From positions 1 through 41,475 of the IMG/VR virus record IMGVR_UViG_3300001682_000073: DNA of 41,475 bases; one strand, 5' to 3'. Under the pieces are notes generated by a model. That model was not told the DNA's origin. It saw only the letters and a program-made list of their open reading frames with translations, and made no database searches. Shown one piece after another: positions 1 to 41,475 of this stretch. Source of the DNA: a virus. The position numbers were made by a program, and so were the translations under genes. The stretch's first letter is position 1; each line of letters opens with the position of its first letter.

Positions 1-88
1 AAATTCGTACCACAGTTTGCCGATCTCAATGTCGCCGACTTTAAGGATTAATTGAATCCCTTTATCGTTTTTGAAGCCCTTAACAATA
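1..88. repeat. 88-bp terminal direct repeat, identical to 41388..41475 (circular closure or terminal redundancy of the contig)
   Basis: Base-by-base comparison: aaattcgtaccacag...cccttaacaata occurs at both window ends. Confidence 0.95.
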
Positions 89-141
89 CGGCATGATATT
101 ACGTTGTAAGCATCGTCAAACAGTTTAGTAAGTTCATGCAT
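1..141 (-). CDS. N-terminal 47 codons of a ~177-aa winged-helix-like protein that continues at 41387..40995 across the circular junction
   Basis: ATG at 141..139 (MHELTKLFDD...) with AGGCGGG RBS upstream. The frame stays open through position 1 and joins the 40995..41324 ORF in frame via the repeat. Confidence 0.6.
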   Translation of the reverse strand, partial: MHELTKLFDDAYNVISCRIVKGFKNDKGIQLILKVGDIEIGKLWYEF

Positions 142-180
142 CTTATACCCGCCTTTCGGTATAATGCCTTAGAAATAAGA

Positions 181-239
181 AAAGCCGTAACAGGCTGCAA
201 GGCTATCAGCTTTTCGGGAGCGACCCTATTTACGGCTTT
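181..239 (-). promoter_or_regulatory. Long-range 10-bp stem (AAAGCCGTAA / TTACGGCTTT) enclosing 39 nt; on the minus strand it is followed by TTTTCTTATTT, ~30 nt upstream of the ATG at 141
   Basis: Perfect inverted repeat 181..190 / 230..239. Its function is not established (terminator, attenuator or processing site). Confidence 0.3.
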
Positions 240-406
240 CATTTATTAAATTTCTTAGTATGCATATGCGAACTAAAAAAATTGACCTCAAACCCTTTTG
301 TCCGTAGGCTTTGAAGTCATTTTGGCTTGCAGTTGCTTTATATATAGTAAATCTTTGTGGTGACGTTGAAGCGAAAATTTTTCCCTGAAATTTGCTGAGA
401 ATTTGC

Positions 407-470
407 GAGGGGTAGTATACATACCCCCGCCCCAGGGGTCATTTTGGCCTGGGGGTACTACCCTCCCCCG
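407..470. other. GC-rich nested/alternative hairpin element in an otherwise AT-rich 450-bp non-coding region (candidate pac/cos-associated site or structured RNA)
   Basis: GGGGTA(409-414)/TACCCC(422-427); CCCCAGG(430-436)/CCTGGGG(448-454); GGGTAGTA(410-417) can alternatively pair with TACTACCC(456-463). Three GGGGT[AC] boxes. Confidence 0.4.
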
Positions 471-565
471 TCTTAACAAGCAACAAGCCGCTTGTCAGAT
501 AAGCATACATTATAGCGCTACAACCAGCACCACAAGCCACATACAGCCACACACAACACGTTACA

Positions 566-591
566 TTAGACAAAATTATAGCTTTGTCTAA
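566..591 (-). terminator. 9-bp hairpin (TTAGACAAA/TTTGTCTAA) directly 3' of the terS stop codon
   Basis: Perfect inverted repeat abutting the stop at 592..594. There is no clean U-run, so its terminator function is uncertain. Confidence 0.3.
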
Positions 592-1137
592 TTATGAATC
601 GGAAATTACCTTGAAATCCGCATCTGTAGCCGATTCCAGACGTTTTAATTCTTTCAGAACTTCCAGTCTTTTGGCCTCGAGATCGTCCAAGCTGTAGTTA
701 TTTTGCACAAGGGTTAAACTACTAACGTCCATTTTTGCGCTTTTGTACTCTGGATCGTTGTTTCTCAGGAACAGATCCGCAGCATTGACATCTGGCGGGA
801 TGTACTGCTCTTCCACCAGGTCCACTATTTCGCCGTCTTTTGTGGCTTTTTGCTTTAATAGTGTAACCTTTTCACCAGTAGCCTTTTGGAACATCTTATT
901 CATTACCAGGCGGTTGCGTTCCGTGCGTGCGCGCGTATACACCTCAGTTAATTCAGTATATTTCTCTTTATATTGAATCCAAGTATAATGAGCAATTCCT
1001 AAATTCTCAGCAATACTATAATCCGTATAACCTTGTTTCAACCATTCATATATTTTGTCAAGGTAAGGTTTAACATGGCTTTCATACTTACATGGCCGGC
1101 CAACTTCTCTTTTTTTGCTTACCACTATGTCTGCCAT
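592..1137 (-). CDS. terS: Terminase small subunit (HTH-type), 181 aa
   Basis: N-terminal KKREVGRPCKY plus HTH (YTDYSIAENLGIAHYTWIQY) typical of TerS, with a coiled-coil C-terminus. ATG at 1137 has a GAGGTGG RBS. Confidence 0.65.
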   Translation of the reverse strand: MADIVVSKKREVGRPCKYESHVKPYLDKIYEWLKQGYTDYSIAENLGIAHYTWIQYKEKYTELTEVYTRARTERNRLVMNKMFQKATGEKVTLLKQKATKDGEIVDLVEEQYIPPDVNAADLFLRNNDPEYKSAKMDVSSLTLVQNNYSLDDLEAKRLEVLKELKRLESATDADFKVISDS

Positions 1138-1161
1138 TTCCACCACCTCGCTTATATGTAA

Positions 1162-1189
1162 TAAAAAAAGAAGCCTTATTCAGACTTCT
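1162..1189 (-). terminator. Leader hairpin plus U-run between a candidate promoter and the terS start
   Basis: Minus strand reads AGAAGTC-tgaataa-GGCTTCT followed by TTTTTTTATT, ~25 nt upstream of the terS ATG. Confidence 0.4.
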
Positions 1190-1222
1190 TCGCTGTTATT
1201 TGCAGTATCGTCACTGCTAACA

Positions 1223-1238
1223 ATTATATTATATCATG
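1223..1238 (-). promoter_or_regulatory. Candidate extended -10 promoter (TGaTATAAT) upstream of terS
   Basis: Minus strand reads catgaTATAATATAAT. There is no good -35. Confidence 0.35.
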
Positions 1239-1374
1239 CTTGATTTTACCCCAAAAGCCTTTAAAATGCCTTGTTTTTGCCTTCTTTTTGGTTCTCATTT
1301 CAAATAACTGGGCGCAAAATCTGATTTGTAACATTTGCACTAATACTGTTAAATTTTTTGTTACTATTTACTAC

Positions 1375-1403
1375 TTGTAATCCTAAGCAGATTCGGTTAT
1401 ACT
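1375..1403 (+). promoter_or_regulatory. Sigma70-like promoter for the plus-strand island
   Basis: TTGTAA, 17-nt spacer, TATACT, located ~60 nt upstream of the ATG at 1463. Confidence 0.5.
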
Positions 1404-1462
1404 GTAAATGTCGGAAGGGCAAATAGCCCACGAACATAACGGGAGGATATTAGGAGGCGAAA

Positions 1463-1819
1463 ATGAATAAAGAAGAAATTGTCAGAGAATTTCTCTCAAA
1501 AGCCGGCAAAAAAGGCGGATCTGTGAAGTCCGAACGCAAAGCCCAAGCATCAAGGGAAAATGGTAAAAAAGGTGGTAGGCCGAAGTCAAAACATAAGAAT
1601 GGAGGATTCAAAATGAAAAAGGTATTAAAAAATGTTGAAATTGCTGACAAAGTTGTTAAGGAATTAGAAAAGAAAGGTTATGAAGTAAGTTATGAAAAAG
1701 TATTAGATTTGATTGACTTATCAAGAGGCCCGATTGCAGAAAAAAACGAAGAAGTGAACATTGCAGACTATGTCGAAGCGTTTGAGACTATCGAGCAAGA
1801 AAAAGAATTTAACAGATAA
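1463..1819 (+). CDS. Hypothetical protein with a basic KGG-type N-terminus (KKGGSVKSERKAQASRENGKKGGRPK); a possible internal start at 1613 has its own GGAGG
   Basis: AGGAGG RBS before 1463. The KGG/GRPK motif resembles stress-type KGG repeats. The gene lies on the opposite strand to its neighbours. Confidence 0.5.
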   Translation: MNKEEIVREFLSKAGKKGGSVKSERKAQASRENGKKGGRPKSKHKNGGFKMKKVLKNVEIADKVVKELEKKGYEVSYEKVLDLIDLSRGPIAEKNEEVNIADYVEAFETIEQEKEFNR

Positions 1820-1890
1820 TGCAGAGTGACGGGGCATTGCCCCGGTAATGCGGCGGCCCGGTCACAAGTCCGGGAGAAGGGAGGAAAGTA

Positions 1891-2139
1891 ATGATAACAC
1901 AGGCAACGTATAATTTAAGCGTTTCTTATTTAAAATCGCAACTTGATAAAATTCGGCAGTCCGAAAATTTAAACTACTTATGGGGTATCGCTCTTGAGCT
2001 TAATAGCAACAAAGTATTATCAAACGCAAAACTCCAAATTATTAGTAATCACTTATATAACCTAAAACAACGCAGGAATAGCAAAAGATTGGCGACTGTA
2101 AAAGAAATGCTTATCAGTTCAATCCAAACAATAGAATAA
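1891..2139 (+). CDS. Hypothetical protein, 82 aa
   Basis: GGGAGG RBS ~7 nt upstream, followed by a hairpin. Confidence 0.5.
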   Translation: MITQATYNLSVSYLKSQLDKIRQSENLNYLWGIALELNSNKVLSNAKLQIISNHLYNLKQRRNSKRLATVKEMLISSIQTIE

Positions 2140-2241
2140 CCCTGCTCACTCGCCAAAGTATCACAGGGTTATAACAGCACAAGGCCGTCAGTAAAATTAT
2201 ACTGCTGGCGGCCTCCTAAATCAAGAATGGAGGATATGAAA

Positions 2242-2634
2242 ATGTCAGTAATGATTATTAACGATCGGATTTATAGCAAGGTTGCAAGCTCAATTAATTT
2301 TATGCTCGACAATAACAAAGTCCATTGTTACCCGTATAATTACAAAATTGCTCCGATTGATCGCCGGAAAATGGTTAATCATGAAATCGCACAGCTCAGG
2401 CAACAGAATTATATTTCTTACGATGAAAGATATAATGATGACAGTCAGATTGACGAAATGGTGTTTCATGACGAAATGCCGTTGCCACCAATTCAACTTT
2501 ACAAGTATTTGCAAGCTATCCTATATAATATCGAAACTAATTACACAAGCCCATTTATAGACAAGTTTATGAAAGGATTAGCGAATAAAATAATAAACAA
2601 TTTGCCTGAGTATCAATCAGCACAATGGGCATGA
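2242..2634 (+). CDS. Hypothetical protein, ~130 aa (alternative starts at 2227 and 2236)
   Basis: GGAGGA at 2229..2234 is best spaced for the ATG at 2242. The ORF ends at the bidirectional terminator. Confidence 0.5.
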   Translation: MSVMIINDRIYSKVASSINFMLDNNKVHCYPYNYKIAPIDRRKMVNHEIAQLRQQNYISYDERYNDDSQIDEMVFHDEMPLPPIQLYKYLQAILYNIETNYTSPFIDKFMKGLANKIINNLPEYQSAQWA

Positions 2635-2644
2635 TTGGAGAGTT

Positions 2645-2683
2645 TATAAAGCCCGGCGCTAAGCCGGGCATAATATTTTTTCC
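2645..2683. terminator. Bidirectional intrinsic terminator between convergent genes
   Basis: GCCCGGC-gctaa-GCCGGGC (2651..2669) with T-rich flanks on both strands. The stop codon of the minus-strand gene lies in the loop. Confidence 0.7.
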
Positions 2684-3138
2684 ATCTTTTCTAATGCAGC
2701 TTTTTTCTTTTTTCGCAACGGTTCTCGACTAATGTAATTTCCGAATTCTTTTCTGTACTTGTCCGCAACCATGCGCCAAGTCAATTTCTCGAAATAGAAT
2801 TGTTCGATTACAAATCTTTCTTCTGCCCCCAGTCCTATAAGATAGGCTTCCACTTCCTCGATCCTGAGTTTCAATTCCATTCGTTCCCGGGCCAGATCCC
2901 AGAGTTGATCCTTCAGTCTGTTCACTTTCTCCCGTTTGGCTTCTTCCTCCAAGACAATATTTTCAACAGGGCTGGATACTTTATTGGTCTTGCTTGGCGG
3001 GATTTTACTGTAACTATATGCTGATATGTACGATGGTTCTAAGACTTGGATCTCGGATTCTATTTGCTTCATGCTGCATTCGATCAGTTTGTACTTACTT
3101 AGATTGCTTTTGTATTCTCGTAACTTTTGTTCTATCAT
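2659..3138 (-). CDS. Sigma-70 region-4-like / ArpU-RinA-type late transcriptional regulator
   Basis: C-terminus ERFVIEQFYFEKLTWRMVADKYRKEFGNYISREPLRKKKKAALEKM resembles sigma region 4. The ~160-aa size and position before the packaging genes fit this family. Confidence 0.5.
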   Translation of the reverse strand: MIEQKLREYKSNLSKYKLIECSMKQIESEIQVLEPSYISAYSYSKIPPSKTNKVSSPVENIVLEEEAKREKVNRLKDQLWDLARERMELKLRIEEVEAYLIGLGAEERFVIEQFYFEKLTWRMVADKYRKEFGNYISREPLRKKKKAALEKMEKILCPA

Positions 3139-3614
3139 GTGTACCTCCTTTCACTCCTTTTCAGTGAATCCAGATATGTAACGCCTACGGCATAGGCAGA
3201 CCAAATATCAGCTTTGAAACCATAAAACCAGCCTGGATTTTTCTTCGTTCCGACTTCGCCGAATCGGTCAATAAGTGCCTGCCTGATATTTGCGTCCTTT
3301 GCCCGGGAATCTTGGCAAATGTTGAGTTTTACGTCTTTGCGGTAGACTTTTGAGACTTCATATCGTTTTTGTTTGGCTCTTTCGATGAATCGCCCAATCC
3401 ATAGACAGGTTTCAAAAACCTCTGCACCGACTGGCATACCGTATGATGCAACCATTTCGATGGCGACTTTCTGCACTCCGATGATGTCAGCGTTGTCTAT
3501 TATAGGTATCAGTTCTTCGTTCTTCACTTTGCCGATCTCAAAGGGTTTCATATCTTCGTCAATGATTACATAAGCCGATTCAATATTTCCAGGATCAATA
3601 GCAAGTATCTTCAT
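3135..3614 (-). CDS. RuvC-like Holliday junction resolvase
   Basis: MKILAIDPG start motif (first catalytic Asp), AIEMV with an internal Glu, and a C-terminal DANIRQALID region. GGGAGAGG RBS before 3614. Confidence 0.65.
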   Translation of the reverse strand: MKILAIDPGNIESAYVIIDEDMKPFEIGKVKNEELIPIIDNADIIGVQKVAIEMVASYGMPVGAEVFETCLWIGRFIERAKQKRYEVSKVYRKDVKLNICQDSRAKDANIRQALIDRFGEVGTKKNPGWFYGFKADIWSAYAVGVTYLDSLKRSERRYT

Positions 3615-3748
3615 TCGTGCCTCTCCCTTCCAAACACCTGTTCTTTTAGCTGAACCCTGTCTATTTTGGCTCAAGAATAATTTTTATTGCTTGGGAATAT
3701 TATTTGACGTTTAAATATAAAAATCGATTCTGGGGCAAAATAGATGGT

Positions 3749-3934
3749 TTACGACATTACTCTCCTTATAAGTGGCTGACCGTGCATCTTGCGGCGGTTG
3801 TTCGTGTCCTTTATATCCGATATATTCTGCATTCGTATGTATTTAGCGAGTTTCTTGCGACGTTCCCACCAAGCAAATGTTTTATACTTCCAATCAGTAA
3901 CCCATCGTTTCCTATTCGTCTTTACTGCTCCCAT
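3749..3934 (-). CDS. Small basic hypothetical protein (61 aa)
   Basis: ATG at 3934 is preceded by GAGGAAGG. Its strand is consistent with the operon. Confidence 0.35.
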   Translation of the reverse strand: MGAVKTNRKRWVTDWKYKTFAWWERRKKLAKYIRMQNISDIKDTNNRRKMHGQPLIRRVMS

Positions 3935-4084
3935 CCTCAGCACCTTCCTCTACTTGACTTATTAGCATCTGCATAATATCGGGGTCATAATCATCATCTT
4001 CATAGTCTGCGCTGTGGTACAGTTCGGATAAGTAACTCGCCATTTCTTCTATGCTCATGGTTTTAAATTTCTCATACAACGTCA
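3911..4084 (-). CDS. Small acidic hypothetical protein (57 aa); not in the ORF track because it is under 60 aa
   Basis: Hand translation gives MTLYEKFKTMSIEEMASYLSELYHSADYEDDDYDPDIMQ.... Its ATG overlaps the upstream stop (ATGA). Confidence 0.4.
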
Positions 4085-4282
4085 TTCCTCACTCACCCTT
4101 TCAATCACTTCATCCATCGGCTCTGTTCCATCAACTTCCAAAAATAAGGCTGCCATGTCTGATATGAAATTAAATGCTTTTTGCTTGTGTACGATTCGCT
4201 TTTTAGTATCTACAACAACAACTGCAAAAGCTCCGTTTTCGTCAAATGTGTTTAGGTATTCTTTTAGGTCTTTAATCTTCAT
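4082..4282 (-). CDS. Hypothetical protein (66 aa from MKIKDL)
   Basis: GGAGGAGG RBS before the ATG at 4282. Confidence 0.5.
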   Translation of the reverse strand: MKIKDLKEYLNTFDENGAFAVVVVDTKKRIVHKQKAFNFISDMAALFLEVDGTEPMDEVIERVSEE

Positions 4283-4811
4283 CGTTCCTCCTCCTATGCT
4301 CGCATACTGGGGTACACTCGGCACACGGTAGTTTTGTTGTGTTGCAGGTGCTACCGTACGCTATTTCGCCCATCTTGGTCATGTGGTCATGCTTGCCGGT
4401 GTCCTCGCCACCTCCTAACAGGGCATCAATAGTCTTAACGGCCTTGTGTGCCACATCTGCTGTCCAGAATAATTGGTTCTTCTCACTTGACGCTATTTCT
4501 TCGCATGTTTTAAGTGCTTTCCTTGCCTGTTTCAGCACCGCATCATATTGCATTATCCGTCCGGCCTGCTCGTCTTTGTCGGCTAATAGCCCTGCTATAT
4601 GGTCTGCATCACATTTGGCATTGTATTTCCAGTCGTCAAGCACTTTATTTAGCCGTTCTATCTCCTGCTGCAAGGCTTCGATGGTGTCAAGAAAATTTTT
4701 GATTAACCCACTGCTTACTACAACATTGTTTTCTCCAAAATCCTTAATATTGTCTTCGAAGTTTTCTTGTAATTTTTTTATTTGCTCATCACTCAACCTC
4801 ACGTCATTCAA
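4272..4811 (-). CDS. Coiled-coil hypothetical protein with a Cys-rich C-terminus
   Basis: Long ORF whose start overlaps the upstream stop. C-terminus reads CNTTKLPCAECTPVCEH. Confidence 0.55.
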   Translation of the reverse strand: MNDVRLSDEQIKKLQENFEDNIKDFGENNVVVSSGLIKNFLDTIEALQQEIERLNKVLDDWKYNAKCDADHIAGLLADKDEQAGRIMQYDAVLKQARKALKTCEEIASSEKNQLFWTADVAHKAVKTIDALLGGGEDTGKHDHMTKMGEIAYGSTCNTTKLPCAECTPVCEHRRRNDED

Positions 4812-5061
4812 CCTCCTTCTCTATCCCATTTATTTCATCAAGCCATTTATCACAACAATCAATGCATATATAACATGACACAGGTTGACCATCCATAAAT
4901 CCTGTTTCTCGTAATGCGTTTTCGCCTGGTTTAATCTCTTTCTGGCAATCAACGCATTTATGCGGCTTTCGGGTCTTTACTATCTTTTGTTGATGATTAA
5001 CAATTTCATCATCTGGCGGGTAAAAATCAGTTTGTTCATATTCGCTTATTGGATATTTCAT
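4804..5061 (-). CDS. Small zinc-ribbon protein (KTRKPHKC family, paralog of 5573..5974)
   Basis: KTRKPHKCVDCQKEIKPGE...CYICIDCC. The ATGA start overlaps the upstream stop. Confidence 0.6.
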   Translation of the reverse strand: MKYPISEYEQTDFYPPDDEIVNHQQKIVKTRKPHKCVDCQKEIKPGENALRETGFMDGQPVSCYICIDCCDKWLDEINGIEKEVE

Positions 5062-5246
5062 GGCTCAACCTCCAATCTTCTTCCACACATGGGGCAATAG
5101 TTTATTTCTAAGTATTCTTCATCACCTGAGATAGTGTTGATAATAAGATATTTGCATTCCTCTCCGTACTCATTTAGCCCAGTGCCTATTGATATTGATT
5201 CGCTTTCTTCGTCACAGAAAGCACATCTCTTTATCTTATTCCTCAT
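5058..5246 (-). CDS. Small zinc-ribbon protein ending ...CPMCGRRLEVEP
   Basis: CAFC...CPMC motifs with conserved junction sequences at both ends. Confidence 0.6.
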   Translation of the reverse strand: MRNKIKRCAFCDEESESISIGTGLNEYGEECKYLIINTISGDEEYLEINYCPMCGRRLEVEP

Positions 5247-5554
5247 GGCTCAACCTCCTTCCCCTCCACCAGTTTCAGCGGGCAATATTTATGTCTGCCT
5301 TCTTCAGGGCAATAATGTTTTGTAACCTCACAAGCTATAACGTTATCCCGTATACGCCAACTGCAAGGACATTTTCTGCAACTCTCCGGCATCTCCAACT
5401 CCAATATTGCTTTAGGCATCGTGTTCGACCTCACTTTCCTTTTCAGCATCTGGCCCTTCTCCACATTCTTTCGCACATAATTTGGAATTAGGAATAAGGT
5501 ATACACATTCGCTGCCTGATACATAGCATTGATATCTCCCAGTATCTTCGTCAA
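5243..5554 (-). CDS. Small Cys-rich protein ending ...EVEP (start uncertain; internal ATGs have better RBS)
   Basis: CRKCPC...C...YCP...YCP motifs. The 3' end carries the conserved junction 16-mer. Confidence 0.5.
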   Translation of the reverse strand: MTKILGDINAMYQAANVYTLFLIPNYVRKNVEKGQMLKRKVRSNTMPKAILELEMPESCRKCPCSWRIRDNVIACEVTKHYCPEEGRHKYCPLKLVEGKEVEP

Positions 5555-5572
5555 ACTTTGCGCATTTACAAC

Positions 5573-5974
5573 TCATCCTTCCTCACCCTCGCTTTCCCTG
5601 ATTACCGGGCACTTAACCCGCCATACTTCCTTGTCTGTGTCGTATGAGTAAAATACAAAGTAATCGCCATCTGCTTTGCCGTATACTGTTATGGATCCGT
5701 ATTTATCCCTATAAGACTCAAGCTCTTTCCAGAAAATATCTTCTTTCAAGCAATCCCAAAAATCTAATATTTCATTATCCCAAGTATCTACCAAACGGCT
5801 TTCATGGTCTTCACACCAATTGCAAGCATACGAGTTTTGAAAATCGCCTTCATATAATCCCGCCCAATTATATATGTTTGGCGACCCTGCTGGGATTGTG
5901 CGCCCGCAGAATACGCACTTGTGCGGTTTTCTTGTCTTTTTGATATGTTTTTCTTCGCAAAAAGCCCAACCCAT
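5573..5974 (-). CDS. Zinc-ribbon protein (KTRKPHKC family), 133 aa
   Basis: KKTRKPHKCVFCGRTIPAGS...ACNWCEDH, a paralogous motif to 4804..5061. Confidence 0.6.
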   Translation of the reverse strand: MGWAFCEEKHIKKTRKPHKCVFCGRTIPAGSPNIYNWAGLYEGDFQNSYACNWCEDHESRLVDTWDNEILDFWDCLKEDIFWKELESYRDKYGSITVYGKADGDYFVFYSYDTDKEVWRVKCPVIRESEGEEG

Positions 5975-6108
5975 TATTTTTCAACCTCGCTTTCCTTCTC
6001 TGTTTCCTTTGGTGGTTTTCCCTTTTCAAATTCAGGGCATATTCCTTCGCCATGGCAAAAATCATATCCACACGATTTATGCCATTTACATTTTTTGTCG
6101 TAATTCAT
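5974..6108 (-). CDS. 44-aa Cys/His-rich mini-protein (MNYDKKCKWHKSCGYDFCHGEGICPEF...ESEVEK); preferred over the track ORF 5868..6071
   Basis: Hand translation. The ATG overlaps the upstream stop (ATGA) and the stop overlaps the downstream ATG. It shares the ESEVE 3' module. Confidence 0.5.
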   Translation of the reverse strand: MNYDKKCKWHKSCGYDFCHGEGICPEFEKGKPPKETEKESEVEK

Positions 6109-6371
6109 CCTTCCTCAACCTCGCTTTCCTTCAACAGTGCCGCAAGCTTGCAACCATCTTTGTGTTTATACAGCCAAGGTCTATTGATTTTGCAAAAAGG
6201 ACAATGTGACAAATGTTTTATCACTTCCTCCAGCATCTCCCTGTACGTAAGGGCGGTGCGGGCTATTTCTATCCCACAATATTCACATGGCACATAATCA
6301 TGTTTGCACACTTCAACTCTTTCACATTTCGTTATCTCTTCCAATTCCCTTTTGCTCAGTATTTCAGGCAT
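6105..6371 (-). CDS. Small Cys-rich protein ending ...ESEVEEG
   Basis: CEYC...CPFC motifs and a conserved 3' junction. Confidence 0.6.
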   Translation of the reverse strand: MPEILSKRELEEITKCERVEVCKHDYVPCEYCGIEIARTALTYREMLEEVIKHLSHCPFCKINRPWLYKHKDGCKLAALLKESEVEEG

Positions 6372-6379
6372 ATCCTCAC

Positions 6380-6517
6380 CTATCCTTCCTGTTCGTCAGT
6401 GTATTTTCTGTTTTTCCAGTAATGAGCCTCTAATATTTCTATTTCTTCCTCAGTAAACAGAACGGTTAGAAGCCAATTAATAATATTAAATAAACCTTTC
6501 GCTATAAACTTTTTCAT
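6380..6517 (-). CDS. 45-aa hypothetical protein (MKKFIAKGLFNIINWLLTVLF...), hydrophobic N-terminus
   Basis: Hand translation. The ATG overlaps the upstream stop (ATGA). Confidence 0.4.
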   Translation of the reverse strand: MKKFIAKGLFNIINWLLTVLFTEEEIEILEAHYWKNRKYTDEQEG

Positions 6518-6789
6518 GGCTCAACCTCCATTTTTGCGCCGCAGAATGGGCAATATTTAAACCTTGACAAGTTTTCGCCTTCTGATAGCCCCATTGAAAT
6601 ATTGCAAGCAGAACAAGTTCTAAAATTTTCATTAATTCCGTGCGTCCACTTCCCGCGCTTTATCTCGATTGCGGGAATATTTTTAATAAGCATACAAATC
6701 CAATCTATAGCAAGTGATAGCATTGTACCTTCTTTCCATGGCTGTTTTTGTATTTCCTTTATCACTACATCAGCATCAATTAATCTCAT
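6514..6789 (-). CDS. MRLIDAD-type protein with a C-terminal zinc ribbon (...CSAC...YCPFCGAKMEVEP)
   Basis: Motifs read from the translation. GGGAGGGAAACGGC ATG RBS. Confidence 0.6.
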   Translation of the reverse strand: MRLIDADVVIKEIQKQPWKEGTMLSLAIDWICMLIKNIPAIEIKRGKWTHGINENFRTCSACNISMGLSEGENLSRFKYCPFCGAKMEVEP

Positions 6790-6857
6790 GCCGTTTCCCT
6801 CCCATTATTTTTATATTGCGAATTAGCCCCAATGCCCATTACGCTTTAAAATCTCAA

Positions 6858-7130
6858 CTACTTCTGGGGCATATTTTTCATCATAATTAATGCTCTGTTC
6901 TTCTCCCATTCTTCATGCCATTGGTTAAGCATTCTTTCGTATTCTGAAAGTTCAACGTACCTTTTGCCGTTTTTAAAATCATAAATCCCGTTGCTTGGGC
7001 AATCAAAATATTGGCAAAAACAAAGTCTGTCTGTTTTTTTGTGATAGTTTCCCTCTGGACACTTTTTGTAAAGAAACGGGAGAAATTTAAACATTAACCT
7101 CTGTGCTTTTGTCGTTGCTCCACTTGACAT
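6858..7130 (-). CDS. Cys-rich hypothetical protein
   Basis: AAGGAG lies 8 nt before the ATG at 7130. The track start at 7139 is a GTG. Confidence 0.5.
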   Translation of the reverse strand: MSSGATTKAQRLMFKFLPFLYKKCPEGNYHKKTDRLCFCQYFDCPSNGIYDFKNGKRYVELSEYERMLNQWHEEWEKNRALIMMKNMPQK

Positions 7131-7135
7131 CTCTT

Positions 7136-7504
7136 TCACTCCTTCGCAATAATTTCAATCTCAACTCGTGGATTTCTTCTATCGATGTAAAACTCATCCG
7201 TAAACCCTTCAATCTCGTTCCACCCGTCGTTTTTGAGTATGCCGGCCGTAATTAAACCGTCCTCGATAAACTTCTTGGCAAACGAGATGTTGCTTTTATC
7301 TTTGCGCTTATCCTTGCAGTACCACTTGTATGTAATCCAAACCGGTGTCTTGTACGGCTCAAAATTACCCTTGTGAGCCTTCGCAATCGTTGCAACATAA
7401 TTTGTCATTTCTGACTTTACGTTAGCTCCTGCGTACCGATTTGAGCGCTCTGCGTTGATGTATGTATTGAGGTCTGCCAGTTCACCCGGTATTATTAATT
7501 TCAT
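7136..7504 (-). CDS. RusA-like endodeoxyribonuclease (tentative)
   Basis: ~120 aa. LNTYINAERSNRYAGANVK and RKDKSNISFAKKFIEDGL...LKNDGW resemble the RusA-family layout, but the canonical acidic residues are only partly matched. Confidence 0.4.
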   Translation of the reverse strand: MKLIIPGELADLNTYINAERSNRYAGANVKSEMTNYVATIAKAHKGNFEPYKTPVWITYKWYCKDKRKDKSNISFAKKFIEDGLITAGILKNDGWNEIEGFTDEFYIDRRNPRVEIEIIAKE

Positions 7505-7770
7505 ATTGTCACCTCAATACCTAAGTTCTTTTTGATGTCCTCTGCGCAATCCTCAAAGCTCAAGGTTCCAGAACCCAGACTTTCAAACAAACTTTCTGCA
7601 TCTTTTACGATCTCTTGTGCTGTTTCAGGTTCAACCTTGCCTATCATCGCTTCAAGGATTGCACAGTTGTATAACTTTACCGCCTCTGCTGTCGCTTTTC
7701 GGGCTTCTGTAATTCTTAAAAAGTCAACCTGCGCCCTTGTGTAGAGCCTATGGTCTTGTTTCCGTTTCAT
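7501..7770 (-). CDS. Hypothetical protein
   Basis: ORF in the operon, with its start overlapping the upstream stop. Confidence 0.5.
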   Translation of the reverse strand: MKRKQDHRLYTRAQVDFLRITEARKATAEAVKLYNCAILEAMIGKVEPETAQEIVKDAESLFESLGSGTLSFEDCAEDIKKNLGIEVTI

Positions 7771-8003
7771 CGTGGATCATATACCTCCTGGAATTCCATT
7801 AGTTCTTCTATGAAGTCGTCAAGACTATTCCAGTCTATCTGTAGCTGTCCGCACCTTCCGGCATATATGTTAATTCCATTTTCATCAGGCTTATAGTGTA
7901 CATTAGTAAATCGTGTACTCTCAGTAAGTTTAATTCCTTGTGCTTCAAGTGTTGCTAATTGTGCTTGAGTTAGATGTGTGGATTTTCCTCGTTTCTTTGG
8001 CAT
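7767..8003 (-). CDS. Hypothetical protein
   Basis: GAGGTGA RBS before the ATG at 8003. Confidence 0.5.
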   Translation of the reverse strand: MPKKRGKSTHLTQAQLATLEAQGIKLTESTRFTNVHYKPDENGINIYAGRCGQLQIDWNSLDDFIEELMEFQEVYDPR

Positions 8004-8094
8004 GGTATCACCTCGCTAAAATGGGTATGTGGATTTACCTGTGGTTTTTTCATTCATCTAATCGCTCCTTTTATTACTTTGCATGTGGATTAAC

Positions 8095-8517
8095 TTAAAA
8101 AATCACTACCATACTTGGAAATGGAGCAGAATTTTTGCTACAACCAAACTTAAGCCTACCCTTCACAAACCTTATTTCTTTTGCCTTTTTGTAAATGTAT
8201 TCATGAAAATATGTAGTATCTGTTCTGGCGGGTATAAGCATTACTACTGTTGTATTTGGCTTTCTGCTCTCCTCATAACATTTCTTAACCCAATTTTTAA
8301 TTGCTTTTCCATATGGAGGGTTACAAAAAACTGTTTCTCCTTGCCAATCTTGCTTTAAGCCATCTTCCTTTACTGTGTAGTACTTTTTGCATTTTGCATT
8401 CTCAGGAGTAGCACAAGGGTCAAGGGTAAAATGGAATTCTTTATCAAGTTCATCAAAAAAGTTCTGTGGCGTTGCCCACAAATCTGTTTCACTACTGAAC
8501 ATTAACGCTGTATTCAT
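8095..8517 (-). CDS. dam: DNA N6-adenine methyltransferase (phage Dam-type)
   Basis: WATPQNFFDELDKEFHFTLDPCA and the catalytic NPPY motif (FCNPPYG). GGGAGG before the ATG at 8517. Confidence 0.8.
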   Translation of the reverse strand: MNTALMFSSETDLWATPQNFFDELDKEFHFTLDPCATPENAKCKKYYTVKEDGLKQDWQGETVFCNPPYGKAIKNWVKKCYEESRKPNTTVVMLIPARTDTTYFHEYIYKKAKEIRFVKGRLKFGCSKNSAPFPSMVVIF

Positions 8518-8602
8518 ATGACCTCCCAAATACCACAATTTTCATTAATTTTTTATCATTTCACTGATTTATGCCAATACCACACCTAATTCCTCAAGCC
8601 CG

Positions 8603-8989
8603 CTAAAATGGAAGGTCATCAAGATTGTCTCCCAAGGTCTCAAATCCTTCATTCTGCGGTTCCTGCGGCTGTACTTGTGTCGTCTGCTTAGTACTCCCCA
8701 CAAACTGCACCCAATCTGCAACCAGTGTCTTATAGGTCTTGCCGTTATACTCGTGTTCCTCTACCTTGCCGATTACCAGCACGGGGTCGCCTTTTTTGAT
8801 GTCCTTTGCAATGCCCGCCAGTCGTGTCCACGCTTCGCAGTTGGCGAATATCGTCTGATCGTTAGCGTCCTTCCCGATCGCCATACTCCATTTGCAGTTT
8901 GGGGTGTTCTTGCTGCCGACCAAGCTGTATGTAGCATCTTTTGTAGCGTTACCGATAATAATAATTGAATCTCCTAATTTTGCTTGCAT
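8603..8989 (-). CDS. ssb: Single-stranded DNA-binding protein
   Basis: OB-fold-size protein with the acidic C-terminal tail ...LDDLPF typical of SSB. Confidence 0.8.
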   Translation of the reverse strand: MQAKLGDSIIIIGNATKDATYSLVGSKNTPNCKWSMAIGKDANDQTIFANCEAWTRLAGIAKDIKKGDPVLVIGKVEEHEYNGKTYKTLVADWVQFVGSTKQTTQVQPQEPQNEGFETLGDNLDDLPF

Positions 8990-9002
8990 TGATATTCTCC
9001 TT

Positions 9003-10283
9003 TCACTTTTCTAAACAGAAAAACTTCATATATCGCTTATCAAACTTCATTCTGATATTCCCTGTCCTGCCGTTACGTTGTTTTGCGATGATGACTTCAA
9101 GCTCAACTATGCTGTCGCTGATGGTTTCATCCGGTTTTGGATTGTAAAGAAAGATTACGTTGTCAGCGTCTTGTTCGATAGCCCCTGTTTCTCTGAGGTC
9201 AAACAGTTGCGGGCGTTTGTGGTTTTTTTGTCCCTCTCTGCTAAGCTGAGATAGAGCTACCACAGGAATGTTTAAATTCATACTCATTAGTTTCAATTCC
9301 CTGCTGATATGCTCAATTTCCAACCGCCTTGATTCGTGCTTATCAGATGACTTAAGCAATTGAAGATAATCAATTACAATAAGGTCAAGCTGCCCTTTTT
9401 CCTTTTTCCTTTCGCACTTATTGCGGATTTGCTGGATTGTCGTGCTGGTCTGGTCAATCGTTATTGGTAACTTAGATACTAACCTTGTTGCTTGTACTAA
9501 GGCTTGTCCTTCCTGTTCAAATAGATACTTTGGTCTTTTGGTATCCTCAGCTTTAATAAGCCTTGTGTTGCACAACAGCCGTGTCGCTATTTGGATTCGG
9601 TTCATTTCACGGGAAAATAACTCCACCTTAAACCCTTGCTTTGCCGCGTTAGCCGATATGTCCAAAGCAAATGCCGTTTTTCCCGTCGCCGGACCGGCCG
9701 CTATGATCGTAAATTCTGATTGCCACAGCCCGCCCATGATTACGTCCAAGTCTCTCATACCATAAGGTATAGGCTTTATTGCCCCTGACGCTATGCCGTC
9801 AAGGTGATTGATGGTTTCCTCGACGATCGAATTCATATCCTCCGGCGTTTCATCGAATTTTGGTAGAGACAGGTCTGCTTTGTTGGATATGTACTGTGCC
9901 ACTTCCTCCGGCTTCTCAAACGGCTTGTTTCCCAATTCCTCAATAATTGACCGTGCCATTTTTGCCGCCTGACGCTTAAGTGATAATGTTTTAACTATAT
10001 TAACGTGATTCTTGTATCCAACTGGTACAACACAACTCATTATTGTTGCCAGTTCGCCCATGTCGTGCCCCTCAGACGACACACTGATTAAGTCAATAGG
10101 CTTGTTTTTATTCCATAGCTTTTGGATCGTGGCGAATATGGCTCGGTATTGCGGATTGTAAAAGTCATGAGGCATAAGCGTGGTCACGCAATATTTGATA
10201 GTTGACGTATCGGACATCATACAGGCTATAAGGTTTTGTTCGGCTTCTTCATTCTTCCAGGCCAATTCCGGTAAGGTCTGCAT
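9003..10283 (-). CDS. dnaB: Replicative DNA helicase, DnaB family
   Basis: Walker A GPATGKTAFALDI, DYLQLL, and the QLSREGQ and EQDAD motifs. GGAGGAGGAGG RBS before the ATG at 10283. Confidence 0.9.
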   Translation of the reverse strand: MQTLPELAWKNEEAEQNLIACMMSDTSTIKYCVTTLMPHDFYNPQYRAIFATIQKLWNKNKPIDLISVSSEGHDMGELATIMSCVVPVGYKNHVNIVKTLSLKRQAAKMARSIIEELGNKPFEKPEEVAQYISNKADLSLPKFDETPEDMNSIVEETINHLDGIASGAIKPIPYGMRDLDVIMGGLWQSEFTIIAAGPATGKTAFALDISANAAKQGFKVELFSREMNRIQIATRLLCNTRLIKAEDTKRPKYLFEQEGQALVQATRLVSKLPITIDQTSTTIQQIRNKCERKKEKGQLDLIVIDYLQLLKSSDKHESRRLEIEHISRELKLMSMNLNIPVVALSQLSREGQKNHKRPQLFDLRETGAIEQDADNVIFLYNPKPDETISDSIVELEVIIAKQRNGRTGNIRMKFDKRYMKFFCLEK

Positions 10284-10947
10284 ACTTTGGGCCTCCTCCT
10301 CCATCCTTCTCATTTCTCTCCCATGTCCTAACGGCCGCCTTCCAGTCTTTCATTTTTGCTTTTCCGACAAGCCAACCTTTGGATGTGTAAAAATCAATAA
10401 AGCGTTGAGGGTCAACCGAGTTGTTGCGTTCTTTGCAATAACTGGTCACTTCTTCGAGGGTGGGAGGTATAAATATATTATTATTTGACTTTTTAGAATT
10501 CTTTGTATTTTTAGTATTCTTATTATTGTTCTCTATCTGTTCTCCATCTGTTCTTTCTCCGTTCTTTCTCTGTTCGTTCTCTGTTTCATGCTCATCTTTG
10601 TAATTATTCAAACATTGGTATTTATCATAATTTACAACGGTAAATAGCGTTCCAAGTTCACATGGCTGCACTGTTACTCTTTCTTGCTTGACTAAATTAT
10701 CAATTGCTCTCTTTATTGCGGATAAGGAATACTGTTTTACTGCGTGATTTTCTATATACTCTAAATCTCGTTGTAAATTACGATATGATCTAATCCATTG
10801 TCCTCTTTTAAGTTCAATGTTTCCAACTCTGACTCCATCGGTGAAGGCAGCCTTTCCATATATGAGAAAGAACAATCTAAACTCAACAATGTTTAGCCAT
10901 ATTGGGTTGTCAAATATATCTCTTGTAGTTTGAAAGGCTCCTGCCAC
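10249..10947 (-). CDS. Replication initiator / replisome organizer (N-terminal winged helix, Asn/Lys linker, DnaD-like C-terminal helper region)
   Basis: Lies directly upstream of and overlapping dnaB. C-terminus reads PTLEEVTSYCKERNNSVDPQRFIDFYTSKGW...DWKAAVRTWE. Confidence 0.6.
   Translation of the reverse strand: MAGAFQTTRDIFDNPIWLNIVEFRLFFLIYGKAAFTDGVRVGNIELKRGQWIRSYRNLQRDLEYIENHAVKQYSLSAIKRAIDNLVKQERVTVQPCELGTLFTVVNYDKYQCLNNYKDEHETENEQRKNGERTDGEQIENNNKNTKNTKNSKKSNNNIFIPPTLEEVTSYCKERNNSVDPQRFIDFYTSKGWLVGKAKMKDWKAAVRTWERNEKDGGGGPKYADLTGIGLEE
10460..10590. promoter_or_regulatory. Candidate replication origin inside the initiator gene: phased CTGTTCT iterons next to an AT-rich block
   Basis: ATCTGTTCT at 10535 and 10546 (11-nt period) plus 3-4 degenerate copies up to 10587. 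Positions 10460..10530 are almost pure A/T. Confidence 0.35.
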
Positions 10948-10951
10948 TCGC

Positions 10952-11095
10952 TCACCTTCTTTCGTGCCTACATTTCTCGCAATACATGGGTTCCCTTTGC
11001 TGTTTTCTTAGAGCCTTTTTGATTTCTGCCGGTGTCAATACAAATGCTTGTCCACACTTCCGGCATATCTTGCCTACAGCCTCAAGGGTTCCCAT
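10952..11095 (-). CDS. 47-aa zinc-ribbon protein (CRKCG...CEKC); not in the ORF track
   Basis: Hand translation gives MGTLEAVGKICRKCGQAFVLTPAEIKKALRKQQREPMYCEKCRHERR. GGAGGTG RBS. Confidence 0.45.
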   Translation of the reverse strand: MGTLEAVGKICRKCGQAFVLTPAEIKKALRKQQREPMYCEKCRHERR

Positions 11096-11098
11096 GTT

Positions 11099-11497
11099 TT
11101 ACACCTCCAGTAGTTCTGGGTTATCGTAAATGTTGCCGATAACTTCTATGCCATAAGCCATGCCAAACCCCATTCCATAACCAGTTTCCCATCTAAGCCA
11201 TTTTTCATTCCATACAACAGGCGTTTGAATGTTGCCATTTTTGTCTACTTTATAGCCCTCTTGTGCTGCATGGGGCATTTGAATTATATCCCCCTCGTAT
11301 ATCTCCCTGCCGTTCTTGTCTTTAAGTCCGGTATATTGTCCTATGGTAGAGGGGTCGACTTCAAAAGCATATAGAGCCGACGCATAATCAGGAACAATAT
11401 AATGCTTCTGATTATCTATAAATCCATAATAGACATAGTAACCATACACCCATTCGCCGTTATCAATCCGTTTTCCACGGAATTTAATTTCACGCAT
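11099..11497 (-). CDS. YopX family protein
   Basis: MREIKFRGKRIDNGEWVYGY...GNIYDNPELL is the characteristic YopX N- and C-terminal signature. Confidence 0.8.
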   Translation of the reverse strand: MREIKFRGKRIDNGEWVYGYYVYYGFIDNQKHYIVPDYASALYAFEVDPSTIGQYTGLKDKNGREIYEGDIIQMPHAAQEGYKVDKNGNIQTPVVWNEKWLRWETGYGMGFGMAYGIEVIGNIYDNPELLEV

Positions 11498-11507
11498 AAT
11501 ATCCCTC

Positions 11508-11693
11508 CTACTCCGCTTGAACCTTATATGTATCAATCAAATCTAATCGCCCTAATTCCATTAAGCGGTTATATGCCTTTTGGCGTTCTGATTTAAGCTG
11601 TTGATGCGTTTTATAAAATTTGCAGTTTTTTGGGCATTTTGTTACCCGCAACGCACTGCAACCGTTGTTATATGCGAAACATGCGTTATTCAT
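11508..11693 (-). CDS. Small Cys-rich hypothetical protein
   Basis: ORF in the operon with a C..C...CPKNC pattern. Confidence 0.5.
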   Translation of the reverse strand: MNNACFAYNNGCSALRVTKCPKNCKFYKTHQQLKSERQKAYNRLMELGRLDLIDTYKVQAE

Positions 11694-11715
11694 AAAACCT
11701 CCTTTCGGGGAAGGA

Positions 11716-12690
11716 TTAACCTTCCCCTTTGCTCAGTTCCGTGAAGGCTGTCTTTATGGCTTCAAACTCCGTGTCCTTCACATCGTTGATACTTGCGATT
11801 CCCATTGAGTTCAGAATCATTGTGGCTTCTTCCTGCTTGCCGGCAGCCAGTTTCATCAACTCGGTTTTTTGCTCTTTTGTAATAGGTTTTGCCGCCATAT
11901 CCGGGAACGCTTCTTCAACGGTGGTCATATTGTCTCGGAGGGCATTGTAGAGTTTTCTCAGCCTGTGAATATCGCTCTGTGTCCACGTTTCAGGCTTACT
12001 GCCAAGATACTTGATGATTGATTTGACGGATACGTTGTATTCCTTATCAAATGCAGCACACCATTTCTTAGCCTGATCCTGAATAGTGCCAAGCTCTGCC
12101 TCAGTGGTCTTTTTGCATTCCTCAATGGCAAGGTCGATGATGTCACCGGGCACAACCTGGAGTATGCAGCCCCTCATGCGGCGGCTGGCCTGATTCGCAC
12201 ACATCTCATATATGTCTCGGTCGTCAGTCAGGCGAACTTTGATTTTTTGCTTGGTCTTTGGATCCGTTTTGTCACGGTAATGCGGCACGGTGAAAGTCGT
12301 TGTCCTGCGGATATTATTCTCAATATCCCAGCAGTATGCCATGCAGATAGATTCGTCCTCAAGCCTTTGCACTTCCGTCCAACCAAAGTCAATATTTCCC
12401 ATAGCTTGGGCGGCGGCTTCTGCAAGCCGGATTGACGGGCCTGTGACGGTTGACCCGCCTCTTGGATATTCGTATACAGCAATCTCGGCAAGTTTAGGCC
12501 GCCTGCAAGCCTCGATCAGCTTACGCTCAACCTCGACGATATCCCTCGGAAAACGCTTTGCCATAACCACTGCGGCCTGTACTTCCTGTGCCTGACGGGT
12601 AGCAAGTGCCGCGCCGATATTGTCAACGGGCTTTATCTGATTTTGTGGCTGTGCTTGGACAGCAAGACTTTGATTTTCGTTATTGAACAT
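11716..12690 (-). CDS. Possible single-strand annealing / recombination protein (family not recognised)
   Basis: Assigned by position only, in a recombination module with a PD-(D/E)XK nuclease. It has no Walker motifs. Confidence 0.25.
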   Translation of the reverse strand: MFNNENQSLAVQAQPQNQIKPVDNIGAALATRQAQEVQAAVVMAKRFPRDIVEVERKLIEACRRPKLAEIAVYEYPRGGSTVTGPSIRLAEAAAQAMGNIDFGWTEVQRLEDESICMAYCWDIENNIRRTTTFTVPHYRDKTDPKTKQKIKVRLTDDRDIYEMCANQASRRMRGCILQVVPGDIIDLAIEECKKTTEAELGTIQDQAKKWCAAFDKEYNVSVKSIIKYLGSKPETWTQSDIHRLRKLYNALRDNMTTVEEAFPDMAAKPITKEQKTELMKLAAGKQEEATMILNSMGIASINDVKDTEFEAIKTAFTELSKGEG

Positions 12691-12697
12691 GGTTTAT

Positions 12698-13366
12698 CTA
12701 CCTTCCTTTCACGCTGATAATGGTTTCTTGATAAAACTCCACGCCTGACACTTGGGCTTTTCCGCTGGATACCTTCGCCAGCTTGTCCAGTGCCGATTGG
12801 TCAACGGGTCTGATAACTATTCCGGCAATCTCGATAGGTACTTTAGATTCGTCAATGATTCGTGCTTTCCAAACCTTCCTGCCAGATACGCCATCAGACT
12901 TTGCTTTTTGGATCGTGGCGACAGGGGCAGAGGACTCAACAAGTTCAGCTTGTGCTTTCAACAGTTCTGCACCAAACAAATCCCCTGCCGCCTCTTTCTC
13001 TTGTGCTTCTCTCAAAAGCCGTTCGGCTTCTTCTCTTTGGCGGCGTTCCAGTTCTTCTCGTGCGGCACGTTCCTTAGCTTCAACTTCTCTTTGGTACTCT
13101 GCCATCTTGGCCTTTACGATTGATTCAGCTTCGCCCAGAGGCTCAAGAATGGTCTTTTCTCTTGCGCATATATCCTTCCATGCTTTGTAAGCGTTATCTT
13201 TAAGTGGTTTCCAGAATTCCTGCACCCGCTTGACGTAGGTTTTAAGATCACGGAGCCAATTCCCGGCTGCTTCGTAGGCTTCATTATCAGTTATCTGCAA
13301 AGCATTGGCTTGCTGAATAGCAAGGTTAGATTCTTGCTGTTGTTGGACTTCTTGGAGTTCGTTCAT
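12698..13366 (-). CDS. Coiled-coil hypothetical protein (E/R/A-rich centre)
   Basis: Long ORF with an AGGAG RBS. No family assigned. Confidence 0.5.
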   Translation of the reverse strand: MNELQEVQQQQESNLAIQQANALQITDNEAYEAAGNWLRDLKTYVKRVQEFWKPLKDNAYKAWKDICAREKTILEPLGEAESIVKAKMAEYQREVEAKERAAREELERRQREEAERLLREAQEKEAAGDLFGAELLKAQAELVESSAPVATIQKAKSDGVSGRKVWKARIIDESKVPIEIAGIVIRPVDQSALDKLAKVSSGKAQVSGVEFYQETIISVKGR

Positions 13367-13402
13367 GCGGAATCTCCTTTCATATAAATTTTAGAATGCG
13401 AA

Positions 13403-14281
13403 TTAGTCATACTCGTCCATTTCTATCTGACCGTTCATTCCCTCGTCTGGCATTTTTGTGTATCCCATCCACCAATCATAAATCTGTTGCCCTGTTTTCC
13501 ATGAGCTTTTACTATCGTTCATTCCGTGTTCGTTTCGGTATTTTGCAAGTTTTTCAAATGCTCTTATATAGGCTCTTTTGTATGTAGGCCATCTTTCAAA
13601 CTCTCGCTCTCGGCCTGCTTGTCCTGCCATTGGACAACCGATACACCCCAAACGGTCAAATCCTTCATCGTACAGCTTGCAATACTTGAGATCACGACTT
13701 TTTATGTAATCCCAAACATCTTCATCCTCCCAATCTACGATGGGGTTTACTATCTGCTTACCTTTTAACTGGCAGGTTTCCATCATTCGTCTGGCTTCTG
13801 CGTTATCGTTGAACAATATAGGCTTAGAGGTTTTACCTTTTCTGAGCTCAATTACTGCCCTGCTGTTTTTTCTGCGAGATGATTCAGCCCACCTTACCCC
13901 CGTAACGCATATTCGCCCTTCACCGCCATGCTCTTTGAGTATTTCACAACAATATCTAACCATCCGGGTTGGTGGCATCCTATGTTTTACAATTAATTGC
14001 CACATTGTCATTTCCGGCTTTTCAACAATCACATCAGGGTAATTTTCACGGATAAAATAGACTAATTCCGGCGGGTCAACTGTTGTTAAATTGTAATGTG
14101 CATCGAACTTTACTCCTGCCTCTTTAGCAAGGTGATATATACATTGACTGTCCTTGCCTCCACTAAAGGCCAAATAATACCCTTCTGGCGGTTCAAATGT
14201 TTTTAATCTGTCTATGGCTTTTTTGATTTTATCTTCAAGGGCTGTACGCCCAAACATTGTTAGTTGCTCCGTTTTTCTCAC
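13403..14281 (-). CDS. PAPS-reductase / PP-loop ATP-pyrophosphatase family protein (start is GTG 14281 or ATG 14257)
   Basis: PP-loop motif YLAFSGGKDSQ and a C-terminal Cys cluster YCKLYDEGFDRLGCIGCP. Confidence 0.7.
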   Translation of the reverse strand: MRKTEQLTMFGRTALEDKIKKAIDRLKTFEPPEGYYLAFSGGKDSQCIYHLAKEAGVKFDAHYNLTTVDPPELVYFIRENYPDVIVEKPEMTMWQLIVKHRMPPTRMVRYCCEILKEHGGEGRICVTGVRWAESSRRKNSRAVIELRKGKTSKPILFNDNAEARRMMETCQLKGKQIVNPIVDWEDEDVWDYIKSRDLKYCKLYDEGFDRLGCIGCPMAGQAGREREFERWPTYKRAYIRAFEKLAKYRNEHGMNDSKSSWKTGQQIYDWWMGYTKMPDEGMNGQIEMDEYD

Positions 14282-14305
14282 CCTCTTTAGTGCATATTAA
14301 TTCCG

Positions 14306-14923
14306 TTACGTGTTCTTCACCACCCCATGCAAAAATGCACAGGTCTCAAAAATCTTGAATCCGTCTTTTATGTCTACCTTGATAAAGTCGTAAGAAGCGT
14401 CATGTCTGAGATGTAAAATGTAGTGATTTTTTACTTGGATCCCGTGAGACTTCAAAGCTTCGGAATACCCGTACAACTGCGCCGCTACTAAAGGCTCTAA
14501 AATCGTTTCTGAGGTCTTAAAATCAACAAGTGATAAATTACCTTCCTCAAGAAATAAACGGTCTAATTTGCCCGCGTAGAGCCTTGTACGGTGGTATATC
14601 GGGTACTCGTTTGCAACGGTCTGGAAGTTGTGGTCTTGCACCCATTTTTCATAAGCGAGTATGTACGGCAGGGTGTCTGGTTCGCACTCCTTCCACCCGT
14701 AGTTGTCGTAGGCTTCGATTGCTTCGTGTACCCTGGTTCCTTTGTCGGCGGCCTGATCTAAGACCGACTGAGGCACATCGCCGTAAATCTCACGGCTGAG
14801 GAATCTCAAAATTTGTGTCACAGATGGAAGCTCAAAGGTAATACCGTTCTGGTCAAGTGTATATAGGTGCTTGTCCTCGTCAAAGTGGAGTTCTGAAAAT
14901 TGAGGTAATGATATTTCCATCAC
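14306..14923 (-). CDS. PD-(D/E)XK (RecB/Cas4-like) exonuclease
   Basis: GTRVHEAIE ... GKLDRL ... LVDFKTS ... QLYGY, which is the order of the nuclease motifs. Confidence 0.65.
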   Translation of the reverse strand: MMEISLPQFSELHFDEDKHLYTLDQNGITFELPSVTQILRFLSREIYGDVPQSVLDQAADKGTRVHEAIEAYDNYGWKECEPDTLPYILAYEKWVQDHNFQTVANEYPIYHRTRLYAGKLDRLFLEEGNLSLVDFKTSETILEPLVAAQLYGYSEALKSHGIQVKNHYILHLRHDASYDFIKVDIKDGFKIFETCAFLHGVVKNT

Positions 14924-15189
14924 GATTCCCCCAATGTGACTTTGAATTGCTCGTAATACCAGTCACGGAATTTTTCAGCCATGTCGGATTCTTTTACAAA
15001 CTGGATAAGTTCCTTTTTTGTGGCATCGAAAAATACGGTTTTGATTGCACATTCAAGGCATATGTAATCTTCTTCAACGAACACTACTTCTTCATCTTTG
15101 TAAAGTGGTTTTTCACACTCGACACACTCGGCGATCGGCTTGTGTTCCTTTGGCTCGGGGAAGTATTCAAGCATTTCAGGCATTGGCAT
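14920..15189 (-). CDS. Hypothetical protein with CxxC...CxxC (start uncertain)
   Basis: CVECEKPLY...YICLEC motifs. The ORF is in the operon. Confidence 0.45.
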   Translation of the reverse strand: MPMPEMLEYFPEPKEHKPIAECVECEKPLYKDEEVVFVEEDYICLECAIKTVFFDATKKELIQFVKESDMAEKFRDWYYEQFKVTLGES

Positions 15190-15433
15190 CACCGTCAATG
15201 TTGATAAAACCTGTGCCGATGTATTCAACTTCAATACTCCATCTCTGCCCGACATTTTCAACTTTTAATACCGTGCTTCCATCGTCGTACTTATGAATGT
15301 TAATATCAAATGAAAGATAACCTGGTATGACCCCATCTTTACACATGGCTTTTATGTTGTATCCGTTTTCAATAAGTGCCTGAGCTAATACATTAGCAAG
15401 TTTGACAATAATTTTGTCCATATTTCTGTTCAT
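15176..15433 (-). CDS. Hypothetical protein (85 aa from MNRNMDK)
   Basis: GGAGGAAAGG RBS before the ATG at 15433. Confidence 0.5.
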   Translation of the reverse strand: MNRNMDKIIVKLANVLAQALIENGYNIKAMCKDGVIPGYLSFDINIHKYDDGSTVLKVENVGQRWSIEVEYIGTGFINIDGDANA

Positions 15434-15501
15434 TGACCTTTCCTCCATTTCGTGATATTTTAAAATTGACTGATTATCTATGCCCTTATTAGGGCTGTTT
15501 T

Positions 15502-15765
15502 TTATTTGAACCTGTCCCATCGAGTAGCGATAAAATCGTTGATCCTGTCACGCTCTCGATTTCGTTCCGCATAAATCCCGAACCGATAGCTTGTCCAACA
15601 CATGAAGGGGATTGTTGCGAAGAATACTACTGTTACGATGATTTCAAGCGTGCCGAATAAATACCAATCGTCTTTTGTGATTAAGACGAATAGAATCGCT
15701 ATGAATAAGCACCCTAATGCTGTCATAAGTACAAATAATGCTCTGTAAAATTGTTGTTTAGTCAT
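15502..15765 (-). CDS. Small integral membrane protein (2-3 TM segments)
   Basis: Hydrophobic segments ALFVLMTALGCLFIAILFVLI and LEIIVTVVFFATIPFMCW. Confidence 0.55.
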   Translation of the reverse strand: MTKQQFYRALFVLMTALGCLFIAILFVLITKDDWYLFGTLEIIVTVVFFATIPFMCWTSYRFGIYAERNRERDRINDFIATRWDRFK

Positions 15766-15779
15766 TGGGCTTGTCCTCC

Positions 15780-16034
15780 TTACAGCCTTTCGTTGATGCT
15801 ATAAACATCTTTTGCAATTGTTTCCATGCGGGTACGGACAAGTCTTAGAGCACTCTCCAGGTCGTCAATTACAGGTTGGTTTTCCGTTTCGCACGGCCTA
15901 AGGCCGAATAACTTACAGTTTATGCTTTCCACTTGGGTTCCTATAGCTCTAGTAATTTCAACTAATGATGCTACCAATGATGATAAAGTTTCTTGTTGTG
16001 GTGCTACTGCACATGCTTTCAAGTTTCCGTTCAT
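15780..16034 (-). CDS. Hypothetical protein
   Basis: The ATG at 16034 overlaps the upstream stop (ATGA). Confidence 0.5.
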   Translation of the reverse strand: MNGNLKACAVAPQQETLSSLVASLVEITRAIGTQVESINCKLFGLRPCETENQPVIDDLESALRLVRTRMETIAKDVYSINERL

Positions 16035-16207
16035 TTTCTTTCCTCCTTGCATTCAGGGCAATAATGATTCCAACTATTGCCGTTCTTCTTTTTCTGCCAT
16101 CCTTCGTCACGCATGTATTTCAAAGCTTCGTCCCAAGTGTCAACCTCAGCACCGTCACCGCAATTGTCACAAACTATCATGTAACAAGTGCCGTTTTTGT
16201 CTATCAT
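16031..16207 (-). CDS. 58-aa zinc-ribbon protein (CDNCG...CPEC); not in the ORF track
   Basis: Hand translation gives MIDKNGTCYMIVCDNCGDGAEVDTWDEALKYMRDEGWQKKKNGNSWNHYCPECKEERK. AAGGAGGAAAACC RBS. Confidence 0.5.
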   Translation of the reverse strand: MIDKNGTCYMIVCDNCGDGAEVDTWDEALKYMRDEGWQKKKNGNSWNHYCPECKEERK

Positions 16208-16224
16208 GGTTTTCCTCCTTTCAT

Positions 16225-16899
16225 TTAGACGGTTACTAATACTTGATTAAGCACTTTTCTTAAGTAGTCAACTCCCTTTGCTGTTACATACGTCTGTGCA
16301 TAATTGATTGTCGTTTCGCCCATTGTGATGGGCTTTTCCTTGACCTCGAAATAGCCACGGTCGATATACTCTTGATATGGCGTGTTGTTATTGCGCATGA
16401 TTTTCTTTTCCCTGAGAAGTGCAAACAGTCTGTTCCTGCCATAGCCGAGGCATTTAGCAACATCGTTCATAGTCTGGAGGTTTGAACCGTCCATGAAGGT
16501 GTCGTAGGCCTGGGCTTTGGGGAGTAATTTTTGACGTTCTTCCTCCAGATCGGCGGCGAGCCTGAGGGCTTCGGCGAAGGTCTTTGGAACTTTGTATTTG
16601 CTGATTTGCTGTTCAGCTTTCATAGCAAGCTCGATCAGTTTCGCTCTTGTTACCGCATCATATCTGGCTGCCAGTTGAAGCACACCCTCTTTGGACAAGA
16701 TGTAGTACGGGATTTTTCTGCCAGTAGGATCTGTTCTTTCACTCAACGCAAATTTGCGTTCAGTGCCGATGTTTGATTTTTGGAGTTTTTCGGATTCATC
16801 ACGAATATCTCGAAGAATGTCTGCGTGACGCTTGCCTGTGATCTCGGCGATCTGCATTGACGTGATTGACTGATTAATGGTCATTATTTCAGTCGTCAT
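16225..16899 (-). CDS. Phage antirepressor: Rha-type N-terminal domain plus KilA-C/ANT C-terminal domain
   Basis: MQIAEITGKRHADILRDIR (pRha-like) and LQTMNDVAKCLGYGRNRLFALLREKKIM...YIDRGYFEVKE (KilAC-like). Confidence 0.75.
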   Translation of the reverse strand: MTTEIMTINQSITSMQIAEITGKRHADILRDIRDESEKLQKSNIGTERKFALSERTDPTGRKIPYYILSKEGVLQLAARYDAVTRAKLIELAMKAEQQISKYKVPKTFAEALRLAADLEEERQKLLPKAQAYDTFMDGSNLQTMNDVAKCLGYGRNRLFALLREKKIMRNNNTPYQEYIDRGYFEVKEKPITMGETTINYAQTYVTAKGVDYLRKVLNQVLVTV

Positions 16900-16911
16900 A
16901 TGTACCCTCCT

Positions 16912-17169
16912 CTATGCGCTTTTGTGCTTTAAAAATTGCAGATTATGCAATCTTGGTTCAAAAAAAATATCCATGTTTGAAGTGTTTAAGAGGTTGCAGA
17001 TCTTAATCATTTCTTTGAGTGTGAAATCCGAACGTCCGTGCAACTTCTCGTTTAAAGCCTGTTGTGTAATCCCAAGCGCATAAGCAAAGCTTTTTAGATT
17101 GTACCCATTAGCAGTTATTTCGCCACGCAACTTAAGGAACATCTTTTCTTTGGTCGCAATATTACCCAT
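16912..17169 (-). CDS. Cro-like XRE-family HTH regulator (first gene of the leftward early operon)
   Basis: HTH YNLKSFAYALGITQQALNEKLHG. AAGGAGGATAG RBS, directly downstream of a strong promoter. Confidence 0.65.
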   Translation of the reverse strand: MGNIATKEKMFLKLRGEITANGYNLKSFAYALGITQQALNEKLHGRSDFTLKEMIKICNLLNTSNMDIFFEPRLHNLQFLKHKSA

Positions 17170-17228
17170 TCGTTCTATCCTCCTTATTAGTTAAGTTAAA
17201 ATTGTATAAAATGCAATTCTTTAATTAT

Positions 17229-17256
17229 ATTCTATCACCATTAAAATTTATGTCAA
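17229..17256 (-). promoter_or_regulatory. Leftward early promoter (TTGACA, 16-nt spacer, TAGAAT with upstream TG)
   Basis: Minus strand reads TTGACAtaaattttaatggTGaTAGAAT, ~60 nt upstream of the ATG at 17169. Confidence 0.65.
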
Positions 17257-17298
17257 TGTATTTTTCTCAATTTTAATTAGGAAATTATTAAATAAATA

Positions 17299-17327
17299 TT
17301 GAATTTTCTGCAATCACCGTATATAAT
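17299..17327 (+). promoter_or_regulatory. Rightward promoter (TTGAAT, 17-nt spacer, TATAAT), divergent from the early promoter
   Basis: Exact spacing counted. Followed by a GGAGGTAGG RBS and the ATG at 17351. Confidence 0.65.
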
Positions 17328-17350
17328 ATTAAACTGTGGAGGTAGGTAAT

Positions 17351-17515
17351 ATGGATATCGAAAGAATATTAAGAAACGCAACCGAAAGGCTGGCTGAAAT
17401 AAGGACATCGTCAGGTCTCAACCAAAAGCAATTTGCTGAATTGTTTGGCGTAGAGCCGTCTACTTATAACAGATATGAAAATGGTGGTATTGGCAATATG
17501 CCAAGAGACTTCTAA
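17351..17515 (+). CDS. 54-aa XRE/CI-like HTH ORF, apparently 3'-truncated (ends inside tRNA-like sequence)
   Basis: LAEIRTSSGLNQKQFAELFGVEPSTYNRYENG covers HTH helices 1-4. The ORF stops at the TAA of a tRNA anticodon-loop-like CTTCTAA, and the last helix and any C-terminal domain are missing. Confidence 0.5.
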   Translation: MDIERILRNATERLAEIRTSSGLNQKQFAELFGVEPSTYNRYENGGIGNMPRDF

Positions 17516-17553
17516 TCCGTCGGTCGGGTGTTCGAATCATCTCTGGCACGCCA
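17507..17553 (+). other. tRNA-Arg(TCT)-like 3' fragment (anticodon loop to CCA); putative attP core remnant
   Basis: CTTCTAA loop, T-arm GGGTG-TTCGAAT-CATCT, acceptor 3' strand CTGGCAC, then G and CCA. No matching 5' acceptor or D-arm lies upstream, so it is not a functional tRNA. Confidence 0.55.
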
Positions 17554-17559
17554 CTTTCA

Positions 17560-17600
17560 GAGGTCGTGAGGTCGAAAAAACCTCACAAAAACCTCACAAA
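17560..17600. repeat. Short direct/inverted repeats next to the attP-like core (2x GAGGTCG, 2x CCTCACAAAAA with 11-nt period)
   Basis: GAGGTCGTGAGGTCGaaaaaaCCTCACaaaaaCCTCAC. GTGAGG is complementary to CCTCAC. These are possible arm-type sites. Confidence 0.4.
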
Positions 17601-17605
17601 AATTT

Positions 17606-17631
17606 AAGCCAGGTTAAAAACCTGGCTTTTT
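17606..17631. terminator. Bidirectional intrinsic terminator
   Basis: AAGCCAGGTT-aaaa-AACCTGGCTT followed by TTTTT. It abuts the stop of the minus-strand gene at 17631. Confidence 0.7.
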
Positions 17632-17843
17632 CATTTCCATTTAAATAGAGTTTCCGGGGATAGATTAAATTTTTGGATCAAGAGAATGCAATCATACAAA
17701 GTCAGTGCCTCGGGATGTTGTTCTTTTTCCTGATACTTCTCTACGGTCGTATTCATTATTGCTGCCATTTCGTTTTCTTGTAGCCCATATTGCTTTCTCA
17801 GTTGCCCAATGCTGAAACACGAATGTCCACCAGTGCACCCCAT
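17631..17843 (-). CDS. XRE-like HTH protein (70 aa from MGCTGG...)
   Basis: GGGAGTGAG RBS before the ATG at 17843. FSIGQLRKQYGLQENEMAAIMNTTVEKYQEKE resembles an HTH_3 domain. Confidence 0.5.
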   Translation of the reverse strand: MGCTGGHSCFSIGQLRKQYGLQENEMAAIMNTTVEKYQEKEQHPEALTLYDCILLIQKFNLSPETLFKWK

Positions 17844-18013
17844 TGTCTCACTCCCTTTATAAGCTGCTGGATAATATTTACCCATTTAACACTGGAATAA
17901 AGGTTTGTAACAAAATCTTAACATGGCGTATTTCGCCCTAAATTATGGCATTCATCGGATTTTCTAAGCGGATTGTGCTACTATTTTCCTAAAAACATTA
18001 GGGTGATTTTACC

Positions 18014-18223
18014 ATGATAAGACTTCATCTATCAAGACTATTAGGGGATAGGAAAATGAGTATATTAGAGCTTCACAGGCGTACAGGAATAAGATATAAA
18101 ACGCTGACTGAATATTATCACGAAATGGCTTTAAGTATTAAATTCGAACACATCGACAAGATTTGTGAAGTTCTTGGCTGTACCGTTGGTGAATTGATAG
18201 AATATATTCCTAAAAAGAATTGA
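18014..18223 (+). CDS. XRE-family HTH regulator, 69 aa
   Basis: LSRLLGDRKMSILELHRRTGIRYKTLTEYYH...ICEVLGCTVGELIEY is a typical Cro/CI-type HTH. AGGGTGA RBS. Confidence 0.7.
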   Translation: MIRLHLSRLLGDRKMSILELHRRTGIRYKTLTEYYHEMALSIKFEHIDKICEVLGCTVGELIEYIPKKN

Positions 18224-18256
18224 CCGTCTGTTTTCGTTGTTATATAATTCCAGTGG

Positions 18257-18436
18257 GTGATAGGATTGCAAAAAAAACGAGATGATTTTGCTTCATCGAT
18301 ATCTTTGGCAACATTTATTATTTCTCTTATTGTATGTATGGTGATAATAAAAGAACGATACAACCTTACTTTTTCGATGATTATTTCTTTATCACTAGCT
18401 TTATTGACAGATAAATGTTTGTCAAAGAAGGAGTAA
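18257..18436 (+). CDS. Possible 59-aa two-TM membrane peptide (GTG/TTG start, weak RBS)
   Basis: Hand translation gives ...ISLATFIISLIVCMVII...LTFSMIISLSLALLT.... Its stop overlaps the RBS of the next gene. Confidence 0.25.
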   Translation: MIGLQKKRDDFASSISLATFIISLIVCMVIIKERYNLTFSMIISLSLALLTDKCLSKKE

Positions 18437-18437
18437 T

Positions 18438-18578
18438 ATGGCTGAATTCTGCCTTGAATGCTATAATAAACTCCATAAATCCAACCTTAAGAAGTCAGAT
18501 GTGAAATTATGCCCTGATCTATGCGAGGGCTGCGGAAAAATTAAAAAGACTATTGTATATATTAAAAGGAACCGTTAA
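18438..18578 (+). CDS. 46-aa zinc-ribbon protein (CLEC...CEGC); not in the ORF track
   Basis: AAGGAG RBS 5 nt before the ATG, followed by a terminator. Confidence 0.5.
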   Translation: MAEFCLECYNKLHKSNLKKSDVKLCPDLCEGCGKIKKTIVYIKRNR

Positions 18579-18590
18579 GGCTCCTTTTTT
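18564..18590 (+). terminator. Intrinsic terminator after the plus-strand accessory genes
   Basis: AAAAGGAACC-gttaa-GGCTCCTTTT followed by TT. Confidence 0.6.
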
Positions 18591-18679
18591 ATATCTTCAT
18601 TTATTAAATCAACATGTAAACTATACTTTACATATTTCCTATATAAAATGCAAAGTATACTTGACATATGTTATATAAT

Positions 18680-18721
18680 AAAAATAAAAACCCCGCCCAC
18701 TTAGGACGGGGTTTCGTTTTT
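18680..18721. terminator. Strong bidirectional terminator at the end of the lysis cassette
   Basis: AACCCCG...CGGGGTT stem with T-runs on both strands. The holin stop codon lies in the loop. Confidence 0.7.
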
Positions 18722-18892
18722 ATCCTTCTTCGTAAAGAAGTATGTAATTATCGCACCGTAGGCCGTGCTGAACAGCGACAGTATTTCTTTGGGTGGATCA
18801 AACTTTCCCAAGAGCAAGGTTGCCAGTATAGCGGTCATGGTCAGGGTAACAATGGATTTAACGTCAATCAACTTAGCGATTTTCTCTTTCAT
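18701..18892 (-). CDS. Putative holin (63 aa, two TM segments, charged C-terminus)
   Basis: IVTLTMTAILATLLLG and LFSTAYGAIITYFF segments with a KKDKNETPS tail. It is adjacent to the endolysin. Confidence 0.65.
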   Translation of the reverse strand: MKEKIAKLIDVKSIVTLTMTAILATLLLGKFDPPKEILSLFSTAYGAIITYFFTKKDKNETPS

Positions 18893-18895
18893 ATC

Positions 18896-19996
18896 TTATG
18901 CTCCTTTCAAAATATCCTGTATAGCGTTTATCATGGCTTGAAGCCTGCCGATTTCTTTTTTTAAGGCTTCGTTTTTCTGTCTGAGTTGTTTCACCTTTTC
19001 GCTGTCGGTGTCGATCTTGATGGCTTTGATCTTCTCGTAGATGGCAAGGATAGACTGTCCGTATGTAGTTCCCGGATAAGCCCATTTCCCATTTAAGTCT
19101 GTCCATGTCGGTGCTGTGCCGATGTATCCGGCCTGTTTTGCCGCTTCATAGCGTGGGTCAACAAGCGGATTCTTGAATGTCGGGTTTTTAACCGCATAGG
19201 CTTTAAGATGCTGAATCTGCGCCCTGATGCCCGTTCGCCAGTCGGGGAATTTACAGCCGACAGGTTCACCGTTTACGATCTGGCCAGTTACACCAAGCCC
19301 GGCAGGATTGCACCATTCGATTTTAGCAAGGCCTGTAAAGCGGAAATAGTCTGTCTCGTGGATTGCCTGGCAAAAAGCTATATCTCCCCTGACACCTTCA
19401 GCTTTTCCTTCTTCCAGATAGATTTCTTCTATCCCCTGCGGAGCGTTTGGGTTTATTTCACGGAGAAATTTTCGCATTTGCTCTACTGTTAATTCTGATT
19501 CGCCCATTATGTATACTGATTCGTTCACGGCATTTATCATCTTTTCAAGCGGAAAATATCGTCCCGGGCAAGCTGTGGACTCCCATTTTTTATGTCCGGC
19601 TATGGTTTTGATGTTGGGTAATACGCTCTTAAGCCATTTCAGTAACCATACACCGGAATTAAATTGAGCATCAGGCATAGTTTTGTCTTTGTTGTCATAG
19701 TCGCCCTGAAATACGATGCTTAGCACTTTTTTATTTAAGTCGCCTGTCACGCCGCCGCCCTCATACTGGTATCCTCTTGTTTCCCATATGTCGCCATTCT
19801 TGTCTACCTCATACGCATAGGCATGACCTTTCCAACCTCTGCCGCCTTGTTCAACTGTTCTGCCGTGGTAGTCATGGATCTCTTTCACTCCCCATGTTGG
19901 ATGCGCTACGTGATGTATAGCGATTCCTTCGTATTTGGATATGTCGGCTGGGGTCAATGGTCTTACCCATGTCAAGTTTGCTTTCTTGATTTCCAT
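18896..19996 (-). CDS. Endolysin: N-acetylmuramoyl-L-alanine amidase (Amidase_2/PGRP-like) plus glucosaminidase-like domain plus C-terminal coiled coil
   Basis: GIAIHHVAHP...GW.GH.Y...HKKWESTACPG (amidase_2) and FCQAIHETDYFRF...NPAGLG (glucosaminidase-like). Confidence 0.8.
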   Translation of the reverse strand: MEIKKANLTWVRPLTPADISKYEGIAIHHVAHPTWGVKEIHDYHGRTVEQGGRGWKGHAYAYEVDKNGDIWETRGYQYEGGGVTGDLNKKVLSIVFQGDYDNKDKTMPDAQFNSGVWLLKWLKSVLPNIKTIAGHKKWESTACPGRYFPLEKMINAVNESVYIMGESELTVEQMRKFLREINPNAPQGIEEIYLEEGKAEGVRGDIAFCQAIHETDYFRFTGLAKIEWCNPAGLGVTGQIVNGEPVGCKFPDWRTGIRAQIQHLKAYAVKNPTFKNPLVDPRYEAAKQAGYIGTAPTWTDLNGKWAYPGTTYGQSILAIYEKIKAIKIDTDSEKVKQLRQKNEALKKEIGRLQAMINAIQDILKGA

Positions 19997-20005
19997 TACA
20001 TCACC

Positions 20006-20266
20006 TCATTTATTCTGGATGTACCAGATTAAAAAGCCCATTAAGGCCATAAAAATAGAGGCTATAAAGCCCCATATCGCCTTTGTTAGTCCGCTTATCG
20101 CCTTTGCTTGCTTTTCCAGGTTGTCGCATAAGTTATCAATCTGTGTTTTCTTTGACGCATCTGAGATCTTGAGTTCTTCGATATCCTCGTCGTGTTGTTC
20201 GAGCCATTTTTCATGGCGTTGGATAGCCTCTTTCATTGGCTGATGGATTATATCGCATTCACTCAT
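20006..20266 (-). CDS. xhlA: XhlA-like lysis-associated membrane protein
   Basis: N-terminal coiled coil (HEKWLEQHDEDIEELK) and a single C-terminal TM (IWGFIASIFMALMGFLIWYI). It lies upstream of the endolysin. Confidence 0.6.
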   Translation of the reverse strand: MSECDIIHQPMKEAIQRHEKWLEQHDEDIEELKISDASKKTQIDNLCDNLEKQAKAISGLTKAIWGFIASIFMALMGFLIWYIQNK

Positions 20267-20294
20267 GTTTGCACCCGCTTTCTGTGTAAACTAA

Positions 20295-20316
20295 GAGGGG
20301 CTTTATTTAGCCCCTC
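20295..20316 (-). terminator. Hairpin at the 3' end of the 1453-aa gene
   Basis: GAGGGGCT-aaataa-AGCCCCTC on the minus strand. The stop codon lies in the loop and the tail is moderately T-rich. Confidence 0.45.
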
Positions 20317-23300
20317 CGATAATGATTCCTTTTGCTTCGTCATAGTTACTTTCAACGATACTTTTTACCCTCTTAGCACGTTGTTCATCGGTTAATTCCT
20401 TATACTCGCTTGAAGTAAACAGTCGTGCAAGGTCATTGTAGTTTTTTTGCCCCATAATTCGGGCAAATTCGGTCTTTTGCTCTGGGGTAAGGGTATATGC
20501 CACCTTGTTCTTAGTAAAGTTGTTAGGGGCTGTTTTAGGCAAAATATCATTGTCGTTTACGGATTCGTACAGTCGTGCCATTTCGTTAGTGACAGGATCA
20601 TCACTTCTTGCCCTGAAATATCCTGGGCTAATAAATTGCTGTAAAGCGCCGCCCTGAGACTGTTCCTGCCCCCAAATGTTCAATGCCGGTTCAAGCGTTT
20701 GAGACAGTCCGGGTATTCTGGCCCTGATACCACGCCACCATTGACCGATTGAATTCGGGTCGTATGTGCTGCGCCTAACCGGGTCAATCGTCCTTGCTGT
20801 CTGTCCTAATACCGATGCAATAGCCTGTTCCAGATAGTCAATAGGAATACCCATTATCTTTTCTGTCGGGCTGCCGTAACTGCCAAGAATCTCCCTGATG
20901 TTCTGCAGCATGGTCATATTAAATATGGTGTCACCGCCTGCCGCTATGCCATCAATCACAGCCTGAATAATGGTGTCTCCGTCTTTGCGGTCACGGATTG
21001 CTTCTTGTGCCGCAATACCCATTGCAAACGGAATTGAGAACGGTTGCGCCCAATCGAATGTATAACTACCCAAAGGCGTATTGATTGCATATCTTTGGTC
21101 GCCAAGTTCTTGATACAAGGCTTCGGCTTTATCGCTTCTCTTGCGGTTTACCTTCGCCCAGCCAATCGAGCCGAGCCAGAAGCCTAACGCCCCGATAGCG
21201 GAACCAGTCAAACCTTTAGACAGGTCCTCAATTACCGTTGCGGCAGTTTTGCCTGCCTTAATGTCGTACAAGGCTTTAATGATCCCGCCGGGAGAATACT
21301 CAATACCTCGCATGACAATGTTTGCAGGCGTTTGAGTGAATGGGATTGCACCCTCAACGAAGAACCCGGCGACAGGTACATTTTTAGCCTTGTTTATGAA
21401 GTCAGCTAACATATTTGCTTGCTTAAATGTCGCTTCTAACGCCCTACGTTTTGCATACTCAATAGCTTCGGACGTTACTTCGGTCATGTTATTTGCCTGT
21501 AAATACTGCCCCAAAGCGTCCTTATAGGCTCTCTCTGTGAAAATATTATCTTCCAAGTTGAGAGACTTTAAACTGACTTCATTAAGCCATTGCAGGACGG
21601 GGTTTCTGAATATCTGCTTTTCTCGTCCCAATGATTTCAGGTTTCCGATTTCCCATCTGCTCTCGCCTAATATGTCTTTCTTAACGGTATTCCAGTTTTC
21701 GTTGACTTTGGCAACTATATCTTTGTTGAAGCTCCATCCGACGGATTGCGTTCTCTGTCCAGCAGGCACAAACGCCTTTTGAAGTGCTGCCCCAATAGTA
21801 TCAGCCGCTTTCCGCATACCCATCATAATGACGTTGCCACCGACGTTGCGGATATGAGTTTTCGGGTTTAGCAGCATAGCCATACGCCGCCATGCGTTAA
21901 ATTTCTCTATGCCGCTTGAATGTAATTCTTTAGATATTCTGTTCCCTATTTGTTCCCATACGCCGTCATATGCCTGTTGGTCGCCCTTCGGAATATTTTT
22001 TATTGCTTCAATTTCCTCAGATGTTAAATCAACGTCCTTCCACTTCTTGCCGTACTTCTTACGCCCTTGTTCATTGAGTTTCTTCAATTGCTTATCCATT
22101 GTCATAAGGAAGGTTTCGGGGTCAGCTTCACGCAAAATTTTAGCCGCCTGCGAGAATTGGCCGGCTTCGGTTAACTTCTCGGCAACGGAGGAAAGGATTT
22201 GTCGGGCTTTGCCTATGTCTCCCTGTTCGGCTGCCTGTTGAGCAAGCATCTTGGCAAGGGGTACGTCTGCGGGCCGGAACGAATTACTGGATATGGATTG
22301 ATAGAAGTCCGCTTCGGCTTCCGCCTGTCCCTTATTGAAGATTTCCTGAGCCTTTTCCAAGGTCTTTTGGTTACTCAACTGCTTGTAAACTTCGGGGTTT
22401 TCATCGAAACTTGCCCGAATATCTTCATTCATAGCCGCATCAGTACGGATGTTCTGTGAAAAGCCTCGTTCTCTCATGCCTTCGGGGATAGTACCCATTG
22501 GTTCTTCGCTGAATATTCTGGCTTGCTGTGGAGCTTCTGTTGTTGGAGCCGCCTGTTGCTGTGCCTGCTGGTTTTGTGTGGTTGGCTGGGTCTGTTGTTC
22601 AGTTTGAATGGGTGGATAACCACCTATAGGGGTAAATGCCTCCTTTGCATACTGAGGTTGCACTTTTGGCGGCTGAGATGATCGTAACACAGTAAACGGC
22701 GTTTCTCTGCGGTATTGCTCGGGCACGGTATGGATGATGTTTTGTTCCGCTGTCTCATAAATTTCTTTTGCTTTTTGTAATTTAGGATTTGTAAGTATCA
22801 AGTTACCTTCTACATCAAAGCTTTTCTTCCACCCTCTTGCTTCAAATGTTGGAATTGTAACCCGATTAAGCTGTGCTTTGTTTATTGCATATTGTTTGCT
22901 TAAATCCAAGTCAGCCTGAGTTATATCTCCCAACAAGTCTTTATTTATTGTTACCTTTTCAAGATTATGTCTTAAGGGTATCATGTTGTCCCTTGCATCT
23001 CTTGTACCAGCGTCAACAAGGTATTCCCCATTTTCAGGGTTAAAAACTTTCTTAGTATTCCGAACAAGTGGCACATTTTCATCAGAAAATTGTAGCATTA
23101 TACCCCTATTAGTTCCTTGTCCAAGTGCTAATTCTGGTGATTTCGTAACATATAGTTCATTAGGAAATGCGCCATAAGGAGCGTCGTATGCTATGCTATC
23201 TACATAGGCAAGAAGTCTATCGGGGCCTACTTCCCTATATAATTTATTAGGTTCGCTTGAAAAAGCAGTGTTAGGAAACCTTGGATGTACTGGTTCGTCA

Positions 23301-24664
23301 AGAACATCTGCAAGCGTACTCTCTTTTGGTTTGGGCGGCAACCCTTCAATCACTTCAGTAGTGGTCTTAGCTTCTGGCAATGCAAGATATTGTAACGCTT
23401 CGGGTAATAATAACGGCATCCTTGTAGCATCAGTCGACACGTTGCCATATGGGTCAGCGTAAAAGTCTGCCTGTTTTACCTGTTGAGCGGTCGGCTGGGT
23501 CTGAATTGCAGGTCCGGCTCCACCTGGTTTTACCGATTCCTGGCTGAGTATATTGGATATATTGTTGAAACCGGACAGATTAATCCCCTGAGTTGCAATA
23601 CCCGTCGCCCCACCGAACAATCCACCTGCTATACCGCCGATAAGTGCATTTTTGCCCATTTCAACGGGGTTAAGTATAGCTTGTTCATTAAGTGATGCTA
23701 TCGGTGTTTCCGGCGCATAGGTCAGTTTCTTTGACAAACCCTCAAACGGGTATTGGAATACTTCCTCTAAACCTTCTTCGAGTGCCGCCCTGCCGATTGT
23801 GCGTAACAAACCTTTACCTGCTGATTTCCCGATAAGATTTTCAACACCGCCCAATACCTCGATAGCGGCTTGTGGTATGCCTTGAATTAATGCGGCTTTT
23901 TTAGCTGTGGCATCGTCAACGCCTTGGTCTCGGGCTTCTTTATACGCACCGCCGTATGATTGGCCTAATGACCAAAGGAACGGCAAGACCTTACCGCCGC
24001 CTGTTGCGACTGATGTATAAAGCGCCCCTGCGGTCTGAGGGATACTGCGGATGACTTGACCTAAGACGGTATTATCTCCACGGGCTTGTGCTTTTGCGGC
24101 ATCTTCCCTGATCTGGATTGCAGGTCCGCTTTGGCTGTCGTACCCACCAGGAATTGAGTTGAGCAGATTAGATGATACGTCACCTAAACCGGCGGCTATG
24201 TTGCGTGCAAATACATTATCAGACTTAGCAAGGGCTTCGTCAATTTTCTCGGCACCACGGACGACAGAACCTAACGGGTCGGATATGATGTTACCTACCG
24301 TCTGCAATAGTGTGGGTTTTGGTTCAGGCTTTTTAACATACCCCATATCAGCAAGCGTATTCGCCGCCTGCATCTGTTTTGCCATGTCCGAGGCTGTCAG
24401 CGCAGGTGAATTAATTGTGTTAAGGGCGTTCTGCACCGTAAGCTGTTCACTCAGGCTTGTGCCTTTTTTGAATGGGGCGGTTTGGGTTGGAGCAGTCGTT
24501 TCATTATTCAACGAACTTATCCCCGTTCCCCAATACTGTGCCAGTTTTTCGCGCCTTGCTTGAATAGCCCGATCTTCCTCTATTCTTTTGGAAATTCTCT
24601 CAGTAAAGGTAGGGGAGCCATCGCTGACACCCCTTGCCCTCAATCTTTCGGTGAATGAAGCCAT
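20303..24664 (-). CDS. Giant (1453 aa) multidomain virion protein; putative internal/ejection or polyvalent protein
   Basis: Largest ORF. Gly-rich hydrophobic segments (ALIGGIAGGLFGGATGIATQG; GSAIGALGFWLGSIGW) and a Q/P/T-rich linker. Located at the end of the virion module. Confidence 0.5.
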   Translation of the reverse strand: MASFTERLRARGVSDGSPTFTERISKRIEEDRAIQARREKLAQYWGTGISSLNNETTAPTQTAPFKKGTSLSEQLTVQNALNTINSPALTASDMAKQMQAANTLADMGYVKKPEPKPTLLQTVGNIISDPLGSVVRGAEKIDEALAKSDNVFARNIAAGLGDVSSNLLNSIPGGYDSQSGPAIQIREDAAKAQARGDNTVLGQVIRSIPQTAGALYTSVATGGGKVLPFLWSLGQSYGGAYKEARDQGVDDATAKKAALIQGIPQAAIEVLGGVENLIGKSAGKGLLRTIGRAALEEGLEEVFQYPFEGLSKKLTYAPETPIASLNEQAILNPVEMGKNALIGGIAGGLFGGATGIATQGINLSGFNNISNILSQESVKPGGAGPAIQTQPTAQQVKQADFYADPYGNVSTDATRMPLLLPEALQYLALPEAKTTTEVIEGLPPKPKESTLADVLDEPVHPRFPNTAFSSEPNKLYREVGPDRLLAYVDSIAYDAPYGAFPNELYVTKSPELALGQGTNRGIMLQFSDENVPLVRNTKKVFNPENGEYLVDAGTRDARDNMIPLRHNLEKVTINKDLLGDITQADLDLSKQYAINKAQLNRVTIPTFEARGWKKSFDVEGNLILTNPKLQKAKEIYETAEQNIIHTVPEQYRRETPFTVLRSSQPPKVQPQYAKEAFTPIGGYPPIQTEQQTQPTTQNQQAQQQAAPTTEAPQQARIFSEEPMGTIPEGMRERGFSQNIRTDAAMNEDIRASFDENPEVYKQLSNQKTLEKAQEIFNKGQAEAEADFYQSISSNSFRPADVPLAKMLAQQAAEQGDIGKARQILSSVAEKLTEAGQFSQAAKILREADPETFLMTMDKQLKKLNEQGRKKYGKKWKDVDLTSEEIEAIKNIPKGDQQAYDGVWEQIGNRISKELHSSGIEKFNAWRRMAMLLNPKTHIRNVGGNVIMMGMRKAADTIGAALQKAFVPAGQRTQSVGWSFNKDIVAKVNENWNTVKKDILGESRWEIGNLKSLGREKQIFRNPVLQWLNEVSLKSLNLEDNIFTERAYKDALGQYLQANNMTEVTSEAIEYAKRRALEATFKQANMLADFINKAKNVPVAGFFVEGAIPFTQTPANIVMRGIEYSPGGIIKALYDIKAGKTAATVIEDLSKGLTGSAIGALGFWLGSIGWAKVNRKRSDKAEALYQELGDQRYAINTPLGSYTFDWAQPFSIPFAMGIAAQEAIRDRKDGDTIIQAVIDGIAAGGDTIFNMTMLQNIREILGSYGSPTEKIMGIPIDYLEQAIASVLGQTARTIDPVRRSTYDPNSIGQWWRGIRARIPGLSQTLEPALNIWGQEQSQGGALQQFISPGYFRARSDDPVTNEMARLYESVNDNDILPKTAPNNFTKNKVAYTLTPEQKTEFARIMGQKNYNDLARLFTSSEYKELTDEQRAKRVKSIVESNYDEAKGIIIGGAK

Positions 24665-24676
24665 AATCTCACCGCC

Positions 24677-26035
24677 TTATATGCCATATTCCTCAGCCAA
24701 TGCGTCAATAACCGCAGGGTCAACACCCTGACGGTACAAGCCTTCAAGGTATGCGGCTATCCTTGTCTTATCTTTGCCGTAATTATGGTCGATGTAATTT
24801 CTGTAACTATCCAATGAGCCAACGCTTGTTTTCTTTTCTGCATTTATTTTCGCTGTTTGTGCATTCATCCTCGCTGTCTGTGCATTCATTCTTGCAATGT
24901 CAACATCGGCTACCGTTGCGCCCATAGGCAATCCAAGTATACGAGCCTGTTCAGCAGAGGTTATTCTACCGGTGGACTGGAATAAGTCAAATGCCCGTTT
25001 CCATGCCCGCTGATCTTCTTCGCTTGCCGCCGCTGCCGCCGCCGCTGCTTTTTCTGCTTCTGCCTGTATCTTCTTCCGCCTCTCGGCATACAGGTACGGC
25101 ACTAATGGGTCATTCGGGTCGAGCGTGTTAATATACGCCTGTATATCGTCATAGTATCTTGCCGCTAACAAAGCTGCCTGCTGTGCAAGTTCATTCTGTT
25201 GTGCCTGTCTGCCCTGCAAGGTCAATTCGCCAGTGGAGGTCTTGCCTTGCGCCGCAAGGTCAGCCGCTCTCTGCGCCTGTATCATACGCATGTTGTCAAT
25301 GTAATTCTGCAATGTCTGCGCGTCAATGTCAGCCATAGCCGCCGCAACATCAGATTCATACGCGGATTCTATGCCTGAACGTCTGCGTGCTATGTCGGCA
25401 ATGTCAGCCGCCTCTTGCCTGTTCAATGTGCCAAGCTGCCCTTGCAAAGCGGCATTACGGTATATCTCAGGCAATCCCGCCGCACTTCCACGTATGCCCT
25501 GCGCCGCCATATATTCGGCGAAATTCTTAGCGCTTATGTCAGACTGCGCCGCCGTGCGGTTGCGCAAGTCATAGTAATACGGCTTTAGCGCGGCTTCCTC
25601 CGCTTGCAGGCCGGACAATGCGCTTTCCTTCGCCTTGCCCAATGCGGCAATACGGCTTTGTCTCTGCGCTTCGGCAAGTTCTCTTTGCCTGCGCTCCATT
25701 TCGGCAAGCATGTCTTTATACTGTTGTTGTTGGTCACGGAGCATGTCTTGATACTGTTGTGTAGGGTCTATTACTTCGGAAATAGGTCCCGACATAGATT
25801 CTGCCTGCGATCCTATCGGTTTTGGTTTTGCACCGCCAGGAGATGGGTCTGCATAGCCATACTTCGACATAAGCTCGTTAATGTAATCTTGTGTTGACTT
25901 AGTCTGAATACCTTCCCCTTCTATTTTTTCATTTCTTGCTTGAGCTAATGTAGCAATTTTGCTCCAACTGGGCTTACCCTTTTGGAACTCTTTTTCAATC
26001 TCTGCTGCGTAGTCTATGTTTGGATTGTAAGCCAT
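24677..26035 (-). CDS. Coiled-coil Ala/Gln-rich virion protein (452 aa from MAYNPN)
   Basis: AAGGAGAG RBS before the ATG at 26035. The track start at 26077 lies inside the upstream terminator. Confidence 0.55.
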   Translation of the reverse strand: MAYNPNIDYAAEIEKEFQKGKPSWSKIATLAQARNEKIEGEGIQTKSTQDYINELMSKYGYADPSPGGAKPKPIGSQAESMSGPISEVIDPTQQYQDMLRDQQQQYKDMLAEMERRQRELAEAQRQSRIAALGKAKESALSGLQAEEAALKPYYYDLRNRTAAQSDISAKNFAEYMAAQGIRGSAAGLPEIYRNAALQGQLGTLNRQEAADIADIARRRSGIESAYESDVAAAMADIDAQTLQNYIDNMRMIQAQRAADLAAQGKTSTGELTLQGRQAQQNELAQQAALLAARYYDDIQAYINTLDPNDPLVPYLYAERRKKIQAEAEKAAAAAAAASEEDQRAWKRAFDLFQSTGRITSAEQARILGLPMGATVADVDIARMNAQTARMNAQTAKINAEKKTSVGSLDSYRNYIDHNYGKDKTRIAAYLEGLYRQGVDPAVIDALAEEYGI

Positions 26036-26061
26036 TTTCTCACTCTCCTTTTTTTTGAGCA

Positions 26062-26093
26062 TTAAAAAAGCACCCACGCTTTTGTGAGTGCTT
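26062..26093 (-). terminator. Intrinsic terminator immediately after the protease gene
   Basis: Minus strand reads AAGCACTCAC-aaaagc-GTGGGTGCTT followed by TTTTTTAAT. Confidence 0.65.
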
Positions 26094-26109
26094 ACTCGCT
26101 AATGTTTTT

Positions 26110-26898
26110 CTATTTAAGTTGTTCTAATATAGGTTTAATTATATTTATTGGTATTGCCTGATGTGCTTCGCCGCCCCCCATGACATTCATTGCAACTATT
26201 TCGCTGTTATAATTAAAAATTGCACCGCCACTTGAGCCACTGTCCATCCCACTTTCTGATATAGACAAATACTGCATGTCGTCGTACCAATCAAGCCCTG
26301 AATTTATACATTCATCAATCATGTTTTGCGAACCACCCGGACTTGTGATAGAAATTAATTTTTCCCCTTCTTTGAGATTGTCCGAATTCCCTAACGCTAC
26401 AGATGGATAGGCAATATATGTCTTTAATACTGCTACATCAAGGTCTGTTTCTATTGGTACTATAGATGCACTTCTACTGTATTTTTCATCATCAAAGAAT
26501 ATGTCTATCCTCTCTGCTCCTTCTACCACATGGTTGGCTGTCACTATATAACCGTTATATATCCAACCAGAACCTTGACTTACTTTATTCCCGTTATATG
26601 CGTATATCATTACACATGAATCCTTGCAGTTCTTAACAACAGTTTCAAGGTCGGTCAAAGGCGAAATAAAGTCTATCCTTTTATCAGTTACTTTTATGTC
26701 AAGTCCTAATGCCTCGGCTACCCCTCTGATTGAAGCATAGTTTGTATACTCATAGTTGTACATATCAAAGTTAACCTTAGTGCCGTCAACATACAAGGTG
26801 TTATCTGATTTAATAAACTGAAAGTAACTTTGTGCTCCTACAGACACAGTCAAGGTCAAAATTACCCCAAATATAAATCCTATGCAAGACTTTTTCAT
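26110..26898 (-). CDS. Secreted or membrane-anchored trypsin-like (S1/DegP-type) serine protease with a copper-amine-oxidase-N-like stalk domain
   Basis: Signal/TM MKKSCIGFIFGVILTLTVSVGA; the stalk domain VDGTKVNF...YASIRGVAEALGL; and the triad context TANHVV (His), DLDVAVLK (Asp), MDSGSSGGAIF (Ser). Confidence 0.75.
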   Translation of the reverse strand: MKKSCIGFIFGVILTLTVSVGAQSYFQFIKSDNTLYVDGTKVNFDMYNYEYTNYASIRGVAEALGLDIKVTDKRIDFISPLTDLETVVKNCKDSCVMIYAYNGNKVSQGSGWIYNGYIVTANHVVEGAERIDIFFDDEKYSRSASIVPIETDLDVAVLKTYIAYPSVALGNSDNLKEGEKLISITSPGGSQNMIDECINSGLDWYDDMQYLSISESGMDSGSSGGAIFNYNSEIVAMNVMGGGEAHQAIPINIIKPILEQLK

Positions 26899-26981
26899 AA
26901 TATCACCTCTATACATATATTACCACATTTTTATAGAAGTGATACATTACAGAATGTTACATATTTGTTTCCTTATGCGTC

Positions 26982-27383
26982 CTATCCTACCTCAAGCTCA
27001 TTGATGCGGTCACGCAGGGCTTGTCGTTCGGCATGTAGCGTCTGAATATCATATGGCAATTCCAGCCCTGCAAGCTGATATTCGTAGCACTTGATTATTT
27101 TATAGTCGGTTTCTGTGAGTTGCTTTTTGAGTTCCACTATTTCATATTTTACTTCGGTCCCTACCTCATACCAACCATAATTAGGGTCATATTCAAAATC
27201 ACGTTCCTCAATGACCGCGCCCTCTGGCATGGGATTCATTACTTTATCTTCAAAAACTGCTTCTTTAACGATATTCCCTTCCTCATCATATTCAGGTGGC
27301 TTAACTTCTCTTTGCTGTATTTGATAATCCCATTCGCCGATATTGATTATCTTTCCGTTTAAAACTACACATTCTTTAATCAT
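26982..27383 (-). CDS. XkdW-like / tail-fiber-associated protein (tentative)
   Basis: N-terminus CVVLNGKIINIGEWDY and C-terminus TDYKIIKCYEYQLAGLELPYDIQTLHAERQALRDRINELE resemble the XkdW family. It lies downstream of the fiber gene. Confidence 0.4.
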   Translation of the reverse strand: MIKECVVLNGKIINIGEWDYQIQQREVKPPEYDEEGNIVKEAVFEDKVMNPMPEGAVIEERDFEYDPNYGWYEVGTEVKYEIVELKKQLTETDYKIIKCYEYQLAGLELPYDIQTLHAERQALRDRINELEVG

Positions 27384-27976
27384 ACTGTTTGCACCGCCTT
27401 CCACCCTGTGTTTCCTGTACCACTTTCTTTTACATACAGTGTTGTAGATGCACCACCATCAGTGCGTTGATATAACGCCCCTATAGGTGCAGATAAAACC
27501 CCCTCAGGGCTGCCCGTCCCTTTGTATAACTTTCCTGTATTATTTTGATGATAAACCGTCCCATAATTTATTTGCATTTCACCGTCTACGGCATTGTTGT
27601 TTTCATCTCTAAATCCCATCATTATTGTGTTACTGCCAACATGCAAATACATATCACATCGACGGAAACCAGGCGTTGTATTATAAGGATAAAACCGCAT
27701 ATAATTGCCTACGCTCAACACGCCGCTAACATGACCGCCTGTTGCCGGAACTGCCCCCACCTGTACCGCTGTAACTTCATGTGGGTTCGTATTATCTGCC
27801 AAATGCGCTTCAACTTCGGGTATTAGTGTTTCATTAACAAATTCACCAAGAGCGATCGGTCCTTCGTCAAACTTGTCCTTAAACTGTTGCGTTGTCAATC
27901 CACGTTCCTGTGGAGTTGTGCCAAGTTTGCCGATTACATTAACCTTATCCAAATCAAATCTTGTCATGTCTGCCAT
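27380..27976 (-). CDS. Tail fiber / receptor-binding protein
   Basis: HLADNTNPHEVTAVQVGA motif and a beta-rich C-terminus ...TLYVKESGTGNTGWKAV. AAGGGGTGA RBS before the ATG at 27976. Confidence 0.55.
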   Translation of the reverse strand: MADMTRFDLDKVNVIGKLGTTPQERGLTTQQFKDKFDEGPIALGEFVNETLIPEVEAHLADNTNPHEVTAVQVGAVPATGGHVSGVLSVGNYMRFYPYNTTPGFRRCDMYLHVGSNTIMMGFRDENNNAVDGEMQINYGTVYHQNNTGKLYKGTGSPEGVLSAPIGALYQRTDGGASTTLYVKESGTGNTGWKAVQTV

Positions 27977-27992
27977 ATGTTTTATCACCCCT

Positions 27993-29822
27993 TTACCTGT
28001 TCTTCACAAGTCCGCCCGTGCGTGTCGGCAATGTGATTGACAGTACCGTTGCGCCGTCTGTGCCGTCACAAACAAGGCGTAGTTTCATGTAGTCTATTTT
28101 CTTAGCCTTAAGCTTCACTTTTTTTGGCTGCGGGCTGTAGTTGGTTTCAAACGAAAAGCCTTTTGTTTCATATCCCGGCACATCAATGCCAGAGAAGTCC
28201 CACGTATCAAAACTTGAAAGCCCGTACCAAACTTTCTTGATGAATTTGAAATTGGAATCCCTGTCGGTAGACAGGTATATGTCAACATGGGTACTTATAC
28301 AAGGCACTATTGAAATAAACATCATCTGGATAAACTTCCTTATCCAATCTGCGCCGAAGTTGTGGTATCCCATGTCCCATACAGCGACGATTTCCTCTCC
28401 ATCGAACGTCGCTTCGTTTTCGTCGAACATCATTATTTGCCCGTCCGTCGTGCCGAAGCACAGCTTTTTATCGACGGTCATAAAGCAGGTCGGTTCATGT
28501 GGCAAGTCAAGGATATACCACGCCCCACGTTCTTCCCGTGCGCCGGTTACGCGGTAGTTGTAAACCCATATCCGCTTGCCAACGCACAAGAGGTATAACC
28601 CGTTTTCGTCCCAATCCCATGTTATTGCTTTCGACAAATCAAGCGGGTCTAAATCCCTTTGAATACGCTTGCTTATCCATTGGGCGTTCTTCTCGTTTAT
28701 TACATAGGTCGAAACCCATTCATAGATACCTTTCCAGACAGTGAACGGGTTATTGTAGATTATCTGCGCTTGCCCCATTGCAACGTTGCCAACCTTTGCG
28801 TTTATCGGGAATGTGGGGAATATGGTTGTAAACAATCCGCTGTTAGGATCGGTATATGAATCACTGGTCGAATACCATGCGCTTGCCCCCGAACTGTCGC
28901 CGGAAGTAAATATAATCTGTTTATCATATTGGGTTAATATGTCGGTGATTTCATGTTCCCCGACGGTTGAATCAGTGGCATAAGGCCAGTATGTAGGGTC
29001 TGAAACTCCTGCCATAGTTACGCCTGAAGGATAACGTGTGTTCTTATAGTTCGGATTGCCAAACAACCAGAATCTTGCATAATACACGCCGCCGTAATAC
29101 CGGCAGTTGGTTATCCTGCGCCTGAATTCAGCATCTTCCTTTGTCCATGCTACTTCAATATTGTTTGTTCCTTCGGGTGGAGGGTTTAAAAATGTCACTG
29201 TTCCATTTACCAGGTCAACCGTGTAATCTGAGCCGAGCTCCTGTTCCTCTGCGCCGACATAAACCGAATCAACGGAATCAATATCATATTCCGGTAACTG
29301 AAACAGTGTTGCATCTCCATACGCAGAGAAGCGCATCTTCTTTTTGCCAGTGATATAGTTTATACCTTCAACTATCGTGCCCCCACCGTAAGGTGGTGCG
29401 GCTGTAGCGAATAAAGGAACATAGCCCTCAACAACCTTGAACGTCGTGCCGTCCCACTGGTAGAATTCCGTCCCGTCGAGGATATACACGACATTGTTTG
29501 ACGCAAAGAATGTTGTCGGATATGCGTCAACCACTGTACCAAGTTCGGTTTCTATGCCGTTTTCAATCTTGTAAACCTTGCCGCCCCGGGCGAAAAGGAA
29601 ATGGTCAACGCCGTTGATTTTGCCCCACCACATGCCATTTACCTTCTTGCCTGCAACCTTGGCGTTAAGGCTCTTATACCCATACTGCTTTTTCAGTTTC
29701 AGGTCGTCGGTTATCGTCCAGTTGGACATTTCCGACGCCTCACCAAGTGCAAGCAATGTTTCGGTTTCCTGTTTGTTCACACCGAGAAAGGTATCAAGTA
29801 CATTATAGGTTGTTTCAGGCAT
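27993..29822 (-). CDS. Large tail structural protein (609 aa; tubular-tail/nozzle-like by position)
   Basis: Assigned by size and position between the adaptor-like gene and the fiber. No motif was recognised. Confidence 0.4.
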   Translation of the reverse strand: MPETTYNVLDTFLGVNKQETETLLALGEASEMSNWTITDDLKLKKQYGYKSLNAKVAGKKVNGMWWGKINGVDHFLFARGGKVYKIENGIETELGTVVDAYPTTFFASNNVVYILDGTEFYQWDGTTFKVVEGYVPLFATAAPPYGGGTIVEGINYITGKKKMRFSAYGDATLFQLPEYDIDSVDSVYVGAEEQELGSDYTVDLVNGTVTFLNPPPEGTNNIEVAWTKEDAEFRRRITNCRYYGGVYYARFWLFGNPNYKNTRYPSGVTMAGVSDPTYWPYATDSTVGEHEITDILTQYDKQIIFTSGDSSGASAWYSTSDSYTDPNSGLFTTIFPTFPINAKVGNVAMGQAQIIYNNPFTVWKGIYEWVSTYVINEKNAQWISKRIQRDLDPLDLSKAITWDWDENGLYLLCVGKRIWVYNYRVTGAREERGAWYILDLPHEPTCFMTVDKKLCFGTTDGQIMMFDENEATFDGEEIVAVWDMGYHNFGADWIRKFIQMMFISIVPCISTHVDIYLSTDRDSNFKFIKKVWYGLSSFDTWDFSGIDVPGYETKGFSFETNYSPQPKKVKLKAKKIDYMKLRLVCDGTDGATVLSITLPTRTGGLVKNR

Positions 29823-29824
29823 TG

Positions 29825-30790
29825 TTAATCACCGCCTTGAAAATAGACGTCTATTATTTCTGTTGGGGTCAAAGGCTCTCTTGTGGTCGAATCAACATAC
29901 ATCTGTGCAAATTCTTCTTTTGCGTCCTTTGCTATTTCGTCATTCATATCCGCTCTGGCAAAGTGCTTCACAAGGTAAGGCACAGCCGACATTGCGACAT
30001 GCTCCGGGTACTCTATCGTTTGGTCGAGCGAAGTTATCTTCGCGGGGAGTGAAACGTAATTTATCCTGATAATGCCCTCGTAAGAGAACATCACATACAA
30101 ATCTTTGTCATTTTCCCACTTGACGGACGACGAACCTTCCTGGTACTGCCATTGCGGATATTCGCTGATTATCTGCGAACGGCTTATAAAATCGTCCGGC
30201 AGTTCAACCTTGTAATACGGCTTGAAGTCGGGCACCTTGTCGGCAGATGGGTACTTATACGGCGATAGCGCCCTGTTATTGTGCCGGAAGTAATAACTCC
30301 CGGTTATGGTCATGGTCACATTGCCGCCTGTAGCGTTCAGTATGCCTTTAAGCGGCAGAAATGAGGTCGTACCTTCGGCTACGGTTATGTTGATAGTGCC
30401 GTTAAATTCGGTTTCCTCACCGCCGTTGAATGTGTATTTACCGCTTAAAGGTGAGCCGTTCTCGGTAAATGTTACGGTGCAATCACCGTCAACCTCGATA
30501 TAGAAGCAGTATGCTCCTGTGCCTGAATATGTCTGCGTTTCACCGTTATTCTCAACGATTTTGCCTACTTGGTTTAAGTCGCCAAGCAGGTTTTTCTTCC
30601 GAACGCAGGATATTTCAAAAGATTTTTTTCTTCCCGCCGTTTTCGCCATCCTGCGGCTCCATATATCCAACAACAAAGGAGCTTTGGCTTCGTATTCCGC
30701 AACATCGTCCGGGTTGAGTGCGCCTGTTTCTGAAATTTCGTCCATGACGGCCATTGCCCTTTCAAATAGTTCTTGACCTGTGTATGACAT
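29825..30790 (-). CDS. Virion structural protein (321 aa; adaptor / tail tubular A-like by position)
   Basis: AAGGGGTGA RBS before the ATG at 30790. Assigned by position only. Confidence 0.4.
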   Translation of the reverse strand: MSYTGQELFERAMAVMDEISETGALNPDDVAEYEAKAPLLLDIWSRRMAKTAGRKKSFEISCVRKKNLLGDLNQVGKIVENNGETQTYSGTGAYCFYIEVDGDCTVTFTENGSPLSGKYTFNGGEETEFNGTINITVAEGTTSFLPLKGILNATGGNVTMTITGSYYFRHNNRALSPYKYPSADKVPDFKPYYKVELPDDFISRSQIISEYPQWQYQEGSSSVKWENDKDLYVMFSYEGIIRINYVSLPAKITSLDQTIEYPEHVAMSAVPYLVKHFARADMNDEIAKDAKEEFAQMYVDSTTREPLTPTEIIDVYFQGGD

Positions 30791-30802
30791 ATATATCACC
30801 CC

Positions 30803-31105
30803 TTACTTTTTGGGATGGGCTTTTCGGTAATGAGCCATTAATTCGCCTTTGTTGGTGGTCTTGTAGTCGCATTTTTGACAGTTATAGAATCCGTCTGCGG
30901 GTAGCTTCTTTTCCTTGGAGGTTTCTACATTCGGCTTTTCTTCCGAGGTTTCCCCGACAACCTTGACCCCTCTGCATTTCGTGGTAAGGTATTTTATTTT
31001 CTTGGGGTTGTCTGTTTCGTAAAAACCGTTTTCATCAAAGGTACATATCTTAACCATCTTGTTGTAATCAACAATAGTCACGTTAGGTTTGTGTTGGAAT
31101 TTCAA
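30803..31105 (-). CDS. 100-aa protein with a classical C2H2 zinc finger at the C-terminus (TTG start)
   Basis: YNCQKCDYKTTNKGELMAHYRKAH fits C-x2-C-x12-H-x4-H with L-x2-H. AAGGAGGG RBS 7 nt before the TTG. Confidence 0.55.
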   Translation of the reverse strand: MKFQHKPNVTIVDYNKMVKICTFDENGFYETDNPKKIKYLTTKCRGVKVVGETSEEKPNVETSKEKKLPADGFYNCQKCDYKTTNKGELMAHYRKAHPKK

Positions 31106-31130
31106 TTATCATCCCTCCTTAAAGGAAGAT

Positions 31131-31150
31131 GGGGAGGAAAATCCCTCCCC
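31131..31150 (-). terminator. 7-bp GC hairpin after the capsid-proximal gene (partial terminator/attenuator)
   Basis: GGGGAGG-loop-CCTCCCC lies between the stop at 31152 and the next RBS. Confidence 0.4.
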
Positions 31151-31151
31151 A

Positions 31152-31526
31152 TTACGGCAGTTTAATGACAGCAACTTTGACGTTTGAAATAGTTGCTCCA
31201 GCAGAGACAGATGCAGTTGAAAATCCCACCGCACAATCAATCTCGCCGTCTGCGTTCTTGTAACGCACGGTTTCCAAAGGACCGACAACAACAGTCGATT
31301 CAGGGGCAACATCTACTGACAGCGTGCCGTACACATTAGCCAGGTAATCGCCGGCAAGAACCTGCAAGGTTGCTGTGCAACCTGCCGTCTGATTGTTGTT
31401 CTCAACAAGGATAATCACCTTCTCGCCGGGCTTGTCTCCAAAGTCAACAGAGAATGTTGCGGCCGCAGCGTTTTTGACCAGTTCCGCAGAACCATTCCTT
31501 TCACAGTAAGAAGCAGTCATTGACAT
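31152..31526 (-). CDS. Beta-rich 124-aa head-associated protein (decoration/accessory, by position)
   Basis: Lies immediately downstream of the capsid gene and has a strong RBS. Confidence 0.4.
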   Translation of the reverse strand: MSMTASYCERNGSAELVKNAAAATFSVDFGDKPGEKVIILVENNNQTAGCTATLQVLAGDYLANVYGTLSVDVAPESTVVVGPLETVRYKNADGEIDCAVGFSTASVSAGATISNVKVAVIKLP

Positions 31527-31550
31527 TATGTATCACTCCTTTCATCACAT

Positions 31551-32396
31551 TTACTCGCCAGAAGATTCGGCAGCAGGCTTAACAGGGATACAGATCAGTT
31601 CCTTCGGAACTACAACCTTTGCACCGCAAAGCATAAGACCCCTGTGAATGTCACCAAATCTCTTGGGATGCCTGATAACCTCAGACTGGTTGATCTGTTC
31701 AGCAAAGGCTATTGCCTTTTTGGTTCTGACAAGGCAGTAATGAACGCCGGCATTCTCAACAATGTTGTTGGAAACATAGATATCAAGGCCCCACAGCTTC
31801 TTAACAAAGCCGGTTTCCAATGTCTTGCTGTTGTCGGTGTCGGTCACGATTTTAGCAAGTACCAGCTTAGCGTACACATCAGGCGAAATTTCAAGATACT
31901 TGGTCTCGCCTTCCGGTACGTTGGCTTTCAGCATTTCCTTACTGGCAGCTGCAAGCAGAGCAAGAGCGTCAGCGCTTGTGAAAGCTGACTGGAAATCAGT
32001 AATGGTCTTTCCAGCGTCGGCATATTTACCGAACACAAACTGATCGGCATAATCAGACAGCTTGTATGCGGCATTCCTGATGTGGGCATTCTCGAAAGCC
32101 TGCATCTTGTCCATCTGTTTCTTGTCCACATCGTCAATGTAGAACTGGAACGCCTTGGATTCGGTGATGTCGAGGAACTGAGCAGAACCGTCAAGAATCT
32201 GCGGGTCGTCCATGTCCGTATTGCGGGTGTAATTGAACAATTCAACCTCGCCGGGGGTCAGAATCTTAACGCGATCGCCCTTGTCCTTTATAGAGCCTTC
32301 ATATTCTCTGTTACAGTGTTTAACTGCGATTGCTGCCTTTTCCCTTTCCTCAAGCAGCTTGGCATATACTATCTCAGGTATAAATTCGTATGCCAT
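31551..32396 (-). CDS. Major capsid protein (putative)
   Basis: A 281-aa ORF directly after the scaffold-like gene, with a GGGGAGTG RBS. Assigned by position and size. Confidence 0.6.
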   Translation of the reverse strand: MAYEFIPEIVYAKLLEEREKAAIAVKHCNREYEGSIKDKGDRVKILTPGEVELFNYTRNTDMDDPQILDGSAQFLDITESKAFQFYIDDVDKKQMDKMQAFENAHIRNAAYKLSDYADQFVFGKYADAGKTITDFQSAFTSADALALLAAASKEMLKANVPEGETKYLEISPDVYAKLVLAKIVTDTDNSKTLETGFVKKLWGLDIYVSNNIVENAGVHYCLVRTKKAIAFAEQINQSEVIRHPKRFGDIHRGLMLCGAKVVVPKELICIPVKPAAESSGE

Positions 32397-32411
32397 AGTA
32401 CACTCCCCTTT

Positions 32412-32446
32412 CCAAAATTAAAAGCACTGGGTTATTTCCAGTGCTT
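32412..32446 (-). terminator. 9-bp hairpin plus T-rich tail overlapping the scaffold stop codon, upstream of the capsid RBS
   Basis: AAGCACTGG-aaataac-CCAGTGCTT followed by TTAATTTT on the minus strand. Confidence 0.45.
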
Positions 32447-33247
32447 CTTCGATTCTTCAATGAGTTTTAGATTCTTGCGAACCCAGTTAATATCGTGTTT
32501 GTTAGCGTCAAACTGTTCTCTTGAGATGTAACCGCCTGTTGCTCCTTGTGACTTCGCTGAACCAGTTGAGCTTTCCGCATTTTTCGCATTGACCTGCTGT
32601 ACCTGCTGCTGCTGCTGGAACTTCGCCATTTCCGCTTTCAACTTTTGGTTTTCATAGCGGATATAGGCATCAAGCAGGTTACGCCCTTCCTTGACTTCCT
32701 TCCACACTTCAACGGGAACATCTTCGGGCTTCACATCAGGGTAAGCTTCCAGGAATTCAAGGTACATTTTCTGTTCCTTTTCCTTCTGCTCCCTTATCTG
32801 TTTCTCCGTCTGGTATTCCTGCACGATTTTGTCATGCTCAAGAAGCTTCTGCGCGAATTCTGGCGGGATGTTCTGCTGGATAAGTTCATTGAGTTTCTGC
32901 TGTTCCCTGAATTTGCGGTCATTCTCTATTAACTGGTCAATACTCATGCCGCTTTCCTGGGCTATCTGTTCAAGGTAGGACAAATACGGATTGTTCTTTA
33001 GGTCCTGCTCGAAACGCTGTTTTTCACGGGCAAGACGTTCCTGAACGATTCTGTTGACTTCCTCTTGCCTGAACAAGCGTTCCTGCCTTTCCTGCGGTGT
33101 TTCCTGTGGTGTCTCCTGTGTTGCTGTCTGCGGTGTCATCTGCTCCTCTGTGGTGGCGTTACCGGTATCAACCGCCGTTTCAGTGGATTCTGCTGTCATT
33201 GTGGTTTCTTCCGCTGTCGTGGCGGTGTTCATTAATTCTTCCGACAT
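32432..33247 (-). CDS. Scaffolding protein (putative) with a Thr/Glu-rich N-terminus
   Basis: Highly charged coiled coil (Q/E/K-rich) between the portal region and the capsid gene. N-terminus NTATTAEETTMTAESTETAVDTGNATTEEQMTPQTATQETPQETPQ. GAGGAGG RBS before the ATG at 33247. Confidence 0.6.
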   Translation of the reverse strand: MSEELMNTATTAEETTMTAESTETAVDTGNATTEEQMTPQTATQETPQETPQERQERLFRQEEVNRIVQERLAREKQRFEQDLKNNPYLSYLEQIAQESGMSIDQLIENDRKFREQQKLNELIQQNIPPEFAQKLLEHDKIVQEYQTEKQIREQKEKEQKMYLEFLEAYPDVKPEDVPVEVWKEVKEGRNLLDAYIRYENQKLKAEMAKFQQQQQVQQVNAKNAESSTGSAKSQGATGGYISREQFDANKHDINWVRKNLKLIEESKKHWK

Positions 33248-33332
33248 AATCAAACCTCCTCAGTTTTAAGCCGTGGTGGGCTGTTAATTTTGGGCATGAA
33301 AAAACCGCCCTTTTGGATGGTTGGTTTATTAT

Positions 33333-33355
33333 GAAAAAGCGGCTTAATAGCCGCC
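33333..33355 (-). terminator. Intrinsic terminator right after the glycosyltransferase gene
   Basis: Minus strand reads GCGGCT-atta-AGCCGC followed by TTTTTC. Confidence 0.55.
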
Positions 33356-33366
33356 ATTTCAACGTG

Positions 33367-33972
33367 TTATGAGGTTAATTCCTTCCACTTCAAATAGTGG
33401 GCTTCTGTTACGACTTCCGTATTGCAATGTCCGCATATCAGCGTTGTATCGCAATAGATTTTGAAGCCTTGTTCTCTCGCTCGTATGCAAAACGCTAAAT
33501 CTTCTCCGATTTTCGGTTCAGGGAAGAACCAGGGTTGCAGTACATTTTCAAAGACTTTCCGCTTTATGAGCGTACAAGCCATACCAACACCCTGAATCTC
33601 AACCAAACCCTTGGGGTAATCGAAATAGAACTCGGTTCCGTCACGATCGCATTTTTTGAATATGCACGGTTCATAGGGTGGGAAACGCTTAAAAGCAAGC
33701 CCTGAAACAATATCTTTGTCGTGTTCAAGCAATCTAACAAGTAAATCCATCGGGACCACCATGTCAGAGTCGATGAACAATAAAGCGTCATAATCGCCTT
33801 GCAACATTGTTTTTACTGCATTTTCCCTCGCCGTGTAGATAAGGCTCATTCCAATAGGGAGCATATCAATCTCTATACCTTTTGAACGTGCATAACAAGC
33901 CATAGCAGGTAAAGAATATGCCGCTTGCGGTGGTATGTAGCCTGTATATGGAATGCACATTAGAACCTTCAT
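33367..33972 (-). CDS. GT-A fold (family-2-like) glycosyltransferase
   Basis: MCIPYTGYIP..., the DxD motif in LLFIDSDMVVP, and the later EDLAFC motif. ~200-aa single domain. Confidence 0.55.
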   Translation of the reverse strand: MKVLMCIPYTGYIPPQAAYSLPAMACYARSKGIEIDMLPIGMSLIYTARENAVKTMLQGDYDALLFIDSDMVVPMDLLVRLLEHDKDIVSGLAFKRFPPYEPCIFKKCDRDGTEFYFDYPKGLVEIQGVGMACTLIKRKVFENVLQPWFFPEPKIGEDLAFCIRAREQGFKIYCDTTLICGHCNTEVVTEAHYLKWKELTS

Positions 33973-33979
33973 AAATCTT

Positions 33980-34021
33980 GCCGCTGGATACCCCTGAATT
34001 TATTCAGGGGAGGAAAGCGGC
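33980..34021. repeat. 42-nt compound hairpin at the left edge of the tnpB element (candidate left-end structure)
   Basis: GCCGCT-ggata-CCCCTGAAT-tt-ATTCAGGGG-aggaa-AGCGGC. Confidence 0.5.
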
Positions 34022-34037
34022 TTATCCCCCTTTTCTA

Positions 34038-34066
34038 TTGACTTATTTGCTCAATAGTAGTATAAT
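34038..34066 (+). promoter_or_regulatory. Near-consensus sigma70 promoter of tnpB (TTGACT, 17-nt spacer, TATAAT)
   Basis: Spacing counted exactly. It lies 25 nt upstream of the ATG at 34091, with AGGCAGGTG as RBS. Confidence 0.7.
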
Positions 34067-34090
34067 TAATCTTGAAAGGCAGGTGATATA

Positions 34091-35173
34091 ATGCTTTGCA
34101 CTCTCAAGATTAAACTTATAACAAGTAACGAACAATTTAATGCTTTGCTTGAAACTATGAAGGTATTTAATCAAGCATGTAACTATGCCAGTGAAATAGC
34201 TTTTAATTCTAAAACTTTTTCACAGGTTAAACTACATAAAATTGTTTATTATGATATTCGTGAGAAATTCGGATTATCTGCTCAAATGGCTGTTAGAGTT
34301 ATTGGCAAAGTTGTTGAAAGTTACCGTGTCGACAAGAAAACTCTGCATACCTTTAAAGAAACTGGAGCTATTGTTTATGATGAACGCATATTATCCTTTA
34401 AAGGCTTGGAATATGCTTCAATCCTTACTTTACAGGGCAGAATTGAAGTACCGATGATTATCAGCAAATATCATCAAGGCTTGCTCGCTGGCAGGCGTGT
34501 CCGTGGGCAGGCGGACTTAATCCTGCAAAACGGCACATTTTATCTCCTCCTCGTTGTTGATGTTCCCGAAAGCGAACCTAATTCTAAAAACGGCTTCATC
34601 GGCGTTGATTTTGGTATTGTAAATATTGCAGTTGATAGCACTGGCGAAGTATTCTCTGGCGATAAGGTTAACGGCCTTCGGAAGCGTTATGCTAAACTTC
34701 GTACTAAACTACAAAGTAAAGGCACTAAATCAGCTAAACGTTTATTAAAAAAACGTTCCAAGAAAGAAAAGCTATTTGCTCGTGATGTCAACCACTGTAT
34801 ATCTAAGAAGATTGTTGCAAAGGCTAAGGCACTCGGTTGCGGAATTACCCTTGAAGATTTAAAAGGCATCCGTAAACGCACCGAGAAAACGGTTAGAAAG
34901 TCTCAGCGTAGGCAACATTCTTCTTGGGCTTTTTGCCAGCTTAGGCAATTTATCGAATACAAAGCTAAAATTGCTGGTGTACCTGTTGTATTGGTTAACC
35001 CCAAGAATACTTCTCGCACCTGTCCAGTTTGTGGGTATATTGCTAAAGGAAATAGGCCATCAAGAGATAAATTCTGTTGTCAGGTTTGCGGTTACGCTGC
35101 GCCAGCCGACAACGTGGCTGCGGAGAATATCCGCAGGGCTGCTGTCAACCAGCCAGACGCGGCAACCGCTTAG
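34091..35173 (+). CDS. tnpB: TnpB (IS605 OrfB-family RNA-guided RuvC nuclease), 360 aa, catalytic motifs intact
   Basis: RuvC-I GVDFGIVNIAV, RuvC-II ITLEDLKGI, zinc ribbon CPVCGY...CCQVCGY, and RuvC-III APADNVAAENI. Confidence 0.85.
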   Translation: MLCTLKIKLITSNEQFNALLETMKVFNQACNYASEIAFNSKTFSQVKLHKIVYYDIREKFGLSAQMAVRVIGKVVESYRVDKKTLHTFKETGAIVYDERILSFKGLEYASILTLQGRIEVPMIISKYHQGLLAGRRVRGQADLILQNGTFYLLLVVDVPESEPNSKNGFIGVDFGIVNIAVDSTGEVFSGDKVNGLRKRYAKLRTKLQSKGTKSAKRLLKKRSKKEKLFARDVNHCISKKIVAKAKALGCGITLEDLKGIRKRTEKTVRKSQRRQHSSWAFCQLRQFIEYKAKIAGVPVVLVNPKNTSRTCPVCGYIAKGNRPSRDKFCCQVCGYAAPADNVAAENIRRAAVNQPDAATA

Positions 35174-35214
35174 GTTAGCTGCAAGCCTCCGACTTCAGTC
35201 GGGGGTAGTTGACA
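35040..35214 (+). ncRNA. Candidate omega-RNA (reRNA) scaffold overlapping the tnpB 3' end, ending in the right-end hairpin (35186..35205); the 5' limit is a guess
   Basis: By analogy with characterised TnpB loci. An 8-bp hairpin CCTCCGAC-ttca-GTCGGGGG starts 13 nt after the stop. No covariation analysis was possible. Confidence 0.35.
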
Positions 35215-35397
35215 TCAAACCTTCTTCCTGTCTGTTTTGTACTTGGTTGCGTTAGTCAGGTCGTAACCGCCAAACTCTGAGCATTTAGGGTTAATGCAAA
35301 CAAGTTTCAATTCCCTATAAACGTCTGTACTGCCAACATCGCTGACGAATTTACTGCCAGCTATTTTCAAGTCACTCCCGCAAACATCGCATTTCAT
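35215..35397 (-). CDS. 60-aa zinc-ribbon protein downstream of the portal gene
   Basis: MKCDVCGSDL...CINPKC. GGAGGTGG RBS before the ATG at 35397. Confidence 0.55.
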   Translation of the reverse strand: MKCDVCGSDLKIAGSKFVSDVGSTDVYRELKLVCINPKCSEFGGYDLTNATKYKTDRKKV

Positions 35398-35398
35398 T

Positions 35399-37276
35399 CT
35401 AAACCACCTCCTGAACATTATCCGCATACGGTCTTGCCTGATTCTGCGGTAATGGTGTCTGTGCGACTATCTGCCTTACCTGTTGCTCAAATGCGGCAGG
35501 GTCGTTCCTTGCAAACATTCTCAGGTTGTTTACGGTATCCTTTGGCAGATACGGCATAAGAGCGTTCAGCTTTTCGCTCATAAGCTGTTGCATCAACTGT
35601 TGTTCCTGCGCCCTCTGCTGTGCCTCTGCTCCCTCCCTGGCTTCGATTAATGCCTCTTTATCGGGTATCACGCCGTCAGGCAGGCGTTTCAGGTACTCGA
35701 CAAAGTTAATCAATTGCATTTGCAGCAGTTTATCAAGGCTTTGGATAGCTGCGGCTTCGTTCCAAATATTCGCCGGTCCGACTTCGATTTTCAGCTTAAA
35801 TTTGATGTCTTTCAAAACCGATGTATCAATCGGTACGAACTGCTGCTCCTTGCCGTTGTTTATCTGCATAATCCTTGTCGGGTAATCGGTGTACTTTGAC
35901 ATGAAGAAGTCAAGCCAGATCAAGCCAACATCCTCAACGTACTGATAGAACCTTCTCTTGATAGCGGCAAGCGGGACAACGGCGTTTTTGCTGTTTACTA
36001 TAATTGCCGATGTGTTGGTCGGGTTAGCTTCTCCAAGTGCTGATTCGTTTGCTCCCGCCATGTCCTTAGTGGTTTGGATGAACCATTGCATAAACTGCAT
36101 TACAACAGACGGAATCTGTGCAGGTTGCATATAGGCGGCCGCACCACCGACACCACCTGTATCTGTGCCATTGACAGGAATTGCCGTAGTAACATCGTTT
36201 GTCCACTGATTTATGCGGGTCTTGTCGTATAGCACCTTCGGATAGCCGTGAATCGTTATCCACAGGGCAAGAATGGCGGCTTGCTTGTTAATCATTATCT
36301 GATTCGGAATAAGTGAAGTCGCTTCTGCTTCGCCGTATGCCGAACCTTCGCGCTCGTACCAGTTCATAATGGCTACAGGATAACGGTGCAAACCAGTATC
36401 CCATTTCGGACGAACAACCACGCTTTGAGTACATTTCTCGGCAAAGATTTTCCACTCCTGCCCCTTATTGACTTTGATGGTCTGAATAACGGTTTCGCCA
36501 GTTACAGGATCAATAACTTCCTGCTGTTCTTCCTCGATAACGTCAACAAGTTCCTTCCACATATGAAGAAGGACGGTGCATTTTCCACTGTCCTCAATTT
36601 CGGACTTTGCCATGTCGCCGGTTTCGTTCTTCGTTTCATCGTCAGCCGCAATCAATTCAAGCTGTTCCTTCGTTGCTCCGTTCTTCTTGGCTTCACGGCG
36701 AACGTCCTCCACCTGCTGACGGAAGGACAATATTATGTACGGCTGAACAGGCTCATAAGCGTTATTGATCTCCGGCATGTTCGGGTCTCCGGGGAAGAAA
36801 TTGCTTGCGTTTATCAGTTCACCACAAATATCGCCCTGTTGACCGTCGCCAGCGTCTATTTTGTCATACCAATACCAGTACGACACCATAGCCCCGCTTA
36901 AAGCCGCCTTATTCAAACCCTTTTCGTTCATGGAATCCATTTTCAGCTTTTCCCACAGGGTCGCTGTGTGTTCTGTGAACAATCTGGCAATTTCTCGGTA
37001 CATCTGGCTTTGCGGATTGTTGTCGGTATCGCTTATCCAGTCTGCCGTGAACTTCATTTTGAGAAGGTCGGACATGACTTGGGAGCATTTCCAGTCAACA
37101 ATTCGCTTTGTGACATTGAGGATCGGCGTTGGGTGCTTGTTGGTCTTTATCCCACGCCAATGGTCGCCGGAGTAAAACCGCTCATTCTTGTCTGTCTTGG
37201 ACAGTAATGATATTTTGCTTTGGTATTCAAGACCTTTCTGATACCTTTGCCATGCTTTGGTCTGTTCTATATCCAT
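35399..37276 (-). CDS. Portal protein (625 aa)
   Basis: Assigned by size and position downstream of terL. GAGGTGA RBS before the ATG at 37276. Confidence 0.7.
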   Translation of the reverse strand: MDIEQTKAWQRYQKGLEYQSKISLLSKTDKNERFYSGDHWRGIKTNKHPTPILNVTKRIVDWKCSQVMSDLLKMKFTADWISDTDNNPQSQMYREIARLFTEHTATLWEKLKMDSMNEKGLNKAALSGAMVSYWYWYDKIDAGDGQQGDICGELINASNFFPGDPNMPEINNAYEPVQPYIILSFRQQVEDVRREAKKNGATKEQLELIAADDETKNETGDMAKSEIEDSGKCTVLLHMWKELVDVIEEEQQEVIDPVTGETVIQTIKVNKGQEWKIFAEKCTQSVVVRPKWDTGLHRYPVAIMNWYEREGSAYGEAEATSLIPNQIMINKQAAILALWITIHGYPKVLYDKTRINQWTNDVTTAIPVNGTDTGGVGGAAAYMQPAQIPSVVMQFMQWFIQTTKDMAGANESALGEANPTNTSAIIVNSKNAVVPLAAIKRRFYQYVEDVGLIWLDFFMSKYTDYPTRIMQINNGKEQQFVPIDTSVLKDIKFKLKIEVGPANIWNEAAAIQSLDKLLQMQLINFVEYLKRLPDGVIPDKEALIEAREGAEAQQRAQEQQLMQQLMSEKLNALMPYLPKDTVNNLRMFARNDPAAFEQQVRQIVAQTPLPQNQARPYADNVQEVV

Positions 37277-37332
37277 ATGTTTCACCTCATTTCTGAGCAA
37301 TAAACTTGCATTCAGACACTCCTTTCAGGTGT

Positions 37333-37575
37333 TCACTCGACCGCATCCGGGTCATACTCCATAATGGCTTTTACGCCTTCTTGAAACTCTCGTTCTTTCT
37401 TCTCAAGTTCCTTGTTTTCCTTTATCTCTTGGATGGCTTTAATCGGGCTTTTAAGGGGTTCTATTTCCTTGCCCTTAGAAGCATTCATGCCCAACCGCAA
37501 ACCCTCTCTAAAGCCAAAATAAAGGCATAAAAAAAGCACTATTGCTATGATAGTGCTGGTGATTGCTATTTCCAT
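37333..37575 (-). CDS. Small single-TM membrane protein between terL and the portal gene
   Basis: MEIAITSTIIAIVLFLCLYFGF TM segment followed by a charged tail. Confidence 0.5.
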   Translation of the reverse strand: MEIAITSTIIAIVLFLCLYFGFREGLRLGMNASKGKEIEPLKSPIKAIQEIKENKELEKKEREFQEGVKAIMEYDPDAVE

Positions 37576-37579
37576 TTCC

Positions 37580-39199
37580 TTATCCTCCAAATCCTAAATA
37601 ATCTTCTGTCACTTCACCGCCGAAGTAGTTTTCATCATCATTCTGCGGTTTCTCAAAGTTGAAGTTATAATGCGGTTCGGGTTCCGGCAAGTTTGCGGCC
37701 ATAAAATAAAGCCAGTTCAATGCCTGGCTTCCTGCGTCAACTTCATCGTCTTTTTGTACTTTCTTTTCGGGTCTGAAAGCAGCGTACTGTTCGATGATAT
37801 CAGCCGCCCATTCGCATTTGACGAATACACCCGGCGATACCTCGATTTTGTCAGGTATGTATACGTTACCGGCCTCCCATAATGGCAGTACGGCGTTAAG
37901 GCGTTCGGCCTTGCTCTTTGTCGCCTTGATGGGAATCAAGCCGCTTACCTTGTCTCGCATGATGCGAATGACCGCTGGACCGTTGGCTTTGTCCTCGATA
38001 AGCTTTGCAATTGCATCAGGGTGCTTGCTGTTCCACTCATTGATATTGTCCATCGTTTTGACAATATCCATTCTGCCGCCTTTGTGGTCGATCAGGAAGT
38101 AATTAGCCCCTGATTTCGCCCAAACATGGCCGGCAACAGGATCAGTTCCGTCCGTATCCTTGAAAGAACAGTCCCACGATTGCACCTTTAAAGGCCAATA
38201 TCCAGGTCGCTGCATTTCAAGTGTAAGAGTAAACCGTTTCCACCATTCACGCTTGACCATATTGCCTTCTTTAGATGTCGGCCTTTGCTGATACAAGGCG
38301 TTCCATGCTCTCAAGCCACCCTCCATAGGGTCGTTCTCATATGATTGCTTTTTGCTTAACAACCAGTCAATGTCTTTCCCTGCTTCGGGCAGTAACGCCT
38401 CTCCGGCTTTCCTGCCAATTTCAGGCTCATCTTCTTCGGCAATGGCGGGGAAACGGATCTCGAACCATTTGTCTGGTTCGGTTTGGAGCAGATATCCAAT
38501 CAGATCATCCTCGTTCCAGCGGGTATGTACGATAACAAACTTGCATTTTGCCGAGGAACGGGTGCGGATCGTATTCAGCCATTCATCAATGACAAATTTC
38601 TGATACGTTGCGCTGTCTGCGTCCTGCCTGTTTTTGTACGGGTCGTCAACGAGGATAAGGTCGCCGGGGTTACCGGTAATAGCACCGCCTATACCTCGGC
38701 TTATCATACCGCCGTTGTACTTGTCGATTTCAAATTCTAAAGCTGATGATGAATACTTGGAAAGTTCAATGCCGAACAGTTCTTTACCAAATTCCTCGAT
38801 CTTCTGCTTGTTGCGGCGACCGAACTTAACCGCCAAATCCTCGCCGTAAGCTATGCTGATAACGTGCTTTGACGGGTTTTTGCCCAAGAAATAGCTTGGC
38901 AAAGTTTCGGTCAAGCAAGTTGACTTTCCATGCTGCGGTGGAATCGAAACAGTCACGCCCTCATATGGCTTGCCCTGTTCGTTCAAAAGCTCATTGTTTA
39001 GCAGTTTATCAACACAATCGCATATGTATTCCTGGAATTTTGCCAGTTTGAATGTCTTGTCGTAAGCATGGGTATATCGGACATAATCAGCATACCGTTT
39101 TGTTGCCTTTATTTTCAGTATTTCGTTGTCAAGCTTCGTAAGTTCTGCCAATAGCTTTAAACGGCGTTGTTCTTTTTGGCTCTTATTCACGGCAATCAC
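37580..39199 (-). CDS. terL: Terminase large subunit
   Basis: Walker A-like PPQHGKST, Walker B LILVDDP, and C-terminal nuclease acidic motifs (WDCSFKD, DDEVDA). GTG start. Confidence 0.85.
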   Translation of the reverse strand: MIAVNKSQKEQRRLKLLAELTKLDNEILKIKATKRYADYVRYTHAYDKTFKLAKFQEYICDCVDKLLNNELLNEQGKPYEGVTVSIPPQHGKSTCLTETLPSYFLGKNPSKHVISIAYGEDLAVKFGRRNKQKIEEFGKELFGIELSKYSSSALEFEIDKYNGGMISRGIGGAITGNPGDLILVDDPYKNRQDADSATYQKFVIDEWLNTIRTRSSAKCKFVIVHTRWNEDDLIGYLLQTEPDKWFEIRFPAIAEEDEPEIGRKAGEALLPEAGKDIDWLLSKKQSYENDPMEGGLRAWNALYQQRPTSKEGNMVKREWWKRFTLTLEMQRPGYWPLKVQSWDCSFKDTDGTDPVAGHVWAKSGANYFLIDHKGGRMDIVKTMDNINEWNSKHPDAIAKLIEDKANGPAVIRIMRDKVSGLIPIKATKSKAERLNAVLPLWEAGNVYIPDKIEVSPGVFVKCEWAADIIEQYAAFRPEKKVQKDDEVDAGSQALNWLYFMAANLPEPEPHYNFNFEKPQNDDENYFGGEVTEDYLGFGG

Positions 39200-39330
39200 C
39201 GCTTTTTCTGTTTGAAATATTCTATCTCGGACAGCCGTTTTTCGGCTTCTTTCTTGGTCAGGTTCGGCTTTGAAAGTGGTTTACCCTTCTCAGATACAAC
39301 CTGATAGCCTTTTGAAGTTTTCTTAATCAT
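39196..39330 (-). CDS. 44-aa basic mini-protein overlapping the terL start; not in the ORF track
   Basis: Hand translation gives MIKKTSKGYQVVSEKGKPLSKPNLTKKEAEKRLSEIEYFKQKKR. AAGGAGTG RBS. Confidence 0.4.
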   Translation of the reverse strand: MIKKTSKGYQVVSEKGKPLSKPNLTKKEAEKRLSEIEYFKQKKR

Positions 39331-39428
39331 AAAAACACTCCTTTTTTATTTACGCTCTCGCCCCACCCCTGCGAAACACATGAGCGTTTCCCCGTCTCGG
39401 CAGGAGGAAACCGAGACAACCAAATGAT

Positions 39429-39737
39429 TTATAGTGATGCTATGCAAATATTTTTATCGTCTATGTAGTAATCAGCCGATATTTTCCGGCTGTCTCCACC
39501 ATACTCAGCTATCCTCTCAGGCAGATTTTCATTAACTGCATCAAATATAAGCCCGTGCTGTTTGCTCCATTCAACGGCCTGTTTCAAATATTCGCCCGTG
39601 CGACAAGTCCAGAGTATCAGCTTATGTCCTTCGGCTTGTTTTCGCAGACAGAAATCAATCACGTTCTGTTTTGCTTGTCCAATATCCGGATAAGCTATCT
39701 CACATAGAGTACCATCAAAGTCCACTGCATATATCAT
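39429..39737 (-). CDS. Small HAD-superfamily phosphatase (nucleotidase-like)
   Basis: N-terminal DxDGT motif (YAVDFDGTL), and a WTCRT...YYIDDK layout. Confidence 0.65.
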   Translation of the reverse strand: MIYAVDFDGTLCEIAYPDIGQAKQNVIDFCLRKQAEGHKLILWTCRTGEYLKQAVEWSKQHGLIFDAVNENLPERIAEYGGDSRKISADYYIDDKNICIASL

Positions 39738-40210
39738 GTTTTGTCCTCCGTAAAGGGAAGATCGATAAGTTCGGGTTTGTTCTCATGTGTCCATATTGCA
39801 CCTAACATATTCCAAACAAATGCCCTGTCGTGCGGCTCGTCCGTGTCGCCACGCCTGAATTTCAGGTAATGGCGAACACCACTGTCAATAAAACAATGAA
39901 CCGGGATTCCTTTTTCCCAATTACGTTCGTCATATTTTTTAGCACCTTCTTCATATTGAATTGATGCTTCGAGAAATGTTGTATACATATTTTTATAAGT
40001 CTGTGTTACAAATTCTGTTAATGCGTTCCATAAATATGCTAAACTACCTTTTCTGATATATAGCTCAATGTTAATTAAAACAGGATCGTTTAATGCACTT
40101 CCGATTATTCCTAAAGGTAATAAATCACAACGCCCTTTGCCCTCTGCAATATCCCGGACAGCACCGGTTTTGAATTCTCTGCGTGCGCCAGAATCTTTCA
40201 ATTCAGCCAT
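39734..40210 (-). CDS. dATP/dGTP diphosphohydrolase-like (MazG-like all-alpha NTP pyrophosphatase) protein
   Basis: DSGARREFKTGAVRDIAEGKGRCDLLP ... KKYDERNWEKGIP ... RRGDTDEPHDRAF matches the family signature as I recall it. Confidence 0.5.
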   Translation of the reverse strand: MAELKDSGARREFKTGAVRDIAEGKGRCDLLPLGIIGSALNDPVLINIELYIRKGSLAYLWNALTEFVTQTYKNMYTTFLEASIQYEEGAKKYDERNWEKGIPVHCFIDSGVRHYLKFRRGDTDEPHDRAFVWNMLGAIWTHENKPELIDLPFTEDKT

Positions 40211-40222
40211 GTTGTTCCCTCC

Positions 40223-41011
40223 TTAAATTACAGCTTCAAAGTATTTTTCTTTTCCGTATAAAGTAATTGGGGTCTTGCCCCTGGATGCAGGCCTGAGCAT
40301 TTTCCTGAACGCGTACCCTCCATATTCCTGCCACGGTGCGGCTATAACCCAAAGCGTGTCACGTTGCGTAACGTAGTTGTTGTGTGGGTCTATGCACAGT
40401 CTTGACGGTCTGCCAGCCAGCTTCTTGTGAACGTGACCCATTATCATAATGTCAATGCCTTCGACGGAATATAGGAAGTCCTCAATTTTGTTGACAGCAC
40501 CGCCGGATTTAGCACCGCCACCGTTACCGTGAATACAGCAAAGCGTATATGTAGCCTTCTTTCCGTTATTTGTCTTTCTTCCGAATGACACTTTCAAAAA
40601 TGCTCCGTCCGGTTTATATAAATCGTCAAGCTCAAGTGCAATAGCTATGTCCTCCAACGGGTGATTGTCAACGTCTTTTGTACTGCGCCACTCATGGTTT
40701 CCGGGAACGATGCAGAGGATCCTGTCTTTTACGCACCGCAACTCATGGATAAGCCATTTCTTTTGTTCCTGCGGGTTCATCGTTTCCTCGTATACGTTGG
40801 ATACGCTCGATTTAATCGCATTGTTCATTAAGTCGCCTTGAATAGTTATGAATCTGTTAGGCTTGTCCAGTATGTGCCGTATGAATTTATGAAATAAAGG
40901 AATGTCAGTCTTTTTGTCGCCTATATGTAAGTCCACAAGTGGGTATATTTCCAATGTCTCAAAGTCACTGGATAGATCATGTACGATAAGTTTCTCAGGC
41001 AAATTGTTCAC
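40223..41011 (-). CDS. Calcineurin-like metallophosphoesterase
   Basis: DLHIGD, GDLMNN, GNHEW and GHVHK motifs in canonical order. Confidence 0.8.
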   Translation of the reverse strand: MNNLPEKLIVHDLSSDFETLEIYPLVDLHIGDKKTDIPLFHKFIRHILDKPNRFITIQGDLMNNAIKSSVSNVYEETMNPQEQKKWLIHELRCVKDRILCIVPGNHEWRSTKDVDNHPLEDIAIALELDDLYKPDGAFLKVSFGRKTNNGKKATYTLCCIHGNGGGAKSGGAVNKIEDFLYSVEGIDIMIMGHVHKKLAGRPSRLCIDPHNNYVTQRDTLWVIAAPWQEYGGYAFRKMLRPASRGKTPITLYGKEKYFEAVI

Positions 41012-41475
41012 CGCCTTGACTATTTTCTTTTGATTTTTTGGCTCGTCCCTTCTTTATAAAGTCTCTTGACAGCTTGTAACCGTCCTTGTCGTGGGAGAGA
41101 ATGCCGTATTCTTTCAGTTTGTTCACAATCTCAGCCGTTTTAGCCCTGCTCTTACCGAATATGTCTATGAAGTCCTCAAACCGTAACGGCTTTTTCTTGC
41201 GTTTATACTTCAATAATCCGGTGTGCCATGAAGTTTTGCTGAGAAGCGGCCATAAGTAACCTAATATCTCATAATCAGGTTTTTTCTCGTTGATGAACTT
41301 ATCTAAGTCTCGTTCAACTACCATGTAATACGATGGCTTACCGCCGGTCCTACTTTTGCTTCTGTCTGCGTCAGGCGGTTTGCGTTCAAATTCGTACCAC
41401 AGTTTGCCGATCTCAATGTCGCCGACTTTAAGGATTAATTGAATCCCTTTATCGTTTTTGAAGCCCTTAACAATA
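40995..41475 (-). CDS. C-terminal body of the junction-spanning winged-helix-like protein (N-terminus at 141..1; 41388..41475 duplicates 1..88)
   Basis: The frame is open upstream of the track M at 41324 through to the window end. C-terminus reads SRAKTAEIVNKLKEYGILSHDKDGYKLS (wHTH-like). Confidence 0.6.
   Translation of the reverse strand, partial: IVKGFKNDKGIQLILKVGDIEIGKLWYEFERKPPDADRSKSRTGGKPSYYMVVERDLDKFINEKKPDYEILGYLWPLLSKTSWHTGLLKYKRKKKPLRFEDFIDIFGKSRAKTAEIVNKLKEYGILSHDKDGYKLSRDFIKKGRAKKSKENSQGGEQFA
41388..41475. repeat. Second copy of the 88-bp terminal repeat
   Basis: Identical to 1..88. Confidence 0.95.

Follow-up and report, generated by a model that had tools for sequence, protein, structure and literature searches.

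The window, by which we mean the whole 41,475-nt stretch of DNA analysed here, represents an entire circular genome, that of a podovirus-like phage of Clostridia from anaerobic digesters. Its first 88 nt are identical to its last 88 nt, which completes a circle of ~41.39 kb; because of this terminal overlap, no integrase gene is hidden beyond the contig end. Nearly all genes lie on the minus strand, along which the modules follow one another in the order packaging, structure, lysis, the 17.2-18.9 kb segment, cro, ant and replication (Table 1). In phages of Gram-positive hosts, attP, int and the repressor gene sit in the region that corresponds to 17.2-18.9 kb here. A module order of this kind has been described for S. 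thermophilus phages (PMC3952083). Megablast of the phage GenBank collection with window positions 14000-22000 gave no match, and scans of IMG/VR with a tRNA T-arm/acceptor pattern and with the Cro-like protein returned nothing from either query.

Table 1. Features of the window, and deletion alleles of related contigs at the same locus
Feature	Position	Strand	Evidence or remarks
DnaB helicase	9003-10313		Pfam; replication/recombination module
SSB, RusA, Dam methylase, PAPS-reductase-like protein			Pfam; replication/recombination module
Antirepressor, 224 aa	16225..16899	-	N-terminal PF09669 Phage_pRha (E = 2e-13), C-terminal ANT/KilAC domain PF03374 (E = 7e-25); early region, retained
Cro-like early gene, 85 aa	16912..17169	-	Called from its position, divergent from cI
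Promoter-like site, leftward lytic/early operon	17229..17256	-	TTGACA/16/TAGAAT, 11/12, extended TG
Promoter-like site, rightward cI-int operon	17299..17327	+	TTGAAT/17/TATAAT, 10/12
Truncated repressor cI', 54 aa	17351..17515	+	Pfam HTH_3, model positions 1-32 of 55 only
3' tRNA-Arg(TCT) fragment	17507..17553	+	tRNA positions 30-76; 47 of the 52 nt of the presumed ancestral attP core
Presumed deletion junction	17507..17511	+	GACTT, 5-nt microhomology
P' arm, likely arm-type repeats	17558..17597	+	ACCTCAC at 17580 and 17591, direct, 11-nt phase
P' arm, further copies	17566; 17558		Inverted GTGAGGT; degenerate CAGAGGT
Bidirectional intrinsic terminator	17606..17628	.	10-bp stem, T runs on both strands
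Small HTH-like gene adjoining attP	17631..17885	-	84 aa if started at the first ATG; 70 aa in the L048/L049 calls
Amidase/glucosaminidase endolysin	18896-19996		Pfam; lysis module, with XhlA and a small holin-like gene
Capsid protein	31551-32396		Pfam; packaging/head module
P22-type portal	35399-37300		Pfam; packaging/head module
Large terminase	37580-39199		Pfam; packaging/head module
Deletion allele L028/L038	Missing 17427-17856		From codon 25 of cI to a point shortly before the RBS of the 70-aa gene; 0-1 nt microhomology
Deletion allele L036, L039, L044 (three samples)	Missing 17280-17859		As L028/L038, plus the cI promoter; 2 nt microhomology
Deletion allele L037	Missing 17403 to ~17893		cI from ~codon 18 on; 9-nt CTGAAATAA repeat

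The intergenic switch region (17170-17350) carries the divergent promoter pair that a preliminary description of this DNA, made from the letters of the sequence, had proposed. Each promoter-like site ranks at or near the top of the matches in its region; their support is positional, since the total of such matches in the region (7, against 5.9 in shuffled sequences) shows no excess. The Cro-like protein has no Pfam match. Exact-protein look-up found it on 13 other contigs, an identical copy adjoins a full-length cI in L040, L045, L048 and L049, and a scan of the JGI metagenomes with Cro returned a 4.1-kb Foulum contig and nothing else. The antirepressor noted in the preliminary description is indeed retained, with both of its domains. 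On the far side of the locus, the bidirectional terminator that had been described is likewise present; its stem was scored on each strand, and it forms in the MFE fold of 17500-17640 with z = -6.2. Past the terminator lies a small HTH-like gene that was found on two other contigs by exact-protein look-up and whose protein has an identical copy beside int-attP in L046. A second small HTH gene occupies 18014-18223.

The rightward ORF between the switch region and the terminator is a truncated repressor gene, cI'. Its product agrees at 53 of 54 residues with the CI protein of L046, which runs on into a Peptidase_S24 domain; residues 1-53 are those of the 211-aa CI, while residue 54 and the stop codon come from tRNA core sequence. 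As previously noted, the stop is the TAA (17513-17515) at the end of CTTCTAA (17509-17515), inside the anticodon loop. The ORF had been described as ending before the last HTH helix; the truncation stands, but the domain is cut after helix 3 and two helices, 4 and 5, are missing. In the LexA/CI family, the S24 domain gives dimerisation and RecA-stimulated self-cleavage, and CI/LexA-like S24 repressors combine a complete HTH with a Peptidase_S24 domain bearing a Ser/Lys dyad. Both domains are found in the CI of the intact allele described below. The window product resembles these repressors over its first 53 residues, but without helices 4-5 and the whole of S24 it is a fragment and not a functional member of the class; a CI piece of 53 residues with three of the five helices probably neither folds nor binds the operator. 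A protein search with the 54-aa ORF matched the ORF itself and one further-truncated form of 39 aa. We also considered whether the remainder of cI had been displaced downstream by an insertion, and rejected this, there being no downstream plus-strand ORF or tblastn match to the CI C-terminus.

The DNA that cI' runs into is the 3' part of a tRNA-Arg(TCT) gene. A pattern built from its T-arm and acceptor strand, run against the GTDB species genomes, matched 27 places, all in Clostridia/Bacillota MAGs and mostly from biogas reactors; for 25 of these, ARAGORN calls a tRNA-Arg(TCT) gene that encloses the match. Positions 17507-17553 are identical over 47/47 nt to such genes in 14 Clostridia MAG loci and agree at 46/47 in the 11 others, where the single differing base lies in the variable loop. 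The cognate bacterial gene that the preliminary description proposed to look for therefore exists, and its end point at 17553 holds; identity begins at 17507, however, and not at 17505. The fragment starts at tRNA position 30, with the two final bases of the anticodon-stem 5' strand, and extends to the CCA end, and its T stem, GGGTG/CATCT with two G-U pairs, is odd-looking yet native to this tRNA. ARAGORN finds no tRNA in the window, in agreement with the earlier observation that the 5' half is absent, and an Rfam scan of 16800-18400 gave chance-level matches and no tRNA, as expected for an internal half-tRNA. The two remaining pattern matches (L002 and L011) are displaced fragments of tRNA-Arg(TCT); ahead of each, and oriented towards it, stands the gene of an unrelated 512-aa tyrosine integrase, which indicates that tRNA-Arg(TCT) serves as an attachment site in these bacteria. 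Searching the 27 bacterial loci with the window proteins (tblastn) gave no match, and hence none of those MAGs carries the window phage.

What follows the fragment has the look of one arm of an attachment site. The phased repeats that had been reported are present as ACCTCAC heptamers in direct and inverted orientation (Table 1); the window holds six copies on its two strands, three of them within 32 nt just right of the core. These repeats occur on the P' side only, and the left core half-site, formed by the anticodon-stem 5' strand, is destroyed: the window reads AGAGA-CTTCTAA-TCCGT, where the tRNA and an intact attP read ACGGA-CTTCTAA-TCCGT. The integrase is missing as well. Pfam scans of ~70 selected ORFs of at least 40 aa in the window revealed no tyrosine or serine recombinase, and tblastn of the window with three integrases, including the cognate one, gave nothing better than E = 0.48; together with the closed circle, these results bear out the earlier statement that the genome has no recombinase. 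A 360-aa ORF at 34091-35173 (+), the single transposase-like gene, was checked as an overlooked integrase and discarded, as it encodes TnpB (OrfB_IS605 plus Cas12f1-like TNB). Under the lambda paradigm, a site without Int, P arm and complete core would not be able to recombine.

The similarity search with the 54-aa ORF missed the full-length relatives, which came to light through exact-protein look-ups of the flanking genes; a further search with the integrase from one of the contigs so obtained yielded a 35-kb phage contig and a 2.9-kb contig, both spanning the locus. The intact allele is present on L040, L045, L046/L050, L048, L049 and L051, from at least five samples; L046/L050, L048 and L049 span the whole locus, and L040 and L045 its left part only. 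In five metagenomic contigs with this allele, the flanks are 99-100% identical to the window (598/600 on the left, 396/398 on the right). The preliminary description had suggested aligning relatives to see whether int and a full-length repressor occupy this position, and they do, between the segments that correspond to the truncated ORF and the tRNA fragment. In the orientation of the window, the allele shows Cro (-), followed by cI, encoding 211 aa with HTH_3 and Peptidase_S24 domains, and by int, encoding a 381-aa protein with Phage_int_SAM_3 and Phage_integrase domains and the signature RHDLRH...LGH...Y. In L046, L048 and L049, int is the gene immediately upstream of the core, and its stop codon is followed directly by TACCTCACTAAAAACCTCAC, which brings two copies of ACCTCAC, and then by a spacer of ~135 nt. 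The core, CAACGGACTTCTAATCC...GGCACGCCA, comprises 52 nt identical to tRNA positions 25-76, that is, CAACG plus the 47 nt of the window fragment. To the 3' side of the core, the allele matches the window from 17554 onward through the P' repeats, the terminator and the downstream gene.

This is an ordinary tRNA-targeting attP/int/cI module. The 35-kb contig (L048) is syntenic with the window from a RecT-like gene as far as the tail genes; it yields no complete tRNA with ARAGORN and thus represents the attP form of the intact phage and not a prophage. L052, from a Clostridia MAG, has a 50%-identical Int immediately next to a complete tRNA-Arg(TCT) gene and bacterial housekeeping genes, which supports tRNA-Arg(TCT) as the probable target of this integrase family. 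Temperate ancestry rests on gene content and on these integrase relatives, and no integrated prophage of the exact phage was found among the loci we recovered. Upon integration, the intact phage would be expected to yield an attL consisting of a complete tRNA-Arg(TCT) followed by CTTTCAGAGGTCGTGAGGTCG, and an attR consisting of GTGCAAGCCAACGGACTTCTAATCC followed by the bacterial tRNA terminator.

The heptamers are likely arm-type Int sites, as judged from their position on both sides of the core, their tandem phasing and their co-variation with the integrase. In L053, whose Int is 56% identical, a reversed tRNA-Arg fragment has two copies of ACCTCAC on either side, and in an unrelated IMG/VR phage (L030/L031), arranged in the order cI, int, repeats, core, repeats, two copies likewise flank a different tRNA fragment to the left and two to the right. 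In L052 and L054, with 50-52% identical Int proteins, another repeat, AGATTGGTA, stands at the equivalent positions.

Comparison of the window with the intact allele defines a single discrete deletion. The intact alleles carry, between window positions 17511 and 17512, the rest of cI, int, two ACCTCAC copies and the ~135-nt spacer. The cI sequence CCAAGAGACTTAGT and the core sequence CCAACGGACTTCTAA lie exactly 1,792 bp apart in L046, L048 and L049, and removing these 1,792 bp in silico from the three alleles reproduces window 17351-17661 verbatim (311 nt). Over 17501-17511, the two parental sites agree at 9/11 positions, and the GACTT junction joins cI codons 51-54 to the left edge of the attP core. 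The lost DNA encodes CI residues 54-211 (HTH helices 4-5, the linker and the S24 domain) and the whole of int, and it includes two P-arm repeats and the five leftmost core bases, with the result that the left half-site changes from ACGGA to AGAGA. Of the module there remain a 54-aa stub that looks expressed, a 47-nt piece of the tRNA, the repeats of the P' arm and the terminator. The preliminary description had inferred a deletion running from inside cI to the edge of attP and removing int. The exact reconstruction upholds this except for the outer edge, since on the right the deletion stops 5 nt into the 52-nt core, where the anticodon loop starts. All elements that description named were located, at most 2 nt from where it had placed them.

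Based on the near-identical flanks and the 1,792-bp reconstruction, it appears, with a probability that we put at about 0.92, that the window phage is a deletion derivative of a recent temperate ancestor that has lost its lysogeny module. The ancestor would have been arranged as leftward Cro, rightward cI (211 aa), integrase (381 aa), P arm, core, P' arm and terminator, and a single 1,792-bp deletion would have brought codon 53 of cI up against the beginning of the anticodon loop within the core, at GACTT. The derivative is probably obligately lytic: with neither repression of the lytic promoters nor integration, lytic growth would be the only course left to it. The switch region is unchanged relative to the intact allele, and because the parental operators are thus preserved, the window phage should stay sensitive to the immunity of parental lysogens. 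The earlier description of a "recently virulent derivative of a temperate phage" is therefore right in its temperate origin, to which the intact relatives testify, but too strong in "virulent"; with unchanged operators, the phage would be of a clear-plaque, non-lysogenising type, not necessarily strictly virulent in the sense of vir mutants. The small HTH genes at 17631-17885 and 18014-18223 could in principle supply some repression.

Other accounts of the locus fare poorly against the same data. It is extremely unlikely that the 54-aa ORF is a natural, complete HTH protein standing beside a working attP that is served by an integrase in trans. Small XRE-type proteins are common, and 47 core nt and the P' arm are intact; on the other hand, neither the P arm nor the left core half-site survives, the domain breaks off at HTH_3 position 32 of 55, the 54-aa product is known from one contig only, and the concern, raised in the preliminary description, that relatives might carry it as a conserved complete gene does not hold, as flank-identical relatives read the same codons into the 211-aa S24 repressor. 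That the contig is an assembly chimera joining cI and attP reads of the intact phage is very unlikely. The junction is known from this single contig, and intact alleles occur in similar samples, but the joined sites share 5 nt exactly (9/11), far under any assembler k-mer, the contig closes on itself through the 88-nt overlap, and three other clean deletions at the locus, one of them in three independent samples, indicate that natural deletion happens here. We rejected, as having next to no probability, a capture of host DNA by aberrant prophage excision of the specialised-transduction type, which would make the tRNA piece and the sequence downstream bacterial: a MAG locus (L013) does have an identical 21-mer, AAAACCTCACAAAAACCTCAC, downstream of its complete tRNA-Arg, yet the right flank is the phage P' arm, matching intact, non-integrated phage alleles at 396/398 positions, the window differs from all 25 bacterial tRNA downstream flanks, and it contains neither the tRNA 5' half nor any bacterial gene.

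As to how the deletion was made, we lean towards microhomology-mediated illegitimate recombination or replication slippage; the 9/11 microhomology by itself suffices for such RecA-independent events. The phage's own integrase could instead have recombined the attP core with a pseudo-core in cI, excising a circle of cI', int and P arm, which we regard as a real possibility without considering it the probable route. In its favour, the switch from cI to core sequence falls within GACTT, which is the left boundary of the 7-nt anticodon loop, and the anticodon loop is taken as the place of crossover in class A attP sites, in which identity begins at the anticodon stem (PMC4383910). The candidate recombination site in cI, CCAAGAGACTTAGTATTCAGG, matches the core at 9/11 positions leftward of and into the loop, and none of the three other deletion alleles ends in the core, where a random endpoint would be unlikely a priori. 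In lambda, Int-promoted deletions are reportedly known that have one endpoint at att, and the likeness lies in having one end at the attP crossover region and the other at a weakly similar phage site. Here, however, the pseudo-site in cI lacks a right half-site (TTCAG compared with TCCGT, 2/5) as well as dyad symmetry, only 4/7 overlap positions match, slippage at the microhomology would be enough, and the apparent coincidence is inflated because the finding was selected for abutting a tRNA. Dependence on Int is a candidate explanation.

The locus has been deleted in other ways in the relatives. Mapping of further contigs onto the intact allele revealed three other deletions (Table 1), so that four distinct deletion alleles and the intact one come from the same kind of sample. 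Among these lytic forms, one is widespread. All three of the other deletions, in L028, L036, L039, L044 and L037, lack the gene at 17631..17885, and in L037 a different lysis cassette follows the deletion. The leftward promoter-like site (17229..17256) is kept in every deletion allele. These additional deletions imply that lysogeny functions were lost several times or in successive steps. A broader reading, which we advance tentatively and consider rather doubtful, is that recurrent cI-int loss, partly integrase-catalysed, keeps temperate and lytic morphs coexisting in digesters. On that reading, the attP core would be one preferred breakpoint, used in the window, and a 40-nt stretch upstream of the 70-aa gene would be the other, used in L028, L036/L039/L044 and L037.

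The attachment site can be placed among known tRNA-targeting systems as an anticodon-centred attP of class A in the scheme of the Islander database (PMC4383910), which also cites the three-subsite tRNA scheme of Williams 2002. Like such sites, the intact allele includes the tRNA sequence from the anticodon stem through the 3' CCA end, by which the gene would be regenerated upon integration, with int adjoining the site and short arm-type motifs flanking the core on both sides; the window, by contrast, retains no more than the P' arm and the 47 nt on the right of the core. In the intact phage, int is found to the anticodon side of the core and runs in the same sense as the tRNA, which would put it at the displaced-fragment end after integration. 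In relatives L052-L054, whose Int proteins are 50-56% identical, the core is inverted relative to int.

Loss of lysogeny by deletion is a well-known type of event, and nothing at this locus calls for a novel mechanism or reveals a novel class of element. Mycobacteriophage D29 is said to be a natural lytic deletion derivative as compared with L5, and S. thermophilus phages Sfi19 and Sfi11 are likewise reported to have arisen by deletions within the lysogeny module, as compared with Sfi21. With these the window shares a near-identical temperate relative, a deletion of a few kb that takes the repressor and/or int, and the persistence of cro, the antirepressor and remnants of the switch. It differs from them in that both alleles come from metagenomes and not from isolates, that the breakpoint is resolved to 5 nt, inside the attP core, and that at least four deletion alleles coexist in one kind of habitat. 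The close relationship between virulent and temperate phages of S. thermophilus is documented (PMC3952083). The case is notable mainly for a parent and derivative pair defined at the nucleotide level, together with an allelic series in uncultured digester phages.

These observations bear on how such genomes are read. Tools that assign lifestyle from integrase or repressor matches would call the window phage lytic and its 99%-identical siblings temperate. For biotechnology and phage therapy, the alleles indicate that deletions like those engineered for converting temperate phages into lytic ones arise naturally, and repeatedly, at one locus. The residual tRNA fragment is also a clue to the host, pointing to Clostridia with the matching tRNA-Arg(TCT) variant. 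A short transcript comprising cI', the tRNA piece and the repeats may still be made, judging by the promoter at 17299-17327, the terminator and a strong Shine-Dalgarno sequence (GGAGG); we see no reason to assign it a function.

Relatives of the window phage carry three more, differing deletions in the cI-int-attP region, and the phages that bear them are otherwise 98–99% identical. Upstream of the 70-aa gene, the small HTH-like gene beside attP, the right ends of these three deletions cluster within a span of ~40 nt; one of the alleles recurs in three separate samples.

The orientation of attP varies among integrase relatives. Three compared loci (L052, 2437–2700; L053, 4152–4420; L054, 4170–4430) encode integrases that share 50–56% identity with the enzyme the window has lost. 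In these loci the tRNA-Arg(TCT) core stands in inverted orientation to int, an arrangement that leaves int next to the regenerated tRNA. The window's lineage has int running in the tRNA sense, and after integration int would lie beside the displaced fragment. The same integrase family thus uses the same target with a flipped attP. The order cI, int, attP also occurs in an unrelated phage (L030/L031, IMGVR_UViG_3300012117_000003, 7800–10460) with a cI of 248 aa and an integrase of 477 aa (26% identical). The attP core of this phage consists of the 3′ portion of a tRNA with a long variable arm (Ser/Leu type); despite this different core, the ACCTCAC heptamer is a putative arm repeat there too.

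Other elements occupy the same tRNA-Arg in two Clostridia/Bacillota loci (L011, 924–2670, and L002), where a different tyrosine integrase of 512 aa is oriented towards a displaced 49-nt tRNA-Arg(TCT) fragment, followed by the native bacterial flank, that is, attR. Because this integrase differs and yet adjoins a displaced fragment of the same tRNA, at least two integrase lineages use tRNA-Arg(TCT) in these Clostridia. In L013 (Clostridiaceae MAG AS04akNAM_121, 2015–2036), the complete tRNA-Arg(TCT) and its terminator are followed by the 21-mer AAAACCTCACAAAAACCTCAC, the same putative arm-type repeat pair as the window's, and then directly by a conserved bacterial neighbour gene with no intervening prophage. 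The 21-mer is absent from the other 24 tRNA loci, and it may be the scar of a lost element of the same integrase family.

Between attP and holin, the window contains a 709-bp segment (17905–18613) that neither the intact alleles nor any of the deletion alleles contain; a variant is present in the compared contig L047. The segment, with three small genes or ORFs (table), looks like a moron.

An IS200/IS605-type element of 1,240 bp (33974–35213), with hairpins close to each end, encodes TnpB as its sole gene; no identical copy of this TnpB is on record elsewhere. The insertion falls precisely between the stop codon of a small post-portal gene and the start codon of a 201-aa glycosyltransferase-like gene, and in four relatives (L056–L059) these two genes abut at an empty site.

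Genes of the 709-bp segment and the IS200/IS605-type element, and further deletion alleles, in window coordinates
Feature	Position	Strand	Remarks
Further cI-int-attP deletions (relatives)	region equivalent to 17280–17900		L028/L038; L036, L039, L044; L037
HTH_26 (Cro/C1-type) gene, 69 aa	18014–18223		within 709-bp segment
Membrane-like ORF, 59 aa	18257–18436		within 709-bp segment
Zinc-ribbon-like ORF, 46 aa	18438–18578		within 709-bp segment
TnpB ORF	34091–35173	+	OrfB_IS605 and Cas12f1-like TNB domains

The termini of the window share an exact overlap of 88 nt (1–88 = 41388–41475), so the contig is a closed circle, with a unique genome length of 41,387 bp.

Follow-up and report, generated by a model that had tools for sequence, protein, structure and literature searches.

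A tnpB-only IS200/IS605-family element, probably a recent arrival, in the late operon of a phage with element-free siblings

The phage genome IMGVR_UViG_3300001682_000073 carries a gene for an RNA-guided nuclease of the TnpB type, turned against the direction of its head genes, and the question raised by this locus is how the gene came to lie there and what it might do among related phages. The genome is a circularly closed metagenomic assembly of 41.4 kb with an 88-nt terminal overlap, and the whole stretch (41,475 nt) is the window of our analysis. Its closest cultured phages are the Bacillus megaterium phages Page and Pony, with a portal protein only 34% identical in amino acids, and a megablast search of the locus against GenBank phages gave no match. 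The tnpB gene (34091..35173, plus strand, 360 aa) and the element that carries it are antisense to the late head-gene operon, which occupies the minus strand. A preliminary description, made from the sequence alone, had called tnpB the sole long plus-strand gene among minus-strand late genes, and we found that from about 19 kb to the end of the window it is indeed the only non-overlapping one, every other plus-strand ORF of at least 100 aa being nested in a longer minus-strand gene. The same description's view of an antisense element opposing late transcription was upheld as regards orientation. GC content is 0.38 in the element and 0.45-0.48 in the flanks. On the left lies a glycosyltransferase-like gene with a DxD motif (33367..33972, minus strand; PHROG glycosyltransferase, 9e-19; Pfam glycosyltransferase matches weak), whose ATG adjoins the left end. 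On the right, upstream in the operon, lies a 70-aa CxxC...CxxxxC gene (35215..35427, minus strand), which matched no Pfam or PHROG family and whose TGA stop codon (35217..35215) is 1 nt from the right end.

Six sibling contigs (L005, L006, L116, L117, L121 and L122), with flanks 95-99% identical, do not contain the element. Alignment with related phages, proposed in the preliminary description, fixed both the exact ends and the TAM. The empty sites read TTCAT followed directly by (G/A)TCAAACC, as TTCAT-GTCAAACC... in the L005 type and as TTCAT-ATCAAACCTTCTTCCT in the L121 type, and in the occupied genome the element stands between TTCAT and ATCAAACC. Comparison with the six empty siblings shows that the insertion was precise, 3' of TTCAT and without target duplication, and that it fell exactly in the 1-nt spacer that separates the 70-aa gene's stop codon from the ATG of the glycosyltransferase-like gene. 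The TAM itself (33968..33972, plus strand) is phage DNA and ends in three bases that form the reverse complement of that ATG. The segment missing from the siblings is 33973..35213 (plus strand), 1241 nt in length. The preliminary description had placed a discrete element at 33975..35214; the element stands, but the empty sites, together with the independent copies described below, correct its coordinates. The boundaries are those of an insertion and not of a syntenic core gene, the six near-identical siblings being uninterrupted at this point.

We considered whether a repeated IS had been misjoined into the phage contig. The window is a metagenomic assembly, and the IS is repeated in these communities, where five assemblies (L001, L002, L115, L135 and L137) break off inside it. 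Against a misjoin, both junctions are exact, and in six sibling contigs the two flanks abut with base precision; moreover, the junction is that of IS200/IS605 elements in general, which insert 3' of TTCAT without duplication. A chimera would not recreate this. An artefact of this kind is scarcely credible.

Subterminal hairpins are present at both ends of the element, on the same strand and without terminal inverted repeats, as is characteristic of the IS200/IS605 family. The left-end compound hairpin, already recognized in the preliminary description, spans 33980..34021 (plus strand). Its outer stem is GCCGC/GCGGC (33980-84/34017-21) and its inner stem is CCCCTGAAT/ATTCAGGGG (33991-99/34002-10), the inner hairpin (33991-34010) lying 18 nt from the left end, that is, 18 nt 3' of the TAM. 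Read directly from the sequences of about 20 homologous elements, pairing in both stems is kept through compensatory changes, and in all relatives inspected the hairpin lies about 100 nt upstream of tnpB. This hairpin is presumably the structure that TnpA recognizes on the top strand. The right-end hairpin (35186..35205, plus strand) lies 7-8 nt from the right end and covaries in homologues; its presence had been noted before, but it begins 12 nt after the stop codon and not 13. A putative tnpB promoter (34035..34066, plus strand; -35 TTGACT at 34038-43, 17-nt spacer, -10 TATAAT at 34061-66) agrees with the consensus at 11 of 12 positions (34038..34066) and is the sole strong match in the 2.6 kb scanned, in keeping with the near-consensus promoter reported earlier. 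A conserved palindrome, CTATTGA-N9-TCAATAG (34035-57), overlaps it, and homologues likewise have both the promoter and the ATTGA...TCAAT palindrome.

The preliminary description had stated that the genome encodes neither a Y1 nor a serine TnpA, and among the 64 ORFs of the window that reach 100 aa we likewise found none with a domain of a Y1 transposase, a serine recombinase or an integrase. PF01797 matched nowhere in the window and the element holds a single ORF; we therefore class it as a complete but non-autonomous, tnpB-only element of the IS1341 type, which is the state of most tnpB elements. Membership of IS607 was considered and rejected, the window containing no Resolvase domain and the ends being of the IS605 hairpin type. 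Since the IS200/IS605 ends are intact, mobilization in trans by a host TnpA is possible. The earlier statement that the element is immobile by itself thus holds for a phage without TnpA, with the qualification that a host enzyme could act on it.

The product of 34091..35173 is an intact TnpB, as judged from its Pfam domains, its catalytic and zinc residues and its modelled fold. The OrfB_IS605 domain (PF01385) scored 39.5 bits and the Cas12f1-like_TNB domain (PF07282) 71.5 bits, both above the curated cut-offs of 30.5 and 26.3 bits. The RuvC residues lie in the motifs GVDFG (D173, 34607-09), LEDL (E255, 34853-55) and ADNVAAENI (D340, 35108-10), and the zinc ribbon is formed by CPVC...CQVC (C311, C314, C330 and C333). 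The triad and the four cysteines align to Cas12f/TnpB structure chains and are invariant or nearly so in sets of 40 and 120 homologues. With an AF2 model (pLDDT 84.4), the best Foldseek matches in the PDB were AsCas12f (8dzj, E 1e-20, TMq 0.64) and also ISFba1 TnpB (8iaz) and ISDra2 TnpB (8h1j, 8exa). Profile search and structure prediction, both of which had been proposed, thereby bear out the full TnpB layout with every catalytic element, as first described, in OrfB_IS605/TNB domains and a Cas12f/TnpB fold.

Copies of the element occur elsewhere, and in independent copies from unrelated contexts identity ends exactly at the ends of 33973..35213. The copies in L001, L002, L003, L115, L135 and L137 are 87-99.5% identical in nucleotides and have differing flanks. 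The 99.5%-identical copy lies beside gyrB/gyrA in the chromosome of an uncultured member of the Clostridia (L001), whose GyrB is at most 67% identical to named MAGs; L003 (87%) is a second phage-like contig, and L115, L135 and L137 are copies at the ends of IMG/VR contigs. Two further copies (L004 and L025) are from Geobacillus, which also supplies the closest named homologues of the TnpB (84% aa). In L003 and L115 TTCAT stands equally far from the left-end hairpin, and in L004, L025 and many distant copies TTCAC does. The right-end 23-mer matched 13 times in viral contigs, but most of these matches share the last 40-80 nt only and belong to other element families, and they could not serve as additional copies; the exact 23-mer also terminates IscB and IsrB-like elements. 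We found no autonomous relative with an adjacent Y1 TnpA in the contexts of the homologues P0023 and P0090. As to both its identity and the event of insertion, we hold it very probable that 33973..35213 is a recently inserted, non-autonomous tnpB-only IS200/IS605 element.

The 3' end of the element is predicted to encode an omega-RNA scaffold (drawn here as 35118..35213, plus strand) that ends in AGTTGAC and contains four helices with covariation: 35118-23/35131-36, 35137-41/35150-54, 35159-66/35174-82, which reaches across the stop codon, and 35185-93/35198-206, the right-end hairpin. In an alignment of the last ~100 nt of the element from 16 homologues, RNAalifold found compensatory changes in 19 of 22 pairs. 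When the fourth helix was added, 93% of cells could pair and 23 of 28 pairs covaried, and none of 500 shuffles did as well; slid controls paired in 31-43%. The single-sequence fold of the scaffold gave z = -3.9. These comparative data support a structured 3' RNA at the end of the element, as in an omega-RNA scaffold. At gathering thresholds, Rfam gave no match at the element. A HEARO match, seen only at permissive Rfam thresholds, was below its threshold (28.7 bits against 83) and on the wrong strand, and we attribute it to the right end shared with IscB elements and not to a minus-strand RNA.

The guides of IS605 TnpB proteins are encoded directly 3' of the right end of the element. Here that position holds phage DNA, and the predicted guide is ATCAAACCTTCTTCCT (35214..35229, plus strand), on the strand antisense to the 70-aa gene and at that gene's 3' end. 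At the empty site of L121 22 of 22 nt agree with it; the other five empty siblings differ from it by one mismatch, a G instead of an A at guide position 1, which may or may not block cleavage. The guide sequence is unique in the window. Thus, near-identical genomes are polymorphic for the presence of the element, and the predicted target of the nuclease is the empty allele. That the gene lies antisense in the late operon, and that its guide is complementary to operon DNA, might instead suggest a TldR-like protein, that is, a nuclease-dead, RNA-guided regulator of late-gene transcription. In such a regulator one would not look for the intact D173/E255/D340 triad and zinc ribbon seen here, nor for a gene within a bona fide IS with its TAM and intact transposon ends, and no TAM-flanked target for the guide exists in the occupied genome; we consider this explanation extremely improbable.

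The reading of the element as a recent, selfish insertion, whose TnpB-omegaRNA would be aimed at IS-free siblings, implies the following history. As the phage encodes no transposase, a host-encoded Y1 TnpA must have inserted the element, in single-stranded form, 3' of TTCAT in one phage lineage. The tnpB mRNA would then be processed to an omega-RNA whose guide of 16-20 nt copies the flank ATCAAACCTTCTTCCT, and the TnpB-omegaRNA complex would cut TTCAT followed directly by the guide sequence, which is the uninterrupted site of the siblings. The site in its own genome would also be cut if a host TnpA excised the element; the occupied copy would be immune, because there the left-end sequence follows TTCAT. 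Where many phage genomes replicate in one cell, or in co-infection, a cut repaired from the IS-carrying genome would copy the element in, which amounts to homing or gene drive, and IS-free genomes cut without repair would be lost. This homing step, taken by itself and drawn by analogy with the published TnpB mechanism, seems to us possible but somewhat doubtful.

TnpB has been reported to cleave the donor joint, whereby the element is restored (PMC10055086); IS605 is driven through multicopy plasmid populations by TnpB without TnpA (Mears et al., PMC11870625); and a review names phages in co-infection as targets, in theory, of this process (PMC13565253). The homing or retention role raised in the preliminary description is accordingly an already published role of TnpB and not a new one. 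As in the plasmid gene drive, a TnpB reprogrammed by its new flank would here cut IS-free copies of the replicon with no TnpA involved; that drive was seen for plasmids in E. coli (PMC11870625), whereas the phage case is a proposal. More specifically, the TnpB-omegaRNA might be active in infection and might bring about drive or exclusion among siblings, cutting TTCAT-ATCAAACC... and converting or eliminating IS-free genomes, with the G variant as a drive-resistant allele. We put this fuller scenario forward tentatively and think it unlikely; if true, it would be the first natural case of TnpA-independent TnpB homing between viruses, together with a resistance polymorphism.

The insertion is probably costly to the phage. 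Comparison of empty and occupied junctions showed that the glycosyltransferase-like gene has lost its upstream GGAAGAAGG and the stop-start junction, which agrees with the earlier claim that the element parts this gene from the 70-aa gene and from a Shine-Dalgarno sequence; the gene would be left without a ribosome-binding context. In addition, late transcription would have to read 1.24 kb against a strong convergent promoter. No intrinsic-terminator-like site was predicted on the minus strand within the element, and read-through of the late operon is therefore plausible.

Such a cost could fit a dead or dying passenger, a slightly harmful hitch-hiker bound to be lost, whose TnpB is either inactive or of no consequence in the phage. 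The phage copy carries T253, two residues before catalytic E255, where 114 of 120 homologues have A and one has T, and it has two further derived substitutions; with these three changes, TnpB activity is not guaranteed. Relative to the 99.5%-identical bacterial copy there are three derived non-synonymous and two synonymous changes. The insertion has a polar effect on the glycosyltransferase-like gene, and we found six empty relatives but a single occupied genome, which gives no sign that the element has spread in the phage population. On the other hand, S, V or T occurs at position 253 in a few homologues, five substitutions are too few for inferring relaxed selection, and the ORF is full-length, with catalytic and zinc residues, promoter, ends and omega-RNA helices intact and near-identical to those of other copies. 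We judge a mere passenger to be quite unlikely.

The preliminary description also suggested recruitment against competing genomes, and a phage might indeed have domesticated TnpB-omegaRNA as a weapon for superinfection exclusion or anti-defence. The predicted guide is aimed at the phage's close relatives, the homologues P0023 and P0090, in at least 10 contigs each, keep a constant location within mobile elements or phage-like contigs, and other groups have speculated on phage-borne tnpB. Yet the transposon ends are complete, the element is 99.5% identical to a chromosomal copy, and the closest siblings are without it. Its guide, moreover, was set by the insertion site and not chosen, with no array and no second guide, and the insertion damaged an operon junction. 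Recruitment finds no specific support at this locus, and we consider domestication very unlikely.

The element itself is ordinary, for TnpB-only IS are extremely common and many are found in phages. ISDra2 is an autonomous element, with tnpA, and its TAM is TTGAT. The ISDra2 TnpB-omegaRNA complex (8H1J/8EXA; Karvelis et al., PMC8612924) resembles the present one in fold, in catalytic layout and in the use of a 5' TAM and a right-end-flank guide, but sequence identity is only ~15% and its omega-RNA sequence is unrelated, the present element having no sense-strand match to an Rfam family. Further counterparts are the ISGst-type IS605 elements of Geobacillus stearothermophilus (Meers et al., PMC10055086), which are likewise non-autonomous, with tnpB alone and an omega-RNA that overlaps the tnpB 3' end and the right end, and which likewise have ends common to TnpB and IscB elements; the TTCAT/TTCAC motifs of that IS605 network match the TAM found here. 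In contrast to them, the present copy is carried by a phage that supplies no TnpA in cis, and its transposon-end motif is TTGAC. The free-standing homing endonucleases SegF, SegB and Mob of T-even phages offer another parallel, in that a nuclease gene lies between conserved phage genes and would cut the co-infecting allele without it. Unlike in those cases, recognition here would be RNA-guided and fixed by the insertion junction, and the gene arrived by transposition and kept its transposon ends.

The locus is of interest as a defined natural system, with exact ends, a TAM, a predicted guide, an occupied genome and near-identical empty siblings, of which one offers a perfect target and the others are one base off at guide position 1. 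TnpA-independent IS605 homing is known in plasmids, and for co-infecting phages it has only been proposed; this locus would allow a direct test. The locus is also an illustration that non-autonomous RNA-guided nuclease elements can travel between hosts in phages. Homologues of this TnpB, annotated 'transposase', were matched in 246 phage records; PHROG families 506 and 12300 contain phage tnpB homologues, and homologous 'transposase' ORFs are present in Rhodothermus phage RM378, Thermus phage MN1, Lactobacillus phage iLp1308 and Anabaena phage A-1(L). These other phage-borne TnpB proteins are at most 45% identical to the present one, for which the empty site, ends, TAM and predicted guide are all defined.

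We found that tnpB lies on a discrete insertion whose limits are marked by sibling phages. A search of related phages for an empty site returned six contigs (L005, L006, L116, L117, L121 and L122) that lack the element and share 95-99% identity with the window in each flank: their sequence runs directly from one flank into the other, as GAACCTTCAT|(G or A)TCAAACCTTCTTCC. Because all six sites are uninterrupted, the element comprises the 1241 nt at 33973..35213 (+), inserted 3' of a TTCAT motif (33968..33972, +) without target duplication. This comparison shows an insertion event, as the preliminary description had proposed, but replaces the ends given there (33975-35214).

The same limits emerged from other copies of the element. 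Close copies turned up in unrelated contexts: in L001 (99.5% nucleotide identity, adjoining the gyrB/gyrA genes of an uncultured member of the Clostridia), in L002, in L004 and L025 (both Geobacillus chromosomes), in L023 (a Thermincola MAG, 94% amino acid identity) and at the IMG/VR contig ends L115, L135 and L137. An 87%-identical copy at L003 9879..11127 (GCA_029972165.1, contig JARKUL010001585.1) has the same TTCAT motif. Similarity among copies stops on the right at ...GGGGTAGTTGAC (window 35213) and on the left a few bases past a TTCAT or TTCAC motif; these motifs match those of the G. stearothermophilus IS605 network (PMC10055086). The GC content of the element is 0.38, versus 0.45-0.48 in its surroundings. 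The two hairpins said to bracket tnpB were recovered on the same strand, one lying 18 nt inside the left end within an outer stem that spans 33980..34021 (+), the other 8 nt inside the right end (35186..35205, +); across some 20 homologous elements, compensatory changes preserve the pairing of both. IS608 and ISDra2 have the same end architecture. Judged by its sequence, this is a discrete IS200/IS605-type element, and the copies and empty sites together show its identity. L003 itself is phage-like but unrelated, encoding Thy1, Dam and an amidase with SLH; its copy lies between early genes and convergently oriented lysis genes.

The element's single ORF (34091..35173, +) encodes 360 amino acids, and the assignment of its product to TnpB held under both profile search and structure prediction. 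Pfam returned OrfB_IS605 (39.5 bits, cut-off 30.5) and Cas12f1-like_TNB (71.5 bits, cut-off 26.3), and PHROGs placed the protein in 'transposase' families 506 and 12300. In alignment, the proposed RuvC residues D173 (GVDFG), E255 (LEDL) and D340 (ADNVAAEN) match the catalytic positions of solved Cas12f/TnpB chains, and the CPVC...CQVC cysteines fall on their zinc positions; D173, E255 and C311 are shared by all 120 close homologues, and D340, C314, C330 and C333 are identical in 116-119 of the 120. An AlphaFold2 model (pLDDT 84.4) found its best structural matches in Cas12f and TnpB (8dzj, E 1e-20; also ISFba1 TnpB and ISDra2 TnpB). On this predicted fold and these alignments the product is a TnpB, and the comparison shows its parts to be intact. 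Codon 253 (34847..34849), two residues ahead of catalytic E255, specifies Thr in the phage copy versus Ala in 114 of 120 homologues. Comparison with the 99.5%-identical bacterial copy assigns three derived non-synonymous and two synonymous changes to the phage lineage.

Consistent with the claim that the phage has no TnpA, none of the 64 window ORFs of at least 100 aa matched the Y1_Tnp, Resolvase or integrase families. With one ORF and no transposase family match, the element is therefore of the non-autonomous, IS1341-type, as are most tnpB elements, and could be mobilised by a cell supplying a cognate TnpA. No autonomous relative was found among the homologous elements and the inspected contexts of two TnpB homologues, P0023 (L139-L148) and P0090 (L149-L158). 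These 60-70% aa homologues each occupy one fixed position in at least ten contigs, antisense to all neighbours, like tnpB in the window; one lies within a Paenibacillus mobile element beside TraG and Rha, and the other within a phage-like cluster of small genes that shows a weak match to Mor.

The near-consensus promoter described earlier (TTGACT-17-TATAAT, 34038..34066, +) matches 11 of 12 consensus positions, lies inside the element and recurs in related elements. A palindrome, CTATTGA-N9-TCAATAG (34035..34057, +), spans its -35 box; the ATTGA...TCAAT core is present in many homologous elements, conserved in sequence and not covarying. The palindrome may be an operator; at IS605 tnpB promoters, binding of Arc-type repressors across the -35 box has been reported. 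No arc gene is present in the window. Near the 5' end of the mRNA, a 13-nt inverted repeat (92% complementary; 34066..34078 and 34101..34113, +) flanks the tnpB Shine-Dalgarno and ATG and may serve to brake translation.

At the other end, four helices recur within the final ~100 nt in a set of 16 homologous elements whose TnpB proteins are 47-89% identical to this one; two of the helices lie in coding sequence. RNAalifold scored 19 of 22 pairs as having compensatory changes; once the fourth helix is included, pairing holds in 93% of cells, and double changes occur at 23 of 28 pairs. None of 500 shuffles reached the observed level, and slid partners paired at 31-43%. TnpA requires the terminal hairpin only, and covariation of the inner helices therefore points to an RNA, presumably the omega-RNA scaffold. 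IS605 elements take their guide from the DNA immediately downstream of the right end; here the predicted guide is ATCAAACCTTCTTCCT (35214..35229, +), which occurs once in the window. TTCAT followed by this guide is exactly the L121 empty site, showing that the guide matches an empty allele. The sole difference in the other five siblings is guide position 1 (35214), which is A in L121 and G in L005, L006, L116, L117 and L122; this polymorphism could be neutral or affect targeting. The polymorphic base, directly after the TAM, is also the spacer between two genes. The carrier genome is not a target, because its TTCAT is followed by left-end sequence.

These two genes are parted by the insertion, as had been claimed. 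On the minus strand, empty siblings read ...GGAAGAAGGTTTGA(C/T)ATGAAGG: a Shine-Dalgarno-like stretch, the stop codon of a 70-aa CxxC...CxxxxC protein gene (35215..35427, -), one base, and the ATG of a glycosyltransferase-like gene (33367..33972, -). The insertion point is that single base. In the occupied genome the ATG is preceded by ...CCAGCGGCAAGATTT, and the gene is left without a Shine-Dalgarno, as the preliminary description had noted. The late transcript must traverse 1.24 kb against the tnpB promoter; no minus-strand terminator-like site was predicted inside the element, making read-through plausible. The glycosyltransferase-like gene is missing from some of the more distant relatives and is therefore probably accessory. 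Further minus-strand genes encode the major head protein (31551..32396), a P22-type portal protein (35399..37300) and the large terminase (37580..39199). Outside the longer minus-strand genes, tnpB is the sole long plus-strand ORF from position ~19 kb to the window end, and its description as the only one among late genes holds for that stretch.

The functional ideas for TnpB here follow, by analogy, the standard TnpB model. TnpB makes omega-RNA by processing its own mRNA (PMC10278001), cleaves TAM-flanked donor joints so that the element is restored (PMC10055086), and is able, in the absence of TnpA, to spread IS605 among the copies of a multicopy plasmid population (PMC11870625). Replicating phage genomes resemble such plasmids. 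From this published work, tnpB mRNA would be processed by TnpB to omega-RNA, the complex would be expected to cleave sibling genomes that lack the element, or copies of its own genome that have lost it by excision, and recombination would then copy the element into the cut genome. A 2026 review names co-infecting phages as a theoretical target of 'non-restorative homing' (PMC13565253); no experimental demonstration in phages was found in the literature searched. Against actual spread stand the count of one occupied versus six empty genomes, the position-1 mismatch in five of those six, and T253.

Among described systems, the ISGst elements of G. stearothermophilus come closest. The TnpB protein matches 246 phage records: tnpB is already frequent in such records and the element is of a known kind. 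The value of the locus is that ends, TAM, guide, and occupied and empty alleles are all defined. Its exact right-end 23-mer also ends IscB (RRXRR + HNH) and IsrB-like (RRXRR only) elements on other viral contigs (L124, L132 and L134, resolved; L136, by ORF alone), whose ORFs start 198-295 nt inside the reverse-complemented end. This common right end probably accounts for a weak, sub-threshold HEARO match at 35048..35213 (-).

An identical 88-nt sequence occupies both ends of the window (1..88 and 41388..41475), which is therefore a circularly closed assembly of ~41.4 kb. The nearest cultured phages infect Bacillus megaterium, with merely 34% aa identity in the portal protein, and megablast of the locus against GenBank phages gave no match. 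An int-alpA RNA was detected at 167..236 (-; RF02996, 48.8 bits, gathering 35.8), although the window ORFs of 100 aa or longer yielded no integrase domain; they do encode the regulator domains ANT and Rha. A type-P5 twister ribozyme (1820..1873, +; RF02684, 59 bits, gathering 37.6) lies within a small plus-strand gene block, where it immediately follows the ORF 1463..1819 stop codon and precedes ORF 1891..2139 by 17 nt.

Follow-up and report, generated by a model that had tools for sequence, protein, structure and literature searches.

A probable TnpB-only element of the IS200/IS605 family in a complete phage genome, with a predicted guide matching its own empty site

The ISGst-type IS200/IS605 elements of Geobacillus stearothermophilus combine a TAM, a left-end hairpin, a tnpB gene, an omega-RNA overlapping both the 3' end of that gene and the right end, and a guide taken from the flank (Meers 2023). 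In ISDra2 of Deinococcus radiodurans, TnpB acts with an reRNA of ~150 nt composed of the tnpB 3' end, the right end of the transposon and a guide of ~16 nt from the flank. The TAM, located 5' of the left end, is the site that the transposon itself targets, and homing via double-strand break repair has been proposed (Karvelis 2021). The guide is whatever adjoins the right end, and the element inserts 3' of the TAM (Karvelis 2021; Meers 2023). A homing mechanism acting on the donor joint ('restorative' homing) has already been published (Meers 2023; Karvelis 2021). Spread among plasmids independent of TnpA has been reported, and homing into co-infecting phages is listed as theoretical (2026 review). 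The homing endonuclease genes of phages (intron and intronless homing in T-even phages) also have a nuclease target only in the allele that lacks the nuclease gene, and are expected to spread in co-infection by recombinational repair (2026 review).

The window analysed here, a stretch of 41,475 bp, is a complete virus record with direct terminal repeats. We assign positions 33973..35213, with good confidence, to an insertion sequence of the IS200/IS605 family that is non-autonomous and TnpB-only (IS1341-type), is nearest to Geobacillus and Thermincola elements and carries a predicted guide for its own empty site. In its TAM, left-end hairpin, tnpB, overlapping omega-RNA and flank guide it resembles the ISGst-type elements. 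The TAM TTCAT is also that of ISGst5, for which it was established by experiment in G. stearothermophilus (Meers 2023 preprint), and the TnpB is 84% identical to a Geobacillus zalihae copy. A right end common to HEARO/IscB elements, described by Meers 2023, is a further likeness. Unlike the ISGst-type elements, the one described here lies in a complete phage genome without TnpA, and its potential target, recognised from sequence, would be the allele of a sister phage and not a sister chromatid. The RNA architecture and the position of the TAM are those of ISDra2, whereas the TAM differs (TTGAT in ISDra2), ISDra2 is autonomous (tnpA and tnpB), and its TnpB is distant, with similarity at the Pfam level only (408 aa in ISDra2, 360 aa in the window). 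In contrast to phage homing endonucleases, the element is a transposon found in bacterial chromosomes as well, and an RNA guide fixed automatically by the site of insertion, rather than a protein-DNA interface, would determine what is recognised. The mechanism has been textbook knowledge since 2021-2023, and we claim nothing new in kind.

Borders, coding content and distribution of the element

The element occupies 1,241 bp between the start codon of a glycosyltransferase gene and the stop codon of a zinc-ribbon gene, as defined by comparison of the window with empty-site relatives. Two IMG/VR contigs (L002 and L003), 96-99% identical to the window on both flanks, lack 1,241-1,242 bases that are present in the window, reading ...GAACCTTCAT-G-TCAAACCTTCTTCC... 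at that point, and are therefore empty sites; they set the boundary of the left end (33973..34090, + strand). Comparison of empty and occupied sites revealed a clean insertion after TTCAT with no target-site duplication, the pattern of the IS200/IS605 family. Also, empty-site contigs from runs X1, X3 and X15 join 33972 to 35214/35215, and left-side loose ends in contigs of four sequencing runs start at 33967-33969. The TAM (33968..33972, + strand) is immediately 5' of the left end and is the reverse complement of ATG-AA, with which the minus-strand glycosyltransferase gene begins. In three unrelated contexts, namely the window, L033 and another phage (L031, whose copy is 98% identical), the left end is directly preceded by TTCAT. 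For L020 and L022, which are more distant, inspection by eye did not place the TAM with confidence.

The right end reads ...GGGGGTAGTTGAC and finishes at 35213 with the terminal bases GTTGAC. This border is set by an identical 28-nt end, CCTCCGACTTCAGTCGGGGGTAGTTGAC, that is present in the window and in four further viral contigs and is followed straight after GTTGAC by five unrelated flanks, and by several different loose ends that begin right after 35213 in contigs of the four runs. The left end contains a nested subterminal hairpin, GCCGCT..ACCCCTGAAT-tt-ATTCAGGGG-AGGAA-AGCGGC, the arms of which covary, as judged by eye, in L020, L021, L022, L033 and L036. Subterminal hairpins of the CCCC..GGGG type are present at both ends, the right-end one being counted in the alignment of 58 relatives described below.

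The single gene of the element, tnpB (34091..35173, + strand), encodes 360 aa with a zinc ribbon. The protein matches the Pfam families OrfB_IS605 (PF01385, 39.5 bits; cut-off 30.5) and Cas12f1-like_TNB (PF07282, 71.5 bits; cut-off 26.3), as well as solved TnpB and Cas12f structures in the PDB (E down to 1.5e-20). In an alignment of five sequences, with relatives 39-71% identical, D173 (GVDFG), E255 (LEDL) and D340 (ADNVAAEN) are invariant and, by motif position, are candidates for the RuvC catalytic triad; the zinc-ribbon cysteines C311, C314, C330 and C333 are invariant in the same alignment. The most similar TnpB proteins come from a Thermincola MAG (94% identity), a Clostridia MAG (84%) and Geobacillus zalihae (84%). 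Inside the left end, a predicted tnpB promoter, TTGACT-17-TATAAT (34038..34066, + strand), agrees with the consensus at 11 of 12 positions, and no terminator-like site was detected 3' of the right end (window 35214-35400, + strand). Transcription from this strong predicted promoter would continue antisense into the zinc-ribbon and portal genes.

No match to a Y1 transposase (TnpA, PF01797) was found in the phage, and thus we consider the element non-autonomous. The genome of Geobacillus zalihae does contain Y1 transposase genes. In the same samples the element is far commoner than the phage flanks (depth 149 versus 5 in run X15), and several foreign flanks adjoin it in the contigs of the runs, indicating multiple copies and recent mobility within the community. 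On the + strand of the window TTCAT is present 126 times, versus 41 times on the - strand, a skew that probably follows from most genes being on the minus strand; it offers many more potential insertion and TAM sites antisense to phage genes. As a mobile element of the whole community, it happened to insert at one of the 126 + strand sites.

Two other complete viral records with terminal repeats, one of 59 kb (L033) and one of 83 kb (L022), carry TnpB relatives of 37% and 62% identity, respectively. We found no Y1 transposase in either, suggesting that solo TnpB elements recur in complete phage genomes. Searches of the GenBank phage collection in near and distant mode, with the locus and the element as queries, returned nothing. 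In two contigs of another phage from one metagenome (L035 6445-6666 and L031 2868-3113), the copy of the 98% identical element adjoins the stop of a small opposite-strand gene (...KKKEEGE*), with the stop codon two bases from the right end, so that the geometry is similar and the gene unrelated. We considered and rejected the idea that these contigs represent the same site in a diverged phage. Their right flank holds the final part of a different small gene, beside a tail-fibre-like gene, which rules this out, and the stretch ACCTTCTTC that they have in common with the window merely reflects a Lys/Glu-rich C-terminus.

A conserved RNA structure at the right end

The 3' domain of the putative omega-RNA scaffold (35120..35213, + strand) comprises four stems and a pseudoknot. 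Stem A pairs 35120-24 with 35130-34, stem B 35137-41 with 35150-54 and stem C 35159-67 with 35173-82, and the terminal hairpin D, CCTCCGAC-ttca-GTCGGGGG, pairs 35186-93 with 35198-205, all on the + strand. In the pseudoknot, GUCAAC in the loop of stem B (35144-49) pairs with GUUGAC (35208-13), the six nucleotides that close the right end.

We evaluated this structure, as read from the window sequence, by counting its pairs in an alignment of 58 related elements, for which we took the terminal 160 nt up to the right end of each. Across these relatives 91.6% of cells are paired, as against 25-43% in slid controls, and 26 of the 33 pairs change on both sides; none of 500 shuffles came up to these figures. 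For the pseudoknot, pairing is complete (100% of the cells), with compensatory changes such as GUCAUG/CAUGAC. Pairing falls from 91.6% when read on the + strand to 82.7% on the - strand, and there are 200 G.U cells against 30 A.C cells, an excess that assigns the structured RNA to the + strand, that of tnpB. In the window, the 99-nt region folds with a minimum free energy of -48.8 kcal/mol (z = -4.25 versus shuffles), and the minimum-energy fold gives the same stems A-D. Hairpin D is the one that the preliminary description had singled out, and both the covariation and the fold show it to be a genuine feature.

The covarying structure ends exactly at 35213 and overlaps the 3' end of tnpB. By sequence and predicted fold, it fits the published arrangement of TnpB omega-RNAs, in which the scaffold derives from the tnpB 3' end plus the right end and the guide from ~16 nt of the flank (Karvelis 2021). 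Contigs from RNA libraries that stop at 35213 were considered as possible transcript ends and rejected, since they are explained by repeat branching in the assembly.

The predicted guide, its target and the empty alleles

The predicted guide, ATCAAACCTTCTTCCTGTCT(G) (35214..35233, + strand), is phage DNA beyond the right end. With the border at 35213 it begins at A35214, not T35215, and reads ATCAAACCTTCTTCCTGTCTG; the length of 16-20 nt is taken from ISDra2 and not from the window. It is antisense to the stop codon and the last six codons (KTDRKKV*) of the zinc-ribbon gene (35215..35397, - strand; 60 aa, MKCDVCG...CINPKC...RKKV), the 3' end of which is the target sequence. The gene is kept at 55-100% identity in 17 related phage contigs (L002-L019), indicating that it is real, and lies directly downstream of the portal gene (35399..37300, - strand), which matches Pfam P22_portal. 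No second match to the guide with three or fewer mismatches was found in the phage.

The preliminary description had read the hairpin at 35186..35205 as followed by tagttgaca and then immediately by the stop codon at 35215..35217, and these sequence facts are all present: tagttgaca occupies 35206..35214, and the TCA at 35215..35217 corresponds, on the minus strand, to the TGA with which the zinc-ribbon gene stops. Its proposal that the scaffold ends at the right end and that the guide is flanking phage DNA antisense to this gene agrees with our results. The geometry that it gave for the border between element and guide is correct and the position is off by one, as the five unrelated flanks end the element at 35213 and not 35214.

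It had further supposed that the guide sequence would stand next to a TAM only in phages lacking the insertion, and such alleles do occur in nature. The empty site TTCAT + R + TCAAACCTTCTTCCTGTCTG is present in eight assembled contigs of phages 95-99% identical to the window; these come from seven records, some probably of the same assembly, and six have G and two have A. The G form, TTCAT-G-TCAAACC..., is found in L002, L003 (= L116), L117, L118, L120 and contigs of runs X1 and X3. In this form (L002 type, TTCAT-GTCAAACC...) guide position 1, next to the TAM, is mismatched, which may reduce cleavage. The A form, TTCAT-ATCAAACCTTCTTCCTGTCTGT, is found in L119 (TTCAT-ATCAAACC...) and in a 523-nt contig of run X15, and provides a perfect target of 22 nt, so that a reconstructed empty site, which had been suggested as a check, has both TAM and target. 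Several flanking positions differ between the X15 contig and the window, so that this contig represents a separate strain rather than an excision product of the window phage. The more distant relatives L004-L013 are all empty, with TTCAT in some and TTCAA in others.

We found no second occupied allele in IMG/VR or JGI contigs, where a search with the junction pattern TTSAYRTCAAACC... gave only empty sites, and no contig bridging the phage and the left end in the four runs examined. With the occupied allele confined to the window record, nothing points to a homing sweep. Run X16 has a 1,263-nt RNA-library contig that aligns to window 34032-35225; it contains the right end and ~12 nt resembling the window flank (ATCAAACCTTCT) and then becomes unrelated. 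This contig may come from a mosaic relative with a second occupied allele, or the alignment may be over-extended.

The insertion also changes the upstream context of the glycosyltransferase-like gene (33367..33972, - strand; PHROG 1574 and 12406), whose start codon abuts the left end. Around this start the empty allele reads AGGAAGAAGGTTTGACATG and the occupied allele GGCAAGATTTATG. In empty alleles (L002 5462-5504), AGGAAGAAGG lies 6-8 nt before the ATG, within the last codons of the zinc-ribbon gene, and the same stretch is also the target of the guide. In the window (33960-34012), the left-end sequence GGCAAGATTT precedes the ATG, and we see no comparable Shine-Dalgarno motif there. The sequence therefore suggests that the insertion separates the gene from its Shine-Dalgarno, at a probable cost.

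Homing, passive carriage and other readings of the locus

We propose that a host-encoded Y1 transposase may have placed the element 3' of TTCAT, where a 1-nt spacer separates two phage late genes. The left-end promoter would then transcribe tnpB, and the 3' part of the transcript would fold into the omega-RNA scaffold, with the pseudoknot using the last six bases of the element. If the transcript extends ~16-20 nt into phage DNA, this extension would serve as the guide, and the TnpB-omega-RNA complex would recognise TTCAT followed by ATCAAACCTTCTTCC.... Such a target would exist only where the element is absent: at a donor joint left by excision, or in a sister phage that shares the cell and lacks the insertion. 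Were this empty site cut and then repaired from a copy bearing the element, the element would be restored or copied in.

The arrangement was called 'homing-type' in the preliminary description, and as an arrangement this is correct. It reflects no special adaptation, because an IS605-family element inserts 3' of its TAM and takes its guide from the next flank, so that every IS200/IS605 insertion targets its own empty site. The recombination module invoked there is borne out in part. The ORF at 14306..14923 is a PD-(D/E)XK exonuclease (PHROG 298, E = 4e-30; Pfam PDDEXK_1 just below cut-off) and the ORF at 12698..13366 matches another exonuclease family; no strand-annealing recombinase was recognised near the exonuclease by Pfam or PHROGs among the ORFs tested. 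Thus, the first reading is right in geometry and over-read in significance.

What this geometry means for the phage can be read in several ways. The element may be a passive, mildly harmful hitch-hiker that came from the host chromosome in one infection, its guide irrelevant to the phage and its lineage transient, and we give this reading somewhat less than an even chance. It is consistent with an occupied allele unique to the window record, with a glycosyltransferase gene uncoupled from its ribosome-binding site and antisense transcription added into the late operon, and with near-identical element ends in many other contexts, and the 126 + strand TTCAT sites mean that the insertion site needs no special explanation. 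However, the element is fully intact in promoter, catalytic residues and RNA structure, and its carrier was assembled as a complete genome with terminal repeats, and so was abundant enough in the sample to assemble.

Another reading, which we regard as possible though rather unlikely, is a gene drive from phage to phage ('non-restorative homing'), in which TnpB would cut co-infecting empty sisters and recombination would copy the element in without TnpA. This extends our preferred explanation, an IS200/IS605-family element whose guide targets its empty site, rather than excluding it. The natural empty alleles with a perfect TAM and target (L119 and the X15 contig) argue for it, as does the occurrence of insertion-free phage forms in all the metagenomic runs examined, from anaerobic digesters, biogas, wastewater and activated sludge. 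In a phage without TnpA, homing would be the sole route of spread; the phage has a PD-(D/E)XK exonuclease, and spread without TnpA is on record for plasmids, with phage targets theoretical (2026 review). Against it, one occupied allele stands beside eight assembled empty-allele contigs from seven records, most empty alleles mismatch guide position 1 (six of the eight contigs have G), and a single occupied genome allows no comparison of co-conversion tracts. Active spread is further disfavoured by the suggested cost to the glycosyltransferase gene, and by an element much commoner than the phage and present in several other contexts. That the element is a working RNA-guided gene drive of phages, with the G variant at position 1 a drive-resistant allele maintained by conflict, appears to us improbable.

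If TnpB cut co-infecting relatives at the empty site chiefly to exclude them, with little copy-in, the element would be a weapon against competitors. The targeting geometry would be identical to that of homing, and interference between co-infecting phages by intron endonucleases provides a precedent (2026 review). However, flanks 95-99% identical would make recombinational repair from the carrier easy, favouring copy-in over killing; we consider this reading quite improbable.

The remaining alternative concerns the RNA itself. Rfam contained no match to a TnpB omega-RNA, and its sole hit in the window was a weak one to HEARO (RF02033) on the minus strand (35048..35213; 28.7 bits against a gathering score of 83, E = 1.3e-3). 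With a score below the gathering threshold and no IscB gene in the phage, we do not assign the element to HEARO/IscB. Two tandem full-length HEARO RNAs, scoring 129.5 and 109.6 bits in the viral contig L032, start from the reverse complement of exactly the 28-nt end of this TnpB element (L032 3455-3891, minus strand; L034 2515-2722), and tblastn found no TnpB relative in these loci. That the structured RNA is instead a minus-strand HEARO-type (IscB) omega-RNA, starting at 35213 and guided by the sense strand of the zinc-ribbon gene, is very improbable even with this match and the true HEARO RNAs of L032 in its favour, given the low score, the lack of IscB in the phage, the strand preference of the G.U pairs and a likeness accounted for by shared origin. 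Specifically, IscB omega-RNAs derive from the transposon right end and take a 5' guide from outside it (Meers 2023), and the hit in the window arises because IscB omega-RNAs share this transposon end and read it in the reverse orientation. A single transposon right end thus serves, in one pool of viral metagenomes, as a guide-RNA scaffold both in sense, for TnpB, and in antisense, for IscB/HEARO.

The locus provides a natural test case for transposase-independent, RNA-guided homing of TnpB between co-infecting phages, a process that is theoretical in the literature. Its alleles are defined to the base: the occupied form, the A form of the empty site, which matches the guide, and the G form, which is empty with one mismatch adjacent to the TAM.
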